From: an uncultured Chromatiales bacterium
GTDB lineage: Bacteria; Bacteroidota; Ignavibacteria; SZUA-365; CAYQST01
Direction of reading: 5' to 3'
DNA: 64,000 bases
NCBI GenBank assembly: GCA_964420295.1
Contig: CAYQST010000003.1
Span: 104,759 to 168,758 of the forward strand
Part shown: one piece after another, positions 1-64,000 of the stretch
Position numbering within the stretch: the stretch's first letter is position 1
Layout of the letters: the number at the start of each line of letters is the position of its first letter
The notes under the pieces: model-generated
What the model was told of the DNA's origin: nothing
Seen by the model: the letters and a program-made list of their open reading frames with translations, nothing else
Databases searched by the model: none
Made by a program: the position numbers and the translations under genes

Positions 1-9
1 GATCCAACA

Positions 10-477
10 TCAGAACTTGCCCAGCTCGTCCTTGATCGCGGAATAATCAGGTTCGACACCAGGATTGTCCGACACCCACGCGTACTTCACCACGCCCTGA
101 GCATCCAGCACGAACACCGACCGCTTGGCGGCCGTGTACCCTGGCATTCCCGCGAAGTCGTGATGCGCGACCCCATAGGCTTCCACCGCTTCGCGGCGAT
201 AATCCGAAAGAACCGGGAACTGAAGGTTATTCCGCTTCGCGAAGGCATCGTTGCTGAACGGAGCGTCGACACTGATCGCCACGACGTTGGCATCGAGAGA
301 ATTCAATTCGGCCATGCTGTCGCGGAAGGAGCACAATTCCTTTTCACACACGCCCGTAAAGGCGGCGGGGAAAAACGCGATGACAGTTTTCTTGCCCTGG
401 AATGCTTCCAGAGATGTGAGTTCCCGTGCCGTGTCGGGAAGGGAAAATGCAGGTGCTTTCGAGCCGATTTCAACCAT
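10..477 (-). CDS. Peroxiredoxin (AhpC/TSA-Bcp family thiol peroxidase)
   Basis: 155 aa. Carries the FTGVCEKELC peroxidatic/resolving Cys motif and has thioredoxin-fold peroxiredoxin similarity along its whole length. Confidence 0.85.
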   Translation of the reverse strand: MVEIGSKAPAFSLPDTARELTSLEAFQGKKTVIAFFPAAFTGVCEKELCSFRDSMAELNSLDANVVAISVDAPFSNDAFAKRNNLQFPVLSDYRREAVEAYGVAHHDFAGMPGYTAAKRSVFVLDAQGVVKYAWVSDNPGVEPDYSAIKDELGKF

Positions 478-506
478 GATGGTGCCTCGTGAGTAAGAGT
501 GAGAAA

Positions 507-716
507 TTAGGATTGCAGAGATTTACAGCCGCATTTCACCGTGACCTGGTATTCCAGCTCGTTGGCGGTGTCCTTCAGACGGCCACGAACCTCGGCCACT
601 TCAAACCAGCCAATGGAACGCGTGCGCGCGACTTCGGTAATCGCCTGCTTAATGGCGTCTTCGATGCTCGCGGTGGAAACTCCGACAACGGTGAGATACT
701 CGAACATGGGACTCAT
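507..716 (-). CDS. Dodecin-family flavin-binding protein
   Basis: ~69 aa if started at the internal Met (MSPMFEYLTVVGVS...). Length and sequence pattern (VVG.S..S.EDAI..A...A......WFEV.E.RG) match dodecin. The track ORF 507..743 begins 27 nt upstream. Confidence 0.65.
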   Translation of the reverse strand: MSPMFEYLTVVGVSTASIEDAIKQAITEVARTRSIGWFEVAEVRGRLKDTANELEYQVTVKCGCKSLQS

Positions 717-820
717 TCTTCCTCCTTGTGATTCAATGGTCATTGGCAGAATACGTCAATGGGATAACACACCGCACGGCTCGGATCGTTCCGAGTCGCT
801 GGCGCGGAAAGGGCTGCGCC

Positions 821-3049
821 TCAGATTTCTTCGGGAGGAAAGTAATACCTCGTCACGTACTCGCTCACCATGCGATCCGTGTTGAATTGCGGAATGAGTG
901 TCTCCATCGATCGACGGATGCGCTGGATCCATTTTTTCGGGATACCTAACTCATTGCGATCGTAGTATTCGGGGATGATACTCGATACCAGCACCTCATA
1001 CAGCCGCTCGGCATCGATCCCATCCTGCAATTCGGAATCCTCTCCATGGGCATCTTCTCCGATCGCCCACCCATTGGTTCCATCGTACCCCTCCCGCCAC
1101 CATCCGTCCAGAATGCTCAGGTTGAGTCCCCCATGAATCAACACCTTCATGCCACTGGTGCCACTGGCTTCCATCGGACGGCGGGGTGTGTTGAGCCACA
1201 CATCCACGCCAGAAATGAGATGCCTGGCGACATTGATGTCGTAGTTCTCGAGAAACAGCACCTTGCCGAACAGGGCGGGATTCTTGGTGTATCCGATGAT
1301 TTGCTGAATGAACCGCTTCCCCTCGTCGTCGCGGGGATGGGCCTTCCCGGCGAAGATGAATTGCACGGGACGGTTCTCGTCGTTGATCAGTTCGATGATC
1401 CTCTGAATGTCGCGGAAAACCAGAGGCGCTCTCTTGTACGTGGCGAAACGACGGGCAAACCCGATCGTCAGGATGTCGGGAGAACCGAGCTGATCCTCCA
1501 CCGCCGCGAAATTGATGCCGACCCTCTGATAATGCACTTTGGTCACGCGACGAAGGAACTCGATGAGATCCCGACGTAACCCGTAGCGCAGAGCCCAGAG
1601 ATCCTCGTCCGGCACGAGATCGGGATCGGCCACCTGTTTCCAGAACGCGGTATTGCGCAGGGAATGCACCCACTTTTCGCCCAGGTGTTTCTGCCAGAAC
1701 ATGCGGGTGCGATGCGCCATCCACCCCAGGGTATGCACACCATTGGTGAGATGGCCGATGGGGACCTGGGCGGCCGAGGTGACGGGATACAGATGTTTCC
1801 ACATCTCGCGACTGACCTCCCCATGCAGGGCGCTGACGGCGTTCGCCGCTCGGGTGAGGCGAAGGGCCAGCACCGTCATGCAAAAGGGTTCCCCCACATC
1901 ATCAGGTTGCTCTCTCCCCAGCGCCATGAGCTCCGGCATCGTCAAACCCATGCCCGCCGCGTAGGGGGTCAGCATGAATTCCATCAGATCGGGGGTGAAC
2001 CGGTCGTGCCCCGCCGGAACGGGCGTGTGCGTGGTGAACACGGCATGGTGGCGAACCCACTTGTGCGCATCGGCCATGGGATCTCCCAGAGCCCATCGCT
2101 CGCGCATCAGTTCGAGAAGAAGAAACGAGCTGTGTCCTTCATTCAAATGATACACTGCGGGATTCATGCCCAGCGCACGGAGGAAACGTACCCCGCCGAT
2201 GCCCAGCACGATTTCCTGCATGATTCGTGTCGTGCTGTCTCCACCGTAGACACGCGCGGTAATTTCGCGATGATGCAATTCGTTTTCGGGACGATTGGTG
2301 TCGAGGAGATAAATCGTGGCCCGACCTACCGCAATTTTATACGCGTGAAACATCACCGTGCTGTGTCCGATCTCTACCGAGGCAAGCACAGGCGCTCCAT
2401 TGGCATCGGTGACGAGCTGGATCGGAATCATGTCGGGATCGACGAGCGGATAATTCTCGTACTGCCAGCCATCAGGCCCCACGGTCTGCTGAAAGTAGCC
2501 GTTGCGGTAGAACAGACTGACTCCCACCAGGGGTACCCCCAGATCGCTTGCTGATTTGGTGTGATCCCCCGCGAGAATACCCAGACCGCCGGAATAGATC
2601 GGCAGACATTCATGCAGGCCGAACTCGGCACTGAAATACGCCACCTGCTGATCCTTGTGCGCCCCCGCATGACTGGTCCACCACGTGTCATCCCGATCCA
2701 TGTAGCGTTGGAATTCCTCCAACACCGCGGCGACGCGCTGCGCGAAGTCCCGCTCGCAGAGACGGGCCCGTAGCTCGTTTCGTGAAATGCTCTTCAGCAC
2801 CGCCACCGCATTGTGATTCGAGGACCGCCACTTTCTCTCCGAGAGCGTGAAAAACAAGTCCTGAGCCTGAGGATTCCAGGTCCACCAAATGTTATAGGCC
2901 AAACGCGTTAAACCGTCGATCAGCGCATCGGTACGTTGCAGAAAATCGGAATTCATGCGGCTCCTTGGATCATGTACATACTGCTCGGTTCGGAAGAACA
3001 TTCCATGCGAACCGGCTGGAAATAGAACACGGGATTCGGAAATATCCAT
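821..3049 (-). CDS. glgP: Alpha-1,4-glucan (glycogen/maltodextrin) phosphorylase, GT35 family
   Basis: 742 aa with GT35 motifs (AYFSAEFGLHE..PIYSGGLGILAGD, NIWWTWNP). The true start may be the internal Met at ~2956. Confidence 0.85.
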   Translation of the reverse strand: MDISESRVLFPAGSHGMFFRTEQYVHDPRSRMNSDFLQRTDALIDGLTRLAYNIWWTWNPQAQDLFFTLSERKWRSSNHNAVAVLKSISRNELRARLCERDFAQRVAAVLEEFQRYMDRDDTWWTSHAGAHKDQQVAYFSAEFGLHECLPIYSGGLGILAGDHTKSASDLGVPLVGVSLFYRNGYFQQTVGPDGWQYENYPLVDPDMIPIQLVTDANGAPVLASVEIGHSTVMFHAYKIAVGRATIYLLDTNRPENELHHREITARVYGGDSTTRIMQEIVLGIGGVRFLRALGMNPAVYHLNEGHSSFLLLELMRERWALGDPMADAHKWVRHHAVFTTHTPVPAGHDRFTPDLMEFMLTPYAAGMGLTMPELMALGREQPDDVGEPFCMTVLALRLTRAANAVSALHGEVSREMWKHLYPVTSAAQVPIGHLTNGVHTLGWMAHRTRMFWQKHLGEKWVHSLRNTAFWKQVADPDLVPDEDLWALRYGLRRDLIEFLRRVTKVHYQRVGINFAAVEDQLGSPDILTIGFARRFATYKRAPLVFRDIQRIIELINDENRPVQFIFAGKAHPRDDEGKRFIQQIIGYTKNPALFGKVLFLENYDINVARHLISGVDVWLNTPRRPMEASGTSGMKVLIHGGLNLSILDGWWREGYDGTNGWAIGEDAHGEDSELQDGIDAERLYEVLVSSIIPEYYDRNELGIPKKWIQRIRRSMETLIPQFNTDRMVSEYVTRYYFPPEEI

Positions 3050-3202
3050 CCCGCCTCATCTTCGATTTGGCTCCTTCACAGCGGAACCGCTTCCAGGTCT
3101 CCTCTATGAACTCCGTGGAGCAGTCCTCCGTTCCACTTCCCCTTCGACAGTGAGCGTGGGGCTGGAGTCTGCCTCCTATCCATATCCGGCACGAAGTGCG
3201 GC

Positions 3203-6115
3203 TTACGGGTGAGAGCGGTATTGCAGAGTCTGGCCGGCCTTCAGCGTCGTCAGAGTGGGATTCCAGACGCGAAGGTCCTCGATGGCCACCCCGAGCTTAC
3301 GCGAGATGCCATACAACGTTTCTCCTTTCTCCACTGTATAGGACGACATGGATCCTGATTCGGGTGCCTTCTTCGCAGGCACCTCCTGACGCGGAGAGAT
3401 GGACACCGATTCGGTACCCGGCTTCCGGATTCGCAACTCCTGTCCGAGGAAAATGTCATTCCCCTTAATGTCGTTCCATGCACGAATTTGATCCATCGTC
3501 AACCCGTATTTCTTGGCGATGGTCGATAGTCGATCCCCCCTGCGTACGATATGGGTTTCGGAAGCGTTTTCCGGATGCAGGTCGGACCTGAGGGAGGGCC
3601 GTTGCTCATCCGCGAGCGATGCCGGGAGTGACACGGGAGCATGGACCTGCAACACCTGGCCAACCCGCATGTCGGCTCCCTGCAAGCCATTCCATCGCTT
3701 CAGAGAATCCACAGTGATGCCGTAACGACGGGCGATGCCGTAGAGGGTCTCTCCCGCAACCACCGTGTGCGTGCTATCCTTCCGGGCACCGGGCTCGCCT
3801 GCGGAACTCGCACTGATTTTCCCTCGGACCTCCGGCTTCCGCACGGGAGGATCGGTGCTATACACGCGCAATACCTGACCAACTGAAACCGCATCGGAGC
3901 CGAGGGTATTCCATTCCATCACGTCGGCAACCGAAACCTTGTACAGCGAGGCAATCGTCCAAAGGTTTTCGCCCCGCTCCACCCGATGCTGGTACTCCCT
4001 CCCTTTCGGGCGCGGGGTGGACTCCGGAGTTTTCGATTTCACGCTGTCGTACAGGGGCTTCCCGGCAAGCACCTTCCCCGGCGAGTAGATTTTCAGCACG
4101 CGCCCGGTTTTCACGCGTGGCGTGTTGAGATTGTTCCAATGCATCAGGTTGTCGAGTGACACATTGAAGGCGGCCGCGATGCCCGCGAGTGTTTCGCCGC
4201 GTTGCACGCGGTGACGATTCATCGGTGTGCCCTTTTCCTCTCCAGCCGCACGAGCGCGAACGTAGGGAAGTTCCTCGTTTCGCGCCGGGGCTGCCGCGAC
4301 AGGCTTCGCGGCCAGCTCACCTTGAGGCCGATCCGGCCGAACCCACACGATCAGGTCCATGCCTGGAGTGATGACCGCGTTCGACGGGAGTCCATTCCAG
4401 GTCATCACATCCGAAATCGTCACGCCATGGCGATCCGCAATACCCCCCAGGGTCATGCCGGCTTCCACCGGAACGATGGTTTTCGTCCGCCCTCTGGTGT
4501 TGGTCATGCGATCCTTCTGATCCCGTTCGGTACTGGGTCGGGTAAGGTTGTCCCGTGCCACCGCTGCGGCGGTGCCCTTCGCATCTCCGGAAGCCGGGAT
4601 CCGCAGCACCATCCCCGGCTTGATGCGTGACCGGCGAGATAAATCGTTTGCCGAGCGCAGGGACGACTCCGATACCCCGTACCGGGCGGCCACCCGTGCG
4701 GGCGTCTCGCCACGACGCACTTTGTGCAGTCGAACCTCCGACACCTTTCCCGACGGAAGCTGCGCGAGCTTCTCTCCGAGAAGACGGCCCTGCCCGGCGG
4801 GAACCCGCACGATGGTTTCACGATCGTCGCCCGGAGTCACCCCCTGAAGAATGTGCGGATTCATTTCACGAAGCACGACGGGGTCCGCTCCCACAACCTG
4901 CGCGATATCGTCGAGACTCACACTGCGACGCACGCGCACGGGATCGAACTCGTATGGATCCTGATAGTCGATGTGCGTGAATTCATAGGCCTCGAGATTG
5001 AGACCGATCACTGCCACGGCTATAAAACGCGGGACATAGTTCTGTGTTTCCGATGGAAGAAGGGGCTTGATATCCCAGAAGGTGGGCCGATCGAGTTTCG
5101 AGGCAAGAATGGCTCGGTCGATGCGACCCGCTCCCGCGTTGTAGGCCGCCAGGGCCAAATGCCAGTCCTTGTAGCGATTGTACAGATCCCTCAGATGACG
5201 CCCCGCCGCCCGGGTAGCCTTCTCAGGATCCCGGCGATCATCACAGTAGGCGTCTCCATACAGGCCGTACATTTCTCCAGTGGATTTTAAAAATTGCCAG
5301 AGTCCAACGCACTTCGCGATCGAACGGGCATTGGGATTGACCCCGCTTTCCACCATGGTCAGAAAGATGATCTCGTCCGGAAGCCCCTCCTCCTTGAGGA
5401 TGTTCTTCATGCGAGGGAAGTAGCGGCCGGATCTCTCCAGCCAACGCTCGTAGGTCCCACGGGCTTGCGTTGTAAAGAAGTAGATGTTACGCTCTACATC
5501 TTCGTTCAATGGCAGGGGAATCGTGGTGGCCGGCGCTTCCTTGAACGTGAGTTTCGTCAGGTCGGGATGCTCGGTCTGAATCTTCGCGTCGAAAAGGGCA
5601 TTCATCACCGACACCGGAAGATCGAAGGACTGATCGGGCACCTTGACGACACACACACTGTAGAGCGCAGCGAGATTTCTCGATAGTACCGTATGAGTAC
5701 TGTCGCTTTCGGCATCCGGGTAATAGGTGGCACGATCCAACTGTCGTGCGGCATCCTGACAATGCGCGAAGGCCTGCAGGGTATCACCTTTTTCCAGGGA
5801 CTTCCGTGCAAGCACCACATGAAGTCGGGCCCGATCCATGACTGCGCTGTAATCCGCGAGGTTCACTTCCGGCACCGGCGGGAGGGAGTCCACCAAGGTC
5901 GCCGGTCTCGGAAGCAAAGAATCGGTCGCGACAGCCAAGGGCTCCTGCCCAGTCGCGGGATCGGGGGTTTGTGTGATAGGCCTGCTGCCCGAACACCCGG
6001 ACAGTACGGCAAGGACAAAGGCGGCCCACGCCACCAGTCCGTTCCACCCCGCTCCGCAGGATATGATCCGCAGCGGAAGTCGAAGAGGATGTTGGGATCG
6101 TGATCGTACCGTCAT
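3203..6115 (-). CDS. mltD: Membrane-bound lytic murein transglycosylase D-like lipoprotein with ~7 LysM repeats
   Basis: 970 aa. Lipoprotein signal (VLSGCSG), an SLT domain (GLWQFLKSTGEMYGL) and seven C-terminal LysM repeats of the form GETLxxIAxxYxVSxxxLxxWN. Confidence 0.85.
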   Translation of the reverse strand: MTVRSRSQHPLRLPLRIISCGAGWNGLVAWAAFVLAVLSGCSGSRPITQTPDPATGQEPLAVATDSLLPRPATLVDSLPPVPEVNLADYSAVMDRARLHVVLARKSLEKGDTLQAFAHCQDAARQLDRATYYPDAESDSTHTVLSRNLAALYSVCVVKVPDQSFDLPVSVMNALFDAKIQTEHPDLTKLTFKEAPATTIPLPLNEDVERNIYFFTTQARGTYERWLERSGRYFPRMKNILKEEGLPDEIIFLTMVESGVNPNARSIAKCVGLWQFLKSTGEMYGLYGDAYCDDRRDPEKATRAAGRHLRDLYNRYKDWHLALAAYNAGAGRIDRAILASKLDRPTFWDIKPLLPSETQNYVPRFIAVAVIGLNLEAYEFTHIDYQDPYEFDPVRVRRSVSLDDIAQVVGADPVVLREMNPHILQGVTPGDDRETIVRVPAGQGRLLGEKLAQLPSGKVSEVRLHKVRRGETPARVAARYGVSESSLRSANDLSRRSRIKPGMVLRIPASGDAKGTAAAVARDNLTRPSTERDQKDRMTNTRGRTKTIVPVEAGMTLGGIADRHGVTISDVMTWNGLPSNAVITPGMDLIVWVRPDRPQGELAAKPVAAAPARNEELPYVRARAAGEEKGTPMNRHRVQRGETLAGIAAAFNVSLDNLMHWNNLNTPRVKTGRVLKIYSPGKVLAGKPLYDSVKSKTPESTPRPKGREYQHRVERGENLWTIASLYKVSVADVMEWNTLGSDAVSVGQVLRVYSTDPPVRKPEVRGKISASSAGEPGARKDSTHTVVAGETLYGIARRYGITVDSLKRWNGLQGADMRVGQVLQVHAPVSLPASLADEQRPSLRSDLHPENASETHIVRRGDRLSTIAKKYGLTMDQIRAWNDIKGNDIFLGQELRIRKPGTESVSISPRQEVPAKKAPESGSMSSYTVEKGETLYGISRKLGVAIEDLRVWNPTLTTLKAGQTLQYRSHP

Positions 6116-6367
6116 GTCTAACTCGTTTCTGATGGAACAGGATACGGAATAGACAAAAAAAGTACGGATTGCCGTTCAGAAAATCAATGAATCGAACCGC
6201 ATCAAACTCTTGTCCGGTCAAAAGATGATAGCCGGGACAACACAGGGCCTGGAGACGGCCAACACTCGATTCGTCTATGCCGGCCTTGTCCGTTCATCGC
6301 GAAGAACTGAAACGCGATGTAATGATCGAGGCGTGTGGGGAATGGCCTGCGGGGCATGAGGCCGACC

Positions 6368-8050
6368 TTACGGACCGACAGCATTTGGCGTCTGCATGCT
6401 GTGATTGCTGTCCACCGGCGTGAGCTCCGCGATCTTCTCGAAGACCAGGGCCCCGAACCGCTGATCGGGACTGATAAATTCCCGAAGCAGCCGGTAGGAC
6501 GAACGATGTTGCTCGAAATATGGGAAGGCGACATCTCCGCCGAATTGACTGTTGCCGTAGTGGCTGTCCCAGACCACGATGGAACCAATCGGGGCAGTGG
6601 CCAAGGTGGCGATTTCCATTGACCGATCGCGATTCTTGTCGCTGATATGAATGCCCGCGAAATACCGGAAAAGCACGTGATTGCCATACAAAGGGCGCTG
6701 GCTATAGGGCTGGGTCAGATACCATTCGGCTACCTGCTTCATGGTTTGGGCTTCGCCATCGAGGGTCCGAGGCTTTTCCGTCGCCACCGTCACTGAAATG
6801 GCACCGAGCATGGTCAGCGCGAGCAGAGCAGCCGGCCCGGTTCGCGGTCCCAGTGTCCGCAAGCCCAACACTGCCAGGAAAAACACGCCCACGATGCCAG
6901 CGTTCGTGTAGGAAACAACCTCGGTCAACACCAGTCCATTTGCTTCCCGATGGAGGAAGAAGAGAACCAGAGCAAAGAATATACCGAGACTGAGTAACGC
7001 GGAGGTTTTCGTTTCCTTTTCGAAAAAGGCGTTGAAGCCTTTCACTCCATACACGGCCACGAGAGGAGCGATGGAGAGCAGATATCGCCAGTGACCAGGA
7101 TTGGCACCGAAATTGGGCAGATCCCAGGCGCTGAACACAGCCCAGCCGAACATGATCGTAAAGGTAAAAAAGAGGAATCCATGCTCCGTGATGGCCTGAC
7201 GCATTCGGGAAGGAACGGAGAACAGGGACCAGAATCCAACGTGCAACAAGGCGAGCGAGATCGGACCGACGATGAAGATCATGGTTTCGAAATAGTGCCA
7301 GAAGGGCTTGTGCGGCACCTCCACTCCGAGCCCGATTTTGCGCATGTCGTCGAGGAGCCACATCATGTTTCCCGTTCCCAACCAGCCGATCAACGCGAGT
7401 ACCAGGGGAGTCCACCCCAAGGCGAGAAACGGAATCCAACGTTTCTTCATGAGGAAGAGAATGCCCAGGCCGATGCTCACAAGAGCGAATTCCTGTCGGA
7501 TGCTGAAGATATAGGAGGAGCAGAGCGCCGCAAGAAGCCATCGCTCCTGGTAGTAGAACAGGATCATGAGCACCACGAACAGACCGGCGGTAATCTCGCT
7601 GTAGCTCCGGAAGGACAACTGAAGATACAGCGGCTGAGCGGCCAGGAGGATCGCACCCAGACTGGCATTGCGGAGCGAGAGGGCGCGCCCGAGGTAATAC
7701 GTGGCTACGACAGTGAGGGCAGAGATCAGACAATGCATCAGGGCGATGCCCGGCAATCCAAATAATCCCGACACCGCCACAAGGATTTTCCATCCCGGTT
7801 TGGGCTGATTGCCCATGATGCTGAATGGATCGGCGAAGAAGTTCAGAATGTTTCGCGCATGGCCAATTTCGTCATCCTGATAAAATCCGGTCGAACCCTG
7901 ACTGAACCAGTAATACACCAGGACGAGAAAGGGCACTAGCACCCAGATGTAGCGGTGGATCACCTCGTCCACATTGAACGGAGCAGTGGTCACGAGGGGC
8001 CGGGTTGTCTTCCGGGTTTCTGCCGTGGTGAGCTTCCTGGTCTTCGCCAT
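6368..8050 (-). CDS. PMT_2/GT39-family (ArnT/Pmt-like) integral-membrane glycosyltransferase using a polyprenol-P-sugar donor
   Basis: ~560 aa, polytopic, with a loop-1 DE motif (FYQDDEIGHARN). The start is taken at MAKTRKL, whose ATG overlaps the upstream GT4 stop as TGATG. The track ORF runs 45 nt further, to 8095. Confidence 0.7.
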   Translation of the reverse strand: MAKTRKLTTAETRKTTRPLVTTAPFNVDEVIHRYIWVLVPFLVLVYYWFSQGSTGFYQDDEIGHARNILNFFADPFSIMGNQPKPGWKILVAVSGLFGLPGIALMHCLISALTVVATYYLGRALSLRNASLGAILLAAQPLYLQLSFRSYSEITAGLFVVLMILFYYQERWLLAALCSSYIFSIRQEFALVSIGLGILFLMKKRWIPFLALGWTPLVLALIGWLGTGNMMWLLDDMRKIGLGVEVPHKPFWHYFETMIFIVGPISLALLHVGFWSLFSVPSRMRQAITEHGFLFFTFTIMFGWAVFSAWDLPNFGANPGHWRYLLSIAPLVAVYGVKGFNAFFEKETKTSALLSLGIFFALVLFFLHREANGLVLTEVVSYTNAGIVGVFFLAVLGLRTLGPRTGPAALLALTMLGAISVTVATEKPRTLDGEAQTMKQVAEWYLTQPYSQRPLYGNHVLFRYFAGIHISDKNRDRSMEIATLATAPIGSIVVWDSHYGNSQFGGDVAFPYFEQHRSSYRLLREFISPDQRFGALVFEKIAELTPVDSNHSMQTPNAVGP

Positions 8051-9231
8051 CAGGACATCTCCTTTTCGTTCTGACGAGAGTGAGGGGGGAACCACTCGGT
8101 GGCCAGATCTTCGATCCCTTCCACCATTGCGTCCCAGGAGTATTTCCGAGCTTCCAGAATCACATTCTCGCGAAACTCCGTAAATCGATCTTCATCAAAA
8201 AATCGCACCATCGCTTCCGCCAGTGCGGCCGGATCGTCTGGCGGACGGATGTATCCGGTGACGCCATCGAGCACCACCTCTCCGAGTCCCCCCACATCGG
8301 TGGCGATCACAGGACGACGGAAATTGTATGCAATCTGAATGATGCCGCTTTGCGTTGCCGACTTGTACGGGAGGGCAAGAACATCGGCAGCGGAAAAAAA
8401 CATGCCGACCTCCTCGTTTGGAACATAGTCCGCGTGAAAATGGACGATCTGCTCCAACCCCAATCGAGACACCTGATCGCGATAGGCCTGCTCGTTGTTA
8501 TAGAACTCCCCGACAACCAGCACCCGGACACGGTGCCTGCCCAGCACAAGAGGAACAGCGTCGAGCAGGACATCGAGTCCCTTATACTCTCTCACATATC
8601 CAAAAAACAACACGACCTTGTCCGACGGCTCCAGGTGCACCCCTCGTGCCGCCAGCTGCGATCGGGCCTCGGTTCGGGATATTTCGTCGCCGAAAATTTC
8701 GTACACGGGGTGCGGGAGATACCGGTATCGGGGCGACGTCACCAGAGTCCGCAAATCCTGCTCGACGGCGCGACTCTGCACCACGTACCCATCGACGAAG
8801 CGCAAGGCGAATCGTGTGAGCAGGCGATCCCCTGGACGGTGTTCGTGAGGAATGAGGTTATCACAGATGTACACCACCTTGGTGGGACGTCTCCACCGCA
8901 CGATGGCCGATATCACCCCATAACAGGGAGCGAAGAAGGGCATCCAGTATTTGAAGAGCAACAGATCGGGTTTGCGGGCGCGGAGTCGCCATCCGGTACG
9001 GATCCACGAGAAGGGATTGATCGAATCCATCCACGGAAGACTCTCGAGAGGGATCCCCGCATCACCGGTTTCCTGTTGCGTCTTCCCCGGAAACAGCAAC
9101 GACGGGTACTGTCGCGAAAACGTCACGACCGTTACCTGATGATGCCGTGAGAGATACTTCCACAACAATCCCACATAGTGGGCGATGCCCCCTCGAAGGG
9201 GATAGGCCGTACCGAGGAGGATGATGTTCAT
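8050..9231 (-). CDS. Glycosyltransferase family 4 (GT-B, RfaG-like)
   Basis: 393 aa with GT4 C-terminal motifs (ALPYKSATQSGIIQIAY, EVVLDGVTGY). Confidence 0.8.
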   Translation of the reverse strand: MNIILLGTAYPLRGGIAHYVGLLWKYLSRHHQVTVVTFSRQYPSLLFPGKTQQETGDAGIPLESLPWMDSINPFSWIRTGWRLRARKPDLLLFKYWMPFFAPCYGVISAIVRWRRPTKVVYICDNLIPHEHRPGDRLLTRFALRFVDGYVVQSRAVEQDLRTLVTSPRYRYLPHPVYEIFGDEISRTEARSQLAARGVHLEPSDKVVLFFGYVREYKGLDVLLDAVPLVLGRHRVRVLVVGEFYNNEQAYRDQVSRLGLEQIVHFHADYVPNEEVGMFFSAADVLALPYKSATQSGIIQIAYNFRRPVIATDVGGLGEVVLDGVTGYIRPPDDPAALAEAMVRFFDEDRFTEFRENVILEARKYSWDAMVEGIEDLATEWFPPHSRQNEKEMS

Positions 9232-9234
9232 TGT

Positions 9235-10317
9235 CTACGATCCCGATCGAGGGATCCAACGCCCGATGGCATCAGCGACTCGTTCCGGTTCGAGGTGCTC
9301 CATGCACCGATATTCCGGGTTCGTGCAGGTGGGGGAGAAAAAACAAGTGCAGGGTCGTGAGGGTTCAAGAACCTCTCCACGCCCATACAGTTCAAATTCG
9401 TGCCGATTGAAAATGTTGTTGAACAGGATGAGCGGTTTGCGCAATCCGATCGCCAGATGCATCGCCATGGTGACGGCCGAGACGATCACATCGCATTCCC
9501 GCATCAAGGCCGTGAAGCGTGGCAGAGTGGAATGCCCAAGGTACACCGCGCCGGTCGCGTCGGCCAGGGCTTGGTTGAAGGTATCCTCCTGGGCCCCACC
9601 GAGAAGCAAAGGAGTCCAACCCCGATCCCGGAGAAGCCCGATCAGGTGCCGCCACGAAGCTTCCGGCCAGAGACGACTGGTCCACCGCCCCCCACATCCG
9701 GTATTCAGTCCTATCACGGGACGGGTGAGTCCTGTCGGGAGGGGCCAGCTTTCCGTGTTTTCGAGAATGTACTCCTCACCCTGCCAGGTGAATCCCGCCA
9801 CTTCGAAGATCTCATCGAGATAATGGCGGGTATTGGCCTGGTTGACATCATCGAACAGGCCGGTCAGGAATTTATGGCGCGCATCCTGATCGATCGGGGC
9901 GCAGACCCCGTTCTGCAGGATGAATCCTTTCTTCACACTGGCCTCGATACGGTCGGCAAGTGCGCAGGCCTCCCGATCCTTGTCCAGATTCAGGAGCAGA
10001 TCGAAGTTGACGGCCAGAATGCTGATCATGCTCTCCAGTGAGAAGTTCATCGCCACATCAACGTCACGCGGAAGAATCTCGGGGGTACGGGTCAGCCACC
10101 AGATCCGGGCATTCGGATAGTCCGCCCTCAAACGATGCAGTAAAGGCGTGGTGCGTATGACATCACCGATCGCGCCCAATTTGATAATGAGGATGTTACG
10201 ATCGGTGGGGAGGTAATGCGGACAGGAGTCGCAATGCACTCCTTCTTCCTTGTGCGGGCGGCACGGAAGATCCCCGCGAAAGTGACGGCAATGGGACGTA
10301 TAGGAGGGATAGATCAT
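9235..10317 (-). CDS. Glycosyltransferase family 9 (LPS heptosyltransferase-like) with Cys-rich N-terminal extension
   Basis: 360 aa. GT9 motifs (ILIIKLGAIGDVIRTTPLL) preceded by C-x8-C-x9-C-x2-C in the first 35 residues. Confidence 0.75.
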   Translation of the reverse strand: MIYPSYTSHCRHFRGDLPCRPHKEEGVHCDSCPHYLPTDRNILIIKLGAIGDVIRTTPLLHRLRADYPNARIWWLTRTPEILPRDVDVAMNFSLESMISILAVNFDLLLNLDKDREACALADRIEASVKKGFILQNGVCAPIDQDARHKFLTGLFDDVNQANTRHYLDEIFEVAGFTWQGEEYILENTESWPLPTGLTRPVIGLNTGCGGRWTSRLWPEASWRHLIGLLRDRGWTPLLLGGAQEDTFNQALADATGAVYLGHSTLPRFTALMRECDVIVSAVTMAMHLAIGLRKPLILFNNIFNRHEFELYGRGEVLEPSRPCTCFFSPTCTNPEYRCMEHLEPERVADAIGRWIPRSGS

Positions 10318-10324
10318 GCGGACG

Positions 10325-11335
10325 TTAGAAGTGTTTTTCGCGAATCGTGTATTCGGATGTCGAGTAATCCCGTTTCGTGACCATCTCCGCCAACAAACCA
10401 GTGGAGATGAGCTGAACCCCCACCAGCATGAGAAGAATCCCGAGAAGCAGGATGGGACGGTTGCTGACCGGATGGCCGAGAAGCCATTCTACGGTCAGAT
10501 ATCCGTTTATGAGAAGTCCGGCAAAGAGCAGAAAGGCCCCCACCGTGCCGAAGACATGCAGAGGGCGCTGGGTATATCGGGAGGTGAACATGACCGTGAG
10601 GAGATCGAGAAATCCCTTGAAGAATCGGCTCATCCCGAACTTTGTCTTTCCATGCTTGCGCGGATGATGTTGCACCACCAGTTCCGTGCACGAGAACCCC
10701 GCCATTTTGGCGAGAACGGGGATGTACCGATGCATTTCCCCATACACGTGCACGTTCTTCACCACTTCAAGTCGATAGGCCTTCAATCCGCAATTGAAGT
10801 CGTGGATGGGAATTCCAGACATTTTGCTGGTGACGAAGTTGAAGAAACGGGAGGGAATGGTTTTGGAAATCGGATCGTACCGCTTCTTTTTCCAACCACT
10901 CACCATATCGAATCCGCCATCGATGGATGCGATGAGATGGGGGATCTCGCGGGGGTCATCCTGAAGATCCGCGTCCATCGTGATCACATAGCATCCCCGC
11001 GCATGCTCGAAGCCAACCGCCAGAGCCGCACTCTTTCCATAGTTGCGACGAAAGCGAATCAACTTGATGCGAGGATCGCGTTCCCGTAGTCTGAGAATCA
11101 CTGCGGAGGATTGATCCGTGCTTCCATCATCGATAAAAAGGACCTCCCACCGATCCGAGATCGGGACCATCGTTTCCGTGATGCGGGAGACGAGCTCTTC
11201 CAGGGATTCTTCCTCGTTATACAGGGGAACCACCACGCTCAGATACAGATCCTGGTTCAGATCCCGATCCTGCGATTCTGGTGTCATGGCGGTGCGGGGA
11301 AAGTCGATGTCGTTCTGCACGGAAGGAAGACCCAT
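10325..11335 (-). CDS. Polyprenol-phosphate sugar synthase, GT2 family (GtrB/ArnC/DPM1-like)
   Basis: 336 aa. GT-A motifs (VVVPLYNEEESL, FIDDGSTDQS, ITMDADLQDDP) and two C-terminal transmembrane helices. Confidence 0.85.
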   Translation of the reverse strand: MGLPSVQNDIDFPRTAMTPESQDRDLNQDLYLSVVVPLYNEEESLEELVSRITETMVPISDRWEVLFIDDGSTDQSSAVILRLRERDPRIKLIRFRRNYGKSAALAVGFEHARGCYVITMDADLQDDPREIPHLIASIDGGFDMVSGWKKKRYDPISKTIPSRFFNFVTSKMSGIPIHDFNCGLKAYRLEVVKNVHVYGEMHRYIPVLAKMAGFSCTELVVQHHPRKHGKTKFGMSRFFKGFLDLLTVMFTSRYTQRPLHVFGTVGAFLLFAGLLINGYLTVEWLLGHPVSNRPILLLGILLMLVGVQLISTGLLAEMVTKRDYSTSEYTIREKHF

Positions 11336-11375
11336 TTGGTAGGAAAACTGGAAAAATATCTTTCAAGCGCTAGAT

Positions 11376-12704
11376 TTGCAATGTACCTTCACTCTTCACT
11401 TCTTCACTCCTCTCATGTTCTTTTGGTCCCTCCTCTACAACGCCCTCGCCGTTCCCCTCCTGTGGGTTGCCTTTCGTGTTCTGGCTCTCGGCTCTCGTAA
11501 GGTGAGACGTGGCTGGCAGGGACGACACGAGGTGCAGGAGCATCTCGTGAACTTTCTCGAAGGGAAGCCCCAAGGTCCCCGACTCTGGATCCACGCATCT
11601 TCGATGGGAGAATTCGAGCAGGCCAAGCCGATCATCGAAGAGCTGAAACGTCGTGTTCCAAACCTTCTGGTCATCGCCACCTTCTTTTCCCCATCAGGGC
11701 TGGACAATAACCTTCGATATCCGTTTGCCGACCACGTGACCTTCATTCCGTTCGATACGGTCGGAAAGGCACGACGGTTTTTAACAACCCTCCGCCCATC
11801 AGTCGCGGTTTTCATCCGATACGATCTCTGGCCCAACCATCTGTTTCTCTGTCGCAAGCTTGGAATTCCTGTTCTGTTGGCCAACGGGACCATGCGGGAG
11901 AGGTCTCTTCGTCTGGCTCCTCTTGTCCGCTCTTTTCATCGCGCCGTCTTTTCCGCAATCACGCATTTCATGACGATCTCGAGAGAGGACGCGGCCAGGT
12001 TCCGCCGCTTTGGACTCGCCGAAACACCGGTGACCGTGGTCGGAGATACCCGCTATGACCGTGTGGTGGAGAGAGCTCGCGCCGCCCGACAACGCACCGT
12101 GTTGCCCGAATCCATCCGAGAGGGAAAAACGGTATTTGTCATCGGAAGTTCCTGGCCCGAGGATGAGGCGGTTCTTCTGCCTGGTCTTCACCGTCTGCTC
12201 CATCGGGTGCCCGAGCTTCTGGTGATCATCGTTCCACACGAACCAACCCTCACGCACCTCGACACCCTCGAACAAGCATTCTCTCCATCCATCCCCACGC
12301 TTCGCTTTTCACATCTTGCGGGGTATCAGGGTGAGCATGTGTTGTTGGTGGACAGCATCGGCATTCTCGCGCCTCTGTATGCATCCGCCGATCTCGCCTT
12401 CGTGGGAGGAGGGTTCCATTCGAATGTCCACAACACTCTGGAACCGGCGGTGTTCGGCATCCCGGTACTCTACGGTCCTCGGATCGCCAACAGTCAGGAG
12501 GCCGCACTGCTTCCCGAGGCAGGGGGGGCCGCCATCGTCCGCGACGCCCGTCAGCTCTATCGATGGGGACTTCGGCTGATTGAAAATGCTTCCGCTCGTC
12601 GCGCCATGGGGCGTCAGGCCGAAACCTTCGTGGTGGATCGTGCCGGGGCCACCGGACGCACGGTGGATCTCATTCTTCCATGGCTAGAAAAACCAATCAG
12701 CTAA
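11376..12704 (+). CDS. kdtA: 3-deoxy-D-manno-octulosonic acid (Kdo) transferase
   Basis: 442 aa. WIHASSMGEFEQAKPII motif and Kdo transferase similarity along the whole length. The start could instead be the Met at ~11415. Confidence 0.85.
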   Translation: MQCTFTLHFFTPLMFFWSLLYNALAVPLLWVAFRVLALGSRKVRRGWQGRHEVQEHLVNFLEGKPQGPRLWIHASSMGEFEQAKPIIEELKRRVPNLLVIATFFSPSGLDNNLRYPFADHVTFIPFDTVGKARRFLTTLRPSVAVFIRYDLWPNHLFLCRKLGIPVLLANGTMRERSLRLAPLVRSFHRAVFSAITHFMTISREDAARFRRFGLAETPVTVVGDTRYDRVVERARAARQRTVLPESIREGKTVFVIGSSWPEDEAVLLPGLHRLLHRVPELLVIIVPHEPTLTHLDTLEQAFSPSIPTLRFSHLAGYQGEHVLLVDSIGILAPLYASADLAFVGGGFHSNVHNTLEPAVFGIPVLYGPRIANSQEAALLPEAGGAAIVRDARQLYRWGLRLIENASARRAMGRQAETFVVDRAGATGRTVDLILPWLEKPIS

Positions 12705-13507
12705 ACGCGGTCTGACCCGCGTGTCGCCTTCTCTCTTTCCTTTGCCTCTTCCCAGAACTGATCCATTTCCGCGAGCGTCATCTCCGCGAGTGTGCGGCCT
12801 TGGCCTGTGGCGGATTGTTCAATATGACGGAAACGGCGCGCAAACCGATCGATGGTACCACGAAGCGCGTCCTCGGCATTGATGCGCTGAAAGCGTGCAT
12901 AGTTCACCAGGGCGAAAAGGAGATCACCGAATTCCGCTTCCCGCTGTTCGACGGTTCCTTCAGCGATCGCGACACGGAATTCCGCAAGTTCCTCCTCGAC
13001 TTTCGCCCACACCGGTTCCTCGGACGGCCAGTCGAATCCGACTTTCGATGCTTTTTCCTGAATGCGATGCGCCTTGAGGAGGGCGGGAAGGGCGCGGGGA
13101 ATCCCATCGATTACAGACTCCCTTCCTTCACTCAGTTTGATCTGTTCCCAATTTTTCTTCACCTCGTCAGCGCTGGTAGCTTCCGTGTCGCCGAAGATGT
13201 GTGGATGTCGACGCACAAGTTTTTCGATGATAGCAGTGAGTACGGTATCGATGGAAAAACGCCCTTCACCCGCCGCGATTTCGGCGTGAAAGACGACATG
13301 GAGAAGGAGATCTCCGAGTTCCTGCGCCAACCCCTCGTCATCCTTCTCGTCAATCGCCTCCACGACTTCGAAGGCCTCTTCGATCGTATTGCCCTTGATG
13401 GAGTCGTGGGTTTGTTCGCGGTCCCAGGGACATTCCGCCCGAAGGCGCGTCATGATCGCGAGCAATTCATCGAATGTATGGGGATGGTGCATGTTATTCC
13501 TTTCCAT
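12701..13507 (-). CDS. mazG: Nucleoside triphosphate pyrophosphohydrolase MazG
   Basis: 268 aa with tandem MazG domains (EEAFEVVEAIDE..ELGDLLLHVVFHA). Its end overlaps kdtA by 4 bp, convergent. Confidence 0.85.
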   Translation of the reverse strand: MERNNMHHPHTFDELLAIMTRLRAECPWDREQTHDSIKGNTIEEAFEVVEAIDEKDDEGLAQELGDLLLHVVFHAEIAAGEGRFSIDTVLTAIIEKLVRRHPHIFGDTEATSADEVKKNWEQIKLSEGRESVIDGIPRALPALLKAHRIQEKASKVGFDWPSEEPVWAKVEEELAEFRVAIAEGTVEQREAEFGDLLFALVNYARFQRINAEDALRGTIDRFARRFRHIEQSATGQGRTLAEMTLAEMDQFWEEAKEREKATRGSDRV

Positions 13508-13630
13508 GTGTGCGAGAAGCTAGCCATTTCCTCGACCCATGCCAAATCCCGGGCTGGATGGGCGGTGAAATCACGCCCATTCGTCGTATTTTGAGAGGAA
13601 GTTCGCTTTCTCGACGAGGACCATCCCCCC

Positions 13631-14515
13631 GTGAGTGCCCGCTACATCATCGAAGAAAGCCTGGCTGGCTTTCGCCGCAATCGCATGAGCATGTCGATTA
13701 CCATTTTTACGGTGGGCATCGCTCTCTTGCTTCTGGGGGTTTTTGCGCTCATCACGCAGAATTTTTCGCAGCTGGTGGATTCGATCAAGGATCGGGTCGA
13801 ACTGGAAGTGTTTCTCAAGGATTCGGATCAGGGGACCGCACACTCTCGTATTGGTGCCCAGATTCGGAAAATTCAGGGGGTCGCCGAGGTCTCCTATATT
13901 TCGAAGGAACAGGCCGTTTCCATCTTTGAAAAGGAAATCGGTGAACAGTTTTGGGATATCCTGGATTACAATCCGCTTCCGGCATCCTATCGTGTCAAGG
14001 TGATGCCAAACAGTCACACGCCCGAGATCATTTCGGCCCTGGCCGGAACGATTCGAGCCATCCCCGGCGTGGAGTCGGTGGTGTACCGCAAACAGTTTCT
14101 CACCCTGATCGACAGAAGGGCTCGAGTGTTTCAAACCGCGACCCTGTTTATTGGACTCGTGCTCGGCCTCTCGGCGATGATTCTGGTTGCGAACACCATT
14201 CGCCTGACCATCTACGCCAAACGGGATATGATCACCACGATGAAGCTCGTTGGCGCTACCCCGATGTTTATCCGCCTCCCCTTCCTCTTGGAAGGAGGAT
14301 TGCAGGGAATGATCGGAGGGGTGCTGGCCTCCCTGCTCATTGGTACTCTGTTCTCCTTCTTCCTGCAGCCGATATCCGAGGACCTGCTCATCCACATCGA
14401 GGTCACACCTCTCTTTTACGGAGCGTTGGTGTTGACTGGACTCTTCCTCGGCTTCATCGGAAGTGCTCTGTCGATCGGTCGATTTCTACGCGAAGCGCTC
14501 GCCGTTCCCCACTGA
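13631..14515 (+). CDS. ftsX: Cell-division ABC transporter permease FtsX
   Basis: 294 aa with a GTG start. FtsX topology: periplasmic domain then four TM helices. No ftsE is adjacent. Confidence 0.8.
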   Translation: MSARYIIEESLAGFRRNRMSMSITIFTVGIALLLLGVFALITQNFSQLVDSIKDRVELEVFLKDSDQGTAHSRIGAQIRKIQGVAEVSYISKEQAVSIFEKEIGEQFWDILDYNPLPASYRVKVMPNSHTPEIISALAGTIRAIPGVESVVYRKQFLTLIDRRARVFQTATLFIGLVLGLSAMILVANTIRLTIYAKRDMITTMKLVGATPMFIRLPFLLEGGLQGMIGGVLASLLIGTLFSFFLQPISEDLLIHIEVTPLFYGALVLTGLFLGFIGSALSIGRFLREALAVPH

Positions 14516-14532
14516 TTCTTCCTGGATTTGTC

Positions 14533-15324
14533 ATGCCTTCTTCTTCCGATTCCCTCTATCCGATCCACGCCATTCCCGGTGGCCCTGCAGCCGCTCTTCG
14601 TCGACTTCACAAGGGACTGTCTTTATTGGGAGGGCCCTACGCGCTGGAAGGGTCTAGCGAACCGAAGGTTCCATCCTCCATTCCTGCGATCCTGTTTATC
14701 GGAACCGGGCGGGGAGAACATCCCATCACTGCAGCGGAACGTCTCGGGTACGCCGTGTTTGGCATCGACGAAGAACCGGACGACATCCTGTATGGGAAGA
14801 TGGCAGCCATCGATCGTCGATTGCCCTCGCCTCCGGTGTTGAAAACGATGTCCCCCCTCACGCTCGACTTCGAGGATGGAAGCATGGACCTGGTGCAGGT
14901 GGAAGGGATCCTTACCTCATATCCGCGTCGGGCGGTGCTCTCTGAAATCCATCGCGTCCTGAAGCCCGGAGGGGTGCTGGTCCTGTTTGATCCCCGATGG
15001 AAGACCGTTCCGGTTCCCCACTCGGTGAAAGAACTCTGGGAAAGTCGGAGTTTTCCGGTTCTCACCCGTGAGGAAAATGAGGCGGTGCTTCGCGAGCTGC
15101 ATTTCAATCCGCACGCTTTCGAAGACGCGAGCTCCGATTTGGAAGGATTCTATCGCCAGTTCAGCAGGGATATTCGCGCCATCGTGCAATCTGGGTTCGA
15201 AGACATGAAGCATGTCAAGAAGCTCGTCACCCATTACAAGCACGAAATCGATATGTATGCGCGATTCGGGGGAAGGACCTATATGGGGCTGGGAGTGACG
15301 TATGCGATCCGTATGCCGAATTAA
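14533..15324 (+). CDS. Class I SAM-dependent methyltransferase
   Basis: 263 aa starting at MPSSSDSLYPIH. Methyltransferase-11-like motifs (VLKPGGVLVLFD). The track shows it as the tail of a fused alt-frame ORF 13951..15324. Confidence 0.6.
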   Translation: MPSSSDSLYPIHAIPGGPAAALRRLHKGLSLLGGPYALEGSSEPKVPSSIPAILFIGTGRGEHPITAAERLGYAVFGIDEEPDDILYGKMAAIDRRLPSPPVLKTMSPLTLDFEDGSMDLVQVEGILTSYPRRAVLSEIHRVLKPGGVLVLFDPRWKTVPVPHSVKELWESRSFPVLTREENEAVLRELHFNPHAFEDASSDLEGFYRQFSRDIRAIVQSGFEDMKHVKKLVTHYKHEIDMYARFGGRTYMGLGVTYAIRMPN

Positions 15325-15998
15325 ACCGTAATGCCGCGTGCCCGTAGTTCCTCACGCATGAAGCCACACAGGATGCGCGTGGCGAGTACGTTTTCCCCTC
15401 CATGCGGGACAATGATATCCGCATGGGTTTTGCTTGGGGCCACGAATTGTTCGAACATGGGACGCACCGTGGCATAGTACTGATCGCGAACGCTTTGCAC
15501 TGTTCGACCCCGCGTGGTGATGTCGCGTTCCATTCTTCTGAGGAGGCGAATGTCGGGATCGGCATCCACGTACACACGAAGATCCATCTCTTCGCGGAGG
15601 GTGCGTTCGGCGAGCACGAGGATACCCTCGACGATGATAATGGGATGAGGCGCGAGGGCGGTGGTGCTGTCCCTGCGCCGATGGGTGGAGAAGTCGTACT
15701 GTGGTTGCTCGACGGCCTTCCCTTCTTTCAGGGTGCGCAGGTGCTGAACGCAGAGGGAGGTTTCGAGGGATTCGGGATGATCGTAATTGATGTTTGTCGG
15801 ATTGGGGTCTGGCATGAGAGCCAGATCGAAGTAGTAGGCATCGTGCTGAAACAGGAGTGCCACTCCCTCGCCGAAACGGGAAATGAGATTTCTGGCCAGG
15901 GTGGTTTTTCCGGAACCGCTCCCCCCAGCGATTCCGACAACCAAGGGCTGAAAGGGTGTGCTCACGTGGACCTCCTTCGATGACTCCGCTTCGATCAA
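15321..15998 (-). CDS. udk: Uridine kinase
   Basis: 225 aa. P-loop (VGIAGGSGSGKTT) and uridine kinase similarity throughout. Confidence 0.85.
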   Translation of the reverse strand: MIEAESSKEVHVSTPFQPLVVGIAGGSGSGKTTLARNLISRFGEGVALLFQHDAYYFDLALMPDPNPTNINYDHPESLETSLCVQHLRTLKEGKAVEQPQYDFSTHRRRDSTTALAPHPIIIVEGILVLAERTLREEMDLRVYVDADPDIRLLRRMERDITTRGRTVQSVRDQYYATVRPMFEQFVAPSKTHADIIVPHGGENVLATRILCGFMREELRARGITV

Positions 15999-16050
15999 AA
16001 ACCAACAATTACCGACACTCCGTCAGAAAGGTAGGAAAAGCCGGAGTGTC

Positions 16051-16084
16051 AAAAAAAAAAAGAGATTCCCTTGGGAATCTCTTT
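16051..16084 (-). terminator. Rho-independent terminator downstream of tRNA-Leu
   Basis: Hairpin agagattccc-ttg-ggaatctct, followed on the minus strand by a 10-11 nt T-tract. Confidence 0.65.
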
Positions 16085-16171
16085 TGGTGCCTGGAACAGG
16101 AGTTGAACCTGCACGCCCTTACGGACACTACACCCTGAATGTAGCGCGTCTGCCTATTCCGCCATCCAGGC
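16085..16171 (-). tRNA. tRNA-Leu (anticodon CAG), CCA encoded
   Basis: Cloverleaf folded by hand. Acceptor GCCTGGA/TCCAGGC, anticodon stem CTACA/TGTAG with loop TTCAGGG, long variable arm, T-loop GGTTCAACTCC, 3' ACCA. Confidence 0.85.
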
Positions 16172-16300
16172 GCAGAGACAATATACACCGGGTGCTCGGA
16201 AAAAAACAAACAGAGTCGCTTTTCTGGATGGGGATTTCTATATTGGAGTCCTTGCGTTCGCAATTGATTTCACCCGCTGTTCCATCTACATCCATTCGCC

Positions 16301-16768
16301 ATGCGTACACTGCTTCTCTCGATCCTCGGCTCGTGCTGCCTGTTGTTGGCAGGATTCGGCGGTTGCTCGTCCACCGTTGATACCACGCCCCTCTCGGTGA
16401 CCTTCGACAATGTTGAGATTCGATCCGAAGCCGGTGCCACGCTGGCGGCATCGATGAATGTTCATGTCGTGAATCTGAGCGAAAAGACGGTAAACATCAA
16501 ATTTACGGAAGCGGAGTTCGTCGATACGCTCGAGAACCGCTCCCTGCTCCGTTTTCGCCCCATCATTCCCGAATCCTATGGTTCCCTGTCGACCCTTCAG
16601 CTACTGTCCAAGGACAAGAAAACAGTGGAGATCGTGGCACCGATGGGTATGGAATCGTTCACCGATCTCGAACAGCATCCCGTGGTCGCCGTGCGGCTTT
16701 CGATTGTGACCACCGATGGATATCGCACGCAAGTGATGAGTCCTGCGGTCCGCATCATTCAGAAATAG
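16301..16768 (+). CDS. Hypothetical lipoprotein
   Basis: 155 aa. Signal peptide plus lipobox (LLAGFGGCSS). No recognised domain. Confidence 0.5.
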   Translation: MRTLLLSILGSCCLLLAGFGGCSSTVDTTPLSVTFDNVEIRSEAGATLAASMNVHVVNLSEKTVNIKFTEAEFVDTLENRSLLRFRPIIPESYGSLSTLQLLSKDKKTVEIVAPMGMESFTDLEQHPVVAVRLSIVTTDGYRTQVMSPAVRIIQK

Positions 16769-17208
16769 CACCGTTTTCGCTTTCCTTCTCTCCCTCACCG
16801 CGGGGTGTGGAGGAAGTACCGGCACCGTCGGACAGGGCGTGGATTTTCACGTGATCGAAGCCCATGTCTGGAGTAATCGCATGCCGGGCTCCGCTCCACG
16901 CACGCATGTCGAACTTCGTGTGCGACTTGCCGAGCGAGAGGGGCGAGATCGAGACATTCGATCCGTCCGTTGTTGGATGAGTATCCCCGGCTCCGAGGTT
17001 CCGGTGGAAGCTCTCCCCATGGACAAGGTGATCGATGACACGCAGCAGGATACCGCTTCCCTGCCCGCATTGCAGTCCCTATCGCTTGTGCTCCGTGCGC
17101 GCACTGCCCAACTTCCCTGCACGACATTTCGCACCTGCGCAGTGCGCCTCGTCGTGGAAATCGAATTGGACGGACCATCTCCCCTTTCCTTAGATATCGG
17201 AGATCTCA

Positions 17209-18132
17209 ATGTGGTATCGACCTGGTAGTCCGGGCCATTTCGGCGTGAAGAGGCTTGGCGCAGGCCTGCTCTTCATCGTTCTGTGGATGGGGGCGGTCCT
17301 TCCATGTCGTGGACAGGATTCCGCAGGACCCTATCATTTCGGTTCCTTTCGAGATGCGGTGTCTGCCAGCGTAGATCCCTTCGGAACGGTGTATGTTACC
17401 GATGCAGATCGTCACATGATCCTGGCGCTCTCCATGAGCGGTCGGATACTTCATCAGTCCGGGGGACAAGGATGGACCTCTTCCTCTCTGGATGAACCGA
17501 TGGGAGTGGATGCGAGACTCGGCATTGCGATTTATGTGGCGGATCAGCGCAACCATCGGATCGTTCGACTCGATCAGCAGCTGACGGTAACCGCCGTTCT
17601 TTCCACACGAGATAACCCCAGCGCTCAGGAGAATTTCGGTGCTCCGAGGGACATCGCGTCCGATCCCCTCGGGGGCCTCTATATTCTCGATGGAGAGAAC
17701 ATGCGGATCGTGCGAAGCGCGGGCTTCGATCGCGTGGAGTTTGCCTTTGGAGGATCGGAAGCCGGTCCGGCCCGGCTCACGGCTGCTCTCGCACTGGATG
17801 TGGCCGGAACGGGAACGGTGTGCGTTCTTGAGCCAGCACGCATTGCGACCTATGACAGTTTCGGCCAATGGCGGGGAGACATCGGTCGAGGACAGCTCCA
17901 GGACGCCACGGCACTCTGTTGCGGAGCCCACCTTATGTATGCCGCCACACGCGACAGCCTTCACGCATTCGGATATGACGGCCAGGATCAGGGGACCATT
18001 TCCCTCACCTCCCTACCCGGCTGGACAGTCGGGGATTCCGTGCGCGATCTTGCGGAGTACCGGGATTCTCTGTTGATTTTGACCGCGTCGACGATTATTC
18101 TCGTCCCGCACCCTGCATTTCAGAAACCATAA
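17209..18132 (+). CDS. NHL-repeat beta-propeller protein, secreted
   Basis: 307 aa. Signal peptide, then repeated [11 protein letters not shown] / [14 protein letters not shown] / [16 protein letters not shown]-type blades. Confidence 0.7.
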
Positions 18133-18146
18133 ACAAGGAGAACCGC

Positions 18147-18578
18147 ATGTACGGTTTGAACCGCGTTCAGCTCATTGGACATCTTGGAGGAGATCCGGAA
18201 GTCCGCTACACCGCGTCCCAGGACTCTGTCTGCTCATTCAACGTCGCCACCAACGAATCCTACAAGGGACAGGATGGACGCCTGGTCGAAAAGACGGAAT
18301 GGCATCGGTGCGTCGCGTGGAGAAAGGTCGCCGAAATTCTTGGACAGTATCTCCACAAGGGAAGTAAAGTGTATCTCGAGGGGAAACTCACCACCAGAAG
18401 CTGGGAGGACAAGGACGGCAACAAGAGGTACCAAACGGAAATCGTGGTCAGCGATTTTGTATTCCTGGACAGCAAGGAATCCGGCGGACGAGATTTCTCC
18501 CCGCGGAATTCCACAGAATCGATGCCCGAGACTCCGAAAACACCGGATGTCGCGCCCGACGACGACCTGCCCTTCTAA
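18147..18578 (+). CDS. ssb: Single-stranded DNA-binding protein
   Basis: 143 aa. OB-fold SSB N-terminus and a C-terminal acidic tail DDDLPF. Confidence 0.9.
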
Positions 18579-18644
18579 TGGGAGGGAGGGCCACCCCCCT
18601 CCTCCCCTTGCATTTCCGCGACAAAAGCTGTAGATTATGGTATT

Positions 18645-18719
18645 GGACGCTTAGCTCAGCTGGTCCAGAGCGCACGCTTCACACGCGTGAGGTCACAGGT
18701 TCAAATCCCGTAGCGTCCA
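18645..18719 (+). tRNA. tRNA-Val (anticodon CAC)
   Basis: Hand-folded: acceptor GGACGCT/AGCGTCC, D-arm GCTC..GAGC, anticodon stem CACGC/GCGTG with loop TTCACAC. The T-arm has one A-C mismatch. No CCA is encoded. Confidence 0.8.
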
Positions 18720-18725
18720 CATCCC

Positions 18726-18752
18726 AAAGCCACCGGTCTCCGGTGGCTTTTT
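18726..18752 (+). terminator. Rho-independent terminator after tRNA-Val
   Basis: aaagccaccgg-tctc-cggtggc followed by TTTTT. Confidence 0.75.
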
Positions 18753-18792
18753 ACATGCTCTGCTCGTGCAGATTTCGCACTGCTCGTAATGG

Positions 18793-18829
18793 CGACCATA
18801 GAATTGCAATATTTGCAATTCTATGGTCG
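18793..18829 (+). promoter_or_regulatory. 37-bp perfect inverted repeat (17-3-17), candidate operator or RNA hairpin upstream of the island operon
   Basis: cgaccatagaattgcaa-tat-ttgcaattctatggtcg. Contains TTGCAA-N3-TTGCAA at its core and lies ~115 nt upstream of the first island gene. Confidence 0.5.
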
Positions 18830-18943
18830 GTTCGATCTGGTATTTCGCAAGAAATCGTGTTACATAGGAATTGCCAAAGCAGGATATGCGTTTCATAGAC
18901 ATGATATCTGTAACACACACACAAACACATTGGAGATGAGGCA

Positions 18944-19444
18944 GTGGGCGCAGGACACATGCTGCTGACCTTGGGAGCGATCATTCTCCTGACCTTCGTG
19001 ATCCTGAAGTTCAATTCGAACTCCCTGATTACAGAGGACACTATTCGTAACGACCAGATCGGAGTCCTGGGCATCAGTCTTGCCACAAGTCTCATCGAAG
19101 AAGCAAGCGCAAAAACCTTCGACGAAAATACCGATACCAACGTAGTCTCTTCAGTGAACTCCCTCAGTTCTACACTTGGACCGGATTACGGACAGCAGTA
19201 CCCCAATTTCAACGATTTTGATGATTACAACAATTTTACCCGCCGAGATACCATTCGGATGAACAATCAGAGATTGGCAATCTTCACTCTTCGATCGACC
19301 GTGAATTACATCAATCCCGCTTCACCCGAAGTCGTCTCGACCTCCCGCACCTGGCATAAAAAAATAACCGTTCGAGTCACATCCGACATGACTCGAGACA
19401 CGATCCGGCTCTCTCAATTCTTCAGCTATTGGACATTTCGGTGA
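18944..19444 (+). CDS. Pseudopilin-like protein (GspI/PilV-like candidate), N-terminal TM anchor, atypical signal
   Basis: 166 aa. GTG start with a GGAGA SD 8 nt upstream. Single N-terminal hydrophobic helix (MLLTLGAIILLTFVIL) and an N/S/T-rich beta-type remainder. No G-F-T-L-I-E motif and no Glu5. Confidence 0.5.
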   Translation: MGAGHMLLTLGAIILLTFVILKFNSNSLITEDTIRNDQIGVLGISLATSLIEEASAKTFDENTDTNVVSSVNSLSSTLGPDYGQQYPNFNDFDDYNNFTRRDTIRMNNQRLAIFTLRSTVNYINPASPEVVSTSRTWHKKITVRVTSDMTRDTIRLSQFFSYWTFR

Positions 19445-19447
19445 TTT

Positions 19448-20047
19448 ATGGGCTCCAGCGTCTTGATTGACCTCATGGGATCCATCGTCATCGGTGGATT
19501 TCTCCTGCTTTCCATTGTCCAGCTCTTCTCGGACGCCACCACAAGCTCCTATCTCTACAACGATGACGTCATTGTGGAGGGGAACCTCGTGGAGGTGGGA
19601 CAGCTTCTTGAACACGATTTTCGAAAAATTGGCTTTTGCAGCAATCCGGATAATTTCACCGATCCCAGCAAGGCAATCATCTTCGCGGACTCGAATCGGA
19701 TTCGTTTCCTCTCCGATATGAATCGGGATGGGAACATGGACACGGTGAAATACTATCTCGGCACGACCACAGAACTGTCATCCACCCCCAATCCCCGGGA
19801 TCGCAAGCTCTATCGGGTCATCAACAGTGAAACGCCGGGTGGAGCGAACCTGGGCGTCACGTCCTTTTCTCTTCGATACTACAACTCTCTAGGCCAGCTT
19901 CTCACTTTTCCTATATCGACTCCCAGTGAGATCCGATCCATCGAGGTGGCGATTTCCGTGGAAAGCGTGGCCTCCATGGACCAGCAATACCGAAAGGCAT
20001 ATTGGAGACAGATTCGACTCGCGGCACGGAACCTCAGTAATCGATAG
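19448..20047 (+). CDS. Pseudopilin-like protein (GspJ/PilW/TadE-like candidate)
   Basis: 199 aa. N-terminus MGSSVLIDLMGSIVIGGFLLLSIVQLF resembles a prepilin/TadE_N hydrophobic segment, with Asp at +6 instead of Glu5. The body (KYYLGTTT...LYRVINSE...GVTSFSLRYYNSLG...IRSIEVAISVE) follows a PilW/GspJ-like pattern. Confidence 0.55.
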   Translation: MGSSVLIDLMGSIVIGGFLLLSIVQLFSDATTSSYLYNDDVIVEGNLVEVGQLLEHDFRKIGFCSNPDNFTDPSKAIIFADSNRIRFLSDMNRDGNMDTVKYYLGTTTELSSTPNPRDRKLYRVINSETPGGANLGVTSFSLRYYNSLGQLLTFPISTPSEIRSIEVAISVESVASMDQQYRKAYWRQIRLAARNLSNR

Positions 20048-20055
20048 GAGGAGAC

Positions 20056-21261
20056 ATGGGTGGAAAGGCGTCTATCCTGCTTGTGTCCGGATTCAGCATC
20101 ATATTCCTCGTTATTGGAATGAATTACGTGCATCTCGGCGGCCTATCGGACGAGAAATACGTGTCCTATGATATCAAGACCAATTCACACACCATCGCCG
20201 TGAGTGGCGCGAACATGGCGGCAGGGGAAATTTACCAGAATTCAGGTTGGAGAACCGGGTACAATCAGGCGCTGATGGGAGGATGGCTCCGACTGTCGAT
20301 GACCGCTCTCTCAACGGAGCGATTGTATTTGCAGTCCGTGGGGATCTTCCAGCAAGATACCAGCATTGTGAACATCCTCTTCCAAGCCAGCACCTTCTCC
20401 AAATTCGCCTACTATGTCAACCAGATGCCCTCTACAAAGTACTTTACCTCGGGAGATACGATTTATGGCCCTCTTCATGCCAATGGACGCCTCAATGTCT
20501 CCTACAGTCCGGTATTTCAAGGCAAGGTGACGACCCTCTCCGGCTTGAAGATGAGTCCTTCGAATTCCACTCCAAAATTCAACGGAGGATATCAGCAGGG
20601 CGTGAATATCCCCCTGCCGTCCACTTCCGCAGATCTTCGATCCGCAGCCCTTGCAGGAGGTCGATACTATTATGATCGCGATGTATGGCTCACCTTCAAT
20701 GCCGATGCCACGGTGACCTACAAAATTGGCAGCACGGGCACCTGGATTACCGAAACTCTCGCTTCCTTTGCTCCAAATTCCATTATTTACGTGGATAAGG
20801 GGAATCTGCATATCAAAGGCACTGTGAATGGCCAGTATACGGTTGCTGCCTCCGGAAGCTCAGGCCTGGGACTGGGAAATGTCTACCTGGATGACGATCT
20901 GGTGTACCGGACGGACCCGTTGATGGGATCATGCTCGGATCTTCTCGGGGTCGTCGCTGACAACAACGTGATCATTGCCGATCAGCTCGCCAATAAAACG
21001 GACATCAATATCATGGCCTCCCTCATGTGTCTTAATGGAGGCTTGATGGCCGAAGACTACCAGCATATCCCTCTCTGCGGAGCAATTCGGCTCACAGGAG
21101 GACTTATCGAAAGCATGTCTCAGCCCGTGAACAGAATGTCCGGCACCACCATGGTTGGGGGCTACAACCAAATTCTGAAATACGACGAAAGACTGTTGAA
21201 ACTCGCCCCTCCCCTCTTTCCAAAAACCGGCGCTTTTGAAATTCTTTCATGGTGGGAGTAA
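20056..21261 (+). CDS. Large pseudopilin-like protein (GspK/PilX_N/TadG-like candidate), paralog A
   Basis: 401 aa. Strong AGGAGGA SD. N-terminal anchor MGGKASILLVSGFSIIFLVIG with no acidic residue. ~55% identical to the downstream paralog. Conserved MCL(N/K)GG...AEDYQHI.LCG and C-terminal KYDERLL...FPKTG..EILSWWE. Confidence 0.65.
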   Translation: MGGKASILLVSGFSIIFLVIGMNYVHLGGLSDEKYVSYDIKTNSHTIAVSGANMAAGEIYQNSGWRTGYNQALMGGWLRLSMTALSTERLYLQSVGIFQQDTSIVNILFQASTFSKFAYYVNQMPSTKYFTSGDTIYGPLHANGRLNVSYSPVFQGKVTTLSGLKMSPSNSTPKFNGGYQQGVNIPLPSTSADLRSAALAGGRYYYDRDVWLTFNADATVTYKIGSTGTWITETLASFAPNSIIYVDKGNLHIKGTVNGQYTVAASGSSGLGLGNVYLDDDLVYRTDPLMGSCSDLLGVVADNNVIIADQLANKTDINIMASLMCLNGGLMAEDYQHIPLCGAIRLTGGLIESMSQPVNRMSGTTMVGGYNQILKYDERLLKLAPPLFPKTGAFEILSWWE

Positions 21262-21393
21262 GGAATGGCCACCCGGTTGAAGCATTTGCCATCCGTCCCC
21301 CAGTTTTCGATGTTTTCTTCTTTGAAGTACCGAAATTAGTGGCGTATTTGCTTCTGCGTTCTACGCTGAACTCATTCGATTCGGAGTGTCCCC

Positions 21394-22599
21394 ATGGGCG
21401 GAAGAGCAGCCTTATTTCTTGTTGCCGGTTTCAGTATCGTCATGTTGACGATTGGCATGAATTACGTGAGAGTCGCGGGGCTTGCGGAGGATAAGTACTC
21501 CGAGTACTTTCTCAACACCCAGGCACATGCCATCGCCGTTAGTGGCGCCAATATGGCCGCCAACGAGATATTCATCAGTCCCGCCTGGAATGCGGGATAT
21601 AACGTGAACATGATGGGCGGAAAGCTGATCGCCACCGTGCAGGCCCTGGCGGCGAATCGCATCCAGCTCACCTCGATCGGCATTTACAACACGGATACCG
21701 CGATTGTACGCGTAGTATTTCAACCGAGCAGTTTCGCGAAATTCGCGTACTATATCGATCAGATGCCCTCCAATCTCTATTTCGCGACGGGGGATACGGT
21801 GTGGGGACCGCTACACGCCAATGGTCGGCTCAACGTGGCCTACTCTCCGGTGTTTAACGGAAAAGTGACGACTCAGTCCGGCTTGAAGAAGAGTCCGTCC
21901 TACTCCACGCCGAAGTTCAATGGAGGATATCAGACCGGCATCTCCATTCCCATGCCCACGACGACGAACGACCTGAAATCCCTCGCTCAGAGCGGAGGCC
22001 AGTACATCTATGACAAGGAAGTGTGGGTGACCTTCAACGCCAACGGCACCGTGACGTACAAGCTCGGTTCGACCGGGACCTGGATGACCACCAGTGCCAG
22101 TGCCTTGATGCCCAATGGTGTCCTGTATGTAGAAAAAGGCAACATGCATATCAAGGGCACGGTGAGCGGGCAATACACCATTTGTTGCATGGGAAGCTCT
22201 GGTTATGGACTCGGCAACGTTTTCTTGGATGACAACATCGTCTACAAGGTCGATCCGAAAACACCCGGAGCAACAGACATGCTCGGCATCGTGACCGAGA
22301 ACAATGTGTACATCGCTGACACCGCCCCAAACAAGAGCGATATCGTGATCAATGCTTCCATGATGTGCCTCAAGGGTGGGTTCGCGGCCGAGGATTATCA
22401 GCACATCGGACTGTGCGGTACGAGCTACATCACGGGGGGTATCATCGAAAAGATTTCTCAGACTACCGGTCAGATTTCTCAAGGGCAACTCACGAGCGGG
22501 TATCGGTTGAATCTCAAGTATGACGAGCGGTTCCTCGTCGATACTCCACCCTTCTTCCCGAAGACGGGCAGCTACGAAATTCTGTCGTGGTGGGAGTAG
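21394..22599 (+). CDS. Large pseudopilin-like protein, paralog B
   Basis: 401 aa. Same length, architecture and C-terminal EILSWWE motif as paralog A; a tandem duplication. Confidence 0.65.
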   Translation: MGGRAALFLVAGFSIVMLTIGMNYVRVAGLAEDKYSEYFLNTQAHAIAVSGANMAANEIFISPAWNAGYNVNMMGGKLIATVQALAANRIQLTSIGIYNTDTAIVRVVFQPSSFAKFAYYIDQMPSNLYFATGDTVWGPLHANGRLNVAYSPVFNGKVTTQSGLKKSPSYSTPKFNGGYQTGISIPMPTTTNDLKSLAQSGGQYIYDKEVWVTFNANGTVTYKLGSTGTWMTTSASALMPNGVLYVEKGNMHIKGTVSGQYTICCMGSSGYGLGNVFLDDNIVYKVDPKTPGATDMLGIVTENNVYIADTAPNKSDIVINASMMCLKGGFAAEDYQHIGLCGTSYITGGIIEKISQTTGQISQGQLTSGYRLNLKYDERFLVDTPPFFPKTGSYEILSWWE

Positions 22600-22635
22600 A
22601 AGACCTTTCTCACTGCTCGATGGATGAACCGTTAA

Positions 22636-22665
22636 GCGCGCTCATGGACCATGAGCGCGTTTTTC
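22636..22665 (+). terminator. Rho-independent terminator closing the island operon
   Basis: Palindrome cgcgctcatgg-a-ccatgagcgcg (11-bp arms) followed by TTTTT. Confidence 0.7.
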
Positions 22666-22701
22666 GTATGTTGCGCTCTCCCCCATTTGCCGTGGATCAC
22701 G

Positions 22702-23445
22702 ATGTTTTCCGATCGACTTCTCAGTGCTTTGGTCCATGCCGACCATGTGGCGGTGCTCACGGGCGCCGGTATTTCGGCGGAAAGTGGCATTCCCACCTTT
22801 CGCGATCCCGATGGGCTTTGGGCCCGCTTTCGCCCGGAGGAACTTGCCAACGTGGATGCCTTCCTGACCAATCCCGACCTGGTCTGGCAGTGGTATTCCT
22901 ATCGGCGTCAGGTCATTTCGGATACTGCTCCTAACGCCGGGCACTTCGCCCTGGCGGAGCTTTCCTCTCTTCTCCCTCGCCTCACCCTCATCACGCAAAA
23001 CGTGGACAATCTCCATGCGAGAGCCGGAAGCAGAGATGTTCTGGAGCTGCACGGCAATATCGAACGGAGCTTCTGTCTCTCCTGTCGCCGGGCCTACACC
23101 GATGTAGAGGTTCCCCCGTCTCAGGAGGTCCCACGCTGTGCCTGCGGCGGCCTGATTCGACCCGATGTGGTGTGGTTTGGAGAAATGCTCCCCGCCGATA
23201 TTCTCCGCTCCGCCTGGGAAGCCGCCGAACAGTGCTCGGTGTTCTTCAGCATCGGAACCTCGGGCGAAGTGTATCCCGCCGCACAGCTCCCTGTCGTCGC
23301 GAGAGAGCATGGGGCATGGGTTGTGGAAGTCAATCCCCGCGAAACTGCCCTCTCCTATCGCATGCATGAGTGCATTCACGGCAATTCAGCAACGGTGCTT
23401 CCCGCTCTGGTCGATCACCTCCGTCCCCTTCTCACCACAGGCTAG
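22702..23445 (+). CDS. cobB: NAD-dependent protein deacylase (Sir2 family)
   Basis: Sir2 motifs (VLTGAGISAESGIPTFRD, zinc ribbon CxxC...CxxC, FGE..P). The start is taken at MFSDRLL so the gene does not run into the upstream terminator. The track ORF begins at 22651. Confidence 0.8.
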   Translation: MFSDRLLSALVHADHVAVLTGAGISAESGIPTFRDPDGLWARFRPEELANVDAFLTNPDLVWQWYSYRRQVISDTAPNAGHFALAELSSLLPRLTLITQNVDNLHARAGSRDVLELHGNIERSFCLSCRRAYTDVEVPPSQEVPRCACGGLIRPDVVWFGEMLPADILRSAWEAAEQCSVFFSIGTSGEVYPAAQLPVVAREHGAWVVEVNPRETALSYRMHECIHGNSATVLPALVDHLRPLLTTG

Positions 23446-23449
23446 CTTC

Positions 23450-24886
23450 ATGAGCACACGACGCACGAAAATCATCTGCACGATCGGTCCCGCCTCGGCA
23501 GGACGGGATCAACTCATTCGCCTGATCGACGCAGGAATGAACGGCGCTCGACTCAATTTCTCCCATGGCGATTACCCGACACATGCGCGGATGATCGAGG
23601 AAATCCGAGAGGCTGCCGAGGCCACCGGTCAACCTGTGGCCATCCTTCAGGATCTGCAGGGTCCGAAGATTCGCACCGGCGCCGTGTCGGAGGGGCAGGT
23701 GCTTCTGGAAGACGGAGCCGAATTCCGCATCACAACCGCTCCCCTGCCCATCGGCGATGCGCATCGTGTCGGGACCACCTATGGTCCTCTTGTCGAAGAA
23801 GTTCGTCCCGGCTCCACCATCCTGCTCGACGATGGCTACATCATTCTTGGGGTGGAACGCATCGATGGACAGGATCTGGTGACCCGCGTCCAAAAGGGTG
23901 GATGGCTCAAGAACAACAAGGGTATCATCGCACCGGGGGCCTCGTTGAGCGCCCCCAGCATGAGTGACAAGGATCTGGAGGACCTGCGGTTCGGGCTCGA
24001 GCACGGAATCGACGCAGTGGCGCTTTCCTTCGTGCGCAGCGAACGGGACATCATTGAACTCCGCTCGACCATGCGCGTTCTCGGCGTATCGGTGCCTGTG
24101 ATTGCCAAGATCGAGCGCTACGAGGGGTATGAGGACATCGACGACATCATCCGCGAGGCGGATGGAATCATGGTGGCGAGAGGAGATTTAGGACTCGAAA
24201 TGCCCGCCGAGTCCGTGCCGGTGCTTCAAAAGGACATCATCCGCCGATGCAACGCGCATGGGAAACCCGTGATCACCGCCACCCAGATGTTGGAGTCCAT
24301 GATCTCCAATCCCCGGCCTACCCGGGCCGAGGCCAGTGATGTCGCCAACGCGGTGTTGGACGGCACCGACTGCGTGATGCTCAGCGGAGAGACCAGCGTC
24401 GGCCGCTATCCGATTGAAGCGGTCGGATATATGGACCGCATCATTCGGCATGTGGAATCCCGGTATCCCTCGGTGCGTGTCCCAACCGAAGGCGCCGAGG
24501 ATGAACGCCAGCGCATCGCAGACGGAATCGGAAAGGCCGCCTGCATCGTGGCCGAAACCATCGATGCCTCGGCCATCGTAACCCTAACACGGAGTGGAAG
24601 CACAGCCCGGGTCATCGCAAAGCATCGACCCGAAAAGCCCATTCTCGCGCTGACCGACTCCATCGATACCTATCGTCGCCTCGCGCTGGTCTGGGGCATT
24701 CGTCCCGTACTGATTCCGCCCCTCGAAGGTGAGGAACGCAGCATCCCCGCCATCGGGGCTCTGGTGGCGGATCAAGGGATCCTGGAACCGGGGACCCTGA
24801 TCGTGCTAACCACCGGTATCCCTCTGGAGCCCAAAGTGCCAACGAATACCATCCACGTACAGCACATCGAGCGACCGTCCGACTGA
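23450..24886 (+). CDS. pyk: Pyruvate kinase
   Basis: 478 aa starting MSTRRTKIICTIGPAS. PK motifs throughout. The track shows an N-terminally extended alt-start ORF from 23165. Confidence 0.9.
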   Translation: MSTRRTKIICTIGPASAGRDQLIRLIDAGMNGARLNFSHGDYPTHARMIEEIREAAEATGQPVAILQDLQGPKIRTGAVSEGQVLLEDGAEFRITTAPLPIGDAHRVGTTYGPLVEEVRPGSTILLDDGYIILGVERIDGQDLVTRVQKGGWLKNNKGIIAPGASLSAPSMSDKDLEDLRFGLEHGIDAVALSFVRSERDIIELRSTMRVLGVSVPVIAKIERYEGYEDIDDIIREADGIMVARGDLGLEMPAESVPVLQKDIIRRCNAHGKPVITATQMLESMISNPRPTRAEASDVANAVLDGTDCVMLSGETSVGRYPIEAVGYMDRIIRHVESRYPSVRVPTEGAEDERQRIADGIGKAACIVAETIDASAIVTLTRSGSTARVIAKHRPEKPILALTDSIDTYRRLALVWGIRPVLIPPLEGEERSIPAIGALVADQGILEPGTLIVLTTGIPLEPKVPTNTIHVQHIERPSD

Positions 24887-24990
24887 GCCTCATGGTAGTG
24901 ACGGAAAATATTCGTACCTTTTTTCTCTTTCCTTGATTGGAAAGTCCCTGACGTTCGAATATCCGTGTTGTTCATAGAAAGAGGTTCTTC

Positions 24991-26535
24991 ATGTCACTCA
25001 AAGACAAAATCCTCGAACTCTTCCGACGCAAGGCCACGGTGGTCACCGGCGGCGGAGAAAAAGCCATCGAGAAGCAGGTCGCCATGGGCAAGATGACAGC
25101 CCGTGATCGCATCAAGACGCTGCTGGATCAGAATTCCTTTCACGAGTACGATCTGTTTGTCGAGCACAAGTGTCAGGACTTCGACATGGATAAGAAGTCC
25201 CTCGCCGCCGATGGTGTGATCACGGGCACAGGGACGATCCACGGGCATCCGGTGTGTATCTACGCACAGGACTTCACCGTCGCGGGCGGATCGCTGGGGC
25301 TGGCTCATGCACGTAAGATCACGAAGATCATGGATCATGCCCTGAAAATGGGGATGCCGCTGATTGGGATCAACGACAGTGGCGGGGCGCGCATTCAGGA
25401 AGGGGTGAATTCCCTGGCTGGATATGGGGAAATCTTTTACAGGAATACCTTGGCTTCCGGTGTCATTCCTCAGATTTCGGTCATCCTCGGACCCTGCGCC
25501 GGCGGTGCGGTATACTCACCGGCTCTGACGGATTTCGTGTTCGTGGTGGATAAAATTTCGAAGATGTTCATCACGGGTCCCGAGGTGATCAAGACGGTCC
25601 TTGGCGAAGAGATCAGCATGGAGGAACTCGGCGGAGCGCGAGTCCATACGGAGATCACCGGTAACGCGCACTTTTTTGCGTCGAGTGAAATCGAATGCCT
25701 CGAGCAGATCAAGAAGCTGGTCACCTACATCCCCTGGAACAACCGCAAGGTGGCCGACCCCTTTCCGAGCAAGCCACCGAAACCATCCTTCGACATCGAG
25801 AACATGATCCCCCCCGAACACACCCAGCCCTACGATATTCGCAATATCATACGGTCGGTGAGTGACGATTCGGATTTCTTCGAGATTCAGGAATTCTGGG
25901 CCGCCAATATCGTCATAGGATTTGCCCGACTGAATGGTTACACCGTGGGTATTGTGGGCAATCAGCCCCTGGTGCTCGCCGGAGTATTGGACGTGGATTC
26001 CTCCGATAAGGCTGCCCGGTTCATTCGTTTTTGCGATGCGTTCAACATTCCGCTCATCACTCTGGTGGATCTTCCCGGATACCTGCCGGGGGTCGATCAG
26101 GAGCATGCCGGTGTCATCCGTCACGGTGCAAAAATTCTGTATGCCTACAGCGAGGCGACCGTTCCGAAAATCACGGTCATTCTCCGTAAGGCCTATGGAG
26201 GCGGATATATCGCCATGTGTTCCCGTCATCTCGGCGCTGATTTCGTGTTCGCCTGGCCCACGGCAGAAATAGCGGTGATGGGACCGGAAGGAGCCGCCAA
26301 CATTATCTTCCGCGCAGAAATCGCCGGAGCCGATGATCCGGACTCCATGCGCAAAGCCAAGGTGCAGGAATACACCGAGAAGTTTGCCAATCCTTATATC
26401 GCTGCGGCCAATGGTCACGTGGACGCCGTCATCCGTCCCGCCGAAACGCGTGATTTCCTGATTCACGCCATCGATGTTTCGAAGCTTAAAAACGAATCCC
26501 GTCCACAAAAGAAACACGGCATCCCGCCGTTCTAG
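24991..26535 (+). CDS. Acyl-CoA carboxylase carboxyltransferase subunit (propionyl-CoA carboxylase beta / methylmalonyl-CoA decarboxylase alpha-like)
   Basis: 514 aa. Carboxyl transferase N- and C-domains (GGGEKAIEKQ, GINDSGGARIQEG, PKITVILRKAYGGGYIAM). Confidence 0.85.
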   Translation: MSLKDKILELFRRKATVVTGGGEKAIEKQVAMGKMTARDRIKTLLDQNSFHEYDLFVEHKCQDFDMDKKSLAADGVITGTGTIHGHPVCIYAQDFTVAGGSLGLAHARKITKIMDHALKMGMPLIGINDSGGARIQEGVNSLAGYGEIFYRNTLASGVIPQISVILGPCAGGAVYSPALTDFVFVVDKISKMFITGPEVIKTVLGEEISMEELGGARVHTEITGNAHFFASSEIECLEQIKKLVTYIPWNNRKVADPFPSKPPKPSFDIENMIPPEHTQPYDIRNIIRSVSDDSDFFEIQEFWAANIVIGFARLNGYTVGIVGNQPLVLAGVLDVDSSDKAARFIRFCDAFNIPLITLVDLPGYLPGVDQEHAGVIRHGAKILYAYSEATVPKITVILRKAYGGGYIAMCSRHLGADFVFAWPTAEIAVMGPEGAANIIFRAEIAGADDPDSMRKAKVQEYTEKFANPYIAAANGHVDAVIRPAETRDFLIHAIDVSKLKNESRPQKKHGIPPF

Positions 26536-26541
26536 GTCATC

Positions 26542-26865
26542 ATGAACGATACCCCCTCTTCTCCGAATGAGTATCTCGTCGTCGATGACACGAAGTACTC
26601 CACGCTCCACACGACAAAATTCCGCCGCCGATCGCGGTACACTCCCAAGGATCCCAAGAAGCTTCTCGCTTTCATTCCCGGCATCATCCGGGTGATTTCA
26701 GTGCGCCCGGGACAGAAGGTGTCGCGAGGACAGAGTCTCCTCATTCTGGAAGCGATGAAAATGAAGAACGACGTGACCGCCCCTCTCGACGGTACGGTGC
26801 GTACGGTGAACGTCGCAGTGGGAGACATGGTCACGAAGAATCACCTTCTCATCGAATTCGAGTAA
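26542..26865 (+). CDS. Biotin carboxyl carrier (biotinyl-domain) subunit
   Basis: 107 aa with the EAMKM biotin-attachment motif near the C-terminus. Confidence 0.7.
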   Translation: MNDTPSSPNEYLVVDDTKYSTLHTTKFRRRSRYTPKDPKKLLAFIPGIIRVISVRPGQKVSRGQSLLILEAMKMKNDVTAPLDGTVRTVNVAVGDMVTKNHLLIEFE

Positions 26866-26882
26866 GGTTCGACATCATGCTG

Positions 26883-26920
26883 CGCGGTCCTTCGCCGATG
26901 GTGGAGGACCGCGTTTCTAT
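26883..26920. terminator. Bidirectional hairpin terminator between convergent genes
   Basis: cgcggtcct...aggaccgcg 9-bp stem, then tttctattc. Confidence 0.55.
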
Positions 26921-28536
26921 TCCCGAAACCGGATGCAATACAGCGAATGGCCGCGGGTCGCGAGCACGGCCGTTCGTTCGAACACCGCCGGGCTGGCTTC
27001 GACCAAGCCATCCAGGGCCATGCGATCGATCACGTGTCCGCTTCGCGCTTCCACCAGAAGGAGAAGTCCTCCGCTGGTGGCATGGAGCAGATAGCTGCGC
27101 CCTGAGCGGGTGACGACACAGGTGGGCGTCGACCAGGAGTATTGCGAGAGAGGAAGACGCCAGACCTCGGATCCCGTGTGTGCATCCAGCGCAAGCAGAA
27201 GCCCTGCGTGCAGGCCGCCAGTGCGCGCCACCGAAAAAAAGACAAGGTGATCCGAATCACCCCGCCCCGCGCAGGGCGTGGCCAGAATCCCTCCATTCAC
27301 TGGTCGGGCGCCGATCACACTCCGACAGGGATAGGATCGCTCCCAGATCAGGGCGCCATCCCATCCTCCCACTTTCCGAATCCATGCCAGGCCGTCGCTT
27401 CCTTGATGATCCACTTCGGATGCCACAAAGAGCATGGGGCGTCCCTGTTCCTCGCGCACCAGCACCGATGCGTCGGTGTCGTCTCCGAGATTGCGCGTCC
27501 ACACCGGCAATCGCCGATTCACATCGAAGGCCTGCAGCCATCCCCCATTATCGGCGAAGAACAGCAGATTGCGCCAGGCGGCCAAGGAACCTTCCATCCC
27601 AAGCGATCGTGACGCATCGATGCGATACCGATACCGGGAAACCGAGGGCGACACTGCAAGAGTTCGTGACGAGAGGAGGCATTCGGTGTTCAATTTCAGA
27701 TTGTACAGGATTCCATTTTCTGACCCCACGAGGAGGCGATCGGTCCAGGGATGGAAGAGCGCGCTTCCATCACAGGCGGCCCAGGCCCTCCAGGCCGATC
27801 GATCGGCACCGGGTTGCATGAAGAGTTCGGAGCCGTCGAACAAGCTGTAGAGACGAAATCCCGGAGGGTCCCGCTTGCGGATGCCCTGGCCTACGAAAAG
27901 CAGGGGGATTCCAGAAGGGTGCACGGAGACCGAGCCCTTCACCGGATTCCCGAGATCGATTGGCGGGCGGGACGGCAGACCTGTCGCAAGATCGAGAAAG
28001 TGTATCCACCCCCCCAGGGTTGCCTGGATGATTTCGACAAAATCCGTCCTCGATCGGACGGATGGATCGAGGTTCATGGCCAACCGAAGGGAATCGGGCC
28101 AGCGGACAATGGCGGCTTGTCCGGTCCACCCTGCAACACCCTGCCAATGTCCGGTATCGGTAGGCAGGGTCTGCCTCCATGCCAGTGAGAGGCCGGTCAG
28201 CCGATCTTCACCGGCGGTGCCCCAGGCCGCTCCGTCGCGAAGGGGTCCCCCACGAAAGGTCAGTACTCCGGGTATCGAAGTATAAGGTCCCTGAAAAACC
28301 ACCTTCTCCGCATCGAATCGATTCGCCGAGTCTTCGAGATACTCCCAGGTCAATCCCGTCAGCCGCTCCCGCACCTGGGGTGGAAACACATCTCCCGTGG
28401 AGGAGTCGGGACGTACAGGAACACGTTTGGCCCGTGGAGGTACGGGATCACCTCCACAGGCCAAGAAAACCCAGGCCATCGAGAGTATAAAGAGCAGGGA
28501 GCGCATCGACCCCGGAGCTACACGAAATGATAGCAA
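26917..28536 (-). CDS. PQQ-like beta-propeller repeat lipoprotein
   Basis: 539 aa. Signal plus lipobox (VFLACGG). Repeated W/G beta-propeller blades. Confidence 0.6.
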   Translation of the reverse strand: MLSFRVAPGSMRSLLFILSMAWVFLACGGDPVPPRAKRVPVRPDSSTGDVFPPQVRERLTGLTWEYLEDSANRFDAEKVVFQGPYTSIPGVLTFRGGPLRDGAAWGTAGEDRLTGLSLAWRQTLPTDTGHWQGVAGWTGQAAIVRWPDSLRLAMNLDPSVRSRTDFVEIIQATLGGWIHFLDLATGLPSRPPIDLGNPVKGSVSVHPSGIPLLFVGQGIRKRDPPGFRLYSLFDGSELFMQPGADRSAWRAWAACDGSALFHPWTDRLLVGSENGILYNLKLNTECLLSSRTLAVSPSVSRYRYRIDASRSLGMEGSLAAWRNLLFFADNGGWLQAFDVNRRLPVWTRNLGDDTDASVLVREEQGRPMLFVASEVDHQGSDGLAWIRKVGGWDGALIWERSYPCRSVIGARPVNGGILATPCAGRGDSDHLVFFSVARTGGLHAGLLLALDAHTGSEVWRLPLSQYSWSTPTCVVTRSGRSYLLHATSGGLLLLVEARSGHVIDRMALDGLVEASPAVFERTAVLATRGHSLYCIRFRE

Positions 28537-28590
28537 CGCCGAGCGAAACTCGATACGAGGGACGCCATGCGAGCCGAAGAATGCCTCAAC

Positions 28591-30555
28591 CTACGGCGCC
28601 TCGCGATCTGGAACAAGGGGATCCTCCCCCGTTCTCACCTTTCCCCGTTCTTTCGACATGGAGTGGATATGCGCGGACGTGGAGACCAGGGAGAGGAGTT
28701 CCGCTCGCTTTCCCTCCGGGTCGGGTGCGGTGATCGCGCGAAGTGACTCCATCACGTGCCCGAAGCTCCCGGCACCCCGATGCGGAGAATCCCGCAGAAG
28801 CATCGCCCATTCGGCGATGGCCGCAGAAAGGCGAAGATTGTCCGTGAGAGGAGACGAGGGGTTCCAGTCAATCGGGATCTCCCGCTTCACGCTGGTGCCA
28901 TTGACCACAGTCTTGTAGCGGGATTTGAGGGTAGCGAGTTCCGCTGATCCCTGCCGAGGTGTCGAGATTTGGTATTTCAGGGAATCCACTGTGCGCCCCG
29001 ACCCAGACGCGGAGGTCGGAATGATTTCGTACAGGGCCGTGACGCGGTGTCCCAGGCCCAGTTCGCCGGCATCCTTTGCATCGTCGTTGAAGTCTTCGCT
29101 TTCCAGCATCCGATTCTCATATCCAATGAGACGGTACTCCTTTACCATCGCGGGATTGAACTCCACCTGGAGCTTCACGTCGCGGGCAAGGACGTACATG
29201 GTTCCGGCAAACTGTGTGCCCAGAACCCGTCTCGCTTCTTCGAAGCTGTCAATGTAGGAGTAGTTTCCGTCGCCCTTATCGGCCAGGAGTTCCATGAGAT
29301 CGTCCCTGATGTTGCCGGTCCCGAATCCAAGTACGGATAGAGTGACACCGGACTTCCGCTTCCTTTCCACCAGACGAACCAGTTCGTCGTTGGAAGTGAC
29401 GCCCACGTTGAAATCCCCGTCCGTCGCTAGCACCACGCGGTTGTTCCCTTCCTTCAGGAAGTTGCGTTCCGCGATATGATAGGCCAGGGTGATGCCCGCG
29501 TTTCCATGCGTGGAGCCTCCCGAGGTGAGCTGATCGATGGCCTGATGGATCCTATCCTTGTACCGTCCCGAGGTCGGCGGAAGCACGCATCCGGCCGCGC
29601 CGGCATAGACGACGAGGGACACCTGATCCTCTTCTCGCAGCTCGTCGACCAGCACATGAAAGGCCCGTTGGAGGAGGGGCAGTTTCTGAGGGTCGTTCAT
29701 CGATCCCGAGACATCGATAAGAAAGACGATGTGAGATGGCGGAAGAGACGCTTTATCGATCGTGCGCGCACGGAGACCGATGAGCAACAGACGATGTTCC
29801 GGATTCCAGGGACAGGGTCCTGTTTCCGTGCTCATCGAATATGGATCTTCACCGCTCGGCTCAGGATAGTCATAGGTGAAGGAATTGATCATTTCCTCTG
29901 AGCGGATGGATCCCGGAGGAGGGAGTTCGCCCGAACGCAGAAGGCGTCTGATATTGGCATAGGATGCGTTATCCACATCGATGGAAAAGGTGGACAGGGG
30001 GTGAGCACCAACTCCGAGGAACCCATTGTCCTGAAACGCGGCATAGCGCTCTCCTGCAGGCACCCATGGAGCAATGGCTCTGTCTGCCGCAGTCCGTGGT
30101 GACCCTTTGGAAAAGCCTGCGGATGAATGTGCGGGTGACACACCAGAGGGAGCATTCAAGGACATGCTCAGCATGGGACGGCCATCCTCTTCGTCTCGAT
30201 GGGTGGATTCCGGGAAGAGCGCCACATTCCATACCACATCCCCCCCATGAACAGGGAGAGATCCTTCCTCGACTGTCCGATATCCCGGTGCGGAAAACCG
30301 CACGGCTCCGCTACTGGTCGCAGACAGGGCCAATCGATACCGCCCCTCGTGATCAGCGCGAACCGAGACTCGAGACGACACACTCGATATTTCGGCGAGA
30401 GGGATCGGATCTCCTGTCATGGCATCGGTCACCACTCCCGAAAGAGTGGCTTCCGGGAATCCTGAGGATGATCGCGACCACGACGATCCGTCAAAGGAAA
30501 AGAGTGCAAGCACCAGGCTCGCGGGAATCATCACCATTGCCATCGAATGTGCCAT
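28591..30555 (-). CDS. von Willebrand factor type A domain protein (YfbK-like), secreted
   Basis: 654 aa. MIDAS motif IVFLIDVSGSMND. CarbopepD-like N-domain. C-terminal DUF3520-like region. Confidence 0.75.
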   Translation of the reverse strand: MAHSMAMVMIPASLVLALFSFDGSSWSRSSSGFPEATLSGVVTDAMTGDPIPLAEISSVSSRVSVRADHEGRYRLALSATSSGAVRFSAPGYRTVEEGSLPVHGGDVVWNVALFPESTHRDEEDGRPMLSMSLNAPSGVSPAHSSAGFSKGSPRTAADRAIAPWVPAGERYAAFQDNGFLGVGAHPLSTFSIDVDNASYANIRRLLRSGELPPPGSIRSEEMINSFTYDYPEPSGEDPYSMSTETGPCPWNPEHRLLLIGLRARTIDKASLPPSHIVFLIDVSGSMNDPQKLPLLQRAFHVLVDELREEDQVSLVVYAGAAGCVLPPTSGRYKDRIHQAIDQLTSGGSTHGNAGITLAYHIAERNFLKEGNNRVVLATDGDFNVGVTSNDELVRLVERKRKSGVTLSVLGFGTGNIRDDLMELLADKGDGNYSYIDSFEEARRVLGTQFAGTMYVLARDVKLQVEFNPAMVKEYRLIGYENRMLESEDFNDDAKDAGELGLGHRVTALYEIIPTSASGSGRTVDSLKYQISTPRQGSAELATLKSRYKTVVNGTSVKREIPIDWNPSSPLTDNLRLSAAIAEWAMLLRDSPHRGAGSFGHVMESLRAITAPDPEGKRAELLSLVSTSAHIHSMSKERGKVRTGEDPLVPDREAP

Positions 30556-30648
30556 GGCCCACCCTCCGTTTTCGTGAGAAGAAACCGATATGGTTCCGAT
30601 CTCTCGATCGGGAGGATTGTTCCGAGTACCGCAGTTTTACCCCGACAG

Positions 30649-30753
30649 GACCGGTGAGGCATTGTCAAGACCGGTGAGGCATTGTCAAGACCGGTGAGGC
30701 ATTGTCAAGACCGGTGAGGCATTGTCAGGACCGGTGAGGCATTGTCAGGACCG
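30649..30753. repeat. Tandem direct repeat, 20-bp unit GACCGGTGAGGCATTGTCAR x5.25
   Basis: Read directly from the sequence: four identical units plus variants ending in G. It abuts the DedA stop codon and lies 94-200 bp upstream of the vWA gene start. Confidence 0.9.
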
Positions 30754-31389
30754 ACGATGTCTCAGATACTCGACGACGGCAGGAACGAGAGAGAGCAGAA
30801 TGATGGCGAAGACGACGAGACTGAAATTGGAACGGACGAAAGGAAGATTCCCGAAAAAGTATCCGGCAAAAAGGAAGAGCACGACCCACAGAACTCCACC
30901 GATCACGTTATAGGCCAGGAACCTGGTATAGGACATCGTTCCCACTCCGGCAACGAAGGGGGCAAAGGTGCGCACGATAGGGACGAAACGGGCGATGATG
31001 ATGGTTTTTCCACCATGCTTCTCATAAAAGGCGTGCGTTTTGTCCAGGTGCTTCTTCTTGAGAATCCTTGAATTTTCGTGGAAGGCCTTCTCGCCAAATT
31101 TATCTCCAATCCAATAATTGACGGTATCTCCCAGAATAGCCGCCACAGTCAGGATTGCCAGGCAAACCCAGATATCCAGAGCCCCGATAGCCGCCATGGA
31201 CCCTACCGCGAAGAGTAGGGAGTCTCCCGGTAGGAAAGGAGTGACCACCAGCCCCGTTTCGCAAAAGATGATCAGGAAGAGGATCGCATAGGTCCAGGTA
31301 CCGTAGTCCCGTCCGATTTCGATGAGATGACGGTCGATATGTAAGACGAATTCGTACAAAAACTGAAGAAATTCCATAGATCCTCTCAT
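30745..31389 (-). CDS. DedA-family membrane protein
   Basis: 214 aa. DedA/SNARE-associated motifs ([35 protein letters not shown]). Confidence 0.8.
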
Positions 31390-31555
31390 TGCAGGAATGT
31401 TTCAATATACCCAACCACAGGGAGAACCCTATGGTTTCTTGTTGCAATTTCTGCAATGCTCTGCAACATCCTCCTTGAAGCTGGGACTGAAATTTTCAAG
31501 ATTGCGTCTGTTCACGGAGAACTTCAGCAACCCTGTCATCATCGGAGCCCGGACC

Positions 31556-32557
31556 ATGCGTTTCAAGACACTGCTTCCCATCCTTATCGCCCTGCTGGCG
31601 CTGGGAAACACCGGCATGGCCCAGAAGGATTCTCTCAACAGCTTGCTCGCCGGTTTGACGAAAAAGAACATCGAAGGATATATCCAGCCGCTCTTTACCA
31701 CCTTCGCGGAAGGCATCAATTCTAACCTGTTCACCTCCGCCTACCATGAAAACCGCTGGAGCTTCGGAATCGACTTTTCCGAGCAACTGATGGTGATTCC
31801 CTCGAGCCAGCGCACGTATACCGCCGAGCTTCCGGAGTATTTCGGCGATCCCAATCGGGTACAAACCGTGGAAGAGTATAACGGTCAGATTATCCGTAAC
31901 AGCACCAGCACGAAGCAGCCGACTGTGTTCGGGGGGCAGTCCCACGCTGTCTTCGCGGTGATGCAGGACACGACGCAGGCATCGGCCTCCATTACATTTC
32001 CCGGAGGCAACAACATCGACGCCCTTCCCAATATCCCGATCGTCCAGCTTCTGTTCGGACTTCCAACCCGCACGCAGCTTCGATTTCGCCTGGTGCCGCT
32101 TTCCGTCGGCAAGCCGACACGGAACATCCTGTACATGAACATTGGGCTGGATCAGCAGATCGATACCTGGTTCAGCAACAGTCGGCAGAGAAGTTCCTTC
32201 GCCCTCGCGGTTCATGCGGCATATTCCGTGGTCAGCGTGTCAGACTTGATGGATTCTCGTGCGTTCGCGGTGGGTATTCACGGCAGTTATTCTCCCGTTC
32301 CAACGTTTTCTCTCTTTGCCGGGGCCCAGTATGAGCAGATGAAGGGAACCGTGCATTATCTGAGCACGCAGTCGGCGTACTACGATGGGCAGGACCACGT
32401 GTACTCGACTGAAGTGGAAGCGAACCTGGAAAGCGCCAATCACTTCCGCGTGGTAGGTGGTATGACCTATCGGGTCTCGTTTATCGAATTCCATGTCCAC
32501 GGCGCGTACGCCGTGCAGCCCGTGATTTCTGCGGGCTTTTCGTTCTGGCTTTTCTAA
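31556..32557 (+). CDS. Hypothetical outer-membrane beta-barrel protein
   Basis: 333 aa from MRFKTLLPILIALLAL (signal peptide). Alternating amphipathic strands and a C-terminal aromatic (FSFWLF). The track ORF starts 159 nt upstream, at 31397. Confidence 0.5.
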   Translation: MRFKTLLPILIALLALGNTGMAQKDSLNSLLAGLTKKNIEGYIQPLFTTFAEGINSNLFTSAYHENRWSFGIDFSEQLMVIPSSQRTYTAELPEYFGDPNRVQTVEEYNGQIIRNSTSTKQPTVFGGQSHAVFAVMQDTTQASASITFPGGNNIDALPNIPIVQLLFGLPTRTQLRFRLVPLSVGKPTRNILYMNIGLDQQIDTWFSNSRQRSSFALAVHAAYSVVSVSDLMDSRAFAVGIHGSYSPVPTFSLFAGAQYEQMKGTVHYLSTQSAYYDGQDHVYSTEVEANLESANHFRVVGGMTYRVSFIEFHVHGAYAVQPVISAGFSFWLF

Positions 32558-32581
32558 TCACCAAAGACCCAGGAGGTCGCC

Positions 32582-33151
32582 GTGAGACGTATTATACAGG
32601 TCATGCTCCTTTCGGCTCTTGTTGTCGCACCGTTTCTTTTGACGAGCTGTGACATGGTTCAGGACATTCGCACCGTACGCGTCATGCTCACTGAACGCAA
32701 GCAGTTCGCCACCACCCATTCCTCCGTTCCCTGCGTCAAGGAGGAGTTCGTGGATCTCCAGGTTCACGACGCGTATCGCGAATACCGCAGCAAGATCGAA
32801 GATGCGGAATTTGTGGACATTGCGATCAATGTGCGCAATTATGCCGCCACCAACAGCCCGTCTATCGACGACGCGGTGCTGTCGAAGGTGAGTTTTTCGA
32901 TTCGTTTCGAAAATGAGAGCGAAGAGTTCAAACTCGCGGAATTTCGGAACGTGCGCATTAAGGATTTCTATCTGAAGCCTCAGATCATGAAGGTGGCCGC
33001 TGCCGAGGCCAATCGGGTGGCCCGACTCGTGAAGAACCGTCCCCGCTTCTATCTGATTCAGCGTATCGATGGCGTAACCTCGGGTGAAGGACGCTTCGAC
33101 AGCTTCGCCCTCGACGCAGAAGTAAGCGTGGCTCTCGAAACCAAGCTCTAG
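32582..33151 (+). CDS. Hypothetical lipoprotein
   Basis: 189 aa. Signal peptide plus lipobox (LLTSC). Confidence 0.5.
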   Translation: MRRIIQVMLLSALVVAPFLLTSCDMVQDIRTVRVMLTERKQFATTHSSVPCVKEEFVDLQVHDAYREYRSKIEDAEFVDIAINVRNYAATNSPSIDDAVLSKVSFSIRFENESEEFKLAEFRNVRIKDFYLKPQIMKVAAAEANRVARLVKNRPRFYLIQRIDGVTSGEGRFDSFALDAEVSVALETKL

Positions 33152-33172
33152 GATTTTTCATCCGCTCGCTCC

Positions 33173-33210
33173 GGCCGCTCCCACGATAGCGTGGGAGCGG
33201 CCTTTTTTCT
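33173..33210 (+). terminator. Rho-independent terminator
   Basis: ggccgctcccacg-atag-cgtgggagcggcc (13-bp stem) followed by TTTTTT. Confidence 0.8.
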
Positions 33211-33366
33211 TTGGGCATTTCATTTTCCACGCTGTCGTTTGGGATTGATTTCATCGCGTCCCGAATGAAAGTTGCATCGGTCAATTCCCCACTGATCGAT
33301 GCACGGATCTCCCTGTCCGGGAGATCCGCATCGTGATTCGATCTCTTTCACCACTAGGGAGGTGTC

Positions 33367-36168
33367 ATGAAAAGATCCTTGGGACCATTCGGTACCCATA
33401 TCCTCATTGTCCTCATCATGAGTATTCTCGGAGCGACGGCAACGCTTCGAGCAGCGATGTTCGAGTCCGTAGCCAGCGGAAACTGGAGTCAAACTTCGAC
33501 GTGGAACTCGAAAACGCTCCCCGGCCCCGGAGATACCGTGATTGTGACCGCACACGACGTCATTCTGGATTGTTCGGCCACCATTTCTCTGCTCTTGATC
33601 GGATCCCAGGGTCCGAGCAGCGTGGAATTCGATGCCATCGGCATTTCTCGCATCCTCCAGATCGAGACACGACTGGAAATTGCCCCTGGCTCGCGCTTCG
33701 ATTCGCCTCTCATCGGCATCCCCACCATGCATACGCTTCGCCTCCTCGGCGACCTTGTCAACCACGGTTTCCTGCATCTCGATCGCAACAACTCGATGCC
33801 GTGTATTCTCACTCTTGAGGGTTCCGCTGCTCAGACATTGGAGGGTACGGGTCCATGGACCATCCTGTCCTCGGTGCGCCTCGAGAAGAGCGGCCCATCC
33901 AATCCGGTTCTCTGCCGTCTTTCCATCACTTCGTCCAACGTGCCCTGGCACTTCATCCGCGGCACGTGGATCCAGGCCGATGGTACCCTGCTGCTCACAT
34001 CGGATCAGAGAGTAGGTCCCGACTGCCACATTGAAGTTCAGGCGGGGGGACTCCTCGATCTTCGCCAGGGCACGCTTCACCTCCAGGGAGAATTGAGACT
34101 GACTCCCTCAGGAGTGGTGGATATCGGCATCGAGGGTGCAGGTTCGCTCGTGATGGAGGGGCCTGGAACCGGTGCACGCCTCGATTGCGACGGAGGCCTG
34201 GTACGCGTCCACTCCGGAGCCCTGCATGCCCACGCCGGGGTCGTGGATATCACGGCAGGCATGGTAACCCTGAGCCCACGTACCGCCTTCGGGGGGATCT
34301 CCCTCGGCGTCCCTGTTTTGTTGGTTGATTCCAGCGCCCAATGGCTTATGTCCGGCGGCCTCCTTCGCGTGGTCGATCCCAATGGAAACCATGGTCCCTT
34401 GGCAGACCTGTGCATTGGAGGGAATGGAAGCCATTCCATCACAGGTGGATGCATCTGTCTGGGGGATGAGACAAGTGGAGACCTCACAGGCGCCCCCTTT
34501 TCCATCGCGTCCACTGTCATGTTCCCTCAGGTGAGTGTCATGACCCTTGGACGGAATGTGGAGCTTTTCACGACACTCATCATTGCCGAGCGTCTCGATC
34601 TGGTGTCCGGAACGATCGGGAACTGCTCCAATCCACTCGCGCTCATGGCGAATGCGCAGGTCCATCAGCAGGATGGCACGCTTGCCTGCCCTCCCCTTTT
34701 TGACACCTCCGTTCGACTTTGGTATGAAGCCAACGGACCTGTGGTCACCGGGCCAGAATGGCCCTCCTTGCCGGTAGAGGTGACCGAGCTTCTTGTAGAT
34801 ACGCCTTCGGGATTGATATTGGATCAAGATGCCCGTATCACCCAGGCCCTGACGCTTCGTTCCGGAGGGTTCGACTGCGACGGAGCAGCAGGCACCGTGC
34901 AATGTCGACTCTCGCACGGGTGTCGCATTCGACGGGAGCAGGGCTCATTGGTTGGAATCCCGTATCACGAAGGCGATCCGCAGGTGGAGTACTCGGGTAC
35001 CATCGCCGCAGGAACAGGTGAAGAGGTTCCGCCATCCGGTCGGGTCGGCTCCTTCGAGGCATACGGGGGAGCGGAGATTTCCCTTTCCCGCGATATCGAC
35101 GTCGCAGACAGTGCGGTGTTCGCTACCGCGCTCGTGGACCTTTCCTCCTTCGTGTTCCGGCTTGCCGATGGAGCGTGCTGGAAGGAAGATGATTTCTCTC
35201 GCTTCGTGTCGAATGGTGGATGGATCGAGGCCGAGCGCGATCTCACTCTCGGCTTCGAAAACAATGTTGCCGGGCTGGGATTGGATGTGGAGCAACCTTC
35301 GGGAGTCCTGGGGCCAAGCCAGATTAGGCGGACTCACGACGCGGTGATCGTGGGAGGTCAGCCAGGCATAGGACGCGTTTTTGAACTGACGAGCGGATCA
35401 TCGGTAATGGTCGGCCCCGTACTTCACTACCTCCCTTCTGAGGTGCAGGGACTGTCCCCAGGACACCTGACAGGCTATGTATCCCTGGACGGAGGGGCAA
35501 CCTGGACCAGTGATCCGGGAGCGACCGTGGATTCGGTGACGAACACGATTCACTTCTCTCCGCTGCATCCCCCCTTTCGCATCACCGGAGGACGTATCCA
35601 ACCCCAGCCTGTGGAGCTGATTGCGTTTTCGGGACGGCGCCTCGACGAGAAACATGTACGTCTGACGTGGAGAACCGCAACCGAGACCAATTGCGAGGGA
35701 TTTTTCGTTGAACGCCGAGAGGGCGAGGCCTGGGTGGAACGTCGTTTTCTTGAAGGCCAGGGAACGACATCCCATCCACACGAGTATAGGATCGATGATG
35801 TGGTGGACCATCCCTTCACAAGCACCTATCGCCTGCGGCAGGTGGATCGCGATGGCACGATCCATTGGAGCCCTGAACTCGTCGTCGAAGGATGGGGAGG
35901 CCATCGTACTCCCTTCACGGTCTATCCCACCAGGACCACAGGGTTCCTGACTCTGGTTCTCCCAACACCGGAAAGCAGGCTTGCGGGCATTCGTGTCATA
36001 GACCTTTTGGGTCGCCCTGTCCACGACGAATGGGTGGACCCGGTGATGTCGTCGGCCTCGCATTCGCTCTACCTGCCAGAACTTCCTCGCGGATCCTATA
36101 TCCTGCACTGTCTATGGCGAAACAGGGAGCACGTGGAAGTGGATTGGGCGCGAATCATCCTCGAATAG
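33367..36168 (+). CDS. Large secreted protein with T9SS C-terminal sorting domain
   Basis: 933 aa. Signal peptide. Gly/Thr-rich beta-helix-like body. An Fn3-like pre-CTD module (VRLTWRTATE..FFVERRE..YRLRQVDRDGT). Type-A CTD (LLGRPV..LPELPRGSYILH). Confidence 0.65.
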   Translation: MKRSLGPFGTHILIVLIMSILGATATLRAAMFESVASGNWSQTSTWNSKTLPGPGDTVIVTAHDVILDCSATISLLLIGSQGPSSVEFDAIGISRILQIETRLEIAPGSRFDSPLIGIPTMHTLRLLGDLVNHGFLHLDRNNSMPCILTLEGSAAQTLEGTGPWTILSSVRLEKSGPSNPVLCRLSITSSNVPWHFIRGTWIQADGTLLLTSDQRVGPDCHIEVQAGGLLDLRQGTLHLQGELRLTPSGVVDIGIEGAGSLVMEGPGTGARLDCDGGLVRVHSGALHAHAGVVDITAGMVTLSPRTAFGGISLGVPVLLVDSSAQWLMSGGLLRVVDPNGNHGPLADLCIGGNGSHSITGGCICLGDETSGDLTGAPFSIASTVMFPQVSVMTLGRNVELFTTLIIAERLDLVSGTIGNCSNPLALMANAQVHQQDGTLACPPLFDTSVRLWYEANGPVVTGPEWPSLPVEVTELLVDTPSGLILDQDARITQALTLRSGGFDCDGAAGTVQCRLSHGCRIRREQGSLVGIPYHEGDPQVEYSGTIAAGTGEEVPPSGRVGSFEAYGGAEISLSRDIDVADSAVFATALVDLSSFVFRLADGACWKEDDFSRFVSNGGWIEAERDLTLGFENNVAGLGLDVEQPSGVLGPSQIRRTHDAVIVGGQPGIGRVFELTSGSSVMVGPVLHYLPSEVQGLSPGHLTGYVSLDGGATWTSDPGATVDSVTNTIHFSPLHPPFRITGGRIQPQPVELIAFSGRRLDEKHVRLTWRTATETNCEGFFVERREGEAWVERRFLEGQGTTSHPHEYRIDDVVDHPFTSTYRLRQVDRDGTIHWSPELVVEGWGGHRTPFTVYPTRTTGFLTLVLPTPESRLAGIRVIDLLGRPVHDEWVDPVMSSASHSLYLPELPRGSYILHCLWRNREHVEVDWARIILE

Positions 36169-36260
36169 CGGAGAGACCTGAACCACAGCACGGCACTCGC
36201 CAGGTACGACTTATGCTGATCTCCTTTCGCAGCAGACCCATGCGATGGTCGTGCCGTGGG

Positions 36261-38549
36261 TCAGAATTCGTAGGTCACACCGAACACCGGAAGAATGCTC
36301 CATTGATAGACATGGTCCGGAGTGTTCGTGCTCTGATTCCAGAACGCGGTGGCGACATTTTTTCTGTCGTAGACGTTCCACACGCTCAGCCATGCCACGA
36401 TGTCACTTCGCTGAAAATGGAATCGGCGGTCCACTCTCAGATTCAATGAGTGGAAATCCGGCAGGCGCGTGCTATTGACACGGGTCTCATCGAGCACGGC
36501 CCGATTCAAGGCCATCGATGCAGGCATATCGAACGGGGTGGTTGGCCGACCTCCGGCATAGACCCAGCGGAGACTGCATTCCCATTGTTCCGATGGTTTG
36601 TAACCACCCTCCACGCCCAGGGTCACGCGATTGTCATACACACGGGGACGCCAGATCCCATCTCCACCTCTGTATTCCGAACGTGACCAAGAGGCCGTTA
36701 CCAGTCCATAGACATCTCGTGCCAGCTTCTTTTGCACCGTTGCCTCGATCCCATAGGCCCGGGCCCGTCCCTCGAAGTGCATCGTCGGGTGGGCGAAATA
36801 GAATCCGTATCGGTCGTAGATCTCATCGAGAAGAAAGAGGACGGGCTGTCCGGGATCGATCGGACAGTGCTCGGTGGATTTCAGGTAGCCCTCGACGACG
36901 AGTTTCGTGTCTTCGGTGAGGAGATGTCGCAGAGAGAGAATTCCCTGCATGGATCGCAATGGGTCCGCCGTTCGAGCCTGCTCGGAGAAGGCCTGCATGA
37001 TCGCCGGGAGGGATTGGTGATAGATGCCGGTGATCAACGAGGCCGAGGTACCGGGCACGATCTCCCAAGTCAGTTGTCCTCTCGGTGAGATCACCCATTC
37101 CCCCGTCTCCGGGAATCGATCGCTTCTCGCACCGATTGCCAGGGTGAGTCCGGAGCTCAATTTCCACTGCGTGTCGACAAAGAACCCGATCCCCGTGACA
37201 TCGCGGGTGGCATCAAGGATCAGGGCCTGGGTGCTGTCTCCGAAAGCGCTGGTGTACGCACCGTACTCGGTGACGTAGGAAGCATGACGTCTTTGTATGA
37301 CGATTCCCCCGTTCAGCAGGACCGATGCCGTGGGCTGGATTTCCGACTCGTGGCGGATGGTCTCCATCGATTCTCGTGCATCATTGCGCATCAGAGGGAG
37401 ACTTTGACCTGTTTCGCGATAATCGTTGTCCATGGAGGAAAATGTGGTGGACAGCGTGGTAGTGCTGATCCATCGTGAGGACCACATCGCATGCCAACGT
37501 GCGCCCAGCGCTCCGCTGACGATATCGTCCCTCCCATAAAACAAACTTTTCTCTCGGATCGCGCCCTCCCGATCGGATTCGATATGGTCATCTCCAACAA
37601 CGCCGAGCAAGGAGATGGCATGCCCTTCGAAAGGGCGGAAGGACAGTTTGGATTGGACGTCCCCATACCGTGGTGCGAAGGGAATGTCGCCAAGTCCGGC
37701 ATCAACCACCAGATCAAGGTAGCTACGGCGTACCGACACCAACACCGTTCCGTCGGGCAAGGGGAGCGGGCCCTCGGCAACGGCACCGAATCCCATCAGG
37801 TTCGCATCGAGCTTGCCGCTCCATCGCTCGGCATTCCCCTTCCGCAGGGTAATGTCCATGACCGAGGATATCCTGCTCCCGAACCGTGGACTGAAGCCCC
37901 CGCAGGTGAATTCGAGCTGGTCCACCAGATCGAGATTCAGGATGCTCAGTCCCCCCGCGCTGGTGCCCTGCACCGGGAAGTGGTTGAGATTGGGAATTTC
38001 GATGTCATCAATAAACACTGCGTTCTCGGCGGGACTCCCGCCACGCACGGCCAGAGCATTGCTCTGTTCATCCAGCTTCGCCACGCCTGGAAGGATGTTC
38101 ACGATCCGGCCGGGGTCGCCGAAGGATCCTGGCGATCGTCGAATTTCTTCATTCGCAAAAGCCATGGCGGACAGTGGAGCATCGGGAGTGTCCGAAAACC
38201 ATGATGCCGTCACTACCTGTTCATCCAGAGCCACGGGATCGGGTTCGAGTTCCACATCGATCTGTGAACCTTGTCCTGGACGGAGAACAAGATCGGTACG
38301 TACCCGGGTACGATATCCGATGCTGCTCACCCGCAAAGATCGGACTCCTGCCGGAATGTTGGAGAGGAGAAATCGACCCTCGCCATCGGTGGACGTTCCG
38401 AGGCTCGTGCCCTCGATCTGTACGGTTGCTCCGGGAATCGGAGCATGGGTTGATGCATCGGTGATGATCCCACGAAGATGTCCCTGCTGAGCCTGAGCCG
38501 CAAGCACGGGGAGCACCATGCACCACATCAGAATTCCTCTCACTGTCAT
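36261..38549 (-). CDS. TonB-dependent receptor with N-terminal CarbopepD-regulatory-like domain
   Basis: 762 aa. Signal peptide, CarbopepD_reg (GIITDAS..PIPGATVQIEGT), plug domain, and a terminal ...TYEF beta-barrel end. Confidence 0.85.
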   Translation of the reverse strand: MTVRGILMWCMVLPVLAAQAQQGHLRGIITDASTHAPIPGATVQIEGTSLGTSTDGEGRFLLSNIPAGVRSLRVSSIGYRTRVRTDLVLRPGQGSQIDVELEPDPVALDEQVVTASWFSDTPDAPLSAMAFANEEIRRSPGSFGDPGRIVNILPGVAKLDEQSNALAVRGGSPAENAVFIDDIEIPNLNHFPVQGTSAGGLSILNLDLVDQLEFTCGGFSPRFGSRISSVMDITLRKGNAERWSGKLDANLMGFGAVAEGPLPLPDGTVLVSVRRSYLDLVVDAGLGDIPFAPRYGDVQSKLSFRPFEGHAISLLGVVGDDHIESDREGAIREKSLFYGRDDIVSGALGARWHAMWSSRWISTTTLSTTFSSMDNDYRETGQSLPLMRNDARESMETIRHESEIQPTASVLLNGGIVIQRRHASYVTEYGAYTSAFGDSTQALILDATRDVTGIGFFVDTQWKLSSGLTLAIGARSDRFPETGEWVISPRGQLTWEIVPGTSASLITGIYHQSLPAIMQAFSEQARTADPLRSMQGILSLRHLLTEDTKLVVEGYLKSTEHCPIDPGQPVLFLLDEIYDRYGFYFAHPTMHFEGRARAYGIEATVQKKLARDVYGLVTASWSRSEYRGGDGIWRPRVYDNRVTLGVEGGYKPSEQWECSLRWVYAGGRPTTPFDMPASMALNRAVLDETRVNSTRLPDFHSLNLRVDRRFHFQRSDIVAWLSVWNVYDRKNVATAFWNQSTNTPDHVYQWSILPVFGVTYEF

Positions 38550-38648
38550 TCTTCACTCCACATCGATGAACCATACCTGCGCCACGAATGTGACACCGTA
38601 CAAAGGTGCGTGGAGTTCATGAACCGCGCGTTAACGAATGCTAAGAAA

Positions 38649-39230
38649 TCAATCGGCGTCGATCGGAGAACGCGAGCTGCGGATTCGGCTCAGGGAGACC
38701 GGTGAAATCCCCAGGTAGGATGCCACGTGGTACTGGGCGATACGGGTTTCGAGACCGGGATACTCGGTACGAAACCGCCGGTAGCGCTGTTCCGCCGTTT
38801 CGGTGAGCATGAGTTCCCGAGAGATCTTCACGCGCAATTCCCGATGCGTGATCGCATGCGCCCAGCGTTGAAGATCGGGCCATTGTGCTCTCACCTGCTC
38901 GAAGTGTCGCGCATCGATTTCCAGGATGTCCGTTTCGATCAGGGCCTGGTACTGAATGGTGGACCTTCCCTGCACGGTACGAAGGAACCAGGGCATCAGA
39001 ACCTGGTCGTCCGAATAGAAGGAGACATTGACCTCCTCGCCCGACTGGGTCACATAAAATCCCCGAATGACACCGCGAATGACGAAGACTTCGAACGGGT
39101 AGAGATCACCCAAGGTGACGAGACTCTGGTTCCGTTCGAGACGGCGGGATCGCGTCATCGAGGATAGCTCTTCCCAGATGCGATCCGGCAGGATGACGTC
39201 CCGTTCGATATTCGCGCGAAAGGCCTGCAT
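38649..39230 (-). CDS. Crp/Fnr-family transcriptional regulator
   Basis: 193 aa. cNMP-binding beta-roll and C-terminal HTH (VASYLGISPVSLSRIR). Confidence 0.8.
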   Translation of the reverse strand: MQAFRANIERDVILPDRIWEELSSMTRSRRLERNQSLVTLGDLYPFEVFVIRGVIRGFYVTQSGEEVNVSFYSDDQVLMPWFLRTVQGRSTIQYQALIETDILEIDARHFEQVRAQWPDLQRWAHAITHRELRVKISRELMLTETAEQRYRRFRTEYPGLETRIAQYHVASYLGISPVSLSRIRSSRSPIDAD

Positions 39231-39345
39231 ACCGATCTCCGAGTGAGGTCAGCACGAAAAGTAGCAATTTCCGCTTTCGATTGTCTGCCCCTTTCTCCGC
39301 ACGTGCCGACGTCGTAGATTCGGAAACACGCCCAGGAGAGAACCC

Positions 39346-40329
39346 ATGCCCGCCAACATCGCGCATATTCTCATCGCCCATGCCGCCAGTGACGCCCTGC
39401 CCCGCCCCATTCAGGAGTTGATCACCAGCAAGAGCGCCTTTTTCTATCTCGGCTCCCTGGGCCCCGACCTGCCGAGCTACCGCACACGGGAGCTGATAAC
39501 GTCCGCGCTGAACGATTCCCTCCTGCGGCCCTTCGTGGATCAGTCCGATCCCACGGATCAGGATGCGAGCTTCTTCCTGCACTCTGTTCATCCGCATCTG
39601 ATCCCCTACCATCTCGTTGAGACCATCCCTGCCTTTCTTCCGGCGGAGTTGTCCGCGCCGTCGGATCGCGATCTGCTCGATGCCGCACTCGTGTTCGCGC
39701 TTGGGTACATCACGCACATTGCGGCGGATCAGATCATCCACCAGGATGTCCGCAGAATCGTGGGACCATACTACCGCACGCGACGTATCTCCCAGGCGCA
39801 TGCCGAATGCGAAGTGTATCAGGATCTGTTCTTGTTTGCCGAGCTCTTCCCGACCCGCGTCTACGACAAGACCATTCAGCGAAATCTGATCGACATCACA
39901 AAATTCGATTTTGATACGGACACCTTCTGCTCGCTCGTGAGTTTGGCGATGGCCAAAGCCGGGCACAGCAGTGTCCAATGGAAAGATGTCGAAGCCTGGG
40001 TAGAGGGCGTTCTCTTCACCTTCGATGTGATGGATTCCATCGGTCCCTATGCCTCCGCATTTCGCATGCTCTCCCGATCCGAGGAGGACGCGGAGCGTTC
40101 GGATCGGATGCGCCGATACTATCGGGACCCTGCGACGAACTGGGAGTACTTGTCCCGCTATCGTCTGGCCGTGAATACTGCCGTTCGGTATCTGAAGACC
40201 CTGCTCGAGTTGTACGAGAGTCGGGATTTTTCCTGGGAACGATTCTCGGCATATCAAACCGCAGTGCCGCCCTACGATCTCACCTCTCCGGTGTTCCCTC
40301 CATCCATGGCGGGGACAGATCCCGTATAG
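39346..40329 (+). CDS. Zinc-dependent phospholipase C / S1-P1-nuclease-fold family protein
   Basis: 327 aa. N-terminal HxLIAHAA...GSLGPD motif typical of the zinc-dependent PLC superfamily. Assignment is weak. Confidence 0.5.
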   Translation: MPANIAHILIAHAASDALPRPIQELITSKSAFFYLGSLGPDLPSYRTRELITSALNDSLLRPFVDQSDPTDQDASFFLHSVHPHLIPYHLVETIPAFLPAELSAPSDRDLLDAALVFALGYITHIAADQIIHQDVRRIVGPYYRTRRISQAHAECEVYQDLFLFAELFPTRVYDKTIQRNLIDITKFDFDTDTFCSLVSLAMAKAGHSSVQWKDVEAWVEGVLFTFDVMDSIGPYASAFRMLSRSEEDAERSDRMRRYYRDPATNWEYLSRYRLAVNTAVRYLKTLLELYESRDFSWERFSAYQTAVPPYDLTSPVFPPSMAGTDPV

Positions 40330-40855
40330 CGGAATACACCGGACAGTCTTCGTCGTGAGCGCCGGGAAGGAAGCCCGTGCTCATCAGAAACTCCGAAACG
40401 ATCTCCCCTCCGGTGAAGTGGAATGTCGATCGAAACAGTCGTGTCCATTCCTCCCGTGATCTGGGGTGATGCGCGCACAGCCATTGCCGAAAGGATCCAT
40501 GCGTGGTGCGCAGTGATTGCAGGATCCGGGCGTTATAGATCGCGGCCTCGATTTTTCGTCGATTGCGGATGATACCCGGATCATCCAAGAGGCGAAGGCG
40601 ATCCGCTTCCCCAAACGCGGCGATGCGGTCGATGTCGAACTGATGATAGGCGCGCTGAAAGTGCTCCTGCTTCCGAAGAATGGTGGTCCAGCTCAATCCC
40701 GCCTGATTGATCTCGAGAAGGAGCCGTCCGAAAAGCTCCGCGTCGGTATGGAGGGGAAATCCGTAGGCCGTGTCGTGATAGTGCCGATGCAGACGTTCCG
40801 CATCCGGCGGCAACTCTCGAACCCAGCGACAATACGAAGGGACTGGTTCCACCAT
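40280..40855 (-). CDS. tag: DNA-3-methyladenine glycosylase I
   Basis: ~191 aa from MVEPVPSYCRW. Tag motifs (YHDTAYGFP, EINQAGLSW). The track ORF extends to 40981. Confidence 0.8.
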   Translation of the reverse strand: MVEPVPSYCRWVRELPPDAERLHRHYHDTAYGFPLHTDAELFGRLLLEINQAGLSWTTILRKQEHFQRAYHQFDIDRIAAFGEADRLRLLDDPGIIRNRRKIEAAIYNARILQSLRTTHGSFRQWLCAHHPRSREEWTRLFRSTFHFTGGEIVSEFLMSTGFLPGAHDEDCPVYSAIRDLSPPWMEGTPER

Positions 40856-40866
40856 CGATTCCTCTT

Positions 40867-42285
40867 TCACTTTCCGATACAAAAGCGTGCGAATACGTCG
40901 TTCAGGATATCGTCGCTGGTAACCTCTCCGATGATCTCGCCGAGGGCCAGGGCGGCCCGCCGAAGATCCTGCACGATGCACTCCTCACCTCGTTCCTCCG
41001 ACGCCGCAGTGATCGCATCGGCAAGACAGTGGCGGGCGCGGGTCAGGCAATCGGCATGACGGGCATTGGTGATGAGCACGGCATCCCGATCCGGATTCGG
41101 AAGAAGGGAATCGGCGGCTTGCACGAGATGCTGGCGCAGTTGGTCGAGGCCATCGCCTGTCACAACGGAGATGAGCAGTCCCTCTTCAGAGGCCACCCAT
41201 TGCTGCCACTCACGGAGATGCAGAGTCCGGTCGCTCTTCGTGAAGAGGGGCAGGAGAAGTCGGTCCTGCGTGCGATAGGCATCCCAGGGAACGGGATGTG
41301 GAAGCTCCTGTGGTGACAGGGCTGCGGTGTCGGTGAGATGAAGGATGAGATCGGCATCGGAGAGCTGATGCCGGGTACGTTCCATCCCCTCTCTTTCGAT
41401 GGCATCGGATTCTTTTCTCAGGCCCGCGGTATCGACAAGACGAAATTGCCGTCCATCGAGCAACAGAGATTCCTCGAGGTAGTCCCTCGTCGTGCCGGGG
41501 ATGTCGGTGACGATGGCGCGATGGCTTTCGAGCAGGGCATTGAGCAAGCTGCTTTTGCCCGCATTGGGAGCTCCGACGAGAACCACCTTGATGCCGTCCC
41601 GAACCCGTCGTCCTGAGGTCCATGCCGAGAGTGCCTGATCGATCCGTGTGGCCAGGCCATGAAGGAGCGCGGTCACTTCTTGGTTCGAGAGAAAGGTCAC
41701 ATCTTCCTCGACGAAATCCAGCCCTAATTCCAGGAGTCCGGTGACCCGGATCACCTCGTCTCTCAGCATCGCCACATGGGTCGAGAGACGCCCCTGAAGC
41801 TGGCGCATGGAGGCGAGATGAGCGACTTCGCTTTCGGCATGGATCAGATCGGCCACCGCTTCGGCCTGCGTGAGGTCGATACGTCCATGCAAAAAGGCAC
41901 GACGAGTGAATTCACCCGGTTCGGCATGCCGAGCGCCCGCCTCGAGAATGCGATGCAGAACGGCACGTGACACGGCTCCGCCGCCGTGGCAGGAGAGCTC
42001 CACCACATCCTCGCCGGTATAGGAGTGTGGGGCACGAAAGACGGCGCTCACAGCTTCGTCGATCACGGATCCTTCGGCATCCAGAACCACGCCGACATGG
42101 AGGGTTCGAGCAGGAACCTCCCGCAAGGGTCGCGGTGCGCGAAACACGCGATCGGTCAGGGCCAGGGCATCGGGACCGGAAATGCGGATCACCGCCAGTC
42201 CCGCCGTCCCTGCCGGCGTTGCCAGGGCGGCGATGGTGTCGAAGGTCGCAGAGGCGAGGGAGTTCGTATCCTCCATCGGCTTCAA
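40867..42285 (-). CDS. mnmE: tRNA modification GTPase MnmE
   Basis: 472 aa. G-domain GAPNAGKSSLLNALL and the C-terminal CIGK motif. Confidence 0.9.
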   Translation of the reverse strand: MKPMEDTNSLASATFDTIAALATPAGTAGLAVIRISGPDALALTDRVFRAPRPLREVPARTLHVGVVLDAEGSVIDEAVSAVFRAPHSYTGEDVVELSCHGGGAVSRAVLHRILEAGARHAEPGEFTRRAFLHGRIDLTQAEAVADLIHAESEVAHLASMRQLQGRLSTHVAMLRDEVIRVTGLLELGLDFVEEDVTFLSNQEVTALLHGLATRIDQALSAWTSGRRVRDGIKVVLVGAPNAGKSSLLNALLESHRAIVTDIPGTTRDYLEESLLLDGRQFRLVDTAGLRKESDAIEREGMERTRHQLSDADLILHLTDTAALSPQELPHPVPWDAYRTQDRLLLPLFTKSDRTLHLREWQQWVASEEGLLISVVTGDGLDQLRQHLVQAADSLLPNPDRDAVLITNARHADCLTRARHCLADAITAASEERGEECIVQDLRRAALALGEIIGEVTSDDILNDVFARFCIGK

Positions 42286-42575
42286 TGCAGTGTGATGGAT
42301 TGGACGAGGGAGATGCCCAGAGCGGCATTGATCCGGTCACGCAGTTCCTCGACACGAAACCGTAGTTCATGACGCCAGGTCGCTTCCTCGACATGGATGA
42401 TGAGAACGCCATTCCGAAATCGTTCGGGGCGGGCGTGGTTCGCGATCGCGGAACCGACACATTCTTCCCACCGCACAAAAATCTCCTGTTCCTTGATCTT
42501 CCTCTCCATCCCGAATTCCCCGAGGGCGGCGTTCAGGGCGGAGGCGAGTGAGGTGGTGGATGACGAGCGGGGCAT
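42282..42575 (-). CDS. DUF721 (DciA-like) domain protein
   Basis: ~97 aa from MPRSSST. DUF721 pattern (AALGEFGMERKIKEQEIFVRWEECVG). Overlaps the mnmE start by 4 bp. The track ORF extends to 42638. Confidence 0.5.
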   Translation of the reverse strand: MPRSSSTTSLASALNAALGEFGMERKIKEQEIFVRWEECVGSAIANHARPERFRNGVLIIHVEEATWRHELRFRVEELRDRINAALGISLVQSITLH

Positions 42576-42756
42576 CAGGGAATGGGATGTCGTGACGGAG
42601 AAATGTACGGATTTCTGATGAATCCCGAACCCGTCCACTTTCGACTCCAGGACCCGTTCTAACCGAGGGGTTCTCGGAGTTGCATCGGGCGCTGCTCCCC
42701 CCTAGTTTCGAACCGTGTGGAACTTCGTTCCGGCTCCGCTACCCACGAGAGGATAC

Positions 42757-43320
42757 ATGGAATCGATCACAAAAAGCGATACGCCTATCACCGTTGTCAT
42801 TCATCGCATCGTGCGGAAAGGGCATGAAGCGGACTTCGAGCAGTGGATACGAGATGTCGGCAAGGTGGTCCAGGATTTCCCCGGTCTCCTTGGCACCAAC
42901 ATCATCACGCCCTCGGATCCGGCCTCCCGCGAATACATCATCATCTTTCGATTCGACAGCTACGATCATCTCCTCTTCTGGGAACGATCCGCGGAACGAC
43001 GGGCGTGGCTGGCGGTCGCCCAGCCCTGGATCGAAGGGGAGGTCAAGGTGCGCAAGATTTCCGGTCTGGAGTACTGGTTCAGTGTTCCTGAAAAACCCGG
43101 AACTCCTCCTCCTCCGCGGTGGAAAATGGTGGCGATCACGTGGCTGGCCCTTTTTCCCGTGGTCCTCGTGCTTCCTCCCCTTCTCCTGACACTCATCGGG
43201 ACCCTCCCCTACCCCATGCCCCCCTTTTTCGTGACGGGTGCCATGGTCCTGACAATGACCTACCTGGTGATGCCCCTGATGACCCGACTCTTCCGTCGCT
43301 GGCTCTACGGAGCTTCCTGA
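42757..43320 (+). CDS. ABM (antibiotic-biosynthesis-monooxygenase-like) domain protein fused to two C-terminal TM helices
   Basis: ~187 aa from MESITKSD. Ferredoxin-like ABM segment, then WKMVAITWLALFPVVLVL and a second TM helix. Confidence 0.5.
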   Translation: MESITKSDTPITVVIHRIVRKGHEADFEQWIRDVGKVVQDFPGLLGTNIITPSDPASREYIIIFRFDSYDHLLFWERSAERRAWLAVAQPWIEGEVKVRKISGLEYWFSVPEKPGTPPPPRWKMVAITWLALFPVVLVLPPLLLTLIGTLPYPMPPFFVTGAMVLTMTYLVMPLMTRLFRRWLYGAS

Positions 43321-43424
43321 CGCATCGAGCTCGATCCTGTCACGGGAGACTCCCTTCATTTTGATTTGGGCGCCGGTTTGCCCAACTTGAGATTCGTTTT
43401 CTTTCACCAGTTGATCAGTACAGC

Positions 43425-45149
43425 ATGCGGCATTCTCAGTATTTTCTCCCGACCCTCAAGGAAATTCCGTCCGACGCGATCATTCCCAGTCACCAACTGA
43501 TGCTCCGCGCGGGGCTGATTCGCCCTCTCTCCGCAGGGATTTACTCCTTTTTGCCTCTGGGATACGCGGTGATGAAAAAGGTGATGGCCATTATTCGAGA
43601 AGAGATGGATGGCATCGGGGGCATGGAGTTTCACCTTCCCGCCCTCAATCCCATCGAAATCTGGGAGGAGACCGGACGGGTGGAAGCCTTCGGGGACACG
43701 ATGTTTCATCTCAAGAATCGCGACTACGTGCTTGCACCGACGCACGAGGAAATCATCACCTCGATCGCGCACAATCACATCAAGTCGTACAAGGACATGC
43801 CGCAGATCTGGTATCAGATTCAGACGAAGTTTCGCAATGAACCGAGACCGAAGTCCGGCGTGATCCGAGGACGGCAGTTCACGATGAAGGATGCCTATTC
43901 TCTCGACAACTCCTGGGAAGGTCTCGATGCGAGTTATCGGAAGCATCACGATGCCTACTTTCGCATATATCGTCGTTGCGGGCTGCGCTTTTTCGTAGTG
44001 GGCGCCTCCAGCGGCGCGATGGGCGGGAGCGGTTCTCAGGAATTCATGGTGGAGAGTGACGCGGGCGAGGATCTCTGTGCCTTCAATCTCGAGAGCGGGT
44101 ATGCGGCCAATATCGAAGTCGCCACCAGCCGCATGCCGGCGGTGGAGCGGCTCGATCACGCCGACGCGGCCGAGGAATTCGCTACGCCTACCGCGAAGAG
44201 CATCGACGATCTGGTGGAGCAGTTCGGCATTCCCGAACAGCGGTGCGCCAAGGCCCTGGTGTATTTCGCCGATGAATCACCCTGGCTCATTTTCATGTGC
44301 GGCAACGATCAGCTCAACGAAGCAAAGCTTCAGACCGCTTTGGGTGCCACGACGGTGCGGCCCGCGCACGACGAAGAACTCGTCACCCTCACCGGGGCAC
44401 ACGCGGGGTCGATCGGTCCTCTCCATCTGAAGACGGCTCTTCCCTGTATCGCCGACCTGCGTCTCACGCATGCGAACGGCATGGTGAGCGGGGCCAATCG
44501 CGACGGATTTCATTATCGTAACATCGATCTCGACCGCGATGCCACCATTCAGGCGTACCACGATCTGAGAACGGTGAACGAAGGCGAACCGGATCCGATC
44601 GCAGGCAAGCCGCTGAGCGTCAAGAAGGCCATCGAAGTCGGGCACATCTTCAAGCTGGGAACCAAGTACAGTGCCGCGCTTCGCGCCACCTTCCTCAACG
44701 AAAAGGGCGAGGAGCATCCCATCATCATGGGCAGCTATGGCATCGGTCTCGAGCGCATCATCGCCTGTCACATCGAGCAAAATCACGACGCCGATGGCAT
44801 CGTCTGGCATCCCTCGCTCGCCCCCTTCGATTTGCAACTGACCGCGTTGAAAATCGAAAACGCAAGCGTGGCGGACGCGGCCGAGGGACTGTACACCGCT
44901 CTGGGTGCCGCCGGATTCGACGTGCTGTTCGACGATCGTCCCGGTCTGAGTCCCGGCTTCAAGTTCAAGGACGCGGACCTGCTCGGTCTTCCCCTGCACA
45001 TTATTGTGGGAGAGCGAAACCTGGCCGCAGGCAATGTGGAGATCAAGATTCGTCGGAGCGGAGAGCGCAGCATCGTCCCTCTCGCGGAGGTGACTGATTG
45101 GTGTCGCCGCACTCTCGACGCCCTCTGCGAGGCAGAACCAGGCGTCTGA
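43425..45149 (+). CDS. proS: Proline--tRNA ligase
   Basis: 574 aa with class II aaRS motifs and ProRS similarity along the whole length. Confidence 0.9.
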
Positions 45150-45166
45150 TTCTTCTTCCATCATAC

Positions 45167-45201
45167 AAAAGGCCCGAGTGTCCTGCGACGCTCGGGCCTT
45201 T
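45167..45201. terminator. Bidirectional rho-independent terminator between proS and clpC
   Basis: ggcccgag-N12-ctcgggcc flanked by an A-tract and a T-tract. Confidence 0.7.
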
Positions 45202-45219
45202 GTCGTTGGCGGATGGCGA

Positions 45220-47739
45220 TCAGTTGTTGTGAATCGCCTCCATGGCATCGGCATTGACGAAGATGATGCCGTCCTTGTTCTCATTCATCGTCACCAGCAC
45301 ATGGCTCCCCGATCCGAAGGTACCGCGAAGCAGCTCTTCGGCGAGGGGGTCTTCGATGAGATTCTGCAGCGCGCGACGCAGCGGACGGGCCCCGAAGTTG
45401 GGATCGAAGCCTTTGTCTGCGACGAAGGAGCGGGCATCGTCGGTAAAGGTGAGTGTGATATGGAGGTGCCCGAGGCGAGTCAGGAGTTTGGCCACGGAAA
45501 TGTCGATGATGCGCATGATGTGTTCCTTCGTAAGGGAATGGAACACGATGGCCTCGTCGATGCGATTCAGGAATTCCGGATTGAAGAGGCGCTTCATGGA
45601 ATCCTCGACCGTTTTCTTCATGTCGGAGTAGGCGTTCTCCTCGCGGGGCGCTTCGCCAAATCCGAAGGCCGGACCTTTTTTGATATCACGGGTTCCGACA
45701 TTGCTGGTCATGATCAGGATCGTGTTCTTGAAATCCACGCGACGCCCCAGACCGTCTGTGATGATCCCATCATCGAGGACCTGGAGCAGGATGTTGAACA
45801 CGTCGGGATGTGCCTTTTCGATCTCATCCAGCAACACGACGGAATACGGCTTTCGTCGAATCTTCTCGGTGAGCTGTCCTCCTTCTTCGTAGCCCACGTA
45901 TCCAGGAGGAGCTCCGACAAGGCGGGACACCGAGAACTTTTCCATGTATTCGCTCATGTCGATTCGCACGAGGGCATCCTCTGTGTCGAACAGGTAGCGA
46001 GCGAGCACCTTGGCCATTTCGGTTTTTCCGACGCCCGTGGGTCCGAGAAAGATGAAAGAGCCGATGGGACGAGACGGATCCTTGAGTCCTGCGCGGGTTC
46101 TGCGAATGGCCCTGGCGAGCCGATCGATCGCCTCGTCCTGTCCGATGATTTCCTTCTTGAGTTCCTCCGCCATCGAGAGCAGGCGCACCGATTCGGACTG
46201 CGCGATACGGTTGACCGGAATTCCCGTCATCATCGAGACGACGTCGGACATGATGTCTTCGTTGACCTCGTGAATCTGGTTCATGGATTCCTCTTCCCAG
46301 CGTCGCTTCACTTCGTCGAGTTCGTTGAGGAGACGCTTTTCCCGATCCCGCAGCCTGGCCGCTTCTTCGAAATTCTGGCTACGAACGACTTCGTTCTTCT
46401 GGCCCTTGACCTGCTCGATTTCTTCTTCGATGGTCAGGATTTCTTTCGGAACGACGATGTTCTGCAGATGCACGCGTGCGCCCGCTTCATCCATCACATC
46501 AATGGCCTTGTCCGGCAAATAGCGATCGGTGATATAGCGATCGCTGAGGCGCACGGCCTCCTCGAGGGATTTGTCGGTGAAGTGCACGTTATGGTGCTGT
46601 TCGTATTTGTGCTTGATGTTGTTCAGGATCTGGATGGTTTCGTCCACCGTGGTGGGATCGACGAGAATCTTCTGGAACCGACGATCGAGGGCTCCGTCCT
46701 TTTCGATGTACTGTCGATACTCATCCAGTGTCGTGGCGCCGATGCACTGAATATCGCCGCGGGCCAGAGCGGGTTTGAACATATTCGAGGCATCGAGGGA
46801 ACCGGAGGCCCCACCCGCCCCGACGATGGTGTGCAGTTCGTCGATGAAGAGAATGATATCCTTGGCTTTTTCGAGCTCGTTCATCACCGCTTTCATGCGC
46901 TCTTCGAACTGCCCCCGATACTTGGTGCCCGCCACCAGGGCGGCGAGGTCAAGCGTCACCACGCGCTTGTTGTGAAGGACGCGCGACACTTTTTTCTGAA
47001 CGATTCGAAGGGCCAGTCCCTCGGCGATGGCCGTCTTCCCCACTCCCGGTTCGCCAATCAACACGGGATTGTTCTTTTTGCGACGGGAAAGCACCTGGGC
47101 CACCCGTTCGATTTCCTTATCCCTCCCGATGATGGGATCGAGCTTGTCCTCCTGGGCCAGTTTCGTCAGATCCCTGCCAAAGTTATCCAGCAGCGGCGTG
47201 CGGGTCCGCTCGGGTTTCTCCTTCTTCTCCGGCGTGGATTTGGGTTCCTGTCCCGACCCCGCTTTCGAAGGGAAGAACTCGTCCTCGGCCTGCATAGACG
47301 GGGCGAGTCCATGGATCGATTCGAGTTCGCCACGGACGCCGTCGTACTCGATCGAATAGCGGCCGAGAATCTGGGCGGCGATGTTATCCTCGCCGCGCAG
47401 GAAGCTGAGCAGAATATGTTCGGTTTCGATGGTATCGGAGTGATAATGTTTGGCCTCGACGAAAGAGACCCGAAGGACGGATTCGGCCTGCTTGGTGAGT
47501 GGGATGTTCCCGATCGTCATCGTCGTGGAAGACGAGCGAATACTGTCTTCGATGGTCTTCTTCATTTTATCGAGATCCGCGCCCAGATTGCGCATGATCT
47601 GCACGGCCACTCCCTCCCCTTCACGGATGATCGCCAACAAGAGGTGCTCTGTCCCGATGTAGTCATGTCCCAATCGAATGGCTTCTTCCCGGCTCAGCCG
47701 GATCACTTCTTTTGCCCTATTCGAAAAATTACCTTCCAT
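45220..47739 (-). CDS. clpC: ATP-dependent Clp protease ATP-binding subunit ClpC
   Basis: ~840 aa from [12 protein letters not shown]. Double Clp-N repeat, two AAA+ modules with Walker [17 protein letters not shown], and a UVR-like motif. Confidence 0.9.
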
Positions 47740-47939
47740 GATGTACGTCCAATCGTTACTGGTATGTCCATTCAACATCGCGGGTCGGAGATTTGTTCTC
47801 TCGATGCCCTGCCAAAATAGGACCGCACGGAGTGAAATCCGAAGCGGGCGCCAGGGAGATCACGAATTACCCTGTACCACACGACCTCTCCGCCAGAGAC
47901 GGAGAGGTCGCAGAGGAGAACGCTGTTCGGTTGTGACGA

Positions 47940-50018
47940 CTACTTCAGGAGGAGCATGGAACGCGTCAGCACGCGATCCCCCGTAGTAAGAGTCATGCGA
48001 TAGGACCCCGAGGGAAGGAGTTCTCCGGCATCATTCCGACCATCCCATACGATCGTATGTGAGCCCGGATCCTGTACCCCCTGCACGAGCACGCGCACCA
48101 ATCGCCCAAGCATATCGTGGATCTCGAGTCGCACCATCGCGGGTGCGGGCAGATCCAGGGTGTAGCGTATGGTGGTGGTTGGATTGAAGGGGTTGGGATA
48201 GTTCTGGTCGAGATGGACCGATGCCGGGGCCATAGGATCGATGTTGTTGGTGGAGCCGGTGGGTTCGAGCACAAGGAATGCAGTATACGGAGTCAGGACA
48301 CTGTACTTGATACTGAGCGCCACCACCTGATCAACCAGCTCCTTTCTTTCTCCGACTTGGGAAATCAGGCGAAGGAGACTGGCGATCTTCTGAGCTCCCC
48401 AGTAACGGGCCACCATCAGATCCGTGGTATTGGTGTCGGAGAACATCACGTCCTGCACCACCGAGAAGGGGCTTCCTTCCACATCGCCGATCAGAGAGAG
48501 GGTATGCATACCGAATTTCTTGAACCGACCCACCGAAATGATCTGATCTCCGGACGACACCACGGGCAGAGGATCAGGATGGACATCGTAGGCGCCCAGT
48601 TGCCCGTACTCCATGGTGACATTGCGAAGCGTCGGCAGGATGAAATGACGATAGAGTTCCTTGAATCGCACGTACATACTGTCCGTGGATTCGATTGCCG
48701 TGAAGAAGCCATTGTTTCGGGTGGCCAGATTCTTCAACAGACTGTAATCCAGTTCTTCGCCCAATCCGACGGTATAGATGGAAACCTGACTCGTATTGAG
48801 GCGGGTGGCCGCATTGATGATGGAATCCGGTTGCGTGACTCCCCAGCTCGGCTGCCCGTCGGTGACAAATAACACAGAGGCTTCAGTTGAGCTGGTCCAG
48901 GTTTGCTTCAGAGCTTTCGTCAGTGCCGCATCGATGTTCGTCAATCCCATCGCCACGATTTTCGACACGAAGTCTCGTGCGGCATTCTTCTCTTCGGGTG
49001 TGGCCGCCACGAGGTCGGAGCGGAAGGAGACTACCCCCGTGCTAAAGGTGATGATGTTAAAATGATCCTTGTCCGTGAGCAGATCGACGAAGGAACGCAG
49101 CGCATCCTTAAGTTGGACGAGGCGATCGCCTTCCATACTCGACGACACATCCGCGACGAACACCATGTCCCGTCCTTTCGTCAGATCACCAGTCAAGGAA
49201 TCCGGAGCGGTGGACCAGAGCACATAGAAGGGATCCTCGGTAGGTGCGGAGGGATCGCGGTAGGTGAGAGCGAGCATGTAGCGATGATCGCGATTCACAG
49301 TGCAGCGGATATGGAAGTCCCTGGAGAAGGACACATTCTCCACTCCGTACACCACGTCCCAGGCATTCGGACTCTTTTGCGTCACCACCACCGAAGCCGG
49401 AAACTGATCCACGCTCGTTTCGAGGGCGGGAAGTGCCAATTGACTCTGGATCGACACTTTCAGGGCCACGCGTTCGATGGGCGCCGAGGTGTAGTCCTTC
49501 ATGTCCAACGGAAAGGTGTACTGCAGACTTTCCGAGAAATAGGCCAAGGGCTGCGAATACACGATCTCGATCCGTCTCACCGAGCGCGCATCGATGGGAA
49601 AGATGCGGAGCTGAAAGCGATTGTCCCCAAACTGTTCGAGCAAGGCGGGATCCTGGATTCCGCGCACGATTTCTTCGTAGCGCTGGACTGCTTCCTGACG
49701 CTTCTTGACGATGTAGGGGACGCGGAGTCCGTTAATCCAGAGATACAGTTCATTGACCTGGGCGCCGGTGGGAAGCTTGAAGACATAGAACCCCTCGAGA
49801 CGCTGGTTCTGATCGTTGGCGAATTCCTGATCCACGTGGGTCACGGCCATCTGATCCTGGATGCGGACCTCGGCAGTGAGGGTTTTAATACGAAGATTGT
49901 AGATGGGACTCGAAGCCCAGTTCGGGATACGGGCATAGACCCGACCGATGGCCATCATGGACGTCGAACACAGCAGAAGAAGCAGGAGCGTGAGAAGAGA
50001 ACGAAGCAGGTATTTCAT
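47940..50018 (-). CDS. VIT + vWA domain secreted protein with T9SS C-terminal sorting domain
   Basis: 692 aa. Signal peptide, VIT-like N-domain, MIDAS motif VFVADVSSSMEG, and CTD (YPNPFNPTTTIRY...MLLLK). Confidence 0.75.
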   Translation of the reverse strand: MKYLLRSLLTLLLLLLCSTSMMAIGRVYARIPNWASSPIYNLRIKTLTAEVRIQDQMAVTHVDQEFANDQNQRLEGFYVFKLPTGAQVNELYLWINGLRVPYIVKKRQEAVQRYEEIVRGIQDPALLEQFGDNRFQLRIFPIDARSVRRIEIVYSQPLAYFSESLQYTFPLDMKDYTSAPIERVALKVSIQSQLALPALETSVDQFPASVVVTQKSPNAWDVVYGVENVSFSRDFHIRCTVNRDHRYMLALTYRDPSAPTEDPFYVLWSTAPDSLTGDLTKGRDMVFVADVSSSMEGDRLVQLKDALRSFVDLLTDKDHFNIITFSTGVVSFRSDLVAATPEEKNAARDFVSKIVAMGLTNIDAALTKALKQTWTSSTEASVLFVTDGQPSWGVTQPDSIINAATRLNTSQVSIYTVGLGEELDYSLLKNLATRNNGFFTAIESTDSMYVRFKELYRHFILPTLRNVTMEYGQLGAYDVHPDPLPVVSSGDQIISVGRFKKFGMHTLSLIGDVEGSPFSVVQDVMFSDTNTTDLMVARYWGAQKIASLLRLISQVGERKELVDQVVALSIKYSVLTPYTAFLVLEPTGSTNNIDPMAPASVHLDQNYPNPFNPTTTIRYTLDLPAPAMVRLEIHDMLGRLVRVLVQGVQDPGSHTIVWDGRNDAGELLPSGSYRMTLTTGDRVLTRSMLLLK

Positions 50019-50064
50019 GGCGATCTCTTGAAATGAACGTTCAGAGGAACACAGGACAGGACCG

Positions 50065-52134
50065 TCAGCGCAGGACTACCACCCGGCCGCTGAGCAGGGC
50101 GGTTCCGACATCCATCACATACAGGTAGGTTCCCGCAGGGCAGAGCTGACCCGCTTCGTCCCGACCATCCCAGGTCATCCGATAGCTGCCAGGCCCCGCG
50201 ATCAGCACGTCAACTTCGCGCACGAGCACCCCTGCAGCACTGTAGATTCGCATCCGCAGCGGTCCATGATACGGCGCCGTCACTCGCAGGGAAAACGTGG
50301 TGGAGAGGAGAAATGGATTTGGTGCCGCAGGGTCGAGGGCAAACCCCGCCACCGCCGGCAGGGCGGTGCGTTCTTCCACACCGAGAACCGGCGGATCATC
50401 GTCGGAGAAACTGGTGAACAGGGTGATGACCCCGTAGAGCTTGCTCAGACGGACGATTTCGGCTTTGTATTCCTTGGCCTTCGATGAGGTCGCGGGCTCC
50501 GCGTTATAGAGCACGAATAGATAATCGATTTTTTGTTTCGCCCACAGTTTCGGCACGAAGGTCTTGTCCGGCACCCGATCAGTGGCCAGGTTCATCACGT
50601 ACTGATAGGCCACCGGAGATCCGAAGGCCGTCCCGGAAAAGGTGACCGTGACCGGAGGTGTGGGTTCGTACTGGCCGGTGATGATGATCTGCTTCCCCTT
50701 GTACAAATTGGGCAGGCGGACGGGATAGACTTCCTTGATTTTATCCGAAGAAAAGGAGACGACGGGATTGGTGAGCACGGGATTGCGGATGGAATTGTAA
50801 AATTCGGTGATCCGCGATTCCACCTCCTCACTTTCGATAAACTCGGCCATACCCCCATTTTGAAGCGCCAACTGGGTGAGAAGATCTGCACTGGCCGAGG
50901 CCCCGATTCCAAACGTGAAAAGGTATACCTGACGGTTGATGGCCTGGACTTTCGATTGCACCGACGCAATGATGTCCTCCACTTTTATAATGCCAATATT
51001 CGCGGCTCCATCACTCAGGAGAATCACGATGTTGGCGTCGGCGGGATCCGAGGCATCGAACTGGGGAATCGCCCTCGCCAATCCTCCTTCCAAGTCGGTG
51101 GAGCCCGAGGCGCGGACCCCATCGATAAAGGTCAGAGCTTCGTCCCGTGCCACCACGGAATAGTCGCGCAGGGTGGGATGGAAGCTGGAAATCACATCGC
51201 TGAAGGTGACGATATTGAACCGATCTCCCGCGTTGAGATTGCGGATGATATACTTTGCGGCATCCCGGGCCTGATTGATGCGAACTCCACCCATCGAGCC
51301 CGAGACATCCATCACGAGAATGAAGTTCTTCTGAATGACAGCCGTGGTCGAAGGATCCGGCTCCACGACGAAGGCGAAATAGCCAAGTGAATCGGTATGC
51401 ACCGTACTGTGGCCAAACATGCCCAACTGCGCGAGGGAGAGGGAGTAGTTGACCGCAATCGATTTGGTCAGCAGCGTTTTGTCGTTCGATCCCGAGATGG
51501 TGGCAACACCTCCGGAATTCGTGCTGCTTAGAGAAGGATGCGATGTGGAAGCGATGGTTCCAATGGTGCGTTCGGAGGTCAGGGTGAGCGAGAACGATGT
51601 TTCCAGATTCGTCGAGATCAGACTCGTCGGATAGTTTTCTCCTCCGGGATACAGAAAGGACACCGATCCAAACCGATAATCGAGAAATCGCACATAGGTC
51701 AGTTCCACCATGATGATTTCCCCCGGCGTCATCAGAGAATCCAACGGGAAATACATGGGGGACTTGCCGAGATACGCCATCAGCGGAGCCGGAAGCTTTC
51801 CTCCTCCCGATCCCGATCCCGAGGTGGTATCTCCGGAATACGAGGCGGTCCGCCACTCGGTATTGCCTCGCTTCCACCGAAGCGTGATGGGCGAAGCCCC
51901 TTCCGGCACAGGAAAGGCGAAGGTCAGCTTTCTCGGGAAGGAGGCTTGATTGCGAAAGGCCTGGGTGGTGGTGACCATGGCCACCTGGTTTTCGACGGAC
52001 ACACGAATGGAGGTGGATTCGAGCATGGCACAGGCACCCGAAGGAGAATCAAGGAGTCCGAGGCCATGGGCAAACGCGGTGGGAGACAGAATCGCCGCCA
52101 ACAGGAGCAATCCCGCAATACGTGCTGGTGTCAT
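50065..52134 (-). CDS. VIT + vWA domain secreted protein with T9SS C-terminal sorting domain (tandem paralog)
   Basis: 689 aa. Signal peptide, VIT-like N-domain, MIDAS motif ILVMDVSGSMGG, and CTD (PNPFLLSTTFS...VVVLR). Confidence 0.75.
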   Translation of the reverse strand: MTPARIAGLLLLAAILSPTAFAHGLGLLDSPSGACAMLESTSIRVSVENQVAMVTTTQAFRNQASFPRKLTFAFPVPEGASPITLRWKRGNTEWRTASYSGDTTSGSGSGGGKLPAPLMAYLGKSPMYFPLDSLMTPGEIIMVELTYVRFLDYRFGSVSFLYPGGENYPTSLISTNLETSFSLTLTSERTIGTIASTSHPSLSSTNSGGVATISGSNDKTLLTKSIAVNYSLSLAQLGMFGHSTVHTDSLGYFAFVVEPDPSTTAVIQKNFILVMDVSGSMGGVRINQARDAAKYIIRNLNAGDRFNIVTFSDVISSFHPTLRDYSVVARDEALTFIDGVRASGSTDLEGGLARAIPQFDASDPADANIVILLSDGAANIGIIKVEDIIASVQSKVQAINRQVYLFTFGIGASASADLLTQLALQNGGMAEFIESEEVESRITEFYNSIRNPVLTNPVVSFSSDKIKEVYPVRLPNLYKGKQIIITGQYEPTPPVTVTFSGTAFGSPVAYQYVMNLATDRVPDKTFVPKLWAKQKIDYLFVLYNAEPATSSKAKEYKAEIVRLSKLYGVITLFTSFSDDDPPVLGVEERTALPAVAGFALDPAAPNPFLLSTTFSLRVTAPYHGPLRMRIYSAAGVLVREVDVLIAGPGSYRMTWDGRDEAGQLCPAGTYLYVMDVGTALLSGRVVVLR

Positions 52135-52349
52135 CGCCTATCCTTCTGCAAAATGAACATGTGCTCCCGTATTCCCTATCCCGCGCCTTGACGCAGATAA
52201 CCGGGGGCTTGTTGTGATTGAGAGAACTTACCATTCTCAATATCTGCAGTCAAGCACCAATCATTGGACTTGACATTCTTCGCCTTTTCCACATCGCCAT
52301 TTCATGTGATCCTCGGTGTCTTCTGCCCCGCACCGACCTGGGCGTCCCT

Positions 52350-53027
52350 TCACTCGACGGAGATGGTTTCTCCGAACGCGAGTTCCCGGGCGACGAAGCC
52401 ACGGGCGCGCACGCGTTCCACAAAGAGACCGGGATCGGCGGCGATGACGGGGAACGTGTTGTAATGGATGGGAATGGCCAGACGGGGACGAACGAATTCC
52501 ACTGCCAGCGCCGCATCCTCGATTCCCATGGTGAAGTTGTCGCCGATGGGACACATCATCACGTCGATGGAGTCTCGTTCCCCGATAAGTTTCATGTCGA
52601 GAAAGAGCCCCGTATCCCCCGTGTGGTAGAGCGTTTTTCCGCCCATATGCACCACCACGCCCGCGGGATTGCCCATGTAGGTGCCATCGGGACTGGCGGA
52701 CCCATGGTGCGCGATGGTAAACTTCAGTCGGCCGAAGGGGAAATTCCAGCTCCCTCCGATATGCATGTTGTGGGCGTTCGCTCCCTTGGAGGCCGCATAG
52801 TTGGCGAGTTCGTTCACCGCGATGAGGGTGGCGCCATTGCGTCTCGCAATTTCGATTCCATCGCCCAGATGGTCTCCATGCGCGTGGGTCAGAACTACGA
52901 AATCCGCTTTGACCTCATCGGCCCGCATCGGCGCGTTTGGATTGCCGGTCAGAAAGGGATCGATGATCACGGAACTGGTACCGTCGTTCAGAAGGAAGGC
53001 CGAATGGCTGAGATAGGTGAGCGTGAG
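52350..53027 (-). CDS. Metallo-beta-lactamase-fold metal-dependent hydrolase (UPF0173-like)
   Basis: ~225 aa from MLTLTYLSH. HxHxDH motif (LTHAHGDHLGDG). Confidence 0.75.
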   Translation of the reverse strand, partial: LTLTYLSHSAFLLNDGTSSVIIDPFLTGNPNAPMRADEVKADFVVLTHAHGDHLGDGIEIARRNGATLIAVNELANYAASKGANAHNMHIGGSWNFPFGRLKFTIAHHGSASPDGTYMGNPAGVVVHMGGKTLYHTGDTGLFLDMKLIGERDSIDVMMCPIGDNFTMGIEDAALAVEFVRPRLAIPIHYNTFPVIAADPGLFVERVRARGFVARELAFGETISVE

Positions 53028-53046
53028 CATGGGACCTCCGTAGATA

Positions 53047-54024
53047 TCAGCGTGATGTACGTTGCGGATTGAGGGGAAGGGTGACCGCATTGATCAGGGT
53101 CCCTTCAGCATCGAGCACATGGAACAGAAGGGAGGCAGGATTGACCTGCATCCACACGACTCCCATGTTGGTGGCCGCAAATACCGTGTTGGCGGCGTAA
53201 CGCACGTTCCGAGAGAGTCCCCCGCCACCGCTGACCACGTATTGCACTCCATTGACAGCGCTGAGAATCTGGATGTCGTGATCGTGTCCCGAAAGGTAGG
53301 CGTCCACCGCATGTTTTTCCAGGAGAGGCTTGAGATGACGGATCAGTCCCACGGTATTGCCATGCATCCCGTTGGAGTACATTGGATGGTGGCCCAGAAC
53401 GAGGACGACGGTGCTCTGGTCGGCATCCAGCACGCTGTCCATCCAGGCCAATTGCCGGGCTCGCGCCTCGGCATCCGCCCCGATGAGGATCTGCGTATCG
53501 AGTCCCACCACGCGCACGGTCAGGGAAGGACTCCGTGAGAACACCGTGGTCCAATACCGCGCGGGCATGGTCCAACGTGTCGTCTCTCCGTTCGGCAAGG
53601 CGATACCGGAGTATGCCACCTGAGCATCGGGGTTCTTTCCGTAATCATGATTGCCCAGGGTCGCCCAGAACGGGATGGGAAGTTGATCCGAGGGATACAC
53701 CGTTTCGAAGCGCGTGGACCAGAGAGGATCGATGGTCGATTCGACGCCCTGGGGATAAAAGTTGTCGCCTGTTCCGAGTACCGCTTCCGCTCCATCCTTG
53801 CGGTACTTGTCGATCATCACCCGTGCGACCTGCTTCTGTCCCTTCGAACCGGAGCCCCAATCTCCCAGCACGAAAAAGGCGAGCGTCGGAGAAGACAACC
53901 GGGCTTCGGGATCGAACGGGGGAACGGGACGGGCGTTTTCGATGGAGCTGGATTGGGCGAGGGCCATGGACCCAAGAAGAATCCCGCATACGAGCCAGCG
54001 GAGGGGAGACAGGGCGGTGTGCAT
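53047..54024 (-). CDS. Calcineurin-like metallophosphoesterase (purple acid phosphatase-like), secreted
   Basis: Signal peptide from MHTALSPLRWLV. GDWGSG...GDNFY and GHDH motifs. The track ORF runs to 54072. Confidence 0.75.
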   Translation of the reverse strand: MHTALSPLRWLVCGILLGSMALAQSSSIENARPVPPFDPEARLSSPTLAFFVLGDWGSGSKGQKQVARVMIDKYRKDGAEAVLGTGDNFYPQGVESTIDPLWSTRFETVYPSDQLPIPFWATLGNHDYGKNPDAQVAYSGIALPNGETTRWTMPARYWTTVFSRSPSLTVRVVGLDTQILIGADAEARARQLAWMDSVLDADQSTVVLVLGHHPMYSNGMHGNTVGLIRHLKPLLEKHAVDAYLSGHDHDIQILSAVNGVQYVVSGGGGLSRNVRYAANTVFAATNMGVVWMQVNPASLLFHVLDAEGTLINAVTLPLNPQRTSR

Positions 54025-54128
54025 GGAGGCCTGAGTGATGGTGAGGGAGAATGATAGCAATTCCTCACACAAGGGTCAAGGAGAAGAGAAGACCCCAACT
54101 TTTGTATCTTGCAAAAAACGAACCGCTA

Positions 54129-54890
54129 CCCATGCCCCTCCCCTATCTCGTCTATTGTTTTGATGCCGACGACACGCTGCTCGACTATCCGAAGGCGGAG
54201 CGTGCGGCACTTTTCACGTGTATCGCGGAGCATGCTCCCAGTGTTGATCCGGAGCATTTTTATATCGCGTATCGCCGCCACAATGCCGCGCTCTGGGCTG
54301 CCTTCGAGAGAGGTGAGGTGGATCTGGCCACGCTGCGGTCGGAGCGGATTCTTCGGGTCCGTGAGGAATTACGTCTGTCCTACCTTTCCCCGGAGCATTT
54401 TGGAGAGCGATACCTGGATGAACTCAGTCGGCAGGCCTTTCTCTACGAAGGAGCGCGGGAGTTGGTAGAGGATCTTGCGCGGGAGCGTCCCGTGGCCATC
54501 GTGACCAACGGAATCGCCCGTGTGCAGCGAGCACGGCTCGAGACAAGCGGAATCATGGAGCATCTGGCTGCCCTCATCATTTCGGAAGAAGTGGGACGAG
54601 CCAAGCCCGATCCGGAAATTTTCGCGCCGCTCTTTGAGCGCTTGGAGTGCGAGCCCGATCAGGTGCTGTTCGTGGGTGACAGTATTTCGAGCGATATGGA
54701 GGCAGCCCGAAGGGCGGGGATGGATTTCTGCTGGTTCAACCCGTCGGGCGCCGCGGTACCCAACGGGTATGCTCCCGTGGCCGAGGTTGATGGGATTCCC
54801 GCACTTCGGCGTTGGATCTTCGCGAATGCGGCGGATGGGGATGGGGATGGGAGAGCGAGCTCGGTTTTTCTTTCCCGAAAAAACCCCTAG
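54129..54890 (+). CDS. HAD-superfamily hydrolase (YjjG-like)
   Basis: ~253 aa from MPLPYLVYCFDADDTL (DxDxT motif I). Motif IV FVGDSISSD. Confidence 0.75.
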   Translation, partial: PMPLPYLVYCFDADDTLLDYPKAERAALFTCIAEHAPSVDPEHFYIAYRRHNAALWAAFERGEVDLATLRSERILRVREELRLSYLSPEHFGERYLDELSRQAFLYEGARELVEDLARERPVAIVTNGIARVQRARLETSGIMEHLAALIISEEVGRAKPDPEIFAPLFERLECEPDQVLFVGDSISSDMEAARRAGMDFCWFNPSGAAVPNGYAPVAEVDGIPALRRWIFANAADGDGDGRASSVFLSRKNP

Positions 54891-54972
54891 ATTTCACATT
54901 CGTGATCGTGACGTCCTTTCGTGATTCGTGACGTCCTCACGATTCTTTACCGACACCAAACCCGAGATTTCC

Positions 54973-55395
54973 ATGGCTTCCGAAGAACTCATTCGACAGT
55001 TGACTCTCGAGGCGATCCGCCAGTTGGGCCCGAACGCGGCTCCCCAGCATATCGAATCCGTCGTGCGGTCGGCCGCCGCGGCGGCTGAGGTCCAGGCCCC
55101 TCGCATGCCGGTCCCGACTTCGAGTAGTCGGGTGATGATCACGGCCTACGGGTACAACGAACCGGGCATCCTTGCGGCGATCACCCAGGTGCTGGCTCAG
55201 CATCGGTGCGACGTCCTGGACATGACGCAGAAGCTCCTGCAGGAGTTCTTCACCCTGATGATGTTGGTGGACCTGGGGAACAGTCCCTCGGAATTCACCG
55301 CACTCCAGCAGGATCTCGCAGCCCTGGGAGAACGGATCCGCATGCGCATTCTCGTCCAGCACGAGGATGTCTTCAACGCCATGCACCGTATCTGA
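54973..55395 (+). CDS. ACT-domain protein (UPF0237-like)
   Basis: ~140 aa from MASEELIRQ. ACT fold segment MITAYGYNEPGILAAITQVLAQHRCDV. Typically found as a gene pair with UPF0210. Confidence 0.55.
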   Translation: MASEELIRQLTLEAIRQLGPNAAPQHIESVVRSAAAAAEVQAPRMPVPTSSSRVMITAYGYNEPGILAAITQVLAQHRCDVLDMTQKLLQEFFTLMMLVDLGNSPSEFTALQQDLAALGERIRMRILVQHEDVFNAMHRI

Positions 55396-55470
55396 TCCCT
55401 TCCAGTGATCCATTCGGAAAACGCGCTTTAACACAGAACGAGCCTTCACGAAAGAAAACGAGGTCGGACC

Positions 55471-56832
55471 GTGCCATTTGAATTCGAAGAGATTCTCGAT
55501 ACCATTCGCATGACCGAGGCGGAGCATTTCGACATCCGTACGGTGACGTTGGGAATCAGTTTGCGGGATTGCCGGGATCGGGACATCAATGTCACCAAGA
55601 ACAACATCTACGAAAAGATCTGTCGCGTAGGCGAGCATCATGTGCGGCACGCCCGCGAGGTGGAGCGCATGTACGGGATCTCGATCGCGAACAAGAGAAT
55701 TTCGCTCACCCCGATCAGCATCGCCTGCGATGGATTCGAGGTGGACGACTATGTGGAGCTGGGCCGCACGATGGACCGTGCCGCCGACACGCTCGGCATC
55801 GATTTCATCGGGGGATTCGGTGCCCTGGTGCAGAAGGGGTGGACCCGTGGTGAGAAAAATCTGATCGATGCGATTCCCCGCACCCTGGCCGAGACGAATC
55901 ATGTGGTCAGCAGCGTCAACGTGGCCTCGACCAAGGCCGGCATCAATATGGACGCACTCTACCGGATGTCGGAAGTGATCCTGGAATCGGCCCGGTTGTC
56001 GGCTGATCGGGACAGTATCGGCTGCGCGAAGCTCGTGGTGTTCTGCAACGTGCCCGAAGACAATCCCTTTGTAGCCGGGGCCTTTCACGGCGTCACCGAG
56101 CCTGAGGTGGTGCTGAACGTGGGTATCAGTGGTCCCGGCGTGGTGCTCCAGGCGGTCAAGGAGGCCGGAGCCTGCTCGATGGATCAGCTCGCCGAGGTGA
56201 TCAAGAAGACGGCGTTCAAGATCACTCGCGCGGGAACGCTCATCGGTCAGAAGGTCGCACAGATGCACGGAGTCCCGTTCGGCATCGTCGATCTCTCGCT
56301 TGCGCCGACGCCCGCCATCGGCGACAGCATTGCCGACATTCTCGAGGCGATGGGTCTGGAGAGTGTGGGAGCCCCAGGCACCACGGCTGCTCTGGCGATG
56401 CTGAATGATGCGGTAAAGAAGGGAGGCCTGATGGCATCGAGTTTTGTCGGAGGAATGAGTGGCGCCTTCATCCCCGTGAGCGAAGATACCGCGATGGCCC
56501 GGGCCGCAGCGCAGGGGCACCTGAGTCTCGAGAAGCTGGAAGCCATGACCTGCGTGTGTTCGGTGGGACTGGACATGGTGGTAGTGCCGGGAGATACCAG
56601 TGTGGACGTGCTCGCCGGTATCATTGCCGACGAGTGTGCGATCGGATTGATCAACGACAAGACGACCGCCGTGCGCATCATTCCCGCCTACGGAAAGGGC
56701 GTGGGCCAGGAAGTGGACTGGGGAGGCCTGCTGGGCAAGGCCGAAGTGATGCCTGTACGCACCATCAGTCCTGCGGGCTTCGTACGCCGGGGAGGCCGCT
56801 TCCCCGCTCCCATGCGAAGTCTGACGAACTGA
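55471..56832 (+). CDS. UPF0210 (DUF711, PFL-like fold) family protein
   Basis: 453 aa. N-terminus [27 protein letters not shown] matches the UPF0210 family. Confidence 0.75.
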
Positions 56833-56914
56833 TCGGAATCCACATCGCCGCTTCCCGATCTTCGGACCGCTCGCGATCCATCGGACCGATCTCAATCACC
56901 GTTCCCTGCCATTC

Positions 56915-57006
56915 AGGCCCTCCTCGCGAGGGCCTGTTTCGTTGCGGTATTCCGCACTCCATACCCCCCCTAAAAAAACGAGAGGCGGATTTCTCCGCCC
57001 CTTTTC
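56915..57006 (+). terminator. Two tandem hairpin terminators after the UPF0210 gene
   Basis: aggccctc-ctcgc-gagggcct followed by gtttcgtt, then ggcgga-ttct-tccgcc followed by ccttttcg. Confidence 0.55.
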
Positions 57007-57191
57007 GTCGTCTCCCTTTTCTGCCTGCCTGATTCCCCTCGCACCCCACGAGAGGTCCCCGTCACAGGCTCGAAGGCAATGTGTGGCTTTCCTCATTCCG
57101 AAGAGGATCATCGCATGATCCTTTTTGGTCTCCACGATGGATCGTATTTTGTGCTCCCTGTCCTTCGATGCCTCATGGTGTACGGTGCTTC

Positions 57192-58091
57192 ATGTCGGCC
57201 ATCACACTTTCCCGTGTTACAAAATCCTACGATTCCCGCCCCCCCGCGCTCAACGAGGTCACGCTCGATATCGAGGAAGGGAGCATCTACGGGATGCTGG
57301 GTCCCAATGGAGCAGGCAAGACCACGGCCATCCGCGTGATCAATGGGATCATTCCCCCCACCAGCGGAGATGTTCGGGTGTTGGGCATGTCGGTGTGCGA
57401 CGAGGTGACACGCATTCATGCACTCACCGGAATGATGACCGAGAACGCGGCCACGTACGAGTCCATGACCGGCCTGGAAAACCTGCTCTTCTTCGGCGCG
57501 ATGCATGGGATGACCTCGGATCGATGCGGCGCCCGCATTCGCTGGCTTCTCGAGTATCTGCGCCTCGACGACGCGCGACACCAGCGTGTGCGGACCTACA
57601 GCAGCGGTATGAAGAAGAAGCTCTCTCTCGCCATCGCGTTGCTGCACGAGCCACGGCTTCTGTACCTCGACGAACCCACAGCCGCCCTGGATCCCGAGGC
57701 CGCACAGGACGTGATGGCGTTGGTGTCGGATCTGAACCAACGTGAGGGGCTCACAGTGATCCTCTGTTCCCATCAATTGCGATATCTCGAAGGTGTCTGC
57801 ACGCACTATGGGTTTTTGAGTACAGGCTGCCTGGTGGCCAATGGCACCTTCGAGGAACTCTGTCGGCGATGGGAATTCGGGGTCCGGTTCTTCGTGCGCA
57901 CCGACGCTCCATCCCTGCCGGAGCCCTTCGTGAAGAGCGGAGACGGATGGACCTGTCCCCTCTCCTCCGATGCGGACGCAGCGTCCCTGCTCGCCGCTCT
58001 GGTAGCTTCGGGGGCACGGCTCTACGAAGCCCGGCTGGAGCGGCCCACACTGGAGGATGTGTACTTTCACATTCATGGCGGCACTGCATGA
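57192..58091 (+). CDS. ABC transporter ATP-binding protein
   Basis: ~299 aa from MSAITLSRV. Walker A GPNGAGKTT, signature YSSGMKKKL, Walker B LLYLDEPT. Confidence 0.85.
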   Translation: MSAITLSRVTKSYDSRPPALNEVTLDIEEGSIYGMLGPNGAGKTTAIRVINGIIPPTSGDVRVLGMSVCDEVTRIHALTGMMTENAATYESMTGLENLLFFGAMHGMTSDRCGARIRWLLEYLRLDDARHQRVRTYSSGMKKKLSLAIALLHEPRLLYLDEPTAALDPEAAQDVMALVSDLNQREGLTVILCSHQLRYLEGVCTHYGFLSTGCLVANGTFEELCRRWEFGVRFFVRTDAPSLPEPFVKSGDGWTCPLSSDADAASLLAALVASGARLYEARLERPTLEDVYFHIHGGTA

Positions 58092-58122
58092 TCCGCATCA
58101 CGAGCAGGGTCGGAGGGCTCCA

Positions 58123-58950
58123 ATGACACGCCCCATCTTCTCCCTTCGAGGTCTGTCGTTGACAGCAGGGCAGAAGGCCATCATTCGCAAGGATCTTCGC
58201 GAGATCCTCGTCAACAAGCAGATTCTGCTCCCCATCGTGTTGGTACCGGCCATCATGATGGTGCTCATGCCCACCATTCTCTTCATCGCCGCGCATTATG
58301 CGGATCTGGGAAATCCACGTGTGTTTCAGGACACCTTCAAAGCCCTGCCTTTTCTGCATCGGTATCCTCTCGTTTCGCAGAAAATCATCGTCATGGCTGT
58401 CACCTTCTACCTTCCCTTCCTTTTTTTACTCATTCCCATCATGGCAAGCAGCATGGTCGGGGCCGGATGCTTCATTTCGGAAAAGGAGCATAAAACGCTC
58501 GAAACCCTGCTTTCCTGTCCCCTCACGATCGATGGATTATTCCGCGCCAAAGTCTATGCCACCTTCGTGGCGTCCTACGGCATCACTCTCCTCACCTTCG
58601 TGTTGCTGACGGTGGTGGTCAATGTCGGAGGGTTCTGGTATTTCGGCACTCTGATCTTTCCCACTCCGGAATGGCTCATCACGGTCTTCTGGCTGTCGCC
58701 AGGAATATCTCTCTTTGGACTGATCATCATCGTGTTCATTTCGGCCACCTCCCGCAGCTTTCAGGAATCCCAACAAGTGGTGGGATTCGTGGTGGTGCCC
58801 TTTATCCTGACGCTCGTCGGGCAGGCCATCGGACTCTTTCTGGTCAACGCCATCGTGCTCGTGGTGGGCGGGGCCCTGATCCTGGCCCTCGATCTGGTGC
58901 TCTTTCGGATCGCGAAGCGGAAACTGACTCCTGACATCCTTTTGCGATAA
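58123..58950 (+). CDS. ABC-2 type transporter permease
   Basis: ~275 aa from MTRPIF, with six predicted TM helices. An alternative start MAALHD at 58078 overlaps the ATPase stop. Confidence 0.65.
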   Translation: MTRPIFSLRGLSLTAGQKAIIRKDLREILVNKQILLPIVLVPAIMMVLMPTILFIAAHYADLGNPRVFQDTFKALPFLHRYPLVSQKIIVMAVTFYLPFLFLLIPIMASSMVGAGCFISEKEHKTLETLLSCPLTIDGLFRAKVYATFVASYGITLLTFVLLTVVVNVGGFWYFGTLIFPTPEWLITVFWLSPGISLFGLIIIVFISATSRSFQESQQVVGFVVVPFILTLVGQAIGLFLVNAIVLVVGGALILALDLVLFRIAKRKLTPDILLR

Positions 58951-59037
58951 CAGCGAGAGAGAAGCGGACTGCGGGTGTTCGTCCTCTCCCGTTTCGTCGT
59001 TATATTCTTCCACCAACGTCCAACGGATTTCTTCGCC

Positions 59038-60588
59038 ATGCCCTCTTTTCCTCAGGGTCGGCGTCGCGTCTTCGGACTCGTCGCGGGTCCCCTCCTCTTT
59101 CTGATTCTTCTGCTTCTCCCCACGCCGGACGGATTTCTCGCCCAGGCGCTCCGCATGGGCGTCTCCGTGCCATTGGCGCCTTCGGTCGCATGGTCCATGC
59201 ACTGCGTAGGAGCCTTGGCCGTGCTGATGATTCTCTGGTGGATTACCGAAGCCGTCCCGATCCCCGTCACGGCCCTATTACCAGGCGTGTTGTTTCCCCT
59301 GTTCCACGTGCAGGGTTGGGTGAAGGGTGCTCTGGCAAGCTTCGATGCCAAGGCGGTATTCTCCAATTACGGCCATCCTATCATCTTCCTGTTTTTCGGG
59401 GGATTTCTGCTGGCGGCGGCGATGCAGAAGTGGAAGCTCGATCGGCGCCTGACCCTGGCGATTCTGAGTCAGGGCAATCTTGCGGACAACACACGGGCGG
59501 TTCTCTTCGGAATGATGGCGTTGACGGCCTTCCTGAGCATGTGGATCTCGAACACCGCGGCCACGGCCATGATGCTGCCGCTCGCGTTGGGGATCCTCTC
59601 TCAAACCGGGGCCACTCCGGGGAGGTCGTCGTTTGGGACGGCCTTGCTCCTGGGCTGTGCCTGGGCGGCCTCGATTGGCGGAGTGGGAACGATCATCGGA
59701 ACTCCGCCCAATGGAATCTGTGTGGCGTTGCTGGAATCCTCGGGCCTGCGTTCGATCACCTTTCTCGAATGGATGGCATTCGGAGTTCCCTTCGTCATCA
59801 TCATGCTGCCGGTGGCATGGGGCATTCTCCTCCTTTTGCATCCTCCGGAAACGACCTCGATCCCCGGAGGCAAGGCGTTGATGATGCGACAAAAGAAAGA
59901 ACTCGGTCCCCTCACCCGAGAAGAGCGCCTGCTCCTGGCGATTTTTCTTCTGACCGCCCTGCTGTGGGTGTCGAGTCCCTTCTGGCCCGCCCTGCTGCCC
60001 GGAGCTCTGGCCTCGGGACTGACCTGGTTCGACGAGAACGTGATCATCATGTTTTCGGCCGTGCTTCTGTTTACCATTCCCGCCACCACCCAAGGGGAGC
60101 CATTACTCGAATGGTCCGACACGACCTTCGTGGATTGGGGGACTCTCCTGCTGTTCGGAGGTGGGATTGCGCTGTCCGACGGGATGTTCCGCACCGGGCT
60201 CGCATCGTGGATCGCCACTTCCGTCGTGTCTCTCACCGGGCATCCCTCGACGCTGGTGTTGTTGCTCGTGATCGTCCTTCTCATCGATTTCCTCACCGAA
60301 GTCACATCCAACACCGCAGTGACCACGATGATGATTCCCATCATCATTTCGATCGCAATGGGAACGGGTGCCAACCCCGTTCTTCTGAGCGTGGGTGCCG
60401 CAGTGGCCGCCTCGATGGCCTTCATGTTGCCGGTGGCCACTCCCCCCAATGCGCTCGTCTATGGCACGGGGTACGTTCCCATCCGCGCGATGGTGAGAGC
60501 GGGATTTTCGCTGGATATCGCGGGTTGGCTCCTGACGGTGGCCATCGTGTACGGATTCGCCCACCTCGCTCTCGGCATGTTTTGGTAG
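59038..60588 (+). CDS. DASS/SLC13-family (ArsB/NhaD superfamily) anion:sodium symporter
   Basis: ~516 aa from MPSFPQGRRR, polytopic. Duplicated hairpin motifs SNTAATAMMLP and SNTAVTTMMIP. Confidence 0.8.
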   Translation: MPSFPQGRRRVFGLVAGPLLFLILLLLPTPDGFLAQALRMGVSVPLAPSVAWSMHCVGALAVLMILWWITEAVPIPVTALLPGVLFPLFHVQGWVKGALASFDAKAVFSNYGHPIIFLFFGGFLLAAAMQKWKLDRRLTLAILSQGNLADNTRAVLFGMMALTAFLSMWISNTAATAMMLPLALGILSQTGATPGRSSFGTALLLGCAWAASIGGVGTIIGTPPNGICVALLESSGLRSITFLEWMAFGVPFVIIMLPVAWGILLLLHPPETTSIPGGKALMMRQKKELGPLTREERLLLAIFLLTALLWVSSPFWPALLPGALASGLTWFDENVIIMFSAVLLFTIPATTQGEPLLEWSDTTFVDWGTLLLFGGGIALSDGMFRTGLASWIATSVVSLTGHPSTLVLLLVIVLLIDFLTEVTSNTAVTTMMIPIIISIAMGTGANPVLLSVGAAVAASMAFMLPVATPPNALVYGTGYVPIRAMVRAGFSLDIAGWLLTVAIVYGFAHLALGMFW

Positions 60589-60645
60589 GATGTGGGAACT
60601 CGAACCGCCTGGATGGCATCGAACAGGGGCTAAGGGTATTTCGAG

Positions 60646-61497
60646 ATGAGATCCCTTCACTTTCGAAGCGGATCCTCCAAAACCATAGGAAATTTTTTCA
60701 TCACATTCTCTCGTTCAGTCAACTTCATGCAGGAATTTCACGACGGTTCAGATTCTCGATTGCAGGAGGCAGTGAGGGATAGGAAATTGCACGTGGTCAT
60801 CAGAACACGATTCATTTCCACTTCCACCTGCCCATCATCCACAGATTCCAGCAATCGCGAACCATCCGACAGGCCTGCCATGACACCGACCACCCCCTAC
60901 TACGAGTTCGCCCTTACGCCCCCTGGGCCCACGCCTTCGGCGGATTTGTCTACCTTTTCCGCCGCCTCGAGACCGGAGGGTATCCGTTTGACATGGATTG
61001 TTGCAGTGGACGAAGAAACCCAGGGCTTTGCCATTGAACGGCGGTCGGACCTTTCCAGCGCCTGGGAACTGATCAGTTTTGTGGAACGAGAAGGGGAGCC
61101 ACAGACTCCGCATTCCTATACCTTTCTCGATTCCCAGGCAAAACGAGGGGATTTCCATTACCGTCTGCGTCAGATCGATCAGGAGGGAACGAAGGCCATT
61201 TCCACCGTCGTGCATGTCTCGGCAGGTCGGGGTCCGGCGCGATTCGCCCTTGGCAACAATTACCCCAATCCCTGCACGAGTTCGACAGCTTTGGCCTATG
61301 TCGTCCGCGAAGAAGCCCCCATCACCATCGTGGTCACCGATTCGATGGGACGAGATGTGATGACTCCCGTGGACAGCACCGTGGAACCAGGCACCTACAC
61401 CCTCCATCTCGATCTGCATCAGATGCCTGCCGGGCTCTACTTCGTTCGTATGAAATCTCCTGATTTCGAGGACAGTCAATTGATCTTCAAGCGATGA
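60646..61497 (+). CDS. Fn3-like + T9SS C-terminal sorting domain protein lacking a signal peptide (possible truncated gene)
   Basis: 283 aa. Pre-CTD module (IRLTWIVAVDEETQGFAIERR..YRLRQIDQEGT) and type-A CTD (GNNYPNPCTSS..LIFKR). No N-terminal signal peptide. The in-frame stop lies only 15 nt upstream of the ATG. Confidence 0.45.
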   Translation: MRSLHFRSGSSKTIGNFFITFSRSVNFMQEFHDGSDSRLQEAVRDRKLHVVIRTRFISTSTCPSSTDSSNREPSDRPAMTPTTPYYEFALTPPGPTPSADLSTFSAASRPEGIRLTWIVAVDEETQGFAIERRSDLSSAWELISFVEREGEPQTPHSYTFLDSQAKRGDFHYRLRQIDQEGTKAISTVVHVSAGRGPARFALGNNYPNPCTSSTALAYVVREEAPITIVVTDSMGRDVMTPVDSTVEPGTYTLHLDLHQMPAGLYFVRMKSPDFEDSQLIFKR

Positions 61498-61558
61498 CCC
61501 TCATTCCATAGCCGGGAACTGTCGCGCTTCAGCGCCAGTGCCTCCCCGAGGTCTTCAT

Positions 61559-61590
61559 GCCGTTTCGTCCACGAGACGGCATTTTTTTTT
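61559..61590 (+). terminator. Rho-independent terminator
   Basis: gccgtt...gacggc hairpin followed by a T9 tract. Confidence 0.6.
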
Positions 61591-61891
61591 GATGAATGGA
61601 ACGCGGATCAGGAGCCGGTTGTTTCCACAACGTACACATCACGCACATTTCGAAACCCCTCCGAGGGGGTCCCATCGCAGCCGCCCTGCGATCGAGTGTC
61701 GTCGTTCCGTTGACCTTCGCTCCGTATCGGTGATTCCACACCGCCGGTGTTGCGTCGTTCCAGTATCTCGCGCCCCTGGGGCAGAGATTCGTCGAGCAGA
61801 CGCGTGCTACGAGGTGGGGACGCATCGAAAACATCGACACACGCTCACGATCCCTCCGACCCATCACCTTTTTCAGAAAGGAGTCCTGCAT

Positions 61892-64000
61892 ATGCCTTGG
61901 TACAAGAAAGGTATTGCCGTTCTGTGCGGTTTACTCTTTCTCTCGGCCTCCGCGCTTGCTCAGAATGCCCTCCCGGTTCCCAAATTCACGCCGCCCGATG
62001 TGGCGCAATTTGGGTTGGAAGCATTTTACGCGGATCTGGCCCTGGTGGAAACCTCGTGTTCCACCGTTGAAGAGATGCACGCCATGTGGAGAGAGCTCAC
62101 CGAACGGGGAGCCCTCATATCGATTATCGCCTCACCGCGAAAAATGCTTGCCTGGGTCCCGCAGAATGCGCTCGCCCAGGTACGCGCCGCCACCCTTCCA
62201 TCCGCCCGGGGCACGGTGGGAGTCCTGAGTGTCTCCTACACGCCCGAGCAGGTGCGTTCTCTTCGGAAAACCGTCCGACTCGATGACGAGGCGATGGCCG
62301 AAGCGGAAGACGCCATCGAGGCCTTCCTGATTCATGCGAAAACGCCACGCACCGAGGAAGAGCTGGCACGGATTCGCGAGCAGGAACAGAAGATCGCGCT
62401 TCTGGAGGAGACCATGCCTCATCGCGAATGCGTCACGACCTACGTCCTGCCCACGTCCCATTCCTCCTTCCTGACGGGACGGGAGGAGCGCGTGTCCCTG
62501 CTCGGTGGACCTGGCGCCCAGACCCTCCGCGCGACGCGGATGTCGGGAATCATCGTCAACAGCAGTTTCTTCATGGAGAGCGCCACTGGAACCGGCTCCT
62601 GGAACTGGGCCGATTCGGTGTACAACAATTACCGCATCCTGTATGCGGGAGCCATGAATTTTTGGACGGCCCTCGCCTCCAAATACGGTGTGACGGCCAC
62701 TTCCCTCTGGCTCCTGTACTCTCCGAGCAATTCGAATTCCCGCGTCACGGGAGAACCGGTGACGGTTGGGGAAGACACCTTCATTCCGCAGATCGTCAAT
62801 CGCTTCACCTCCACCGCCTCGCCCGATTGGTCGGGAGTGGGCGCAGGCGCCAAGCGCTCCTGGGTCCTCAACAATGAACGCCGCTCCCTGTTTCTGGCGC
62901 AGGAGTCCATTCTCGGGTTCATCGCCTTCAAACCCTCGGGCGACGAAGGGATCTGGCCCCATGCCGTGCCCCTGACCTGGAACAACGGGGACATCGAGGG
63001 AACCTATTTCACGATGGACACTCAGTACTGGCAGGCGGAATTGACACCCGCCAATGCGCCGCTGCGGAATGTGATCGCGCACGAGATCGGGCACCTGTTT
63101 GGCGCCCCCGATGAGTACGCGGCCGATGCGGGCTGTTTCAACTGGACCTATCGTGGCATCGGCAACATCAACTGTCAACAGCCTCAACCCGCGATCGACC
63201 GTCCCGGTCGCACGATGCGAGGCTTCGATGGAATGATGAAGGGAAATTACATTTCGGGGAACAGTGTCGCCACGCCCATTCACATCGGATTGCGCACCGC
63301 GCCCAGTCCCCTCAGCCTGGTACGGACACGCTGTTTCTCCACGGTACCCGCGGGAATCACCATGTTTGTCTCCAATTGTGACGGTGGGGAGCGATCCTAT
63401 AGCTCGACCATCTGTCTGCCCGTGGATTTCGACTATTGTCTGAATGTGCGCGTGCCCGCCACCGCCTTCATCGCGAGCGAGGGAAAGACGGGATACTTCG
63501 ATCATTGGGAAATCAAGCGGGCCGATGGCACCACCACCACGAATTCCTATACCGGACTCGAACTCAAGAGCAATGAGTACGGTTCGACCCGGGCAAATCC
63601 TGTGGTGGACATCATCGCACATTTCACGACCACGCCTCCCGATATCTTTACCGCGAACTCCACCCTGACGGCCTGGTTGGCTCCCTCCGACGGGAGTGCC
63701 AATCCGGGCAAGGGCATCGCCCTCAAATGGCGCAACAAGTACGACATGACCAAGGCCGAGACCCGCGTGGAATATGAGAGGAGTCCCGGTGTCTGGACCG
63801 AACTATCGGGATCGAACTACCGATTCGCCGCCAATGCCGTCCCGGTGAATAACTGGACAGGTGTGCTGATCGTCAACGTCCCGAACGGCAGCGGAGGCAC
63901 CACCCCGCTCGCGGCCAACACGCTGTACCGTTTCCGCATCGTGGGCTACTTCGCCACGACGCGGGGCACGGTTTCCAACACGGCGGAGATTCGACTGCGC
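61892..64000 (+). CDS. Secreted zinc metalloprotease-like protein (HExxH), 5' partial; continues past the window end
   Basis: Translated by hand from the ATG at 61892, preceded by an AAAGGAG SD. Signal peptide MPWYKKGIAVLCGLLFLSASALAQ. HEIGHLFGAPDEY zinc-binding motif. No stop through 64000, so it is absent from the ORF track. GC3 is high, unlike the antisense ORF 62132..63622. Confidence 0.65.
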   Translation, partial: MPWYKKGIAVLCGLLFLSASALAQNALPVPKFTPPDVAQFGLEAFYADLALVETSCSTVEEMHAMWRELTERGALISIIASPRKMLAWVPQNALAQVRAATLPSARGTVGVLSVSYTPEQVRSLRKTVRLDDEAMAEAEDAIEAFLIHAKTPRTEEELARIREQEQKIALLEETMPHRECVTTYVLPTSHSSFLTGREERVSLLGGPGAQTLRATRMSGIIVNSSFFMESATGTGSWNWADSVYNNYRILYAGAMNFWTALASKYGVTATSLWLLYSPSNSNSRVTGEPVTVGEDTFIPQIVNRFTSTASPDWSGVGAGAKRSWVLNNERRSLFLAQESILGFIAFKPSGDEGIWPHAVPLTWNNGDIEGTYFTMDTQYWQAELTPANAPLRNVIAHEIGHLFGAPDEYAADAGCFNWTYRGIGNINCQQPQPAIDRPGRTMRGFDGMMKGNYISGNSVATPIHIGLRTAPSPLSLVRTRCFSTVPAGITMFVSNCDGGERSYSSTICLPVDFDYCLNVRVPATAFIASEGKTGYFDHWEIKRADGTTTTNSYTGLELKSNEYGSTRANPVVDIIAHFTTTPPDIFTANSTLTAWLAPSDGSANPGKGIALKWRNKYDMTKAETRVEYERSPGVWTELSGSNYRFAANAVPVNNWTGVLIVNVPNGSGGTTPLAANTLYRFRIVGYFATTRGTVSNTAEIRLR

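Follow-up and report, generated by a model that had tools for sequence, protein, structure and literature searches.

The competence pilin locus of Thermus thermophilus has the order pilA1-pilA2-pilA3-comZ-pilA4, and structures are available for ComZ (6qvi), PilA2 (6qvf) and TTHA1219 (5g23). ComZ is described as a pilin of the GspK type whose last two strands are separated by an inserted beta-solenoid; it is placed at the tip and binds PilA2 (PMC6561018). Cyanobacterial PilX pilins share this architecture, and in these bacteria each of two different pili is primed by a minor-pilin set of its own (preprint 10.64898/2026.02.12.705559). Four consecutive genes (hereafter P1 to P4) in a 64 kb stretch of Ignavibacteria DNA, the window analysed here, most probably constitute a minor-pilin (tip/priming) cassette of an Ignavibacteria-type T4aP-like pilus whose motor lies elsewhere, and not a foreign island.

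Organization of the locus

A tRNA-Val (CAC) gene on the + strand at 18645-18720, detected by ARAGORN and Rfam (tRNA, 65 bits), is the upstream neighbour and boundary of the cassette and is functionally outside it. The transcription unit of tRNA-Val and ssb ends on the + strand in an intrinsic terminator at 18726-18750 with a GC-rich stem of 11 bp ahead of TTTTT; its folding energy of -18.6 kcal/mol (z -5.9) was matched by none of 200 shuffles. In the 5' part of the operon, a repeat search revealed two 17-bp arms of perfect complementarity that flank a 3-nt loop (18793-18829, not assigned to a strand). This inverted repeat folds with -26.2 kcal/mol (z -6.65), has no T-run 3' of it and is possibly an operator or regulatory hairpin. 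P1 (18944-19444, GTG start, 166 aa), P2 (19448-20047, 199 aa), P3 (20056-21261, 401 aa) and P4 (21394-22599, 401 aa) are + strand ORFs separated by 3, 8 and 132 nt and form one operon. It ends in an intrinsic terminator on the + strand at 22634-22667, found by repeat search and folding, with a 13-bp stem followed by TTTTT (-23.1 kcal/mol and z -3.9 for the fold of 22634-22662). Neither terminator hairpin was called by a simple terminator scanner; both are supported by folding and a T-run. An earlier description of this DNA from its letters alone (the sequence-only reading) had thus given the layout correctly: the adjoining tRNA-Val, the sizes and gaps of the four tightly packed ORFs, and the two bounding terminators.

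Sequence features of P1 to P4 and modelled folds of P2 and P3

Each of the four proteins begins with a single hydrophobic helix, and Asn, Ser, Thr and Gly make up 31-35% of their residues, in agreement with the Asn/Ser/Thr-rich, single-helix proteins described earlier. Their leaders, which may be processed, comprise 2-4 residues and are uncharged with no basic residue, and P1, P3 and P4 lack an acidic residue at +5 (no Glu5), as had likewise been noticed. The claim that the GFTLIE signal is missing holds literally for the window proteins but not for the P2 family, whose N-terminus is MG followed by FSTLIDILGS with an invariant Asp8 (window P2 reads MGSSVLIDLMGS); judged from the alignment, this is a near-canonical GFTLIE-type motif with one extra residue. 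The Pfam and profile comparison that had been suggested yielded no assignment for P1 and P2: none of their family members is recognized by the N_methyl/class III signal profiles or by sequence models of GspI/J/K and PilV/W/X.

P1 starts with MGAGHMLLTLGAIILL, the family consensus being MNTG followed by QMLITLGA, and carries the invariant acidic motif FNDFDDY. Its family comprises 386 homologues, some of them named MshD by JGI pipelines; at E<=0.001 the number of cluster representatives is 1,384. P1 is a candidate small minor pilin in the GspI/PilV/MshD position, presumably with a pilin fold; in a profile-profile comparison with P2, the hydrophobic helix was the sole shared part. The modelled fold of P2 is matched equally well by T2SS GspJ proteins and Thermus pilins, which identifies P2 as a GspJ/PilW-class minor pilin and supports the PilW/GspJ likeness proposed for gene 2; one homologue is named PulJ by JGI pipelines.

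In the predicted architecture of P3, an N-terminal alpha1 helix (residues 2-61) leads into a pilin sheet of four strands (69-113). A beta-solenoid follows at about 119-375, and the last strand (390-400) closes the protein with a conserved SWWE. On this model, P3 is a ComZ-like tip pilin in the GspK/PilX position with a beta-solenoid head, and its paralogue P4, 60% identical without gaps, is therefore a second one, so that the earlier PilX/GspK-like description of genes 3 and 4 was sound and can be narrowed to the ComZ type. Residues 106-161, the first solenoid turns, match DUF4900 (PF16241) in P3 (E 1.5e-6) and P4 (3.9e-6) with 28.8 and 27.5 bits, just below the gathering cutoff of 29.4; this family of unknown function has a model of only 89 positions, its label is precomputed on many homologues, and no functional study of it turned up in a literature search. 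P3 and P4 are sisters in a neighbour-joining tree, indicating a lineage-specific duplication, and they group there with the cassettes of L007, L012 and L014. The machinery-linked orthologue of L007 is 55% identical to P4 versus 48% to P3, and P3-type tandem duplications also occur in L029, L034, L055 and L074.

Conservation of the cassette and linkage to pilus machinery

Gene order was evaluated around P3 homologues in 79 genome loci of Ignavibacteria and related genomes. P1 and P2 lie directly upstream in 81 of 87 evaluable P3 homologues, and five more follow another P3; together with the folds, this conserved order bears out the proposed minor-pseudopilin set in GspI/J/K (PilV/W/X) order. 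At least two cassettes are present in 22 of the 79 loci.

A T4aP-like cluster adjoins or contains the cassette in L007/L008 and in nine of the 79 genome loci. The cassette is situated between pilB and a pilT-family gene in L007/L008, L072, L078, L084 and L085, and machinery genes adjoin it in L012, L014, L041, L070 and L073, with a pilin gene beside it in L012 and a distance of about 2.7 kb to the machinery cluster in L014. Clusters that enclose the cassette consist of pilins, PilC, PilB, cassette, PilT, PilM/N-like protein and secretin, and the ATPases reach 431 bits with the PilB model and 297 bits with PilT/PilU. The linked clusters contain a candidate major pilin (MGQQQLLL...) in 1-4 tandem copies, with the same unusual N-terminus style as the cassette proteins.

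No homologue of an Ignavibacteria-type pilin, PilC, PilB, PilT-like ATPase, PilM/N-like protein or secretin was detected in the window by tblastn, in agreement with the earlier observation that major pilin, secretin and pilus ATPase are missing from it. Pilus machinery was likewise absent from Pfam scans of 20 other window ORFs and from the 10 kb past the left window edge. That the cassette depends on machinery elsewhere, as had been proposed, is supported by the relatives with a cassette inside T4P clusters and by the MAG RBG_16_34_14, which holds one machinery-linked cassette (L070) and one orphan (L077). By analogy with these relatives, the pilus machinery would be encoded elsewhere in the present genome.

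Alternative interpretations

The cassette might be a competence-pilus DNA receptor equivalent to Thermus PilA2-PilA3-ComZ, with P3 or P4 binding extracellular DNA at the tip. The sole close solved structure is ComZ, a DNA-binding tip pilin (PMC6561018), the machinery clusters hold a PilT-family retraction ATPase, and ssb is found directly upstream in the window as well as beside orphan cassettes in five other loci. However, the ssb-linked cassettes belong to a separate P3 clade with ssb on the opposite strand, P3 and P4 are non-basic (predicted pI 6.2 and 6.9), and at just 13-15% identity to ComZ its two lysines implicated in DNA binding cannot be mapped onto P3; nor were other competence genes noticed in an unsystematic look at the window. 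Moreover, cyanobacterial beta-solenoid PilX proteins serve motility pili as well as competence pili (10.64898/2026.02.12.705559), which means that DNA binding cannot be read from the fold, and this function is unlikely.

It is improbable that, as the sequence-only reading suggested, the cassette was gained by horizontal transfer and represents a genomic island integrated at tRNA-Val. The cassette does lie directly 3' of a tRNA gene between two terminators, its genes (48-54% GC) are 3-9 points under the window mean, and the cassettes of relatives sit in many unrelated genomic contexts, showing that the module does move. The background is nevertheless 57.2% GC over the window and not about 62% (flanks 0.54-0.62, mostly 0.57-0.62), and codon usage is not AT-rich: GC3 of P1, P2, P3 and P4 (0.59, 0.64, 0.61 and 0.71) falls within the range of the other window genes (0.54-0.75, barring one small ORF), whereas GC1 is 0.45-0.52 versus mostly 0.53-0.75. 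The deficit at first codon positions thus reflects amino-acid composition rather than synonymous codon choice. Over 75 related loci the cassette averages 1.8 GC points above its flanks and falls below them mainly in higher-GC genomes; the offset thus belongs to the family and reverses with genome GC. In addition, a repeat search of the locus gave no att-like direct copy of the tRNA 3' end, the interval from the tRNA to cobB contains no ORF beyond P1 to P4 and hence no integrase, and of 20 related loci checked, none has its cassette beside a tRNA. Cassettes occur widely across the clade, to which the nearest P3 relatives (47-49% identity) also belong, and one arrangement is shared by six contigs assembled from six separate sequencing runs.

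That the proteins cap a T2SS-like pseudopilus for protein export instead of an extracellular pilus is quite improbable, although GspJ matches the P2 fold as well as Thermus pilins do, the ATPase and secretin of L007 also score against GspE and GspD models, and divergent so-called T2SS with very divergent pseudopilins occur in Bacteroidetes (Denise et al., PMC6668835). The clusters encode an ATPase of the PilT/PilU family, a component absent from T2SS, in almost complete length (profile positions 3-341 of 343), as well as the tandem candidate major pilins; the first ATPase matches PilB best (431 versus 378 bits for GspE), and a solenoid head of roughly 280 residues resembles T4P tip pilins, unlike GspK. 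Membrane-anchored surface or periplasmic proteins that merely mimic pseudopilins, independent of type IV filament machinery, are highly improbable despite the missing canonical class III signal and N_methyl match and the location away from machinery in 70 of 79 genome loci, given two independent folds specific to minor pilins, the strict three-gene order, the similar N-termini of the candidate major pilins, and the conserved linkage to pilB, pilC, pilT and secretin, including six loci with the cassette between pilB and a pilT-family gene.

Proposed role

For the favoured minor-pilin cassette, a mechanism can be drawn by analogy with GspI-GspJ-GspK, PilV-PilW-PilX and Thermus PilA2-PilA3-ComZ. 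P1, P2 and P3 or P4 would be anchored in the inner membrane via their N-terminal helices and would form a heterotrimer serving as cap and primer of the filament, for which PilC provides the platform and a PilB-type ATPase drives assembly. The heterotrimer would reach the distal tip, and there the rigid solenoid of P3 or P4 may act as plug and ligand-binding head for a surface, a polysaccharide or DNA. P3 and P4 could serve as alternative heads on one P1-P2 base.

Comparison with known systems

The cassette shares with the T2SS GspI-GspJ-GspK (PDB 3ci0) and T4aP PilV-PilW-PilX sets the same order by size and class: a small pilin comes first, one of the J/W class second, and a large tip pilin lacking Glu5 last. 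It differs from them in giving no sequence-profile matches and in having neither a fourth minor pilin (GspH/FimU class) nor PilY1. GspI carries an acidic residue near +5, a feature regarded as standard for this class but lacking in P1. The additional domain is an alpha-helical insertion in GspK, whereas P3 has a beta-solenoid that follows strand four of the sheet.

In Thermus, as in the cassette, small pilins adjoin a large solenoid pilin in one operon, and ComZ too escapes sequence-based pilin detection (PMC6561018). Sequence identity to ComZ is only 13-15% and sequence profiles give no match to PDB chains; the cassette has three gene types and not five, with short uncharged leaders, and P3 (401 aa) has a shorter solenoid than the 518-residue ComZ chain.

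The cyanobacterial sets belong to a different phylum and, as that work presents them (10.64898/2026.02.12.705559), comprise FimT- and PilW-class pilins whose prepilin signals are canonical, unlike those of the cassette. Their PilX-position pilin carries a bulky ice-binding-like beta-solenoid proposed to act as a tip plug replacing PilY1, as P3 and P4 may do, and the occurrence of several minor-pilin sets per genome, possibly priming functionally different pili, parallels the multi-cassette loci and the P3/P4 duplication described here.

Organization of the pilin operon

The four plus-strand genes P1 to P4 that follow tRNA-Val(CAC) (18645-18720) encode a predicted minor-pilin tip complex, which is new in sequence and belongs to a phylum whose pilus is uncharacterised. 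P1 (18944-19444, 166 aa, GTG start), P2 (19448-20047, 199 aa), P3 (20056-21261, 401 aa) and P4 (21394-22599, 401 aa) are separated by gaps of 3, 8 and 132 nt. Hairpins with T-runs lie 3' of the tRNA (18726-18750, -18.6 kcal/mol, z -5.9) and at 22634-22662 (-23.1 kcal/mol, z -3.9). The tRNA, the two terminators and the four-gene operon had been described in the sequence-only reading and are all present in the sequence, as are the flanks it named, ssb (18147-18578) upstream and SIR2/cobB and the pyruvate kinase gene downstream; an acetyl-CoA carboxylase gene also lies on the downstream side. Downstream of the tRNA-Val terminator and ahead of P1 is a perfect inverted repeat of 17 bp whose loop measures 3 nt (18793-18829, -26.2 kcal/mol, z -6.65). 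It lacks a trailing T-run and may act as an operator of the pilin operon or as a regulatory hairpin in its RNA. Rfam matches were limited to two tRNAs.

The public NCBI call of P1 comprises 161 aa and begins at an internal ATG (Met6), excluding window positions 18944-18958. Alignment of the family (MNTGQM... against MGAGHM...) favours the upstream GTG at 18944 as the start.

Predicted folds of the four proteins

The proposal that these genes form a minor-pseudopilin set proved correct in substance, with a predicted GspJ-type fold for P2, a ComZ-like fold for P3 and a conserved gene order. The P3 model, built from a 49-sequence alignment (pLDDT 91.4, pTM 0.81), opens with an N-terminal helix of 60 residues and continues into a sheet of four strands and many short strands in a row, with one last strand at the C-terminus. 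The long alpha1 helix is predicted to pack on the antiparallel beta-sheet as in the pilin fold, and a triangular beta-solenoid would share the same chain with this pilin domain. In a Foldseek search with the model, the only significant matches were chains of ComZ, the tip pilin of Thermus thermophilus (E 4.8e-10). The order of four sheet strands, solenoid and conserved last strand (390-400) fits the ComZ-like/PilX layout.

P3 and P4 are 60% identical without gaps. Identity is lowest in the pilin sheet (42%) and the later solenoid (54-60%); the best-conserved parts are the solenoid's first turns (71%) and the C-terminal strand (81%). Pfam and NCBIfam placed neither protein in a pilin family, and the profile search yielded only borderline scores to DUF4900 (PF16241), with 28.8 bits for P3 and 27.5 bits for P4 against a gathering threshold of 29.4. 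Because many homologues bear a precomputed PF16241 label, these scores are regarded as a borderline miss. No functional study of DUF4900 was found in the literature.

For P2, the structure search pointed to a GspJ-type fold with predicted structural similarity to GspJ, EpsJ and XcpW. Sequence profiles (Pfam, NCBIfam) gave no GspJ/PilW membership, and the sole weak match was to a model of a prepilin peptidase-dependent protein (E 0.1, 11.9 bits against a cutoff of 120). None of 44 P2 relatives matched a pilin family in Pfam, and one P2 homologue is named "PulJ" by JGI.

In the family alignment, P1 starts with a long hydrophobic segment and is rich in beta-strands over its C-terminal half; its position upstream of P2 is fixed, and JGI names some of its homologues "MshD". 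These features point to P1 as a candidate small pilin. Its family carries an acidic motif, FNDFDDY, with three invariant residues (D91, D93, D94) and two that are almost so (F89, F92); the motif (P1 residues 91-94, window 19214-19225) might be a metal-binding (Ca2+) site. P1 had no meaningful match in Pfam or NCBIfam, and 43 of its relatives were likewise assigned to no pilin family. Alignment of P1 with P2 by hhalign was confined to the hydrophobic helix, and the best 150 P1-family representatives of the profile search belonged to the close family, with no bridge to canonical pilins. Searched against PDB sequences, the profiles of the P1, P2 and P3 families returned chance matches only.

Distribution and linkage to pilus machinery

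Word-indexed searches recovered at least 386 P1 and 507 P2 homologues and more than 425 of P3. Lengths are conserved within each family, and most of the sequences come from Ignavibacteria, Melioribacteraceae or MAGs carrying a Chlorobi or Bacteroidota label. An exhaustive profile search with P1 yielded 1,384 cluster representatives at 50% identity. In a context sample of 79 genome loci with 10 kb flanks, P1-P2 stood directly upstream of P3 in 81 of the 87 evaluable P3 genes; in another five, P3 followed another P3, as in the window. Two or more cassettes occurred in 22 of the 79 loci. One locus, L047, carries a second cassette (11325-13385) with a shorter P3-like protein of 336 aa that keeps the N-terminus MGKAS... 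and the C-terminal ...DWWE motif, and at several other loci P1-P2 pairs are followed by no recognisable P3. This pattern of sequences suggests interchangeable tip domains.

Pilus machinery accompanies the cassette in the related loci L007/L008 and in nine of the 79 genome loci. In six loci (L007/L008, L072, L078, L084, L085), the cassette has pilB on one side and a pilT-family gene on the other. The full cluster runs from one to four small pilin-like genes through PilC, PilB, P1-P2-P3 and a PilT-family ATPase to a PilM/N-like protein, a 294-aa protein and a secretin. At L007, NCBIfam scores reached 431 bits for PilB and 297 bits for PilT/PilU, the latter across almost the entire model, with further matches to PilC and secretin in searches that also included Pfam. 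In L012, L014, L041, L070 and L073, machinery genes neighbour the cassette and are mostly encoded on the other strand. A neighbour-joining tree, which should not be taken as a robust phylogeny, joins the window's P3 and P4 as sister sequences and places them with the cassettes of L007, L012 and L014, all of them within or near machinery.

The sequence-only reading had seen no pilus machinery in the window, and tblastn with seven machinery proteins of L007 agreed, giving no match in the 64 kb. The 10 kb beyond the left window edge hold housekeeping genes only. The MAG RBG_16_34_14 contains both a machinery-linked cassette (L070) and an orphan one (L077), showing that orphan cassettes coexist with machinery encoded elsewhere.

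N-termini and prepilin processing

P1 to P4 gave no match to the N_methyl models PF07963 and TIGR02532 at E<=10, and none of the 43 P1 and 44 P2 relatives matched them at E<=1. A hydrophobic stretch and a conserved Gly are present in P1 (MNTG/Q, the slash following the Gly), P2 (MG/F) and P3 (MxG/K). As the earlier reading held, a positively charged leader is missing: the leaders of P1, P2 and P3 comprise only 2-4 residues, with no basic residue ahead of the Gly. Most of the 150 P1-family representatives begin M-[NG]-[TLS]-G-Q, the P2 family begins MG-FSTLID and the P3 family M-x-G-K-A-S. The acidic pattern claimed for position +5 also held. P1 has Thr at +5, the invariant Asp of P2 falls at +6 if cleavage follows Gly2, and P3 and P4 have no acidic residue near +5, as expected of a GspK/PilX-type subunit.

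Candidate major pilins of about 120-140 aa adjoin PilC and PilB in one to four tandem copies, at L007 (4417-4806 and 4913-5302) and also in L012, L014, L041, L070, L072, L073, L078 and L084. They start MGQQQLLL without an acidic residue, and in all machinery loci they begin MGQQQLLLIVLGVIIVG. They have no Glu5 and no N_methyl match. Since a stop codon lies 0-4 codons upstream of several of them, their leaders can be at most a few residues long. Among the N-termini of P1, P2, P3 and these candidates, an acidic residue occurs in P2 only and a basic leader in none.

No prepilin peptidase gene (PilD, Peptidase_A24) was found in any machinery cluster examined. The genome paper of M. roseus reported pilB, pilC, pilT and pilQ and did not find pilA or pilD (PMC3534657). 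That of I. album does not mention pili, and the literature yielded no functional study of Ignavibacteria pili. The absence of PilD, drawn from the clusters and the M. roseus paper, is only a lead. Pilins that exist and escape profile detection may explain the reported lack of pilA/pilD in Melioribacter.

A more speculative and rather improbable reading is that Ignavibacteria and their relatives possess a distinct T4aP-like lineage with near-leaderless pilins (MG/QQQ..., MNTG/Q..., MG/FST..., MxG/K...), perhaps PilD-independent, and several interchangeable tip cassettes. Assembly might then proceed without a canonical PilD prepilin peptidase, Gln- or Asp-based contacts might replace the salt bridge from Glu5 to the N-terminus, and interchangeable cassettes, orphans included, could provide one machine with different beta-solenoid heads. 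If such N-termini are real and functional, they would challenge the need of type IV filament subunits for a charged class III leader as well as the Glu5 requirement.

Proposed role of the cassette

The mechanism proposed for the tip complex is drawn from knowledge of GspI-J-K, PilV-W-X(-Y1) and PilA2-ComZ. By analogy, the three subunit types would form a helix-bundled complex in the inner membrane, which would prime PilB/PilC-driven assembly of the major pilin and remain at the distal end of the filament. There, the solenoid of P3 or P4, as alternative heads, would close the tip and offer a binding surface.

The resemblance to ComZ and the neighbouring ssb might hint that the cassette serves DNA uptake, although the beta-solenoid fold also serves motility pili and neither P3 (pI 6.2) nor P4 (pI 6.9) is basic; as to binding of DNA or of a partner minor pilin, these pI values carry little information. 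An ssb gene about 40% identical to that of the window lies directly upstream of orphan P1-P2-P3 sets, on the opposite strand, in L054, L062, L074, L077 and L080 (about 5300-5700 in L074 and about 8100-8550 in the other four). This linkage, recurrent or coincidental, could hint at a role in DNA uptake. The cassettes of these five loci belong to a different P3 clade from the window's; because of this separate clade and the opposite orientation, the shared synteny is judged probably coincidental or convergent.

As a minor-pilin tip complex, the cassette gives a function class to three large families now labelled hypothetical or DUF4900, and its multiple copies would make modular pilus tips open to study in a phylum that is abundant in the environment.

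Base composition and genomic context

The four genes had been read as a low-GC island at tRNA-Val, possibly acquired horizontally, a reading rejected here as nothing beyond the tRNA and a modest GC dip speaks for it. The dip is real (48-54% GC in the four genes), but the background is 57.2% for the window mean rather than about 62%, with flanks of 0.54-0.62, mostly 0.57-0.62. AT-rich codon usage was not borne out. Third-position GC is 0.59-0.71, compared with 0.54-0.75 in all other window ORFs except one small one, and the deficit falls on first codon positions (0.45-0.52 versus mostly 0.53-0.75). It reflects proteins rich in Asn, Ser, Thr and Ile, not foreign codon usage. A repeat search found no att-like direct repeat of the tRNA 3' end, the interval between the tRNA and cobB holds the four pilin genes and no integrase or other ORF, and a tRNA adjoins the cassette in none of the 20 related loci checked.

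Across 75 related loci, the GC of cassette genes averages 1.8 points above the flanks and falls below them mainly in higher-GC genomes (L007, L015, L018, L031, L033, L035). The sign of the offset thus varies with genome GC, the pattern expected of a composition-constrained protein family. Since cassette contexts differ widely among relatives, the cassette relocates over evolutionary time, but such movement should not be equated with a recent gain from beyond the clade. Sequence scanning calls for caution here: beside a tRNA, a GC dip that stems from the amino acids encoded can mimic a genomic island.

Elsewhere, the window encodes a protein with Por_Secre_tail, the C-terminal sorting domain of the type IX secretion system (60646-61497), two adjacent VIT/VWA proteins with C-terminal FlgD_ig domains (47940-52134) and a VWA/YfbK protein (28591-30555). 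These proteins are consistent with an FCB-group organism that has a type IX secretion system, and no connection with the pilin cassette was apparent. Three large ORFs of 933, 880 and 383 aa (33367-36168, 45178-47820 and 39106-40257) had no Pfam match at E<=1e-5.

Comparison with known tip complexes

ComZ is a competence-associated pilin with a GspK-like pilin domain and a beta-solenoid inserted between its last two strands, and it has been argued to occupy the pilus tip together with PilA2 (PMC6561018). Like ComZ and the beta-solenoid PilX pilins, P3 is predicted to combine a pilin domain and a beta-solenoid in one chain, and it shares with tip subunits the lack of an acidic residue near +5. 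According to a cyanobacterial preprint, PilX pilins with a beta-solenoid plug the tip, and different pili are primed by different sets of minor pilins (10.64898/2026.02.12.705559); the cassette would follow the same logic of a tip plug and distinct minor-pilin sets.
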